A stretch of 53,423 nt of DNA from Intoshia linei (Eukaryota > Animalia > Orthonectida). The position numbers and the translations under genes were made by a program. This document shows, piece after piece, positions 1-53,423 of this stretch (position 1 is the stretch's first letter; every line of letters starts with the position of its first letter). Under the pieces are notes generated by a model, which worked only from the letters and a program-made list of their open reading frames with translations, ran no database searches and was not told the DNA's origin. The stretch spans positions 1 to 53,423 of the forward strand of contig LWCA01000112.1 of the NCBI GenBank assembly GCA_001642005.1. Direction: 5' to 3'.

Positions 1-593
1 TATGAAAAAAATCCACTTCATCAAACCACAAATAAAAAATCTAATTTTCCAGTCTTTAATGGAAAAATATCCTTTTTCCAATATTTTTTTAAAAACCTCT
101 TATTCCAACCCACAAATTACTAACGCTTAAGGGAATTATCCTCTTTTTCCAATATTATTTTGAAATGTATTATAAGTTTTTACGAACTGGAACGCTATTA
201 TCAAGATTGTTAAAATTAAAGGAACCTCTTATGACCGTTCAACCTACGTCAACACAAAATGAAATAAATTTCTCTACTGCTACTAATTTTGTAACACAAC
301 GTACTACGCGTTTAAAAGACGAATCTATAAATATTATTGGTGTTTTGAAACACTTTTTCAACAATCTAAAATAAATAAATTTTTATCTAATTAAATTTGT
401 AACTTTCAATCTAGATTCGTGTTATTTCATTAATTAAATTTCTTTTTGTTTCTAAAATTAATTAAGGTCTCTAAAATTTTCAATGCTTTTATGTTATATA
501 TGAATAAAAATTTTTTTTAGTTTTCCCGGGAAATTAAAAATTAAATTTTCCGGTTCTCGAATTTTGTCATTTCCTGGGAAATCACAATCACTA
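1..593 (-). mobile_element. hAT-type MITE (TAGTGATTGTG TIR family), copy truncated by the window edge
   Basis: Reverse complement of the element at 19089-20084 and 31073-31802. It ends in the TIR CACAATCACTA at 583-593. ORF 165..374 is just an internal ORF of this repeat. Confidence 0.85.
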
Positions 594-1829
594 ATAATAA
601 TAATAGTAATTTTTAGCAATTAATATCGATCTAATTAACAATGCCGTTAATTAATTAACTAGCCAAAAAATAGCGCTGCCTATTTTCATCACTTCAAGGC
701 CGTGGAGAGCAAATTGTGGAGCGAATCAGTTGAAACTTGTTGACCCCTAAAACATATAAAAAAATATTTGACTTTTCTATACCAGTGTGTCCCAACCTTT
801 TTTACTAAATTACCCATATTATAATATAATTATAGTACTTATTTTGATATTACGCACAATATTTTTTTAACTGCATATTGAATGGTTAGGTTTTTAGAAT
901 AAGAACCATATAGATTTTTTAATAATTTAATTAATATATTTTTAAAAAACTAACTTTACCAAATAGACAAATAATTCCACATTTTTTTTGAAATTGTAAA
1001 AATACTATTTTTATTTTTCAAAAACAAGAGTAAATTATGTTTTTGCCGGTAAAAATGCAAATTTCTGATAGTGAAATCTATCTTACTGGCAGAAACAGAA
1101 AAAAATGACTTAGAATTTGTGTTTTTAACTATCTGGGACTGTCGCAGCATGTCGGTTTAAGATAAGATAGAAACCATTTATAATTTTTTTCACGAATAAT
1201 CAAAATATTCCTTTTTTAATAATGATAAAATAGTTTCAAAATAAAAAAAATAATACTAAAGTGTTTTTTTCACCGTGAAGGCATTACTTTGTCAGATTGA
1301 AATTTTTTGAGAGAATTAACTGAATATAACCGTATCAGCTGTATTTTTTTTAATAAATCAAGGACTATTTTTATTTTTTAAAAAAAGGTAATCTGGAGTT
1401 TTTATTGTGAAAATACACTTTTTTGAGGTTGCCATTCATGATAATAATTATGATTTTAATAACTATCCCAGGATGTATATTTTTTGAAATTTTTTGGTTG
1501 GTTTTATTTTTAAAAAAAGGGTTTTATATATAAATGTGTGTGTACATGCGAACATGTGTACAAAGTTAATAAAATTTATCTAAAATTTTGATCTACTTGC
1601 AAATTTTAGGAACCTTTATTTATAAAGATTTCTCCATTTAAACGTTTTTTCAAAAAGTTAAAGGTCATTTTATGAAATTATTTTAAAAAAATTGAAATAA
1701 AATAAAAACATAAAAACACAGTTTAATTACTAGACCTAGTAGCAACTTAGTCATTTATTGTAATTATATAATAAATATTTGTAGATTGTTATATAAAATA
1801 TAAATATGCATTAATAATGATAGCTTTAC

Positions 1830-2190
1830 TTCAAAAATGGAAATATTGACATTTTTATAGAAATAAGGTATAAATGTTTCATTAGTGATTAAAATAGCAA
1901 ATGGATATGATAGAAAAATGAGTATAAAAGATGCACCGTTCCTGTAACCTTCAGCAGAGGTACCCAACAAGCTAATGGACGACATGAAACTTGCCACAAG
2001 AGATAAACTGACTTGAATCAATGGTGTCTTTGTAGGTAAAGCATAATCATCAAAATTATTTTTTCTATCTGAAATTTGACGCATATTATTAATTTAAATT
2101 TAAATTACATTTAATTCCGAAATATATTCCAGAAAATATAAAAAATAGCATAAATAAGGTAACAAGTATATAGTCTATATAATTCAACAT
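1830..2190 (-). CDS. SLC5 sodium/solute symporter paralog, exons 1-2 only (rest outside the window or lost)
   Basis: ATG at 2190 (MLNYIDYILVTLFMLFFIFSGIYFGIK), a short intron, then exon 2 (TPLIQVSLSLVASFMSSISLLGTSAEGYRNG...SIFE) ending at a GTAAAG donor at 1829. Same exon boundaries as, and clear similarity to, exons 1-2 of the 11444 gene. Confidence 0.8.
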
Positions 2191-2894
2191 ATTCGATTGA
2201 GAATAATTTTACAGTATTATAAATATATATTAAACTTTGTAAATAAAATAAACTTATTATATTTATTCGCTACATGCCAAATATATAGTTATTTATTCAT
2301 TTATTTATTTTTTTTCGTTTATTTAAATTAACAGTTCACGACACCTTATAGGGTAAGTTTTTTAAAATCTTATTCAGAATTAATTCAAATTTGGCACGCC
2401 AATTTATCATTAGGTAATATACATTTCCCATTAGCGAAATTAGTATCACATCTCGAAATGGTTTACATAACCTGTATATTTTAAATTCATTTTAAATTAT
2501 ATTAATATTGTAAATTAATAAAATTAATGATTTGTATAAGTAATGGTAATTATTATATGTATTATATATAAAATTTTATATACACTAAAAAATTGAAATA
2601 CTGGAAGGTAAACATAGCTTCATACTAAGTTATCTGAAAATTAACAATAAATAGTACAATTTGGCACATAATCAAAACTTTTTAAAAGTAATTTATATTA
2701 CTTTAAAGCAATGTTAGTTAAAAATTATTGTATGTTTATTTGTTACAATTTATTTATAAAAGTAATTTGTGTAGAGTTTTAAGAATACTCATTTCTAATA
2801 CAATTTTTCAAGGATGATGTTTTATCGCAAATTTCATTTCCAGAAATGAAAATTTATTGAAAATGAAAAGATTTTAAAATTAAATGTCTTTCCA

Positions 2895-3560
2895 TCACTC
2901 GAAGTTCGAAAGTGAAAATTCTGCACTAGACTTGTAAATAACTAATAATATTGTAAAATTAATAGCCAGAATTCGAGAAATTAAATCGTTAATAAAACCC
3001 CAAAAAATTGACCTAGAAACAAATGTAAAAAAATGAACTGTATAACTAAACACGGAGAACAATATTATAAAGTCGGTACCACGTTTAAAAGCTCGAACAC
3101 CAATTTCCGTTAAAATAAAGTTCAGTTTTAATTTCTCCATAATATTTTTAAAGTGATATTTAAAATGACAAACGCAACTCGAATAGATAGAGTTAAATGT
3201 TTTTGATTGTGAATTAGTTTTTCTATTTTAAAAATACACACTTTTAGTGCTAATTGCCCATCAAATTCTAAAATTTTTGATAAAATGTGACACCCTAATA
3301 TACATATTTTGTATTCCTGATTGAATTGAAACAATCTGTATGTTATTTGACATTATTCATCCAGAAAATTCCCAAATTTTCATTAAAAATAGCACCTGTG
3401 ACTTTCCACTCTCTTGACCAATAATTTATAACAATCCTTTTATTTTCTGTATCTGAAATTCTGAATATAGAAATAATACATATAAATGTATATACCATGC
3501 AAAATATTAATTTTTTAAAGTATGTATGCGAACCCTCATCATCAGTGACTGATGCATAGT
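2895..3560 (-). pseudogene. probable degenerate non-LTR (L1/Tx1-like) retrotransposon RT C-terminal relic
   Basis: Frameshifted pieces VTGAIFNEN, KICILGCH, KIEKLIHNQKHLTLSIRVAFVILNITLKILW and GFINDLISRILAI recall, in the right order, the motifs that follow the RT core in L1/Tx1 ORF2. Many stops; judged by eye only. Confidence 0.4.
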
Positions 3561-3602
3561 AATAAATATTTAATATAACATATAATTGAATTATAAATAT
3601 TT

Positions 3603-6600
3603 CTAATTGTTTTGTTGCAACTGAACTGTTTCGTTTTTATCTAAATTTGAATTAAAAATAGTGGAAAAAATTTATTTTTCATTTTTTACCTAAATTTGTT
3701 TGATTTCTTTGCTTTCTACGTTCCACATAATCAAAATATTTTTTATAATAAGGTGAATAATATTGAGTTGGGATTAATTTGTTTTTATTACAACCTAAAT
3801 TTAAGTGTTATAGTATGTCTATTTAAAATTTGTAGGTGCTGTTTGTACGTACTACATAACAGTGAACCTAGTAAAATTATAAATATAATCACATGTCATT
3901 AAAGAAACAACTGTTCCAACAAACATCGAAACAAAAACGGTCGTCATTCCAAACATAAGATAATGTGTTTTAAACAGATAACAATCGATTCTAAAAAAGT
4001 AAATGAAATAAATACACAAGTAGATTAGACCCGTACAGGTCCAAATCTACAGTATCGAGACTGCTCTTCGGAGGTTAAACGAAATTTTTGTAAAATGGTG
4101 CCTTAGTTTTCCAAATTGAGCATTAAATTGTATTCTTAAATATCTTAACTATTTAAACTATTGTGTGTAAAATTTAAAATATAAGTCAAGAGTCTTGGAA
4201 AGTTGGCTAGGGCCATACGACACCACGCATTGTTTGTTAAATTTTTTAAGGGGCCTATATTTTCTATTTTTCACATTCGGTGGCCTCGAGCATGAAAGGC
4301 TCTGGACCGTAGGTAACGTCGCTCCTTCAAGCTCGTATAAAATAAACATTGTTCATTGAAAATAAATTTACTTTAAATATTTTCCGACAGCTATAGATAA
4401 CGTGAAAAGAAATCCGGCTGAACTTCCAACTAAAGCACCCTAAACGTAAGATATTATCATATTCATAAAAAATATACAATTGAATTTGCCGGAATCACAT
4501 ATATTCCTAAAGCGAATATTGACAAAATGGTACATCCAAATATTCCAAATAGAGATAAAGCCAGCTAAATCAAATATAATAATAATGTATAGGATTCAGC
4601 AAAGTCAATTGAATCAAGATAAACCAAGAAATAAAATTTACCTGAAGGACTTCATCGAGGTATGAAACAATTATACAACAAACCACGGTCAAAATCCCCG
4701 TACAAATACCTACATTTCAAATTATAAAATTGTAAATTAACCACTAAAAACTAGTTATGATGGATATGTTCTTCTTTTTTACAGAGTCATAATTTTTGAC
4801 CAGTGGGCTAAATATTTCTGTTATCAAAACAGTTGCAACTGAATTGATTCCTGTTGATAATGTACTAAATAATTAATATAATATACACTGAATACAAGTA
4901 TTAAAGCAGATTTGGGATTTATCTAAAATAGTGGGCATATTTTTCATAAAGGGACTATTTTTTATTTTCGGTATGCCTCCAACTTGGTAGGTTCACTCTG
5001 GGTTAAATATTTTTGCTTAAAATAATCAGAATAACAATTATAATTTTTAGGATAAATTATAATAATAACTGCTGTACAATCTTTTGAGTCATACAAAATA
5101 ATTGACAATGAATAAAATCTATTTCAACAAAAAATAAGGAAATAATTCAATTTTACTGACCATTTACTATCGTTGTACAATAGAAGTGTATAATTAAAAT
5201 TGTAATTTATTTTTCTAATCTTTTCTAATAGTTTAAACTTTAAAGAGCATCATACTGGTCCCACCGACCGCTAACTGAATTTTACCATCTCTGATTTATA
5301 TGGTACTAGATTGACTGTTATGTACTACGTACAAACAGGACCTAGCTCTGCCAAGGGCACATTTTTATTATACTTATAAAATAAATTCACGTTGAAAATT
5401 TAATTTAAAAATCCTACTATTCACTATTATGTATCAATAATTAACCGAATCTTCACTTTATAAACATATTTCAGTCGAATTTACCAAATATTACAAAGGA
5501 TTGTAATAAATATAAAAATGATACTAACAAAGTTGTATGACTTTTACTTTCGTTGTTGTGGTTTTTATTTAAATTTTGAATATTTTGAAAATTAAAAATT
5601 GCGTAGCAATGAAAAAAAATTCCGAAAGAATGAAGTATATAGATTTTCACCCATATTTCTTTATTGTAAATGTGTAGACGTTCAATACACATTTTTTTTG
5701 AAATTGTAGCATCAATATTTAAATTTTCAATTTTTATTTTAATCGAAATATTTGAAAAATATTGGTTGATAATATATTAGAAAATTATTTTTCATCTAGT
5801 ATGCGTAGATTTCTGGGGTTGAACTTTTGTACTTATATCAACTGGAATAAGCTCTATCAGAATAATTATTTTTTAATTTTCAGACATTTAATTATTTCAC
5901 ATTTTTTGTTTTAATAAAATATTTCGGAAAAAAAATATATGAAAATTAAATGCTTTTTTTGACCGTGAAGGCGTTGCTTATTCAGATTGAAATTTTTTGT
6001 GTGTGTTAACAGGNAATAATTATTTTTTAATTTTCAGACATTTAATTATTTCACATTTTTTGTTTTAATAAAATATTTCGGAAAAAAAATATATGAATAC
6101 TAAAATGCTTTTTTGACCGTGAAGTCGTGAATTATTCAGATTGAAATTTTTTGAGTATGTTAACATGATACAACTATACCACCTGTAAATTTTTTTAATT
6201 ATAGGGCTGTTTTTTTATTAAAAAAAGAAGGGTAATTTATGGTTTTGGCCCTGAAGATATAATTTTTTTAAATTTAAATTTATGATGATGTTTATGATTT
6301 TAAAATCCGTATCAGCGTATATATTTTTTTAAATTCTCCTAATCATTTTATTTTCAAAAAAAAGTATAATTGGTGTTTTTGACCCGTAAGATGTGAGTTT
6401 GGGAGGTTGAAATTTATTTTGCGATCAAAACTGAAATTTTGAAAAAAACTGTAATTGAAATGTGGATTTTATAAAATTCTAAGACGGGTAGTTATTTAAA
6501 TAAAGCTGAACACACACACAAACAAAATCGAGTAGCATATTATATAAGTCAGGATAAAGTTTATAGTTTACCGATAACTTAAAATTTAATTGATAAAAGA

Positions 6601-9600
6601 AAACCTAAAACTTGCTGACAACAACGACGTATAAAATATTCCTGTAAAGCACCAATATTTTCGAAACACGTGATCGACATAATAAGGAACAATCTAAAAT
6701 AAAAGTTGATTCCATTTTAAAAAAAATGAAAAAATTTACTTGATCGTTTTTTCCGGGTAAATCATGATTAGAATAGTATACATTTATACACACACCACAT
6801 ATTGCCAATATAATCGTTGCAAATGACAATATTGGTAAGATTATCCATAATGATCTAAAAATGTATATACTCATATGCAAATTAATACAGTTTAGCGCGT
6901 TTTAAATTTCCTAATGCCAACATACGTTGAACTTCACACTGATTGGTAGAATAAACTCCCATCCACACAAACGCAGAACCAAAAAATAACTGCCATACGG
7001 TATTATAAGATGTTGGATCAGGTGAGAAACTAAAAAATTACATATTCAAAATTTAATTTAAAACTTGAAGAATGTCAGCTTTTCATAGCTACTAAATTTT
7101 TTAAATATTGATGTTATTCCTCCAAATTGAACACAGGCTTCAATAATTATAAAGAGAGGTCCAATTAAAATCAATGATGCTTGAATTGCATCACTCCAAA
7201 GTACAATCTTCATCCCACCCTAATATTTCATGACTATAATTTATTATATACAAATTAGGGTTGGCAATCGATAAAAATTTGTAACTTTTTTCTTTTTACT
7301 CGTCGAAACATTATAGTTAATCAGGTTTATTTACAATTTTATTTTTTATGGAATTTAAGCTATTTTCATTTTTTTTACGATTTACTATTTTGACTATATT
7401 TTTAAAATTATACATTCATTATTTCTAATAAATTGAATAAATGATATCACAACATTGTTTTTAATTTTTATTTTTAAAATTCTATACATAACTAAACTAA
7501 ATGCTAACCAAATAAAATTAAGTGGGAATTATTCATTTTAAATTGAAATGTAATGTAAAATCAAGTTTAGGAATGACTTTATTAAATGTATGTTTAAATT
7601 TAAAAATTTAATTTGACACATTTATAATTTACATAACATTGTATTTCATAGCTCAAGTCATAAAATTTATAAATGGTGCAAAATTATAGGCTAACTAAAT
7701 TTCTTTTGAATAAAATCGTCCATAAAATGGACACTGCGCGAGCACTAAAAGGTTAATAATGAGTAGCATTTTTAATTAAGAATTTATTATTGAATTTATT
7801 TTTTTTGTAGAATTAAATTGGTCCGCCATCGGCAGAGCTAGCTGCTGTTTGTACATAGTACAAAACAGCCAAGCTACTACAATTATAATTATTTATAAAT
7901 ATTACCAATGAGGTATATAAAGTCGTCACTAGCGAAATTGTTCCGATAATGTACCATATATTTATACCTTCAACTAAATTAGATTGTAATTATTATTATG
8001 TATACCAGGGGTCGATAACAAGTGACCCACGGGTTTTAATATTTAATGTATCCTCTCCGTCAATTTTACTTATAATACAAAAATATGAGATTATACTATT
8101 CAATTGCAATGAAATATAATTAACAGTAATATTGGCAACTCGGTCGAAACATATTAATATGTAAAGGAATTTATGCTACCGTATCTGTGATTATAATTAA
8201 TTTTCTCAAATTAAAGCTTATGCCAGGTAATTGTAGATAAAGATATTATTTACGATATTACTTTGTTGGTCAAGTCAAATTTGATTAGATTTTACTATCA
8301 CCATAATAAAATGTACATTGTACGATCAGAGCCGTTTTAAGGCATAGGCAATATGGGCTGTAGCCCAGGGTCACTCATTAAAAAAGGCCCCCAAATTAAT
8401 AAAAGTACTTTACATTTATATCTTAATAATACGCCCCCAATTTAGTAAGAAACAGTGTATAAGTTTTGAAGTGTGGGAATTCAAATAGCTAGAAAGAAAA
8501 TAGTTTAAAAAATGATAATTCTGGTAATTATTCAATTTAAAATATTCACAATGTTCATCATATATTGACATAAAAATTGATTGAAATAATAATATTAAAC
8601 ATTAAAACCTTTATATTAAGTGAATATTCAAAAAAGAAAGTAGAAAATCTTTGATTTTCTCTTATTAATTTTCAATTAAGTAAGTTTTTGTAAAATAAAT
8701 AAAAGTTACTAGAAACCTACATAATATCTTTTAATGCCTTTATTAATACTCAATAAAATAAGACTAAGTCTCCAACCAACAAGTATCCCCTGTTTTCTAA
8801 AAAGGGGCCCTAAATTTTTTTTGGATAAGCTATATCAAAATAATCATTTTTTTTAATTTTCGGACAGTTAATTTAATTGAATAATTAATTTAATAATTTC
8901 ACCTTTTTTGTTTTAATAAAACATTTCGGAAAAAAATATATCAATACTAAAATGCTTTTTTGACCGTGAAGGCGTCACTTATTCAGATTGAAATTTTTGG
9001 TGTGTTAACAAAATAAAACTGTACCACCTATAAATTTTTTTAAATTCTAGGGCTGTTTTCAAAAAAAAGAAAAGGTGATTTGTAGTTTTGGCTTTGAAGA
9101 TATAATTTTTTTAAATTTAAATTTATGATAATGTTTATGATTTTGAAATCCGTATCAGAGTATTTATTATTTTAAATTTTCGAACTCGTTTAATTTTCAA
9201 AAAAAGGACAATTGGGCTTTTTGACCCATAAGATGTGACGTTGGGAAATTGAAATTTATTTTGCTAACACTCCCAGGAAAAACTGTAATTGAAATGTGGA
9301 CTTTATAAAATTCTAAGACTGGTAGGTATTGAAATAAACGGTAACACACACACAAACAAATCTTGCAAAGCATATTATATACTAATGTAAATAAGGATTA
9401 ATTAATAGATTCTATTAGTTTTGAGGTTGATTATGAAGAATTCAAACATAATTTAATAGTAAAATAAATGAGCTAGAACAAAACCAATATTAACGGATTC
9501 CATTTTTTTAGATAAAAGTTTAAAATCAAAAGTGGACACCCTACTTCATAAACAGTGCAAAAGAGCCAAAGAGTTAATATTAATGCATTAAACTGACCCG

Positions 9601-11444
9601 TGTTCCGTTTTTTATTTTCGGTTCGATATGGGCTATATTTAAATAATCTCCAAATTTTTGGGTAGAATTAAAAAAACCTTTTATTGTTTCATAAATGTTT
9701 TATATTTCATGTTTCCTTTAGGATCCAAAAAAAATAAATATTTTAAAATGGGGGTCCGTACACTATTTGAACCAGCAACCACTGATGTAAAGGATGATAA
9801 TATAATTGAGGTAACTTTTTTTCATAAAACATAAATTTAATAGTAAACAGATGATGACGGGCATAAATGAGGACCCTTTTATAATGAATGAATTACTTTC
9901 AACAAAAAAGTTTAAAAACCACTTTTTCAAAATATTTAAACAGCTACTAACAAACTTGGAAATATCAATTTTATTTTATTTCAATTGATATACAATTGTT
10001 ATTGATATAATGATGCTAAAAATGTTTGTGGGTGTTATTTATTATAATTTAATAAATTTATATCAATTTAAAAAAAAATTTAGGCCAATAAAATGATAAA
10101 GGTTTAAGGTCATCAATTGATCCCCTTAATTATGCATTAACTATACAATTTTGTCATCGATACAAAATATTTTACATTGTTTTTATCAAGTTTTAAAAAT
10201 ATTAACGAAAATTTAAAAACATAGTTTTATTACTGTCAATCCTGCTCAATATAAACAAGAACTTTCCAAATTTTATCCTTATTGATATTATCGTTTAAAG
10301 TGAACAGTGTTTACTGAACACTGAAAAAAACATTGCTGATATATGGCATGGTTCTTAGTCTGGGATATCGAGATATTCCTAATTTCTCTGGGAGGAATTT
10401 TCCGGTTGAGAAGCAGTCGAGTACAGCCTAATCAAACCAGTGTAGTACATCAATACCAACTCAATAAATTACTTAAAAATTTATTTACTGTCACGATCCT
10501 GTGTCATATTTGACCTACCGTTATTTAGGAAAAGTTGTCTTTAATTAAAGTGATTAGAAAAATTAATTACTATCGATTTTAGTTTATTTAATGATAAATG
10601 TAAAGCCAAAACTACTTATCTATGACGACGGATAAACATTCTCGGCTTAAAATTTATTCCAAATAATATTCCTTGCCACGCCACTGGTTACAGATATCAT
10701 AGGTTTAATATACATTAATTTATTTCGTATTTATAATACTCGTCATATATATAAATGTACATTTAATATTTGAAAAATTAAATTTACACCGATGATCTAT
10801 ATTTACAATTTAAAACTATTGTACAGTGTAACAATTTTTTATATTGAATTATTGAGTTTATAATGTACCTGTACTAACTGCCAAAGCTGGAGCATATAAA
10901 GCCAACGATAAATACAAAACCTACATAGATAATTAAAAAAACTTGCACAATAAAAATTAATACCGTTTGAACCACAAACATGCAAGCCGTATACAGAGCC
11001 ACAACTTTGTTGAAACGTTTGTTTAAATACTGGAAAATAAAATTAAAAAATTCAATAAAATAACACATAAAAATAAAAATTTACCTCAAAAATAGACATG
11101 TCAATAATTTTATAGAATACTGGTAAAAATAACGTAACGGTTCCCAAAATGGCGAAAAAATATGACACTACAACTAAAGTATAACTAGTTCCTTTCCGAT
11201 ATATTTCTGATGGAATTCCTAACAAACTGATTGCAGAAATAAAACTAGCTATCAAAGACAGACTGACTTGAAATACAGGAGTGTTGTGTGGAACAGTATA
11301 CTCACGAAGTGTGGTTTTGCGATCTATATGGAATTAAGCTTGAAATGGAGAAAAATAATTACTTTTATATCCAAAAATAGCTCCAGAAAATAAGAAAAAA
11401 AGCATAAACACAAAAACAATAGCATAATCCAATATATTCAACAT
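3603..11444 (-). CDS. sodium/solute symporter, SLC5A family (SMVT/SMCT/NIS-like), ~15 exons
   Basis: Spliced model with approximate exons 11444-11363, 11323-11085, 11029-10964, 10920-10869, 7973-7906, 7219-~7065, ~7029-6890, ~6853-6740, ~6691-6605, 4864-4752, 4709-4642, 4564-4478, 4439-4372, 3990-3893 and 3640-3603 (TAG). SSS motifs include SLIASFISAISLLGIPSEIY, YLNKRF, YTSLGGMKIVLWSDAIQ, NQCEVQRML, KNDQIVPYYV and TLSTGINSVATV. Confidence 0.9.
5306..6554 (-). mobile_element. non-autonomous Helitron-like element (family A)
   Basis: 5' end A|TCCTGACTTATATAATATGCTAC... followed by a (GT)n tract. 3' end has the hairpin CTGTTTGTAC-GTA-GTACATAACAG followed by CTAG|T. No TSD. The copy spans an N at 6014, so the two halves may come from different copies. 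Confidence 0.7.
8327..8820 (+). mobile_element. hAT MITE (CAGAGCCGT TIR family), right end lost
   Basis: Starts CAGAGCCGTTTTAAGGCATAGG...CCCAGGG, matching the intact copies at 35540 and 49719. Confidence 0.75.
8825..9397 (-). mobile_element. Helitron-like family A copy
   Basis: About 570 bp highly similar to 5845-6554, ending in (AC)n...GCATATTATAT...AGGAT. Confidence 0.75.
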
Positions 11445-12084
11445 CTAAATAATATATTATATATAATCGCTAATACTAAAATTTACATAAAACAATTATT
11501 AAGATAAGTTATTAATAAAGTAAAATACATACATAAACGTAAAAATTCCAAATACTTTTTAAATTTTAAATGTGTAAGTTAACAATTGTAAACTAAAAAT
11601 TGTGTTGGAAATTAAAAATATTAAAACTGGATTGAAATAAAAATTATCAAATACATTTATACCTTGAATAGAAGTATATAATAATTAACACTATATACTG
11701 ATTTATTTAATTACAAAATCTCGGTTTTGAATCAATAATAATAATCTTTGAGCTTTTCACAAATCAATTTTCTCTATAATATCATCAGTGAGAATTTTTA
11801 AATTTTATATTGATGTCATTTAAATGGAACATAATCCTTTGAAATGATCTACATTTTCCATTTAAATTAATGATATTTATACACAGATGTATACGTTTGA
11901 TCGGATGTAAATGTTTTTAGCTTATTTCACATATTTTGATTAGCTTTCAGTTTTCATAATCAAAAGGCTAATAGATTGTATTGCTCATAAGACTAAAGTA
12001 GGATTTTTATTTTGATGATTGTATGTTATACAATTTACTTTACAGTTTAAATTTTGAAAAATCGAAATTTTCTAATATGGGATT

Positions 12085-12665
12085 ATACCATTTATAATGC
12101 TTTGTTTGTCTGTGTGTTTTATTGTTTATTTCAACAACTATCAGTCTTAGAATTTTATAAAGTTTACGTTTCTATTTCAGTTTTTTCCGGGTGTAAGTAA
12201 AATAAATTTCAACCTCCGAAATGCACGACTTACCGTCAAAAACCCCATTTTTTATTTTTTTTGAAAATCAAACGAGCTCGAGAATTTAAAAAAATATACA
12301 CTCTGGTACAGATTTTGAAATCATAAATTTAAATTTAAAGAAAATATATCTTTAAGACCAAAACCCCAAATTACCCTTCTTTTTTTAATGAAAACAACCC
12401 TAGAATTTAAAAAAAATTACAGGTGGTATATTTGTATCCTGTTAACACACACAAAAAATTTCAATTCGAATAAGTGACAACTTTACAATCAAAAAAGCAT
12501 TTTAGTATTCATATATTTTTTTTTCGAAATATTTTATTAAAACAAAAAATGTGAATAATTTACTTGCGAAAATTAAAAAAAAGAAAATTATTCTGATAGA
12601 GCTTATTCCAGTTGATATATATACAAAAGTTCAACTCGAGAAATCTACGCATTCCCGATGAAAAA
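12085..12665 (+). mobile_element. Helitron-like family A copy (opposite orientation)
   Basis: Reverse complement of the 5790-6550 repeat body. Confidence 0.75.
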
Positions 12666-14159
12666 TAAATTAATATATTATTATTGATAATTTGGGTGTA
12701 ATTTCGCCCAAAGTGGGCGATATCGCAATATTATTAATAACAATTTTCAAGAATAAATATGACATGTTTGTAATATTGGAATTGACATATAAATTAAATT
12801 AAAATGTATTAATCAACACTATTATAACATGTAAAATTAATTAGAACTAATATAATGTTGCATATCGAATAAACTTTCTGAACCCCAGAATATTTCTTTG
12901 TCGTTAATAACCATTGTTGGTACACCAAATCCCTAAATACAGTTTAACAAAATTTGATTTATAAAATTTAAATTTAAGTTGACGAATTATATTTACAACC
13001 CTAAAAAATCGTTATAAAAAACATGCATACCAAAAAAAATAAAATTTTAAATACTTGTAAATTACAAGAATTTAATTTAATTTGACTTTAAAACAGTGCT
13101 TCTCAAAGGGATTCACACAATATAATATGGGTCCACAACTAAATTAATGTATTATTTCAAGAATTAATTTAATATTATTAAGGAGAAAACATCACTAAAT
13201 CCAACTCTACAAGAAAAAATCAAAATTTACCAATCCTTAAGGGAAAAATCCCTTTTTTCCAATATTTTTTTCAAAAATACAATTTTACGAAATTTAAAGA
13301 AAACCCCACTTAATTCAACCTAAAAGAAAAAATCCTCTTTTTCTAATTTTTTTGAAAATTGCGATTTTACCAAACTATCAGTGAAAACACTAGTTTTTTA
13401 TACTTTAAAAAAGACATTTGGAACATTTTAACATTTAAAATTTTTAGCCTTCAAATTTGATTATTTAGCCTATAATAATTGAAATATTTTGCATTATATT
13501 GAGAAAACTAGCTAAATCTCGTAATTTACGAGTCGTAAGGGTTAAAATAACAATTTCTAATAAAGTTTTTCGAAAGTGAGACTTGGTAAAAAAATTAATA
13601 TTCAGAAATTGAGTCCTTCAGGGTCAAAAACCCAAATTACCATTTTTTTAAAAAGAAAATGAATCCTAGAATTTAAAAAATTTAAGGCTAATACAAATTT
13701 TTGCTGTATTTTTTAGAGACTCAAATTACCTAAACACTTACTTAAGTAATCGTTACTTTAACTAAAGTGACCAGATTAAATATATATTTACACCAAGTTT
13801 CAATATTCTATTAGTATTATTAATATAAATTTGTTTGACATTTTCATTTTCTATTAAATCAGTCAGTGTTCCATCTTTAGATAATACATTATATTTTTTA
13901 GCAACCTAAAAGCAAATAATAACAAATATGGATTATGTTACCTCTTTTAAATATTCCAAATCGTCCAATGGTCGATGCTACATATATACAATGTATATTA
14001 TACATATAATATGATGTTATACCAGTCATGTCAAACTCAAATACGTAGCGGGCCGCATTATTTTGAAAAATTTTTAGGCGGAGCGCATCATAAATTTTTT
14101 TGTAGCATCTTTAAACATTCTAATAACAATAGAGATAATTTTGTTATACACAATGTGTA

Positions 14160-14552
14160 TTTAAAAGAAGAGTTCATTTTACAAAAACCTACTTAATTAA
14201 TTATTGAACAAATTTTACTTTTTCATTTGAAAATATGCACCATGCAGTCACAAAAAATTCTTGACAATTCTTCACAAATGTTGTTTTCTCACTTTTTTCT
14301 GAGAAAAATCAGATATGATATTATCAAAACTGATATCATTCTCAATTGATATTAAGGAGAGCGCATTCAAACTCGGTTGAGCTAAGCAATTTCGAAGTTC
14401 TTTCTTAATTATTTTTAGTTTAGAAAAAGTTCAAACTTCAATATTGTATTCTTAAGATATGAATGTGAAGTATTTTTTAATAAATTGGGGTCTCTTTTTA
14501 ATGAGAAGTCCTGGGCTACATCCCATATTGCCCATACCTTAAAACGGCTTTG
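14160..14552 (-). mobile_element. partial CAGAGCCGT-family hAT MITE
   Basis: Ends ...CCTTAAAACGGCTTTG. The internal sequence matches the 49915-50566 copy. Confidence 0.7.
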
Positions 14553-15046
14553 CCCATGTAGAGACAAATATAGCTACTATTTTAATTGTGAATTTTATCA
14601 GATTATTGAATTATTTCGGAAAGTAGGGATAAAATTTAAAAAGGCAAATTTCGTCAAATTTACTTTTAAATTATTTTTTGAATTTGATTATAACTCCAAA
14701 ATCTCCAGTTTTGACACCCATTAAGGTTACATATTTGAATAGTTCAATATATGAGGGAGTATTTAAAAAAATTTGTTGCATCATAAGTATATTTTTTCAC
14801 TGTTAGGTGTTCTACCATAGAATTCACTCCTAAAGAGCAACCTTTCCACTTCTATTAAAAAAATTTATTTATACTATTTCTCAGATTCTTTACGGAGTGA
14901 AGTAACGACAGTACCATAAATACTTTCAAATGCCTACAAAAATTAGATCGGTTAAATGCATTGACGGTAAATTAGATAATGACACCGTTAATCGACTTGA
15001 AATTAATAATAATCATAAAAAATAATATAATAATAATAAATTTCAN

Positions 15047-15870
15047 AACAGGATACAACTGTGACACCTGTAAATTTTTTTAAATTCTAGGGCTGTTTTC
15101 ATCAAAAAAAAGGGTAATTTGTGGTTATGGTCCTGAAGATATATATTTTTTTAAATTTAAATTTATTATAATATTTATGATTTTAAAATCCGTATCAGAG
15201 TATATTTTTTTAAATTCTCGAACTCATTTGATTTTTAAAAAAAAGGACAATTGGGCTTTTTGACCAGTAAGATGTAAGTTTGGAAGTTTGGAATTCATTT
15301 TACTAACACTCCCGAAAAAACTGTAATTGAAATGTGGACTTTATAAAATTCTAAGACTGGTAGTTATTTCAATAAGCGATAACACACACAGACAAACAAA
15401 GCATATTATATAATACAGTACTTTAGTAACTTTTGTAAAGCTTTTTTAACCGTGAAAGCTCGACGTTTTGACATTAAAATTTTTATGTGTGTTAATTGGA
15501 AAAGTATCAACAGTAAGTAGGTGTAAATTAGTTTTTTTTTAAATTCCGGGGCTTAGTTTTTCTTAATTTTTTTAAATAATAAGTAATTTTTGGTTTGGCC
15601 GTGAGGATGTAAATTTTTAAAACTGAAATTTATTAGATGTAAAATCAGCAAAGATGTATATATTTGTTTTAAATTATACTACTCGTTTGATTTTTAAAAA
15701 TAGTATAATTGGGGTATTGGACCCTGAAGGTGTAACCATGTAAATCTAAAATTAATCTATTTTTCTGCGGCGGAAAAAAGTAACTGTGAATTTTTTTTTT
15801 TGAATTTTCTGGGTCCGTGAGTTTTCTAAATAAATGGTTACACACACAGACCGGTTATATCATCTATTAT
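15047..15870 (-). repeat. two tandem family A Helitron-like copies (one well conserved, one diverged) after an N join
   Basis: Both show the family A body and the (AC)n tail. Single N at 15046. Confidence 0.65.
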
Positions 15871-16033
15871 TTTATAAAAGTAAACACGTATTTATTTTTT
15901 ACATTTTTACCGTGAAGTATTTCACCCATACTTTAATTCATATTTTATACTTTATAAACATAAATATTGTTTATTCTAAAAATAAAAAATACTGTTTATA
16001 AATTTCGGTTGCTAAAACAAATAGTTTAATAAA

Positions 16034-19000
16034 ATGAAAAGCCCAGATGACAAAACTGTTAAATCTGTTTTTCTAAACAATATAGACAGCTATCATGGGA
16101 AAAATATATCAAAGGTTAATTTAAACATAATTTTAAGTAATTGATCAAAAATTTTTTGAAAAATGCATTATTAATGAGAAATCAAATTGTGCAACTTTTT
16201 TTACATTTAAGACTGACTAAAATGTAATTTGTGCATTATACAATGTATTTATATTTAGAATTTTGGTAATACAGTGATTGGTTCTACATTGCTAGAACAG
16301 GATGAAGATAATGAAGAAATAATGAGTGAAGGTAGTGACGGAGTGGTGAATGCATCGAAAGAAGGATGTTGGAATACCATTGGAACCATCAAATGTGAAG
16401 ACGAGAATAAAAAAAAAGTACTGGAAAAGGAAATGACATGGGTTAAAACAATTTTAAATAAAAAAACTCGGGAAGAGCTCTATGAATATATAATTGAGTG
16501 TGATGTAATTATATATGATATTAGCATCGATTCAAGTGAAATTGATGAAGCTATGTGGGTATTATCAGGTTAGTTTTAATAAATTAATACAAATTTAATT
16601 TAGGAAATTATAAAATAATAAATTTGTAATTTAGAGTTAAGTTCAGATATAGAGAGATTTGAAAAAGCCAAAATTTTTATTTTACTTTCAAATGTTATGA
16701 CTTGGGCTAAAACCAAACCATTGGATCCGGTAATTTTTAATATAAAAAACTAGTTTTATGTGTAATTGATTGATGATATTTAGGATAGATTATATAAAAG
16801 ACCTTACGGTAGTGGTTCTCGACTATTTTGCGACATGTCAACTTTTTTAAAATTTAAAATTTCAAGTTTTTTTTAAATGCCGCGAAATTTCAGAAAATTG
16901 TAGTTATTTACGGTATATATAGTAAAAATGCGCTAAATCTAAACCTTTTATGGTTAAATAGTTGTACAAATGTATATGATTAATCTTGTCATTCAGGAAG
17001 AGAGACCACTAACTATGGACTACTAACCTATGGAACAATGATTAATGTTTATTTATAGGAAGACGTTGAAATGGCTTTTACAGAAGAAGATTATAGACGA
17101 AGAAAAGCACATCCAAATTTTCGGGAAAATATTACAGCTGAAAAAAATACAATTAAAATTGGAAAAACTGTAATTTAACAAATTCTCATTATTTATGTTG
17201 ATTCTATTGTACATTTTATTAAAAGTCAACTTTAAGATAAAATCAAAATTGTATGCGTACGTTGTGAACGCCGGAATGTGCTATGGAGAAGAAGAACAAT
17301 TATTTCACTATTTATTTAAGGTGCATTAATTATATACGGACGTTTACTTAACTCCAAACATTTTTACTAAAAATCTAAATTTATCAACCCTTGAATTAAA
17401 AATCCAGTTTTACCAACCCTAAAAAGAATAATCAAATTTACCGAATTGCAGTGTATCTCATAAAAACTAAAATACAAATTACTTATTGAATTGAAAAAGT
17501 TTAAATTTTATGTATTTTACATACTGTCACTGGTCACTGGTCACTGTCACAGGTCACTGTGAATTTATATACAATGTATATTATACATACTAGTTGATTT
17601 TATTTAGTTAGTTATTTATTTGGTTATATAATTATCATTTTTTATTTTAAATTTAGTCAGCATGGAGTAATGAAGAATATGTTGAAATCTATGGTTCAGG
17701 TGAAAACGTTATACCAACTATTCATATCAAAGATTTATCATCGTAATGCATATTATGTTAATCAATTTAGACCGGGACCATTTTTTTGAATGAATCATAA
17801 CTAAAATTTTTTTAGAAAATATTTATTGTCTTAAACCATTATATTTTTATTTTTATGTGAATCGGTAATTAAACTAAGAAGTTAGGTGATGTGCCCATAT
17901 GGTCACACTTGGGTTAAATGACTACAAAATTTGTAACATTTATATAAATACAGTATTCTCTTTATAACTCGTCATTCTTGAAATTTAGAAAAAGTTGGCG
18001 AGATAGATAATTAAAAATTATAGAAACAGCAGATAAAATTTTTAAAATATAAATTAAATGTTAAATTGCAATAAAATGTAAATTGTAATACAAATTGTAA
18101 AATTTAACATTTAGTTTATATTTTAAATTAATCGGGGAGTTAGAGAATTGGCGTGTTGTGGAGAGAATACTGTATATGTAATTAAATTTTCTCGTGTACA
18201 TAATACGACACAAAAAATGGAATATAATAAGGAACGCGCATTTATCAATTAAAAATATACTAGTATAGCTAGTTTATGGTCTACTCTAGAATCTAAGGCA
18301 GTGTTTCCCAACTAGTGCGCCAGCCATAAAATTATAAACCAGCTATAAACCATATAACAAAGGATCAGTTACATCAGATTTTTTTGTTTTTGTATAGAAA
18401 TAACTTTTCTTAACTTTGCAGCTTTTCCTTACAAAATCTTATATTATGATAAACTATTTCAGTAAGTACCCCAAAAATATACAATTTAGCAATAATGTAA
18501 AGATAATTTTCTTTAAACAACTTGGAATCTGGTGAATTTGATAAATACAATATACATTGTGGTATACATCTTGTATGTGATAATTTTCAACATTGATACA
18601 GAATACACAAAACGGCTACACTTGAAGTTTTTAAATATAAAATAAAAATGGAATCCATTAAAATTTAAAATTGAATTTAATACAATTTAATTTAATGAAT
18701 CAATTATTCACTAAATATTTTTAATATTCGATTTTATATCTATGGCTAGTATATAAAAGTTATATAAATTAGATTTTTTATTTTGTAGTTGGAATAAGAG
18801 GTTTTTTTTCATAAGATTTGGTAAAATCGGATTTTTCAAAAAAAATATAGAAAAAAGGGATTTTCCCTTAAGGGTTAATAAAATTGGATTTTTATATTGG
18901 GGTTTTATATTGAGCTGTTTTTATTAAAAAAAGAAGGGTAATTTGGGGTTTTGGCCCTGAAGAAATAATTTTTTTAAATTTAAATTTATGATAATGTTTA

Positions 19001-22000
19001 TGATTTTAAAATCCGCATCAGCGTATATATTTTTTTAAATTCTCCAACTCGTTTGATTTTCAAAAAGAGGGACAACTGGGGTTTTGACTAGTGATTGTGA
19101 TTTCACGGGAAAAATAGAAAATTTTTATTCATATATAATAGGGGCTCACAAACTCATTTCACCTACTGCCCCCTTTTTAGCAATATATTTTCTCAACGCC
19201 CCCTAAAAAATTTTTCCACTACGTCGTATATATATTTAAAAATTTACTTATTATTCAATATTTAATAATTAAAAAAAAATATATTTTTTACTTTCAATTT
19301 TTATATCAGTGGATCCCAAACTTGCTATCAAAATATAATAAAAGATATCGTCCACTTTGGGAACCCCTGATATATAATATACAGAATATGTAAAAGCATT
19401 CAAAATTTTAGAGATCTCAATTAATTTTAGAAACAAAAAAAAATATATATATTTTAGTTTGTTGAAAAAGTGTTTCAAAACACACATAATATTGATAGAT
19501 TCGTCTTGTGTTCTACGTTTTGTAACGAAATGAGAAACAGTAGAGGAATTTCTTTCATTTTGTGTTGACGTAGGTTGAACGGTCATAAGGGCTTACTTTA
19601 ATTTTAACAATCTTGATGATAGCGTCTCAATTCGTAACAACTCATGATATTTTTTAAAATAATATTGGACAAAGAGGATAATTCCCTGAACTGTTAGTAA
19701 TTTGTGGTTGGAATAAGAGATTTTTAAAAAAAGTATTGGAAAAAGGATATTTTTCCATTAAGGGCTGGAAATTAGATTTTTTATTTGTGGTTTGATGAAG
19801 TGGATTTTTTTCATAAGATTTCGTAAAATCGGATTTTTGAAAAGAATATCGGTGTAAGACAATTTTTCCATAAGGATTTGAAATGGTATTTTTGATTAAA
19901 TTTTATTAGTGGCAGTATTTTTGAAATGGTAAATTTTAATTATTATAATATAATCATATTTTCATAGTAATAACAAACATAAATCAAATACAGGTATGTC
20001 TCAATTTTTTTCGGAAAATCCCGGAAAACTTAATTCCCGGAAATTATTAAATATCCCGGGAATTTTGTCCCGGCACAATCACTAGTTTTGACCCGTAAAA
20101 TATGAAATTAGGAGGTTAAAATTTATGTTATTATACGTTTCGGAAAGAACTGTAATTAAGATGTGGTCTTTAAAAAATTTTAAGAGTGCTACAGTGTGTA
20201 CCATTTAAAACAGTGCACTTGAAAATAAGAAGTTTATCAAAAAACATTTTGACTGTAACAATTAAATTTGCCCAATAATAAAATTATTTGGATATTTATC
20301 TTAAGTATTTAGGAAAAAGTTAAAAACTTACAATTATTTAATTTACAATAAATGTTCAAAATGACTACCATCAGATTGGATATATAAATCAATGCGTTTA
20401 AGGAAATTGTTGTAAACATTAGATACTTCTTGAGTGCTAATTGAGTTAATACTGTTAATGATATTGGTTTTTACGGATTCTATATTTGAAGGGGAATTTT
20501 TATAAATTTTAGATTTTATTGTTCCCCACAAATAAAAATCACATGGCGTTAGATCAGGAGACTTTGGAGACCATATACTTTTTGATATTATTTTTTCGTC
20601 GAATTTTTGATTTAACTAATTCATGGATATAAATGAAGTATGGCATGTTTTAAACTCGATTAATAGCTAGACAAGAAATATTCTTTCACTCGTGGTTAAC
20701 ATTTCAAAAAATTAATATGAACTTGTTTTTATACAGTTGATTTGTTATTTATTTCGTCAGTGCACTCATAATATGAAATGATTTAACAAGTGCACTGTTT
20801 TAAACGGTACACCCTGTAGTTATTTCATTAAAGTCAGACACACACACAAACAAAAATCGCGTAGCCTTTTATATAAGTTAGGATAAATTATGAGAAAAAA
20901 TATTTAAGACTTTTTTTATTTAAAATAATGGAAATTTTTAAATTTTAAATTTTTGGGACTGTCAGTTTTCTCAATAAATGGTCACACCCATATTTTTAGC
21001 AACTGCTACTTTATATAAGTAAGGATACAACCATAATAACAATATAATACATATTAGAGTGCTGATAAATATTTGTGATATGAAACCGAAAAATAAATAT
21101 ATTGTAGCTGTAGATGAATCAAATGTCACTTTAGAAGAAATTGTTAGAGTAATTTATTAATTTAATTTAGCGTCCTCAACTTTGTAAAAAGGAAATATTT
21201 TATAAAATTCAAAATTTCAAATTTTAAAAGTGAAAAAAAGATTTTTCATTTTTATCTAAATACTTTTGTGTATGGATGGGACATGTATAACTATTTCATT
21301 TTACAATCCTTACTTATACATATGTATAAAGTACAATGATTAAAAAGTATGTCTGTTTAATTGTTCCAGTTTATTTAAGACTGTAAGAGGAGTCGGGTTT
21401 TACAAGTTCCATATTCTTATAACAGTTTTTCCAGAGTGATTTTTTATCGCAAATTTCAATTTTAGAAATTTAGTCCTTCAAGGTAAAACCCCAATTGTCC
21501 TTTGTTTATAAATTCAAACCCGTCCTAGAATTATACAAAATACATATTCTAATAAAAAGTTTTAAATTCATCAATATTATGATAATTTTCAATTTCAAAA
21601 TCTTCTATCTTAACGGCCAAAATCACAAATGTTCTTTTTTGTAAAAATTAAGAAAATCTTATAATTTTATACAACATAAATTCTTGAATGATTTTTAAAT
21701 TCATAAGTATTATCATAAATGGTAACTCTAAAAAGGTAATTTTCACGGTTAAAAATCGAGAGTATTCTTTATTTAAAAATGAAAACGTTATAAATAAAAT
21801 TTAAGTCTCAGATGTTGTAATTATTAATTCTTAATATATAATTAAAAAATAAAGTAAATTATAGACTGTTTCCAAAAATTTGGGAAATGGTTCAGTAAAA
21901 AAAATCAACAAAGAAGAAGCTCTATTAATGAAATCATTAAAGGTAATTTAAAATGTTTTATATTATATTTCATATCGCCCTATGGGCGATACCCATTTGA

Positions 22001-25000
22001 AACTATAAACTCGAAATTTGAGATGGATTGATAAGTTTATGTAATACATAATATACATGTAGGATCTATTAAGGGTAATAATTATTACCATATAATAATA
22101 TATAATTAGTATTATTATTATTATAATAGTAACTGATTAAAAAAAATTCTAAAAAACACAGAAAATTTTATTATGTTGACATCAGTGATATGTGATACAT
22201 GCATAACAATATAAATTATTTAAAATACATATATAATACAATATATATACAATTATAATTACAGCAAGCCGATTATGATCAATTGTTAATTAACTGCAGA
22301 ATCGATGCTTCCTATATAAATGAAAATATGCAAATAAGATGGCATTGTGACACCGGAATAGTAGAAAATATTGAAAAAGTAGTAAAAGAATATAGAAATT
22401 CAAGGGATTTATTGGTTTTTGTTTTTAATATAAATGGTGAATGAGCAATATTGATATTAATAAATAAATAATAATTGAATAATTTTTATATTTTCATTAT
22501 TCAAATTCACTGGTTGAATCAATGTTCGTAACACTGCTCCTAAAACTATTGAATGGGGGTAAAAATTAAAAAATATCATTTAATATTTCGGTTAGTAAGG
22601 GTAGTTCCATATAAAGTATCCATCGCATTCATCAACGATTAAACCTTATATCCTTAATTATATAAAATTAAATAATTTTTATAGCCAATAAGAGTATATA
22701 TAAATGGTCCACCTTCATCTGGAAAAACGTCAATAACAGAAAAATTGTGCGAACATTACAAGATACACCATATAAAAATAAAAGATGTGATTCTGGAAAC
22801 AATAGATAATTTGGTAATACAATAAATTAATAATAATTCACATATTTAATAATGCATAACTAATACATTTTATTATACAATTTTATATTTATAACTATCT
22901 TATAGTTATTATCTATCAGAATACAAACATAATATAACATGTAGAATATTATTAAGTAACGCTAAAATATATTATATATATATTTATTTTTCCAGAAATT
23001 AAGTGCAGCAAGATTGGAAAAAGTAGATAATGATGAAGATCCAGATCAAGACACTAGAGCTCAAGAAGATTCCGATTTATTGGAATCCGCATTAGCCAAC
23101 ATGGATGATAATAACGGAAGATTGGACGATTCATTCGTGATACAATTTTTAAAAAGAAAGTTGAAATCAGCTCCCTGTCAAAATCAAGGGTTTATTTTGG
23201 ATGGATATCCAAAAATAATTTCTCAATCCAAATCATTATTCGAACGTAATTAATTAATCAATTTTTAAAATAATGTAATGATAATTATAAAATTTAATAT
23301 AGAATTTTAGCTGATGACAGCGATGTGGAAGAAGAACAGGGACGAAAGGGCAATATATCTTATGACGAATCAATTATGGCACAACATATTTTTTGTTTGG
23401 AATCTCAGGATAATTTTTTACGTGAACGTATTATGAATTTACCAGAAACTGTTGTAGCTGGTTCTCATAATACAGAAGCTGGTTTTACGAGAAGACTTTT
23501 GCAATACAAACAAACAAATACCGATGAAGATACAATTTTCAACTATTTCGATGAAATTGAACTCCATGCATCAACATTTGGTATTAAATATTCATTTACA
23601 GCACGTTTTCTAAACTATTTTGACTTGTGACTACGAATATATATTTGCAGGGTTATCAAATTTACTGAAATTGAAAAATCGGTTTTTCGGTTTACTGTAG
23701 ATTCGACAAACCGTTAAACTCGTTTTATTGCAACGTTGAATGTCCATGGTAACTCAATTTAATTGCATAACGACGTTTAAAACATTTTAAACCAGAGAAT
23801 CTTTGTCAGAGATTAATAAATATACTTTACAAACACGCAAGCATACGGGAATTTTTAATTTTATAATATTTCACCAATTTACTGTTTCTTTATTTTCCAT
23901 TAAATCGAAATCACGCAAAACAATGAAAATGGTAGTTAAATGTAGATGAAAACTGTTGTAAAATAGTCTGAAAATAAGTAGTGAACCAATCGTATAGAAA
24001 CAAAAAATAAAAAAATTGGTTGAAGATATTGTCAAATATATAAAAATAGAGAAGAATAATTTAAAAACATTATTTTCATTCAATTTTTAAAAAAAACAGT
24101 GCATCAAGCATTTTAGGATTGAGTCGATTTCTCATTGAGGAAGAACTTAATCTACAGTAGTATTAATTTTTTCAACGTTGAAGTAATTACTCCTCCACTT
24201 TCCAAAAGAGTACAATCATTACTATTTAATTGGGGAACCGATAATTAAAATGGTTTTAAAATATTAATTAATTAAGTTTTGTGTTTATTAAAAAATTTAT
24301 GGGAAAATCGGTTTTTCGAATATTTTATTTCAGTTAACCGGTTTGACAACACTACTTGTGACTCACAAGTCATGTAACCAAGTTAAAATTTTCCGTTTAA
24401 TAAATTTTTGATTCTATAGTTAATGAAATGGAGTTGTATTGGACCAGAGCGCTAAAATTTATAAAAATGGAGATGTCTTGAAAACTATATAATAAAAACT
24501 ATTTATACCATGTTGATTGCGTTAATGTTAATATTTAGATGTAAGTAAAGACGAATCAATAAATAATCAACTAACAATAGACAAAATGATCAAAATAATT
24601 GGAAAATGTAAAAATTATGGACTTACATTGGAAGAACTAGAAAAGCTACGATTAGAGGAAATGGATAAACTACGTATCCAAAAAGCAGAACAAGAAGCTG
24701 AAATGGAAAGAATAGAATTTGACGAAAATGAAAAACGTGCAAAAAACCAAAAAGAATGGGTAAAAAATATAATTAAACTGAAAAATAACCATAAATATTA
24801 ATTATTTTCAATCAGGCTAAATTGCTCAAAGATGTACGCAGAGAAGAGTATGAATTATTGGAACAAAGATCTCTCCCTCTAAGAAATTATTTAATGGAAA
24901 ATGTTATGCCCACATTACTTCAAGCAATGAGAGCTTGCTCTGAAGTTAGACCTGATGATCCAATTGACTATGTGGTATTTTATCAAATCTTTATATTTTT

Positions 25001-25054
25001 ACACATTGATATTAGGCAGAATATTTATTTCAAAACAACCCAGAAGCAGATTAA
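16034..25054 (+). CDS. AK7: adenylate kinase 7 (ciliary; NAD-binding-like N-terminus, AK domain, C-terminal Dpy-30 motif), ~15 exons
   Basis: [27 protein letters not shown]; [18 protein letters not shown]; [15 protein letters not shown]; IPTIHIKDL; P-loop GPPSSGKT (22706); [16 protein letters not shown]; [17 protein letters not shown]; [16 protein letters not shown]...[21 protein letters not shown] (TAA ends 25054). Introns checked are GT-AG with consistent phases. Confidence 0.95.
19089..20084 (+). mobile_element. hAT MITE, TAGTGATTGTG family
   Basis: 11-bp TIR TAGTGATTGTG/CACAATCACTA and a perfect 8-bp TSD GTTTTGAC (19081-88 and 20085-92). Confidence 0.92.
19139..19369. mobile_element. Buster/Charlie-type hAT MITE nested inside the 19089 MITE
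   Basis: Imperfect TIR TAGGGGCTCACAAA / TTTGGGAACCCCTG and a perfect TSD ATATATAA (19131-38, 19370-77). Absent from the sister copy at 31073. Confidence 0.88.
20192..20816 (-). mobile_element. internally deleted Tc1/mariner transposon with transposase C-terminus
   Basis: About 30-bp TIRs CAGTGTGTACCATTTAAAACAGTGCACTTG / CAAGTGCACTGTTTTAAACGGTACACCCTG flanked by TA. Encodes [24 protein letters not shown]...DGSHFEHLL* (about 20574-20343), the SPDL(N/T)P-D..WG motif. Confidence 0.93.
21307..21800 (+). repeat. diverged family A Helitron-like copy
   Basis: A|TCCTTACTTATA 5' end and a degenerate family A body. Confidence 0.55.
23632..24354 (-). mobile_element. internally deleted hAT element in an AK7 intron
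   Basis: TSD CTTGTGAC (23624-31, 24355-62). Right TIR TTTGACAACACTA; left TIR TA[16-bp insert]GGGTTATCAAA. The minus strand retains [17 protein letters not shown] (24135-24085), typical of the hAT dimerization-domain end. Confidence 0.8.
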
Positions 25055-25110
25055 TTTTAATGAAAATTTTCTACATTATACATAATAAATATTAATTCAA
25101 TAAATTAATC

Positions 25111-27576
25111 TCAATGTTTACCGATTCGATATAAAATAATCTGCAAACCATCATCGTGTACAGACTGAAAGTTCCCATTTTTGCGGCCAACAATAATTAG
25201 TGTTTCGTCGTTGGCAGATAAAATTGCCGATATAACATGGAGAGAAGTTGTTTGCTTTAATATTAATATTCCCTTAGGCAAGTACCACAGATATATTTGA
25301 TTGTGGTTGTGAATTGTTACACAAAATGTTGCGTCGTGTGAAATACATGCGCTATTAACCTAAATATACATTGATTAGATTTTATCTGCAACATGTACGA
25401 ACGGTTACGTACGGGTAAAATATATTTAAAATATTGACCGTTTAAATTCTTGGGTGAGCCTAGTTAATAACAGCCATTTGCGAAACAAAAAATAAAGAAA
25501 CAGAAAAATAAAATAAATAATAATATTTTAACTTTTAAAATTTTAAAATATAAAGCGCAATGGGATATAGGACACTACGAATCATTAGCGTAATTTTTTT
25601 GCCGTTTTTCATTTTCGGAAGACCTCGAGCGTTATCAGTTCGGCTCTGGTTGATTGTATAAATAAAGTACCTCAATTTTGCTATCGAATAGATAAATAAA
25701 CTTGATGCCATCATTGACAATTTTATAAATAGAAATAATACCACCCTTAGTTGCAATTAAAACAAGTTGATGAGAATAATTGTGACATATAGTGGACAAA
25801 ACAATTCCTTTAGAATCCCTAGCACTTTCAGTAACCTCCGTTAAAGGTCGATTAAACAATTGACAACACTTGGTTGATGTAATTAAATAATTAACAATCT
25901 GTAAATTTGAATTAAAACACAAAAGAAATGACTTGTGCATAAAAGGAAATTGAATACAAGAAGACAAATTCCTGCAACAATCAATTTTCAAAACATTTAA
26001 AATATTTTCGTTAAGCAAATCAATAATATAAACAGTTTCACACTCATCAATTTGAGAATATTTCAAAATAACAGAATCCAAATGTTTAACAAAGTCCACT
26101 CTACAAGATTGTTTCATTTGATCAAGATTATAGTAATTATTGAAATGAATATTGATGGTAAAATTTTTAATTTTTTGCAAGTTTAATAGCGCATCAACTT
26201 TATAAATAAATAAAACAATAAAATATTGAGATTTTGTGGTTTGGTTAAACTCGACCGAAACAATGGAATTTTCTTTGGTATCAATACAATCTGCAAACAT
26301 AGGATAAAAATCAAAAGCAATATTTTTGAAATTTTCAATTTCATAAATACTTAAAACGTGACTATTAAACTCGGCATTAAATTTCAACCCACAAATCAAC
26401 AAGTCGTTATAAAGAAAAATCAACTGTTTATCAAAAGTAATATTTGAATCGTCTGCAATGTAATATTTTCCATCTAGCAAATTCCACAGGGTTGTTGGTC
26501 CATTATGACTTGAACAAATGACAATATTTCGTTTTTCACTCAACACGTAACATGAAAATTTGATATTATTAACATGGTCATCAATTTGTTGATCGATATC
26601 AAAAGTTTGGTACTTTTTAAAATTGACGTTATTTTGGTTAAAAGTATTACGAGCTACATTTCGCATCATTTTTCGACGTTGGGAAAAACTTTGACGGCTT
26701 TCTCTAGGCTGAGAACATGATCTAATGTAACTGTGTGATTCTCGTTTTGCAGCAAATTTCGAAATGTTTGATTTTGATTTTTGACGAGATATTGTGTAAA
26801 AATTTGCTTGTCTTCTTGATACGTTAGATTTAGGGTTAATGTTTGTAAAATATGAATTTTTTTTTCTTGTAGTTATACCAGAATAACTATTGTCCATGTT
26901 TCTTTGGTTCAACGTGTAATCTAATCCGTCATCCATTCCGTATAATGAATTGCTAGTTTCACTATCAGAGAAGGACAATTTTGAGGGTGAATTTTTACAT
27001 TCATATCTGAAATCATAAATTATTTCTTCTTCTTTATTTGATTTATTTTCATTTTTAAATGGCACGCTAGTCAGCGACACTGGGCATATATTTGGTACGT
27101 TACAGTTTATGTTAATTTTTGATGAGTATACCAATTTATGATTTGAATAGTTATTTTCATCTATACGTATATTTTGTTCTTCCTTGTTTTTATACTTTAC
27201 TTTTGAATGTGTCACGTAGTTTTCATTTAAATCCTTTTTCAAACACTGTGATTCATCAGTTTCCGTTTTTAGTTTGCCATCTTTATAAAAACTCATTTTT
27301 TGCTTTGATTTTGATTCATTTTTTTCCAGTTTCCTTTCCAATAGATTTGAATGGATTATATCATCATTGTTACTTTTATTGATGCAGCTTTTTGAGTCTT
27401 TTTGAATTTCGTTTATTTCATCTGATTTTATCAAAAATATCGATTCAGTGTTTGTTCCACACGTTTTGTCTTTTTCGGTTTGCGTCTGAAGTGATATTGC
27501 TTTATTTCGATTGTATTTGTCTCCTGTACATATACACCAGCCAGGTAAACAGAATATACAACACCAATTGGAATAT
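25111..27576 (-). CDS. cytoplasmic portion: Cys-rich juxtamembrane segment, low-complexity linker, WD40/beta-propeller-like C-terminus
   Basis: Continuous 1906-nt exon 27576-25671 (contains ORF 25635..27434), a GAG|GTAC donor, then last exon 25359-25111. WD-like blades: VICSSHNGPTTLWNLLDG, VLIATKGGIISIYKI and VNSACISHDATFCVTIHNHNQIYLWYLPKG. Confidence 0.75.
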
Positions 27577-30500
27577 CTTTTTAAAACATTAATTTTATAA
27601 TAAATTTACAGTAGCGACAGATTAAGTGAACTACCTTACTATGGAAGAAAAAGCGATCATGGATTGTTATGAAAAGTAGACCACCCTACACATATGTATA
27701 ACGTAGTTGCATCAAGGCAAAAAGTAATATTTCGACTAAATAATGGACCAAGTGCTGTGAAAAATCTGAATAAATTTAAAAGAAAAACATTTTTCAACTT
27801 AGAACAGTTACTAAAAACGGACAACCTTTTCTAAAAATGCTCCGATTAAGTGTCTCTACTCTATATATTTTAAATTTTACCTACAACATAGATACATTAA
27901 AAAAATGAGCAGAATTAAGATTGTAATAACCAAAAGGGTTATTATTACTGGTAAGATATATCCATTGTCAACTATAATTGTATTATTTCTAAAATTTAGT
28001 ATTGAATATAGTTATTATTATTATATGTTTTCGATTCATGGTAACACTTTTTCAAATCTTATCAGGGGACAAACACTTAAAATTGATAACAGATATCCTT
28101 TACTTATATAAAATTGAATGTCTGTGTGTAACCATTTAAAAAATCAAAATTCCTAAAATTTCAAAAACCAATTTCAAAAACCAATTTTTAATACATTTTT
28201 TCGATAATGATACTTTATCATACATCAATGATCAAAAATTGAGTCCTTCAGGATCAAAAACCCAATTAAGAGTCTTAGAATTTAAAAAGCATAACTTATG
28301 TGACCTTGTAAATTTTAAAATTAAAAAATTTCAGAATTTTAAAAGAACAAATTCTTGGACAGTTTTTGAAAATGATGATCATTATCATAAATCATAACCT
28401 CAAAACTTGTAGTTTCACGATAAAAAGCTTTGATTCATAAAAAATATGATAAATTAATATAATTTAACCAACCACTTGACCCAATTGCTATAAAAGCTTA
28501 CTACCCTTGATTTATATTATTTAATAATGAATAATATTCATTGAATATATAATAAATAATATAATAATAATAATATATAACAAAATACTCATTTTTAATA
28601 AGGTATGGCGGAGTAACATAAGATACACCTCCCATCAATAGTTGATAAATTCCAACATTTCCATCAATAAAAATTCCACTGACAATTCCGTAATAGTGAT
28701 TAAAATTACTATTATTATCAAATCTATGCGTTCCAACGTATACACGATTAAATATGAAATTTTCATATAAATCATCTATTTTTATAATATAGTAGGTATA
28801 AAATAATTATTACATTATATAATATTTTAACAGTGTTTCTTAAACTAAGTCCGTTCAATTTTTCGGGACCGCGAAATATTTTGTAGTAATTATACATAAT
28901 ACATGTATAAATATTGACGATTAATTATGTATGATAAAATTTAATGTTTGATTATTTATTTTATTATAATCCTAATTTATATAATATGCTACGCGATTTT
29001 TGTTTGTGTGTCAGTCTGTGTGTGTGTTCAGCTTTATTTAAATAACTACCCGTCTTAGAATTTTATAAAGTCCACATTTCAATCACAGTTTTTTCCGGGT
29101 GTGTTCGCAAATATAATTTCAACCTCCCAAACTAACATCTTACGGGTCAAAAACTACAATTCTCCCTCTTTTTGTAAATCAAACGAGTTGGAGAATTTAA
29201 AATTTTATTTTTTTTGGAATTTATGCTATTTATGACAATTTTTAGGATTGGATTGTTTTTACTTTATTTTTAAATGTTAACCAACAAAAAATTAAAATGA
29301 AATAATTCACTTTAAAGTAAAAAGTAATGTGATATGATGGTTCCACCTGACACAAATTTGAGAACCACTCCTTTAAAGGGTTGATAATAGTAAATATTAG
29401 GATTTTTAAATTAGATTTTCAACGTGAATTTATTTTTTATTATAATAAAAATGTGCCCTCGGCAGAGCTAGGTCCTGTTTGTACGTAGTACATAACAGTC
29501 AACCTAGTAAAATATAAATATTAACCGTAAAAGCTTAACTAAATATGTTAACTGGAGAAAATTGTCACCCCAAGATACCCAAGGGGTGAATAATTCTATT
29601 AGGTGGTGAATACTAAAATTTTAACATATTCTATTTAATTTAGTAAAATCTTATTAGAAAAAACTAAAATTTTACCAACCCTAAAATAAAAAACCCAATT
29701 TTATTAAACTTTTAAATCAAAAATCCATATATTTGATCCCAAAAGAAAAAACCAAAATTTTACCAATATTTATCTTAAAAATCTCATTTTATCAAAAATT
29801 AAATATTTTAAGAATAATATAATAAATAAAATAATTTTAAATGAAAAATAAACCGCAGTTTTCCCACCTCTGTTTTAGGTTGTTAAATTTTTTATCGATT
29901 GCCAGAACTAGTTCTAATCCATGGTAAACTTTTTTACTAAGAATTCAAAAATATGTTTCAATTTGAATAATTCGAATATTCGATATTTATTTTATCATTA
30001 TGAAATTTTTAGTCCATTGTGACTTATACATTTTTTGAGATGTCCAATAAAAATGTTTGTTGAAATAAGGGGTCTGTGGAGTTTTTAGTTTAAGAATCAC
30101 TGTTATATTAGTACATAATATAGTATATGATTGATGCCATTTTTAATTTTTGTTTGGACCATTTTTTTATCCTAATGGGTTAAAAATTAAAAAAAAAACC
30201 AAAATTTCTGAATTTAAATTTTTACCGAAATGTCATATTAACATTTGTAAATGTTTATTTAATTTAAGTACAATTCAACATTATGATGCCATAATGCCTC
30301 CCATATTGATAAATTCAAATCACATTATCAACCGCATGCAGACGTGGAGAGCCAGAAATAGGCCCGGACAGTTGGAAATTATAGGGCTCCATACGTTTTT
30401 TTAAAATTGGGACGTCTATAGTATAAACATTGTTTAATCGATCGTTAAAAATTAAAAAAAACAGTTGTAAATCGAATTGCTCATCATAATTTTGACATAC

Positions 30501-33500
30501 TTAAGATAATTTAATATCATAATTTTCCGGATTTATTAATTAAAATATTAGACCCCATAATTTTAGGCCGGGTCATATGCCCCTAGTCCCCTCTCCACGG
30601 TACTATCCGCATGTACCATATTCATTGACAAATATTAGTTAAAAATATTACCTACGTATATGGAATACAACTTTTTAAACAGTTGGTCATACAAAATCAA
30701 GTTATAATGGTGAAATTGAACAGTGTACTGTTTATTAATTTCAAGAATATTTTTAGCATCTTTAGGACAAAATATTGATTTTTTTACATTATTGAATAAA
30801 CAAAGCCATCCTTTTTTCTAAAAATAAAAAAGGATATATAATGTAAAACTTATACACTAAAAACATACAAGAAATATAGAAATGTGTAAATTTTTCTGTA
30901 AATTATTGTGCAATGTAACAATTGTCCCCAATGTAACATCATGCGCTATAAATGCAAATACAATTGAAAACGAACTAGGAATATTGTATGAAACAATTCC
31001 AGGTGGATTCTTGTTTGATCCAAATAAAAACCCGGGCAAATCTAAATTAGAGTATTATTAAACTACAGTAGTTAGTGATTGTGATTTCCCGGGAAAAATA
31101 TAAAAATTTTATTTATATATAATATAGAAGCATTAAAAATTTTAGAGACCTTAATTAATTTTAGAAATAACACGAATCTAGATTGAAATTTACAAATTTA
31201 ATTAGAAAAAAATTTATTTATTTTAGATTGTTGAAAAAGTGTTTCAAAACACACATAATATTGATAGATTCGTTTTTGAAACGTGTATACATTTTGTAAC
31301 GAAATTACATCAGTAGTGAAATTTCTTTCATTGTTGACGTAGGTTGAATAGTCATAAGGGCTTCCTTTAACTTTAACAATCTTGATGATAGCGTTCCAGT
31401 TCGTAACAACTCATAATATTTTTCAAAATAATATTGGAAAAATAGCATAATTCCCTTAAGCGTTAGTGGCATTTGTGGTTGGAATAAGAGGTTTTTAAAA
31501 AAGTATTAGAAAAAGGATATTTTTCCATTAAAGGCTGGAAAATTAGTTTTTTAATTTGTGGTTTGATAAAGTAGATTTTTAAAAAAAATATCATTGTAAG
31601 TCAATTTTTTCATGAAGGCTTGAAATAATATTTTTAAATAAATTTTATTAGTGGTGGGATTTTTGATATAGTAAATTTTAAATAGTATAATATAATCATA
31701 TTTTCATAGTAATAACAAACATACCCAAATACAGGTATGTCTCAATTTTTTTCGGGAAATCCCGGGAATTTTGTCCCAGTTTTTTTCCCGGCACAATCAC
31801 TAACAATAGTGTATTAATTGTTTGAAATTAAAAATTTTCATAACTATTTGGTTGATAAATGTCGTATATCAAAAATAAAATTTAACCTTTATCGCAATTT
31901 TCACCATCATGAGCAGAGTAACTACAAATACATTTCTGATTCGAACAATACCCCAAATTGCAATTGTTTGAACAATCTAATATAACAGAATTAAGAAAAT
32001 GTCTTTTTAATGAAATATAAATCCCGAGCCGAATCTACCGTATCCAAGATCCTCTTCGGGGAATCGACAAAATTTTAGTATAAAGCGGCCTCATTTTTCC
32101 AAATTGAACATTTCATAAATTATACCATGTATAATATAATTATTCAATATCATAACCACTATATTTCCTGTCTCATATTTAAACTATAAAGTCTAGAAAA
32201 TTACAATTTTACCTACCCTTAAAAGAAAAATGCAGTTTTACTAACCCTTAACCGATTAATCCACTTTTACGAACCCTAAAACGAAAAATACAGTTTTACC
32301 AACCCTAAAATGTTAAAACCTTAAGTTCATTTTTCCTTTTAGGGTTGGTATTACTGGATTTTTCGTTTTAGAATTTGTAAATTTTGATTTTTAGTGAAAA
32401 TGGTCAGATTTAAGTTAAAATGGTTGGATTTAAGTAGACACCCTTAATCATTGAACTATCAGACTAGTACATAAATTAAAATTCCAGAATCACCATTTGG
32501 AAACCGCTGTGTTACTGTTGCTTTTAAAATTCTAATAATGTTTCCCAATCTTTAACCCTTTCACTGTCTAATACTATTTTATGATGCATCACCACGCGTC
32601 TAGAATTTATGTTTTAATTTAAACATATATTATTTTTAAATCACCTATGTGAAAATGTATGAAAATAAAAGAATAAAGTTTTTCAAAATTATGCTGTGTA
32701 TATAGAATACACAGACGTTTGAAGTGAAATTGCTGTGTATAGTATAGAATACACAGACAGTGAAAGGGTTAAATACATTTTAAAAATTAAAAATAAAAAT
32801 TACACGAATCGCATCGCTCATTGATAACATTTTGATGAATAATGTAATGATTGGCTTTAAAATTGTTAAAGCAAGCGGGTTGATTAAAAATGTAATTTTT
32901 ATAATTAATCGGAATATTCCAAAAATTTTTGTACATAGAATATCCAAATTTTATTGACCAAAATTGGTCAATTTCGAGTTGTAAATTGAATGTATAAAAT
33001 TCTTTATAAATTTCAATAGTGAGGCTACCATTTGAATACAATTTTAAAGCGATTTCGTCTTTATTTTGAATGCGTTGTAAATCCTTTTTATTTCTATGCA
33101 TAATTATATTTTTAGATTTATCATGATTTTCATATATTTTCTTATTGTCATTTTCGTTTTTTATTGAATAAATCGTATTAGAAATATTGGTTGAATATGA
33201 AATATAATTTTTATTTAAATTTGTATTTCGTTTTTTAATATGACGATCTAAATGCAATTTACGTTTATATTCATTTTATATTCGTTTACTTCTATTGAGA
33301 TTATTTCTTTTACGTATAATGCTAATCTCCTTTGAACTTATCCAAATCTGAATCGGATCTTTCTCGTTATAATTTTTTTGCTTAGAATTTTTATCACAAA
33401 AAATATAAAATACGTAATTTTCAATTTTTCTGGGTGTCTGGAATGATATACTGATTGCAATTCCATTATAATTTAATTTTATATTTTTGTAATCTACAGA

Positions 33501-36500
33501 GTTGACCATAATAAAAGAGAATGGATGATTTAAATTTACATTTTGAAGTGATTTTGAAAGTGACTTTTCTAAGTTTGAAATTAATATATTTATGTATATA
33601 TTACACCATTGTTAAGCTTCTATTGACATGATATTTTAAGGAGGGTAGTTTGGGGAAATTGATCAACCCAGTCATACATGGTAAATATTTTTATTTTCTT
33701 AGTAAAAATAGAAAAACCTATTATAATTATACATTTTAATTAGTTAATTTTTGTACAAAAAATAATATTAAATAACCTCAAATAAATAGATATATGTATA
33801 TAAATTTAAGAGACATGTGAATTGAAACTGTACAATTAATTATTTTTTGTGAAAAATTACCATCTGTGTTAAAAATTTCTTTATATTCGTTATACGAAAT
33901 AATATATTTTTTAAAGTTATATATTTCAAATTTTCCAATATAAAGATAAACGATATTTAATATAAAAGGGTCAATTGAACTATCATCCAAATCACCAAAT
34001 ATCAAAGATGTGTAAGGTACCATTTCATATTTGGATTTTAAAATGAATTCTAAATAATTTTATACGATAAAATTTAAAATAAATTACCAATAATTTCTTT
34101 ATCAACTGACACAATTATTTTATTATTAATTTGACAAATTTTTACAATAAAAAAATAATTTTTATCAATTTTCACATGTTTATATTCCTAAAATTAAGAA
34201 TTCAAAAAATGTAAAATGAATCAATTACATTATTAAAATCAACAATTAATTGTCCGTTTATGAATAAAAATTGGACAATCTTTTTGTGAGAATCAAATAA
34301 ATTAAAAAAATGATTATTATCAATTTTCACACAAAATTGAATAGGATGAATAAGTAAATTTTTTATTTTCTTTTCATCATTTCCAGCATTAAATCTATTA
34401 TCCACATTCACAAAAATATATTTATCTGTAATCAGCGTAGTATGTGTTTGTATTTCACATTTATTTCCAAAAAAATTGGTAAAACATTTACATTGATAAA
34501 ATCCGTACTTGAGAGATACACATTTAGATCCGTTCATGCAGTGCATAATGTAACCTTTTTGACTATTACTGAAACGTTGATCATTACAAATGTTTTCATG
34601 GGATATTTTTCGGCAAATTTTTGAATTTTTAGTTTCATATAATCCATTAAATAACGCTTTTGTATTTTCAGTTTTATCGGGTACATTCAATAACATTAAA
34701 CAACCAAAGAAAAACTTACAACCGTCCTTATCGTTGTATCCAATGTTAACGTTTGGATTAATAACATTTCTTTTTTTATTGTTTTGGTTTCGTAAATGTA
34801 ATGTTTCTGATTTACTGATACCATGTTTAGTTTTTAGATTTATTGTCATTATATTTGAAGAGTAAAATATCTCTATATTGTATACATTTCCTAATCTCAT
34901 TTTCTCGTTTATATAGGCTACGTTTGATGACGAATAAAAGTTTAAATAGCCCATTAACATGTCTACGTGGATTTTTACATTTTCAAAATTTACTGTGCAT
35001 ATGTGACTTGTTTCTTGATATAAAACTACACTCATTATAATGGGAAATGATGTTTCTTTTAACGTGACACTCATTGTACTTGAACCATCAAAATTTAATA
35101 CACCTTCCTGATTTACTCTTTTTATTATGTTGTTTATGTTTACGTTTTGATGAATGTTTTGAGATTTAACGTTTGTCACAGGGGTTCTATAATAATAATA
35201 TTAGTTCCTATATAATAATGAGAGGCTGACCAGCAATGCTGTATTTTGCTGATCGTACTTGTCATATGTACTAAATATTGTAACTTGTATAATGTAACCT
35301 TGCCGGGTGAAATAAATCGGGTTTTCGGTTAGAGAAACCAATGTAAACAATACATTAACATGAAATAAAATTATCAAAAATTACTGACTTTTCCATATTT
35401 TTCCATAAATACCGTCTGAAACATTTACTTCAGTCAATACATTATTTTTGATGGCATCGATACTCTCTCCTTTAGACAGATTAATGGAAAACTAATATAA
35501 TATATTATATTGAAATAAAGATTTATGTAGGGTTGCCAACAGAGCCGTTTTAAGGTATGGTAAATATGGGCTGTAGCCCAGGGCCACTCATTAAAAAGGC
35601 CCCAAATTAATAAAAGTACTTTACATTTATATCTTAAAAAGAGCTCTTAAATCTTAAGTCTTAAAAGAGTATCTTAAAATGACTGCATGGTGCATATTTT
35701 CAAATGAAAAAGTAAACTTTGTTCATTAATTAATGTAAGTAGGTTTTTGTAAAAGAAATAAAAGTTACTAGAAACATACATGTCTTTTAATGCTTTTATT
35801 AATACTTAATGAAATAAGACTCTCAGTTTCGAACCCACAGTATGCCTTGTCTTCATAACAGGGGACTTTTTTTTAATTATTTATTTTTTTATCGCTTCGC
35901 TCGAAATTTTAAAAGGCCTCCGGCCCTTTGCTTAACCCAAGGCCACGAAGTGGCTTAAGACGGCTCTCGTTGCCAATCGTTCATTATATAAAGGATAATC
36001 AGATGTGAGTTTGAGAGATTGAAATTTATTTTGCTAATACCCGGAAAAAACTGTAATTGAAATGTGGACTTTATAAAATTCTACAACTGGTAGTTATTGA
36101 AATAAACGGTAACACACACAAAAACAAATATTACGTAGCATATTATATAAGTAAGGATTATATAGTCAATTCTTTATAATTTAAACAGTCGGAGAAAATT
36201 TAAAAAAAAGTTAACAGTTTAAAATTCTGAACAATAAAAAATATTATACATGTATGCCATATAAAAAAAAAATATGACAATTATAATTGATAAAACTTGG
36301 TGAAACCTTACAATTTATTTAAAATCAATATAAAAATTTTTATTTAAACTTAATCATTAATTTACAATTATTTTTTTAGTCAGTAATTTCTAATTGTGAT
36401 TTTTTTGTTCTTCTAATGCAGTGGTTTCTGATTCATATAGTGTCCGGAGTCCGGACCCCGTTTCAAAAAAATTTATTTTTTTGGACCCTAAGGGACGCAT

Positions 36501-39500
36501 AAAATATAAAACATTGATAAAAAAATTGAAGGTTTTTCAACATAAGGTTTAGTAAAATCGTGTTTTTCAAAAACATATTGGAAAATAAGGATTTTTTTAT
36601 TAAGGGTTGATAAATTTAATTTTTTATTTTGGGTTTTGGATTAGAGAATTGTTTTTTCATAAAATTTAGTATAATCGGATTTTTCAAAATAATATTGGAA
36701 AAAGAGATTTCCCTTAAGCGTTTGTTATATTGGAAGTGTATTTAGTGGTTGGAATAAGAGGTTTTTCTCATAAGATTTTGTCAAATCACATTTTTGAAAA
36801 AAATATTGGAAAAGGGTTATTTTTCCCAATTTCTATATAGTGGTTGGATTAAATGGACTTTTCTCACAATGTAAAATCGGATTTTTAAAAAAATATTATA
36901 AAACGGGAATTTTTCCATAAAGGTTTGAAATTGTATTTTTTATTAAATATTCTTATTTTATTAAATTTTATTAATGCCGGGATAAAAGTGGGATTTTTTA
37001 AATTATAATGTAGCGATCGTCTAGGCTTTGGGATAAAATTATAACATCTGGACACTCGGCAGTAACGGTACATTTACTAAAATTATACACTAACGAATTA
37101 TGCACTAACAGTACATGACTGTACGTTAAAAATATGGTCAGTGACGATTGGTTACTTTACAAGAACTATGAAAAAATAACTATGACATCAATAGTTAGTA
37201 AATTTGTGAATATATTATGATAATTAAATATTGAACATTTTATAGATTGAATGGTATAATATAACAAGTATTTTTATCTGTAATATAGATGGAAACATCT
37301 TGGTAGTATAGTTATATCTATATTAGACCTTTGGGTTAACCGAAGTGTAATTTTAATCACATGTTGAATAAAACATCGAAAATAATCCGGTTCATTAACC
37401 GAGTTATCGTTAATGCCTGCCTTGTTATATATTAACGTAAATTACAATAATTTGTAGTTAAATTTTGACGAAAATCGGGAGTAGCTCCCTTTTTGCATTT
37501 TTTTATTCGACTAATACGATGATCAACAAATCACATTTTTGAAAAAAAAATATTGGAAAAGGGTTTGTTCGTTAAGTTAGATTGGTAAAATTGATTTTAT
37601 TTATATTATTATTTTATATATTTTAGATTAAGAAGTTGTTCATAAGATTTGGTAAAATCGGATTTTTGAAAAAAATATTGGTAAAATTCGATTTTCCTTG
37701 ATAGTTTTAAAATTTAAATGGTATATTTTATTAATAGTGAGATTTTTGAAATAATAATGTAGCGGTATCTAGGCTTTAGGGTAAATTCACAACATCTGGC
37801 ATCTCTTTAATAAATATTAAAAATTTTAAAATTAAATAAAATTGATAAGAATTTTTTTATTTTTTATTTGAATCTCACGCACCTCAAGGCATACAGTTTT
37901 GGACCTTTTCTTTTTATAGAATTGCTCATAGTTAACAATAGAAAAAAACATCAAATTAGAATTCACGGCAATAAGCTGATAATACATTAAATTGCATTAG
38001 TATCCAAAAATATTTTATGTTCAATGTTCAGATTGACAATGTTCAAATTAAAATTTGTCAATTTTATAGTATCGACAAAAAAAATATGTTTTATGTTATA
38101 TTGTTCAAAGTTGCAACGTTCGAATTATATAATGTTCAGATTATGCAGAACAGAGTAGGCAACCCTATATATCAAAGATTAAGTATCAATAGATAATTAA
38201 AAAATATTGGACATTCACTTAAGCACATTAATATATACCGATATTAGATGAAGTTGAGTATTTTCCTTCAAGTAATAGGTCGATGAATCTCCAATTTGAA
38301 TAGAATAATCGTAAATAGGTAAACTCACTTTAAGAGTATTGCATTTAATACTATTTAAATTGAAAATAATTTCATAATACTAAATTTCATCAAATAAAAA
38401 TTAAAATATATAATTTAATACTGATAAAAATTGAATTGAAATTTTGTTTGTACCCTTAACATTACTACTACAAATTTTATCATTTTTGTATATAATGTAC
38501 AAATGTGAATTCTAAAATGAAAATGTAAATTATATTAAAATATTACCTGTTGAAAAATGGCAACACTATTTAATTTTATTATACCGTAAGGTACATTTAA
38601 ATTATTCTGCTTAATACTAAAAGTCAAATCAATGGATTTCGGCATATTTAAAAATTTAAAGACAAAATTGTTGGAATCAAATCGATAAAATTTTTTATTA
38701 TTTATTATGATAGATTTTTCTTGAACTAAAAACAAAATAATTAATTATTGTTAAAAAGAAACATTAAATCTAAATAATAAAATATGAAAAAATAAATTTA
38801 CTTTAAAAATATCAAGTTTATCATAAAATACAGATAAATAATAAAAATACTAAAATGTAAATATGCAATTGTAAATATTTTTCATTTTGCGCCAAATGAT
38901 AAAAAATATAATAGGTAATTTATATTATACATGGTATCAAATTAATAATAATACAAGTTAAGTTTATTATTATAGTTATAATGCGAGTGAAACATTTTGG
39001 CGCAAGTCTGTGAATTATATACAGGCGATATTTTTATCTTATCATTATTATTAAATTTTTTAATGAATCATTTAATTTTCGAGAAAAAATAAATTATATA
39101 AATTATAAAAGTTGAAAAATAAATTACCATGTCCTTTACGATTCAATTGATTAAATTGGTTCATTTTCCATTCTATTTTGCATGGCCCAACAAGTAATTC
39201 TGCAAATCCAGTAAAATGCGGACAATTGCCTATCCTCAAAAATTTTTCTTTCTGATTTTCGTGAGTTTTATAATTATCATAATGAACATTATTGTGATCA
39301 TTAGGATTATTCTGATTTTGTTTATTCCAATTTTGCACAATATCATTTTTTTGAACAGCCATATTATTAATATACATAACAAGGGTAGGTTTTTGATTGA
39401 CGATTGACAATTTAATATTTAAATCATATATATAATTTTGATAGTATCCAGAATACGATATTTGAATAAATTTAGTAAATTCATAATCAATAAACAATTG

Positions 39501-41208
39501 AGCAGTTACTTGAGTTTTTTTTTCATTATACCATACATTTAAGTAAGACGAACAAAAAATTCCATAATTTAAAGTGGAACCAAATACACTTAATCGTATG
39601 GTAAATGTAAAAGATTTGAAAACTAGATTAAAATCTGGTTGTAAAATTGATTTTACTTGGGAGTTTGTATTGTAACTATTTTGGTGGGTCTTTTCGTCAT
39701 TAATATAATTTTGCATTTTTAAATTTTTTACAATATTTGCTACAATATCTGAGCCCATATCTATATAATCATTCTTGTTTTTTATCCATAAAAATTTTTC
39801 CGTTTTAATGTCACCACTATGAAAAACAATATTTCCAACCAATTCAAATTTACTAGATTTACTGAAATGAAAAATTTTTGTTCCAATAAAATTTTCTGGT
39901 TTCATGTAAATTTTACCAAGTTGCATTCCGTCTAAATGTTTATTTTAATGTTGGGACTTTTAACATTCACTGTAATCTATGCTCCAAAAGTGCAATTTTT
40001 CTGAAAATGTTGAAATATGTGATTTTTTTGTGTCACTTTAGAGCAAGGGTTCTCACAATTTTTAAATTTTTTGACTTTTTGGTCTATTTTTAATTTTAAT
40101 TTTGCTTGCGGACCCCCCAAATAAAACATATCTAAAGAAAATGATTTAATTTGATTTGTATTTTTAATTGTTAAATTAATAACAAATTATTTAAAAAATC
40201 AATTTATTTTTTATAATTCAAAATTTTATTTAAACTTGCAGACCCCCGAAAATGGACTCACGGACCCCCGGGGGTCCGGAGACCTAAATTTGACAACCAC
40301 TGCTTTAGAGCATCGACTTTAATATTAAAATATGAAAAATATTTAAGGAACAAAGCGAACCTGCCTAATTAACTTCTAATAAAAAAAAATGTGTAATGTG
40401 TAATTTCAATAAATTTTAAAAAATATAAAAAACCTTTACAATCTTGATATTTATGAATACAGGAAATTTCTTGGTTAAGAACATTTAAATGACAAAACTG
40501 GTCACCTTTACATATCGATATTGATTTAGAATTTAAATTTTGGCCGCACTTGTCCTGTTGAATAAAGTTTGAAATAAAAACAATGGCAGGAATAACAACA
40601 TGACATTGACCGCATTTCCTCAACCTAACATTTACAATTTGTCCACTAAACGGAGTATAAGCAATAGAATTTCCGAAAAGAATTTGATTGGACAACAGAC
40701 TTCCAAAACTGAGAAAAGCTTTATTAAATTCAGAAAGTGAATTTGATAAATTACATACTTGAACATGCGATCCATGTGTATTTGAAACGGCTTTAATGGA
40801 TTGTAAATTTTGTAAGGATATTTTAATTTTATATGGTTGAAATTCAATAATTAATGTTTTCCAATTTTCAAAATTTGCAATACTGACAAAACAATCAGTA
40901 ATTCCAAACAATTTAATTCCATTACGTTCCAGAGAAGCATATAAAAACTTTGATTCGTTTCCAATATAAAAAAGAAACATTTTTTCAGATTCATTATATT
41001 CATAATTATTTTGTTTAATATACAAATAAGGTGATGAAAATGTATTTAAGTAATTCTGTGACAGTAAAAAATCTAATATTAAATAATCACCAGTACACAA
41101 TTCATTCCAATCATAAACTAAACTTCCATTCTTGAAACCCTCAAACTTGTGTGCCTTGAAGGTATTTATATATAATAAAACATTTAAAATTATTATCAAC
41201 ACATTCAT
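25111..41208 (-). CDS. alpha-neurexin-like LamG/EGF type-I membrane protein with a long cytoplasmic tail ending in a WD40-like domain
   Basis: Signal peptide MNVLIIILNVLLYINTFKA followed by HKFEG..SLVYDWNELCTG, resembling the alpha-neurexin LamG1 start. Repeated LamG-like exons (41208-40434, 39931-39128, ~38724-38238, ~35187-34230, ~34050-32790). EGF repeats CMNGSKCVSLKYGFYQCKCFTNFFGNKCE and CSNNCNLGYCSNQKCICSYSAHDGENCDK (~31976-31888). Last LamG ...FNRVYVG...YYGIVSGIFIDG (~28775-28590). TM exon ~27988-27881 (YILPVIITLLVITILILLIFLMYLCC). Then exons 27576-25671 and 25359-25111 (TGA). Some middle exons (38.8-39.1 kb, 35.3-35.5 kb) are uncertain. Confidence 0.65.
27609..27861. mobile_element. 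degenerate Tc1/mariner-type MITE in the intron after the TM exon
   Basis: TA|CAGTAGCGACAGATTAAG ... TTAAGTGTCTCTACTC|TA, an imperfect inverted repeat flanked by TA. Confidence 0.6.
28096..28440 (+). repeat. diverged family A Helitron-like copy
   Basis: A|TCCTTTACTTATATA 5' end, GTGTGT tract and degenerate body. Confidence 0.5.
28970..29507 (+). mobile_element. Helitron-like family A element with both termini
   Basis: 5' A|TCCTAATTTATATAATATGCTACGCG...(GT)n. 3' hairpin CTGTTTGTACGTAGTACATAACAG followed by CTAG|T at 29504-29508. The middle is deleted or replaced. Confidence 0.7.
31073..31802 (+). mobile_element. hAT MITE, TAGTGATTGTG family
   Basis: 11-bp TIRs and TSD ACAGTAGT/ACAATAGT (7/8 match). 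Colinear with 19089-20084. Confidence 0.9.
32205..32400. repeat. ~29-30 bp degenerate minisatellite (TTTTACCAACCCTAAAA core), direct units followed by inverted units
   Basis: About four direct units at 32205-32310, then inverted TTTTAGGGTTGGTA units. Related units occur at 1-165, 13190-13400, 17370-17450, 29640-29800, 36530-36940 and 37530-37700. Confidence 0.65.
32556..32768. mobile_element. piggyBac-type MITE
   Basis: TTAA|CCCTTTCACTGTCT ... AGACAGTGAAAGGG|TTAA: perfect 14-bp TIR and TTAA TSD, with an internal subterminal direct repeat. Confidence 0.9.
35540..35968 (+). mobile_element. hAT MITE, CAGAGCCGT family
   Basis: TIR CAGAGCCGTTTTAAG / CTTAAGACGGCTCTC and a perfect TSD GTTGCCAA. 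Confidence 0.9.
36001..36157 (-). repeat. 5' fragment of family A Helitron-like element
   Basis: (AC)n...GCATATTATATAAGTAAGGA|T end. Confidence 0.7.
40044..40302. mobile_element. Buster/Charlie-type hAT MITE
   Basis: Ends CAAGGGTTCTCACAA / TTTGACAACCACTG, perfect TSD CTTTAGAG, subterminal GCGGACCCC motifs. Confidence 0.85.
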
Positions 41209-41584
41209 TATTATTTATAACTTTTTATTTAAAAATATTCCTTGATCATGTCCAGACAGTTTGAAAAATTTGTAACAAATCAAACACATGAACTACTAGA
41301 ATGATATTAAATTCACCAATTTTAATAAAATTTTACTTTCTACACATGCTCGTTATATCATGGATGAATCAACGTATACATAATAAATGTATATCAAATT
41401 TCAAAGATTTAACAGCTGCGGATTTATTCTCGAATCGTTATTCATAATTGTAATGGATTGTTGGGAAAGATTATTCAATGATTCATATATAGTTTAAAAT
41501 TTTTGAAATTGACGACATGACATGTACGATTGCGGCATTTGCGTTTAATTTATATTACAAATTAACAAATATATATATATATCT

Positions 41585-44500
41585 TTATTTAACTCGGTAT
41601 AGCATTTTTCTGTTTAATCGAAATTGCATTTCACCTCTTCGTAGCATGAAATGTAATACTTTACAAACTTGATCTTCGGAATATTTCTAAGATTTAAATT
41701 TTACAAATATGCATATCATAATAATAAGAACAATAAACTCGTTATACAAAGGGGAGGGGAAATTATCATGAAAGCGATAAATTAAAAGTAATTATACATA
41801 ATAGTTTTTTATCGGCTGCACGCATTAGTGAAGCGTAATTTAAATCATAATAATTTTAAAAATTAAAAAAATCAGACTTGGCAGATAAAAACATATAAAA
41901 ATATACCTGTCTAACAAAATCTTGAATAATAACATGTTGCGGGACCGTTGAACCAACCAGAAACCTTTTTTTAAGTTGAGATTCAATAGTCCTTAAAACG
42001 CCTTGCTCAGCCAAACTGGTAAATTCTGGAGCACCACTGAGAGAACCTACACTCGCTGCATGTAAGGTAGATTCCTTGAACAATCTCAAAGCCTCTTTTA
42101 TATCGTTTTCGTTTGCAAACGAAGATAATCTCATTTTAGCTATAGCTTCAGATATTCTAACAATAGCTTCCAATTGTCTGGAAAAAAATTATTACAATAT
42201 TTAAAATTTTATCACCGAACCGTAATTGGAATAACTGGTGCTTTGCCAGTTTCATTTTCAATTTCCTGAATATTCAATTAAAAATATTAAATTAAAGGGA
42301 AGAATAAAATCAGGGGAACACAAAATTTTTTCATATAGGTGATAAAGCCGTTCATACCATTAAATTTTTTGCGTATCATTTGAAATGTCTTTTTGTTAAT
42401 TAATAATTTCAATCTGATCCATCACATTGCTTAAAATCTTAATACAGGCTAATTCCTCGTTAACGGAATAATTAGTTCTGAAAATAAATCTCATTCCGCT
42501 ACCGATGAACTTTTTAATAAATAATGTATACATTAAAACAGGGGTTCCCGATTGCTCCAAAACTATATGCCTGGGCCGCGAGATTCAAATAAAATATAGA
42601 ATAATTTTGATCAACTTTATTTTTATTTATTATTTATTTTTATAAGAGAATTTTTAATATTTATTACAGAGTTTCTAGAATCTAGATGTTGATTATTCCA
42701 AAACCTAGACGACCGTTACATAATAATTTCAAAAATCCCACTTTTATCCTACCATTAATAAGATTTAATAAAAAATACCATTTCAATAGCCCTCAGGGAA
42801 AAATTTTTAGGGCCTATTTTTCATTTTCAAGTGGCCTCGAGTTTGATATCTAAATTATGACCCAAAACAAAAAAGGTTTGACAACACCTGCATTATATCC
42901 TCAAAATCTTATTATAATAATAATAAATTTTACTTGAATTCCATTTCGCATTTTGACATACTAAATAAATCGAAATATATAAGTTTTAATTCAAACCTGA
43001 TCACGTAAAACAGCAGCAGCTTTATTGGTCAATCGAGGCGCGCATTGTTGACGGCAATACGCAATATATCTTCTCAGTTTATCCATACTAATTTCAGCTT
43101 TAACTTCTTCAGAAATTTCAGTATTCATCATGTGCACGTCGATAACATGACGCGCCATTTCTTGGTCACGATTCACATTATATTTATCCTTCATGATGAA
43201 TATCATATCGAATCGAGATAAAAGAGTGGGCATCAAATCAATATTCTGATCCATTCTGGAATCATCCCATTTACCTAATGCTGAATTCGCGGCAGCAAGC
43301 ACGGCACATCTGATTAATACAGATTTATATAATAATAATTTAAAACAGATTGTTCCAAGCAAATTAGGATTTGGTCAAAAATTTTACCCGTTGTACATGA
43401 AATTTTTTTAAAAAACCTCCAAAACGCATTTGTAAAGTTATATGTTAGGTTAACATTTTTCTAAAATGCGTTTTTTCTCTACAACTGTAGATCGACTTGA
43501 ATAAACTATATCAGACAAAATTTGTTTTTAAATTATAGAATATTAATTATAATTACTGAATATTCCTGAAAAACTGATTAATAATATCAATATAATAAAT
43601 TTCAAATAAAAAAAAAATAAAAACTGTTTTTGACAGAAAACTACGATACGAATATTGATTTTTTTTACAATTCTAGGAAATGGTTCCGATTGGGGTCCAA
43701 AAAAATATGTCTGGGATCCGTGATAATCAAATAAAATATAAAAAAATTTTTATCAACTTTTCTTTATTTTATTCAGTAGGTTTTTTAATATTATTACCTA
43801 ATTGCCAGATGTTTGAAATTTACCTCAAAGCCTATACGACCGCTACATTATTATTTCAAAAACCCCACTTTTATTCCACCATTAATAAAATTTACAGTGC
43901 CATAAATGTTAATAAAAAATAGCATTTCACACACAGGCAAAAATAGAATTTTACAACCCTTAAGGAAAAATCCCTTTTTCCAATATTTTTTGAACAATTC
44001 TTTAATTTTTTCATAAATGTTATATATTTCATGCTTCCTTTAGGGACAAAAAAATAAATATTTTGAAAAGTGGGGTCCGTATACTATTTGAATCGGGACC
44101 GCTGTTCTATCTATTAAATTTTTCAATTATTCAAAATAATGGGTAATTTGTCATTTTGATGATAAAAATTTATCATATAAATATAATAAAATTCATAAGA
44201 CTGAATTAGCCATAACTGAACGACAGATACCAACATTTCTTAGAATTTGTCTTTTTTTAAATTCTAGAACCCTTAGTATCTTAAATTTTATAATTAATTG
44301 AGATTATAATTGTAAAAAGAAATTTAATTATTTACACTAAAAATGTGATTTAGAAACAAACATAAAAATTCGCGTCCATTAAAAATAATATTTACCAACT
44401 AATTCAGCGGACCATAAAATTCGAATGGGCCGCACTTTGGACCATTTGATTTAAACTAAGAAAAACAACAAAATTTTACCTTGAATTTAATGTGGTGGTT

Positions 44501-46376
44501 ATTCCTGCTTTAGCTATTGAAATAGTTTGTTGTTCCATTGCTTCATGAATGGCTACCCGATCATCTTCCCTCATTTTGTCAAATTCATCAATACACACGA
44601 CCCCACCATCCGCTAAAACCATTGCTCCACCTTCCATTACATACCCTTTTGTAACTGGGTCCTTAATAACAGAAGCTGTTAACCCAGCAGCACTACTACC
44701 CTTACCTGAAGTGTAAACACCGATAGGTGAGCATCTTTCAACAAATTTAAGTAATTGACTCTTAGCTGTTCCGGGATCACCAAGCATAAGTAAATTTATG
44801 TCACCACGTCGCGTCAAACCATCATATAAACGTTTTCTAGAACCAGAAAATAAGACACATGCTATAGCTTTTTTTACATTATCAGAACCCCAAATAGATG
44901 GAGCAATACTTTTAGCAATAATATCATAAATATTGGGAGTAGCAGCCATTTTTTTAAATTCTTCTTCGTCGGCAGCAGTATACGAGAAAATAGAATTGAG
45001 ACATTTATCATTCCCTCCTCCATCAATATTATCTGTAAAATCCACACCTAGCATTCTAACGTAAGGTTTTCGAGTGCTCGCATTCTCTGGTTCACTACCC
45101 TTACTTTTTAAGAAATTTTGCTTTTTTATACAATAAATACCCACAATGTTGACTCTATTTCCTGGAACCACAAGTTCACACAATGATCTGTCACAATATA
45201 CTTGAATAGCCCTAGGTATTTCGCCACACGGTATAGAATCTGTAGTTTCTTGTAATCTGATCGTTTGCTGGTTATAGCTTTTGCATTTATTAGGTAAAAT
45301 AAAATAAGGATCCACTGGACACGTGGCTGCATCACCTTTTCGGGTTGGTCCACTAAATAAAATTAAAAAATCAAAATTAAAAAAAAAATACGCATTAGTG
45401 CACTTTTTAGGTAACATGTATCCGTCATATCCCCTATCCACTTGTATGTTGCTTATCACTTGTTGGCAACCTCTGCATTGAATTGACATACTAGACGCTT
45501 TGGAACGAATATTTGATACAGATGTAACAATTCCAGTGATATTATTAATTTTAGACATTAAATCTGATTTCAGATCCCGTAAACCGATACAAGATTCATT
45601 GGATCCAAGCATTATTTGAAAATCTCCAATTTCTACGCCATTTTCTCTCGGTCTCGTCACATCGTCAACAGTACATTTTATTGCTTCCTCAAACTAAATG
45701 TTAATAATAAAATTTCAATATATTATAAATAACCAATTCAATCGTATCAGATGGAGAATTTTTAAGATGTTCAGACAATTCATTATCAAATAATGACAAT
45801 TGTTCCATATTCACTTTTACCCATTTTTTTCCAAGGTTAAAATTTCTCTTCAACTCGTCTCTGGAAATTTACTATCAAGTTTTAAAAACTTTAGAAATAG
45901 CCTCAATACTCATTTTTTTAAACTACCCAAATTTTCTTTACTACTAGTTATTTCTTAGGGACCTGTCATACATGAATTTGACATCAATAAAGTACAAGAC
46001 TCCAAGGACTGAGAAGTGGCGATTTATAAAACATTCTGTTTCCACGTCGGGTAAGAACCGGATCAAGTTCGACTGGGGAGAATTCTAATCTAAAATAATG
46101 TCCATTGGAGCTAAGCAACTTTGATTCACTACTAAACCATTTTTTAAACCCAATATTGAAATTTTTTCTATGGAAATGAAAACCATTCATTAAAAAATTT
46201 TAATATAAAATACCGTACCTGTAAATAAATAATCCATTAACATCCCGATATTCTTTCAAAAACTTTTTAAACCGACTGAGGAGGTTTGTACGAGAATAAG
46301 ATTTTTGATTGGACTTGTTTATTCCAATACCAAAATTTTCACTTGAATAAATAGCTCCAGTATCATAGCCAGACAT
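41585..46376 (-). CDS. MCM5: DNA replication licensing factor MCM5
   Basis: [16 protein letters not shown] start; [13 protein letters not shown]; [26 protein letters not shown] (Walker A); [43 protein letters not shown]; LSRFD; [16 protein letters not shown]; C-terminus [18 protein letters not shown] ending at 41585. Confidence 0.97.
42539..42890. mobile_element. Buster/Charlie-type hAT MITE in an MCM5 intron
   Basis: Ends CAGGGGTTCCC / TTTGACAACACCTG; flanks CATTAAAA/CATTATAT (6/8 TSD). Confidence 0.7.
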
Positions 46377-46408
46377 TTATAAACGATTATTTCTCAAAAA
46401 TAAAAATA

Positions 46409-46418
46409 TCGCGCTAAA
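46409..46418 (-). promoter_or_regulatory. putative E2F site upstream of MCM5
   Basis: TTTAGCGCGA about 35 bp upstream of the ATG. It is the only GC-rich word in an AT-rich spacer, and MCM genes are classical E2F targets. Confidence 0.45.
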
Positions 46419-46488
46419 AAATTAATAAAGTTTTTAAATATCAATATCTAATAACAAGACGACTAAAATTTTTAAATTTTCATAATAA

Positions 46489-46990
46489 TCCCAACTTATA
46501 TAATATGCTACGCGATTTTTGTTGGTGTATGTGTTCAGCTTTATTTAAATAACTACCCGTCTTAGAATTTTATAAAGTCCACATTTCAATTACAGTGTTT
46601 TCCGGGACGTATAATAAGATAAATTTCAACTTCCCAAACTCACATCTTACGGGTCAAAAACCCCAGTTGTCCCTCTTTTTAAAAATCAAACGAGTTATAT
46701 ACATATATATAAGGAGTATATAATATATATGCTGATACAGATTTTATTAGCATAAACATTATCAATTTAAATTTAAAAAATTATATCTTCAGGGCCAAAA
46801 TCACAAATTGCCCTTCTTTTTTTAATGAAAACAGCCTTAGAATTTCAAAAAATTTCAATCTGAATAAGTGACGACTTCACGGTCAAAAAAGCATTTTAGT
46901 TCATATATTTTTTCTATAACAAAAAATTTAAAATAATTAACGGTTCGAAAATTAAAAATAAAGATTATTCTGATAGAATTTATTCTAGAT
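46489..46990 (+). mobile_element. Helitron-like family A copy between MCM5 and RPS27A
   Basis: A|TCCCAACTTATATAATATGCTACGCG 5' end and family A body. Confidence 0.75.
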
Positions 46991-47328
46991 AAACTATAAA
47001 AAGTACAATTCAATTAGAATAAGGTGGAATAATTCAATAAATTAGTTATTAAGTTTAACGAGTTTGAAAACTAATTTAAATTATACAAACCCACAGACGT
47101 GTTTATTAAATTATGTATCGCTACTTTGAAATTTTTTCAGATAGTATTGTATTATATTCTGCATCTTTAATCAATCAAAAGAATTTTTTTGAAACCTCTC
47201 AGCCACAACGCAGAAAAACCTTGACAACTACGATATACAAAATATTAAAAAAAATGAACGAAGCGCCAAATAGTTACAATAACATTTAATTTAGGTATAA
47301 TTTGAAATAAACATTGCTATTCCATAAA

Positions 47329-47850
47329 TTAAATACTAATGCTTTCACTGCATCTTCCGCAGGTTCTTCTATTTTTGTGATTAGCCATGAAAATTCCTGG
47401 ACCACATTCTTTGCATGACTTTCGTAACCTAACCAAAGTATCTATACCATCAATTTTGTTAATTTGATAAGCAATAAGTGGAGCAAGTTTAACTTTTCGT
47501 TTTTTGTGTGGTATTCTTCTAGGTGTATTAAACTTTTTCTTCTTCTTCTTTTTACCTCCACCAATACACGGCACACAGGCATCAATTGTACTTAAATTTC
47601 GAATTCCATATGATTCTACCAATTGTTCATTACATAACAATTTTCCTTCGAAAAATAAAGAATAATCTAAAGTTATTAAATTCAAACCAGATTCAATACA
47701 TACCGCAATTCAAAATATTTCTTAATTCTTGTATTGTTGATATCGATGAAAGCTAATATTCATTGATTAAATTTTTATAATTTTAATTATTTAAATTACA
47801 TCAATAATTTGAATTGATCCATCAACGTCTCTGATTAAAACTTGCATCAT
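47329..47850 (-). CDS. RPS27A: ubiquitin-like domain-40S ribosomal protein S27a (eS31) fusion
   Basis: Exons 47850-47800, 47752-47704 and 47666-47329 (145 aa). S27a part GKKKKKKKFNTPRRIPHKKRKVKLA...RLRKSCKECGPGIFMANHKNRRTCGRC with a C4 zinc finger. The N-terminal UBL ends in ...CIGG. Confidence 0.93.
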
Positions 47851-47997
47851 TTTTTTAAATTTTAAAAACTCTCGTTAATGAGCGATATTTTATTTTCAAA
47901 ATAAATTGTCAATGTAATTTTTAATAAAGTTGTTTATTATTTCATTTTAATAAAGTTGAAAAGTTAATTTATTGAAAATTAACAGCCACTGACAGTG

Positions 47998-50900
47998 ATG
48001 GAAAAAATTGAATTTAAAGGTGAATAGTATTTTATTTATTTTTTAAACATTTCTTATTTGTTGTGTATATTTTAAATATAATTTTATTTTATAAATACAC
48101 TTTGTAGAAGATTTTAAAAGTAGGTGGTTCAATTTGGATAGTGCGCCACTACAATTAAATGTTAATCCAATTCTAACCACATTTGAGGTTTCATTTTTTC
48201 AAAATAAATTCATTTATCATTTTTAGAATGATAGAATTTGTCTCAATTGGAAACATCATAATATAAAAAATGTATGAAGAATATAAACTTTTTTTAGTTT
48301 TAAAATCTAGATAGACTATTTAAAAGAAAAAAATAGCATTGATAAAATTACTGCCAATTATAATGGTAAATTTTTATTTTATTTATTACATGAGTTGGTT
48401 ACTATTATTTCAACTTTTTTTACTATTTTAGATTTAAATAAAACTTTTGAAAATTTATTGTTTACCTACAAAGATGTATGCTTTGTAGGTCGGGATTCTA
48501 TGGATCAAGATAAAATGATGCGCAGTTTAGCTAAACGCGTTATTACTCACATTTTATAGTAATTTTTTAGTTAAAATTTAAGGTGATAATACTTTGATGT
48601 TGATCAATGATCATCTTATTATTTTTTTGGTCCCAATAAATAATAATCATCGCTCTAGTAAGTTTTATCGTTGTATTTTATGAAACTTAAATAAAAAAAT
48701 AATTTAATTTTTCTACACTCACAAAAAATGTTGACTAAAGCTTAGATTAGCTTAGTCTAAGCTAATCTAAGTTTATAATGTGAATATAATTTTTCCATGT
48801 ATCATCGAAAATCCATGTAATTTACATTTAAATTTAAATACTATGTATTTGGTTCCATTTTTATACGTTTTTAGTTCTAAAAAAGAAATTTATCGAAACA
48901 ATGCAAAATTTAAATCTCAAGAATTATCTTTGTAATTTTTTGACATTTTTACCATTAATTGTGAGTATTTATATGTCTAATATTAATAGGTACAGTGGTT
49001 GCTGTAAAAAGTTGCCACCTAAAACGGTAATTTATCGAAATTGTATCAATGTATCAAACATACAAAAATAACATGCTTTAAAACACATTATTTTAATTTT
49101 TTTAGAAATTTTTCTCATAATAATTAAAAAAATAAAATTTTTTTTATTTTGATTCATTTTATTACGTGTATAATAGGTATAAATATATCTAAAATGTTCT
49201 ACTTTGGCAGATCTAGCTATTTTTTCGATGTACATAACATACAAGTAGTTTATGATGCAATAAAATATCTTAATTAAAATAAAATTAATTAATTAAGCAG
49301 TATTTAATAATAATTGATATTTCAGACGAGACCAAGGCTTTACAAAACCAAGATGTTTGATAATTTTACCTTACAGATATCGAATGTATCAATTTTTTTA
49401 TCAACTTACGAAATTTGTTGAATGTATTTCTGAGGTATATTATTACGTGTATCATCACCAGATATGATTAATATTAATACCATGTGACCTTGAATCATGT
49501 AGTATAATTTATTTTCCAACCAAATTATTTGAAACCGTGTTCCACTTTAGAACAATCAAATTACATTTCACCCGTTTCAAATTTTTTCAAATTTAATTCG
49601 TATCATTATAATAATATGTAAAAAAAGTAATTTGTAAGCAATATAATGTACTTAATAACAATAATAATGAATCAAGGGTGATAATTTTTTCTAGTGACCC
49701 ATTGTAGTGACGTGAATACAGAGCCGTCTTAAGCTATTTCATGGCTCTGGGCTAAGAAAAGGGCCGGAGGCCCTTTAAAATTTCCATCGAAGCGATAAAA
49801 AAAGGTCTGCTGTTTAGTAGACAGGGCATACTGTTGGATGGAGTCTTATTTTATTAAGCGTTAATAAAAGCATTAAAAGATATTATGTAGGTTTCTAGTA
49901 ACTTTTATTTCTTTTACAAAAACCTACTTACATTAATTAATGAACTAAGTTTACTTTTTTATTTGAAAATATGCACCATGCAGTCACAAAAAATTTTTGA
50001 CAATTGTTGTTTTCTCACTTTTTTATGAGAGAAATCAGATATGATTCAAAATATCATTCTTAATTGTTTTTAGTTTAGAAAAAGTTTTTTTATATTTGCA
50101 ATTTGCAACCATCATTGAAAGAAACATTCTCATGCAGATTTCAATATTAAGAAATAGTGATTCCAATTTATCACCTTTTATAACTTTTTTCAATCAAAAT
50201 AATGTTTAAATTGTTGATATTCTATTACTAAATCATTTTTTTTCAAATCTTTCCTATAAGCTGCTGTAAGATTATCACATGAAGTATTCAACTCATCATT
50301 CGACATCACATTTAACATTTCACAGAACTTTAATTCTTTAAACCATTTTCTTTCTAACTATTTGAATTCCCACACTTCAAAACTTATAAACTGTTTTTTA
50401 AGATATAAATGTGAAGTATTTTTTAATAAATTGGGGCCGTCTTTTGAAGATATGAATGTAGTTGAATGTAGAATGTAGTAAGACAAGTACTTTTATTAAT
50501 TTGGGGCCTTTTTAATGAGTGACCCTGGGCTACAGCCCATTTTGCTTATGCCTTAAAACTGCTCTGCGTGAATATGTTTATTTATGTATTAATATTTTTA
50601 TGTACACTGTTTAGGATGCATTAATTAGATTTGATGATGAATATGGATCCAAAATTGAAGGTTTTTTAACTTTTTTAATATTATTCCAATTTTTGATACA
50701 TATTTAGATGTAAATGAGTATTGTGAAGGAAATATGAATGAAAATTTTAAAATGGGTATATCGATATTCAACAAAAAATTGCGTCCTTTTTCACCATTTT
50801 ACAAATCAGACATTATCGCCGTTTCTCCATTAGGTCTGCGTTCAATGAATGATAATTCAAAGTATGATTAATTTTATTAATTTTTTCTATTTATTTGTGA

Positions 50901-52616
50901 ATTTTTTAATTTTAGAGAGGACGAACAATTTGATTTTCTATCGTCTATTGAAATGATAATATGTGATGATATTTTATCTCTGTATATGCAAAATTGGATG
51001 CATTTTGAAGTAATCTTTATTTTCTAATTTTATCTATTTAATTACATAATTAATTTATTATTTATACAACTTTTGATTTCTGATGATATAGAGTAAATGT
51101 ATTTTTAGTCCTGTTTAAATTATTGTAATTTAATGCCGAAGAACCTCAATAATTGCGATTTTTCTCGGTACTTTTAATTACTATATATCCGATGGATATT
51201 ATTATTATTATATTACTGGATGGTTCAAGCGAATTAGGTTAAGAGTCAACTTGTGATCTATAATTTAATTTATCAAATCATGTGTAAATTTTTTATTTAT
51301 TTTAGAGTCAAAAACATTTTTTTGGATAATGGGTAATTTTTAATTTATCTAAAGCAGTTTCTCAACATTTTTTTCATTCGGCATTTGGAAGCAATTAAAA
51401 AAATTTTTGCATAAGAATAAGAAAATCAAAATTAAAGTTAAAATTTTATATTTTTTGAGTGTTTGCTGAAAATCTTTAGTATCTGATAAGATTTTGCAAC
51501 GAAAAGCTGCAAATTTAAGAAAAAAATTTGTTTCAGTACAAAAAACAAAAAAATCTGATTTAACAATCATGGGCTTTATTTGATATATTGGAACTAGTTT
51601 ATATTTATAAATTTTTTGTTAGGTGCACTATTAATTATGGTTGAGAAACATTGATCTAATGAATTTTAAATTAATATGATACATATATTTAAGGTCCAAA
51701 TCCATTCGCCAACTCATCATGATATCTAATATCGAATTTGCTGAATTGAATTCGATTTTTCGATCTTGTAGTACTAGTAATGCTTTTTTTAATGTAAATT
51801 ATTAACGTTTCTATTATATAGATATGTTTGGTAATTTCAAAGTTGTTGTTAAATCAAGTAACAATGTTGACGTTCCACTGAATCGAATCAATTTAGATGC
51901 TAATATGGTTAATTACATGTATTTACATTTATTTATTTTTTCTAGATATTTATTAAATTTGGAGTCGAAAATGTCAAATCTCTACCAAATTCTAGATTTG
52001 AATATTTTGTATCTACCGTAATAATTATTATATATGATTTAATTAAATTTTTTAATAATTTAGGTTTTAAAACAATTACAATGCTCTCCTAATGACCAAA
52101 CCTTAATCTTTATTCCAGATTATTTCGATTATGTACGAATTCGTAATTATTTTAAAAAAGAATCAATCAGTTTTGCTCACCTCAGTGAGTAATTTATTTT
52201 ATTTGATTATATTTTTATATTTTAATTTTAGATATACTAATAAAAAGAGGGTTCTATTAACGCGACAAATGTTTAGAAAAAAAAGAAAACGTTTATTGTT
52301 AGTTACTGAACGATTAATGTTTTATAAAAGGTTTCGACTCTTGTAATTTACAATTTAATACATTTTTCATAGATTGCAACTAAAAGGTATCATGAATGTC
52401 TTTTTTTATCAACTTCCACTTATTCCTCATATATTTACACAAATTTGCAATATTATGAAATGGAAAATGGAAAAAGATTTAACTTCTACAGTATGTAAAA
52501 TTTCAACCTTATGGTGTAAATATGATCAAATACGTTTGAAAAATGTTTGTGGACCTCAACTATCAAATTTACTAATTCAATCAGACAAAGAAATACATTG
52601 CATGACTAATAATTAG
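47998..52616 (+). CDS. UTP25: U3 snoRNA-associated protein 25 (digestive organ expansion factor), many small exons
   Basis: RDQGFTKPRCLIILPYR (49327); EGNMNENFKMG...FYKSDIIAVSPLGLR; DFLSSIEMII..MQNW; TLIFIPDYFDYVRIRNYFKKE; LLVTERLMFYKR; LKGIMNVFFYQLP. Stop at 52616. The ATG at 47998 is inferred. Confidence 0.9.
49719..50566 (-). mobile_element. hAT MITE, CAGAGCCGT family (longest copy)
   Basis: TIR CAGAGCCGTCTTAAG / CTTAAAACTGCTCTG and a perfect TSD CGTGAATA. Confidence 0.92.
51355..51653. mobile_element. Buster/Charlie-type hAT MITE in a UTP25 intron
   Basis: Ends CAGTTTCTCAAC / GTTGAGAAACATTG; TSD ATCTAAAG/ATCTAATG. The internal sequence is shared (inverted) with the element starting at 18299. 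Confidence 0.8.
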
Positions 52617-52761
52617 TTTATCACAAAAATGTAATATAATGTAATTAAATTTTGATGTAACCATTCTACTTTTTTTCAAATACGGTCGGATGTCTATTGA
52701 TAACATTTCATTGATGAACATGACGAAGAAAATCATTTCAGCATGTAAATACGATTATAAT

Positions 52762-53423
52762 CAAGGATGATACCAGCAATGCTGGTACCAAAATTATTAC
52801 CAGCATAGCTGTTTTATTATCAGCAAAATTAATCAATTTTTTAAATACGATTAGATTTTGATGTATAATCACAATTTTAATTGATTTAGAATAAAATCTC
52901 TTATTATCATTTTATATTATCGTTTAACAGCATGAATTCACTAGAACACTTTAAAAAAGACGGAGTTAATTACATGCAATGTTTAGTATGCTCAAAAAGA
53001 ATCAAATACATAAATTCTCATTAACATATGGCGTCATTGAGGAACCATTTAAAAATACCAATAGTGACTTTGACAATGTTTCTGTCACGCCAAAAATAAC
53101 GAGTATTTTAGCAATTAAAAACGATGAAAAATTTCCAAATTTGTGCATTGCAAATCAAGATTTATAATACCTGAAAGAGTTAAAACTTTATCGTTAAAAA
53201 TTAAATATGAAACTATACTTTAAATCTGAGCTAATATCCATAATGCTTGATTCGTGGAAAAACCCAGTCAACTCAGTCAGATATGTATGTGTCATGTTAT
53301 ATATCGACAAAAAAGTATTTTATTGGAGTAACGTCGAAATGGAAGAACCGAGTGGTGACAAATTGTACAAGCATTTGAATACAATAATACTGGAACTACA
53401 GAATTGTGGGGCTAAAGTTCTTT
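52762..53423 (+). pseudogene. decayed hAT transposase (BED finger plus start of DDE domain), runs off the window
   Basis: Frameshifted YMQCLVCSKRIKYINSH (BED-like), ELISIMLDSWKNPVNSVRYVCVML (first catalytic D, D-x-W motif) and SGDKLYKHLNTIILELQNCGAKV. Confidence 0.65.

Follow-up and report, generated by a model that had tools for sequence, protein, structure and literature searches.

A minus-strand gene of Intoshia linei whose transmembrane exon is probably spliced in frame into a 718-residue tail

Organization of the locus

The stretch of DNA analysed (the window) is contig LWCA01000112.1 of the orthonectid Intoshia linei, a parasite with a tiny genome (assembly GCA_001642005.1), and has a length of 53,423 nucleotides. 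Its minus strand probably carries a single gene extending from an ATG at 41208 to a TGA at 25113-25111, in which a transmembrane (TM) exon would be spliced into a tail of 718 residues (Table 1). All coordinates and frames of the TM/tail region were confirmed. The big exon, opened by the AG at 27578-27577, comprises 1906 nt (27576-25671) and reads R followed by YSNWCCIFCLPGWCICTG. At its end (boundary 25671/25670) lies the donor GAG/GTACTT, which is paired with an acceptor TTTAG at 25360, and the reading frame of the last exon opens exactly at this acceptor. The C-terminal end of the spliced tail would be ..RIGKH.

Table 1. Features of the putative receptor gene and its introns (positions in the window)
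Feature	Position	Strand	Remarks
First coding exon of surface protein	40372..41208	-	ATG, signal-peptide-like start (by eye), beta-rich module, Cys-spaced EGF-like end
Ectodomain exon with the sole confirmed EGF domain	34205..35200	-	EGF at residues about 214-262, beta-rich modules on either side
TM exon	27881..27988	-	ends ..LMYLCC plus AG, phase 2
Predicted TM helix	27951-27883	-	23-residue hydrophobic stretch, uncharged
Alternative possible acceptor in TM exon	27973-27972	-	
Putative intron 1, 304 nt	27577..27880	-	donor GTAAAA at 27880, acceptor AAAAAG at 27577
MITE, Tc1/mariner-type, within intron 1	27609..27861		TA duplications 27607-27608 and 27862-27863
Cys-rich juxtamembrane segment	27522..27576	-	5 Cys in 18 residues
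S/N/K-rich low-complexity linker	26589..27521	-	about 310 residues; first in-frame ATG 27296-27294
Beta-rich domain	25671..26588	-	~6 blade-like units by eye
Putative intron 2, 311 nt	25360..25670	-	GTACTT...TTTAG; repeat fragment at about 25562-25661
Last exon	25111..25359	-	82 codons plus TGA; one to two blade-like units

Ectodomain

The only domain of the ectodomain confirmed by database comparison was the EGF domain (Notch EGF in the PDB, E = 1.8e-5; Pfam EGF, 18.6 bits, under the cut-off), whereas two further EGF-like modules were recognized by their Cys spacing, by eye only. Regarding LamG/LNS domains, none of the exons gave a Pfam Laminin_G match up to E = 10, and alignment (hhalign) with the LamG domains of the same genome gave probabilities below 1%. 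Such domains score up to 89 bits elsewhere in the genome; a genome-wide scan with PF02210 found contigs C454, C1626, C1004, C1921 and C3303, but not the window. The sole positive LamG sign came from language-model neighbours, which belonged to the ConA-like/Laminin_G_3 clan at 0.92 with few shared features. Among the 22 exon pieces compared with Pfam, the matches were confined to one to EGF and, on the last exon, several to propellers, all sub-threshold. The first coding exon had no Pfam family, no PDB match and no homologue at E = 0.1; PDB searches with two other exons returned no neurexin chain, and the ectodomain exons have no paralogue in the genome. The TM exon gave weak matches only, in which it was paired with the membrane-spanning parts of CD34 and endomucin, and the Syndecan/neurexin-type tail model had no match in the window. 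The AlphaFold model of the EGF-bearing exon had a pLDDT of 33. Of the characters of neurexins, EGF domains between the modules are present (one confirmed), but LamG domains (six in alpha-neurexins, one in beta-neurexins), a short tail with a PDZ motif and homology to the neurexins of other animals were not found; the neurexin label originally proposed refers to the layout only, as read by eye.

Junction between the transmembrane exon and the tail

The original prediction placed a phase-2 donor (AG/GTAAAA) at 27881 and an acceptor at 27577 that opens a 1906-nt exon in the same phase; the sequence agrees on both points, and the 635 codons of the exon are free of stops. From the stop that opens the frame (27608-27606) to the beginning of the Cys-rich coding sequence there is a single AG, at 27578-27577, which fixes the phase of the big exon at 2. 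The exon begins, as claimed, without an in-frame ATG, its first Met being codon 94. In total, 103 open codons precede this ATG, which is unlikely by chance (P = 4.5e-5 by shuffling; of 8127 open runs in the window, only 15 are at least as long), and the big exon therefore requires an upstream coding exon. Over the same open leader the remaining two frames contain 5 and 10 stops.

Further points in favour of one gene are the composition of the junction, its donor and the single-copy, orphan character of both tail and ectodomain. The Cys-rich juxtamembrane segment described earlier was found as such, its cysteines following two that end the TM exon, which gives 7 Cys in 24 residues across the join as compared with 3.1% Cys in the remaining tail. 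The donor of the TM exon belongs to the GTAA/GTAT type seen at the likely short introns of the window (about nine likely introns by strict enumeration, too few for a donor matrix). Counting against one gene are the acceptor, an AAG after a purine run, as opposed to the TTTAG, ATAG and ACAG of likely introns, and the third codon position of the linker, which is A-rich (0.43-0.46), whereas that of other exons here is T-rich (0.41-0.50); the beta-rich domain is T-rich like other exons in the window. A point absent from the original prediction is that the donor reads AGG TAA, with the TAA in frame, so that an unspliced message would yield a receptor ending CCR-stop. Such a tail-less receptor would be a legitimate product and was likewise counted against one gene. 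The 635-residue exon had no match in public protein libraries, though RPS27A of the same contig is present there; the gene model may thus require correction. Overall, the DNA is read most economically, and most probably, with the TM exon joined in frame to the long tail.

Intron 1 and its MITE

Removal of the TA-flanked MITE reduces the 304-nt intron to 49 nt (17+2+30), as had been predicted; the median intron length given in PMC6543705 is 57 bp. The element has terminal inverted repeats, a TA target-site duplication and multiple genomic copies, and is accordingly of the Tc1/mariner type. Its inverted repeats are imperfect (9 of 12 bases, then TTAA), and 10 partial copies, 78-84% identical to it, occur elsewhere in the genome, three of them with similarity beginning exactly at TACAGTAG. 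It shares the TA duplication, inverted repeats starting CAGT, a length of about 250 nt and scattered diverged copies with intronic MITEs derived from Tc1/mariner elements; compared with these it shows nothing unusual, and it is relevant here only since its removal restores the 49-nt intron. Both neighbouring introns also carry MITEs, which indicates that such insertions are tolerated in this gene. The 49-nt intron holds no usable ATG between the two exons. The MITE itself supplies two potential mini-exons with an ATG and a phase-2 donor, which were absent from the original prediction: one with the ATG at 27660-27658 and GTAGTT at 27634 (donor after 27635), leaving an intron of 58 nt, and one with the ATG at 27712 and the donor GTAGGG.

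Tail

The tail retains 717 stop-free codons in a genome of 25% GC, where open runs average 12 codons. No homologue was found by an exhaustive HMMER search among 1.84 billion representatives, not even a self match, and no paralogue occurs in the genome. The big exon and its fragments matched no propeller family in Pfam, while the last exon matched propellers of the NWD2_C, EML_2, CDC20-Fz and ACSF4 families (E = 0.013-0.1, in each case far under the cut-off); in the PDB it matched chains of WD40 proteins and of designed propellers. The E-value of 4e-7 for the Cake designed propellers is inflated, as it sums matches of about 3 bits to identical blades, and indicates a blade-like motif only. The ten best named language-model neighbours of the beta-rich domain were all propeller families (0.92-0.94). 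The single-sequence AlphaFold model of a 344-residue stretch that includes this domain (26702-25671) consisted of 20 strands with almost no helix, at a pLDDT of 35 and a pTM of 0.25. The proposed WD40-like propeller is plausible: some units look blade-like by eye and there are weak propeller matches, none of which reaches a curated cut-off.

Alternative explanations

The locus might instead hold two genes, the surface protein ending CCR-stop (TAA at 27879-27877) and the tail forming a separate cytosolic protein, possibly lipidated at its N-terminus. Its first exon would come from the MITE (ATG 27660-27658 or 27712) or begin at the Met codon 27898-27896, close to where the TM exon ends, with an internal promoter. 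This arrangement appears unlikely. In its favour are the TAA that lies in frame at the donor, the weak AAG acceptor of the long intron, the absence of the fused protein from the public records searched and the near-median intron length left by one of the two MITE-borne mini-exons. Both mini-exons, however, lie in sequence common to other MITE copies and thus represent transposon consensus, not evolved exons, and their donors have a G at +4, which is seen in none of the likely introns. Before the insertion, the gap between the exons was just 49 nt and lacked an ATG. The Cys cluster moreover continues over the TM/tail join, and a cytoplasmic tail of 3 residues is unusual in a type I receptor.

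A relic in decay, in which the MITE impaired the splicing of once-joined exons, leaving a tail-less receptor and a drifting tail frame, is improbable, even though a diverged MITE lies in the intron, the linker shows little codon-position structure and the tail has neither homologues nor paralogues. Against it stand the length over which the tail is still free of stops, the T-rich third position of the beta-rich domain, which matches other exons of the window, and the frequent presence of MITEs in the introns of this gene. Hardly credible is a tail that starts at Met94 (27296) behind a frame open by chance: it is the first in-frame ATG, but the shuffling result for the 103 codons before it led to rejection of a chance-open leader, and the Cys/Trp/Gly-rich beginning is unlike non-coding DNA here.

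Proposed protein and comparison with known systems

Under the preferred single-gene reading, the product would be a type I membrane protein with a signal-peptide-like N-terminus, a long and very divergent ectodomain of beta-rich modules interspersed with EGF-like modules, and a single TM helix followed by the cytoplasmic tail, which would be produced by the splices 27881 to 27576 and 25671 to 25359. The tail would open with the membrane-adjacent cysteine cluster, likely palmitoylated, and continue with a disordered linker, rich in S/N/K and about 310 residues long, and about 390 residues of all-beta repeats, which probably close into a WD40-like propeller of 7-8 blades. Such a receptor would hold its own protein-docking platform rather than recruit one via a short peptide tail. 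Regarding the receptor-tail fusion as originally proposed, frames and phases are borne out, while the replacement of a PDZ ligand by a scaffold is a hypothesis and not a finding.

The alpha-neurexins (NRXN1-3, Drosophila Nrx-1) likewise begin with a signal-peptide-like sequence and combine a long ectodomain with one TM helix located near the C-terminal third, and their threefold LNS-EGF-LNS layout is mimicked by three EGF-like modules with about two beta-rich modules between them (by eye; one EGF confirmed). The window gene differs in having neither a LamG/LNS match nor a sequence homologue and in its intron directly after the TM helix. Neurexin cytoplasmic tails comprise about 55 residues with a PDZ-binding motif at the end, whereas the tail predicted here has either 3 residues (unspliced) or 718, the latter without a PDZ-binding motif at its end. 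Caspr/Neurexin IV is represented in the same genome by a gene on contig C454 (Laminin_G_2, 89 bits; EGF, 27 bits) and is a type I LamG/EGF adhesion protein, as was proposed for the window gene; an exon close to it contains, as read by eye, a TM helix and a short tail ending EFFM. The window gene lacks the recognizable LamG and EGF scores and the short EFFM tail of this Caspr-like gene.

With WD40/beta-propeller scaffolds (RACK1, G-beta, CFAP52, EML, the C-terminal propeller of NWD2) the tail shares a predicted all-beta character and repeats of 40-55 residues, several of which can be read as blades (a hydrophobic strand, S/T, a small loop, G and a second hydrophobic strand with W/Y at its end), but unlike these it reaches no curated cut-off, and its model has the low pLDDT given above. 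We know of no description of a receptor that crosses the membrane once and carries a cytosolic WD40 propeller at its C-terminus, and literature searches for a neurexin with a WD40 tail (text search) and for Intoshia with neurexin returned nothing relevant. The complete architecture, namely an LNS/EGF-type adhesion receptor without a described counterpart, in which the place of the short PDZ-ligand tail is taken by a palmitoylated anchor, a disordered linker of 310 residues and a 7-8-bladed WD40-like propeller, is offered as a tentative and rather doubtful interpretation.

Implications

The weight of these observations is limited, as they concern a gene model read from DNA for an orphan protein of one species. 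Should the splice be used and the tail form a propeller, the protein would be an adhesion receptor linked to the inside of the cell in an unusual way, with the docking platform built in. The host of such a receptor-scaffold fusion would be an orthonectid with a drastically reduced nervous system and gene set, and the fusion, if true, would show a drastically simplified parasite rebuilding its cell-surface signalling from fast-evolving, lineage-specific parts.

Gene structure and genomic context

The assembly (41.6 Mb in 3520 contigs, approximately 25% GC) holds the window as contig C1544. The minus strand was read over 28300-24900 and the open segments were listed to check coordinates and frames. 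This reading reproduced the exon structure of the original prediction: the membrane-spanning (TM) exon of the EGF-containing surface protein (the receptor, ATG at 41208) ends in phase 2; the AG at 27578-27577 opens the 1906-nt big exon in the same phase, its first base completing an Arg codon and its 635 residues being free of stops; and the last exon, reached by a donor GAG/GTACTT (25671/25670) and an acceptor TTTAG (25360) at which its reading frame begins open exactly, comprises 82 codons and TGA (25113-25111). A point absent from that prediction is the in-frame AGG TAA at the TM exon donor, by which an unspliced message encodes a receptor stopping three residues past the membrane. A second phase-2 donor (AT/GTATCT) lies inside the TM exon (27897-27881, minus strand), preceding the main donor by 15 nt; with this donor, one Ile would take the place of MYLCCR and the tail would still be in frame.

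The MCM5 orthologue lies directly upstream of the receptor gene start, its last exon ending about 650 nt from the receptor ATG. The adenylate kinase 7-like gene is convergent with the tail gene, and its final open segment ends 26 nt from the tail stop, so that the 3' UTRs must overlap.

Coordinates of the probable receptor/tail gene, associated repeats, neighbouring genes and recognisable LamG genes
Feature	Location	Strand	Remarks
Receptor/tail gene	C1544	minus	
TM exon	27988-27881	minus	23 uncharged hydrophobic residues; ends ..LMYLCC + AG, then GTAAAA
Big exon	27576-25671	minus	1906 nt, 635 codons
Linker	27521-26589	minus	S/N/K-rich, low complexity
Beta domain	within 26702-25671	minus	beta-rich, 344-residue stretch
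Last exon	25359-25111	minus	
MITE	27609-27861		TA-flanked; intron 27880-27577
High-copy repeat	28077-28428		fills much of ~650-nt intron upstream of TM exon
Repeat fragment	~25562-25661		second intron of tail gene; related sequences on contigs C1136 and C65 (75% identity)
MCM5 orthologue	41856-46376	minus	several short introns, 40-51 nt
RPS27A (ribosomal protein S27a)	47332-47685		matches NCBI Intoshia linei record
Adenylate kinase 7-like gene	16274-25085	plus	ADK domain E 2.8e-6, Dpy-30 motif E 1.6e-12
Caspr/Neurexin IV-like gene	G000:C454:23064-33063, 2781-2978 and 5414-6454 within stretch	minus	LamG 89 bits, well-conserved EGF
LamG-EGF-LamG gene	G000:C1921:2500-12499, 1391-5393 within stretch	plus	Laminin_G_2 31 bits (genome scan), 19.8 bits (fragment)

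One gene or two

The exons probably belong to a single gene encoding an EGF-containing type I surface protein, with the TM exon spliced onto a cytoplasmic tail of 718 residues (Cys cluster, disordered linker and probable propeller). An in-frame ATG had been said to be missing from the first ~90 codons of the big exon, and the first Met is indeed codon 94. The exon does require an upstream exon, as predicted: only 4.5e-5 of mononucleotide shuffles stay open over the 103 codons from the frame-opening stop (27608-27606) to the first ATG, the same stretch has 5 and 10 stops in the other two frames, and open runs of this length number only 15 of 8127 in the whole window. The stretch begins with a Cys/Trp/Gly-rich piece, unlike local non-coding DNA, and a single AG lies between the stop and this piece, which fixes the acceptor and hence phase 2. 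Excision of 27609-27861 and one TA shortens the 304-bp intron to 49 nt, as had been claimed (the published median for the species is 57 bp; PMC6543705). This ancestral intron holds no usable ATG, and before the insertion the TM exon was therefore the only possible partner, 49 nt off and in the right phase. Seven Cys fall within the 24 residues spanning the TM/tail junction (3.1% Cys in the remainder of the tail), a run that reads as one putative juxtamembrane acylation cluster.

Several observations speak against the join. At the big exon, a purine run precedes an AAG acceptor; the likely short introns of the window close with TTTAG, ATAG or ACAG instead. Third codon positions are A-rich in the linker, in contrast to MCM5, the exons of the ectodomain and the beta domain of the tail, where they are T-rich. 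Two mini-exons, each with an ATG and a phase-2 donor, are available within the MITE; the one with ATG 27660 and donor GTAGTT gives a 58-nt intron. Both lie within sequence common to other copies of the element, and both donors have G at +4, where none of the likely introns shows it. Homology searches were run exon by exon, and the 635-residue exon was found in no public protein by word-indexed search and exhaustive scan of 1.84 billion representatives, with no self hit. The protein library contains RPS27A of the same contig and lacks this exon, which is thus probably missing from public annotation. Two genes, namely a receptor ending CCR-stop and a separate tail gene with a MITE-borne or internal start, are the chief alternative and are considered less likely.

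Repeats in the introns

Elsewhere, the genome contains 10 partial copies of the MITE; in three of them similarity starts exactly at TACAGTAG. Its two ends, each bordered by TA, are imperfect inverted repeats that start (C/G)AGTAG.GACA; this is the Tc1/mariner pattern. Both flanking introns also carry repeats, so that introns swollen by MITEs are evidently normal in the receptor/tail gene. The high-copy repeat gave 698 first-look candidates (scored copies 71-86% identical among themselves) and apparently consists of two sub-units (query positions 103-295 and 333-454). Clean TIRs were not found in the second-intron fragment.

Properties of the tail

By genome and protein library searches, the tail is a single-copy orphan. 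The predicted WD40-like propeller is plausible but sub-threshold. Neither the big exon as a whole nor any fragment of it matched a Pfam family; the last exon yielded sub-threshold matches to four different propeller families in Pfam and, in the PDB, to designed propellers and WD40 chains. The low E-values against the designed 'Cake' proteins arise because ~3-bit matches are added up over identical blades. For the 344-residue domain, the language-model neighbours were all propeller families (0.92-0.94, with recognition below the reliable range), and AlphaFold, run without an alignment, predicted an almost helix-free model of 20 strands (pLDDT 35). By eye, the tail divides into seven to eight units, each 40-55 residues long, and four of these match a blade pattern of WD type. 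The chance that the tail contains a propeller is put at a little over one half.

Ectodomain and LamG genes

One EGF domain was confirmed in the ectodomain and two further EGF-like modules were seen by eye as Cys spacings; the three are spaced by about two beta-rich modules each, resembling alpha-neurexin. This layout is the part of the predicted neurexin-like receptor that stood. LamG profiles matched none of the exons at any threshold, the window was not among the contigs listed in the genome-wide LamG scan, aligning profiles with LamG domains from other genes of the genome gave a negative result, and neither homologues of the first coding exon nor genomic paralogues of the ectodomain exons were found. 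The AlphaFold model of the ectodomain exon was uninformative, and weak language-model neighbours (ConA-like/Laminin_G_3 clan) were the sole pointer towards LamG. 'Neurexin-like' is best taken as a description of layout, not of membership.

LamG is recognisable in other genes of the genome, so species-wide divergence does not explain its silence in the receptor; Laminin-, Fat- and Celsr-like genes are likewise recognisable. By eye, one exon of the Caspr/Neurexin IV-like gene encodes a TM helix and a short tail ending EFFM; a fibrinogen-like block was also seen by eye in this gene. As a candidate for a conventional protein of the neurexin, crumbs or agrin type, the LamG-EGF-LamG gene is preferable to the gene in the window.

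The receptor/tail architecture, an unusual one if real, is confined to a single fast-evolving species and is without homologues.
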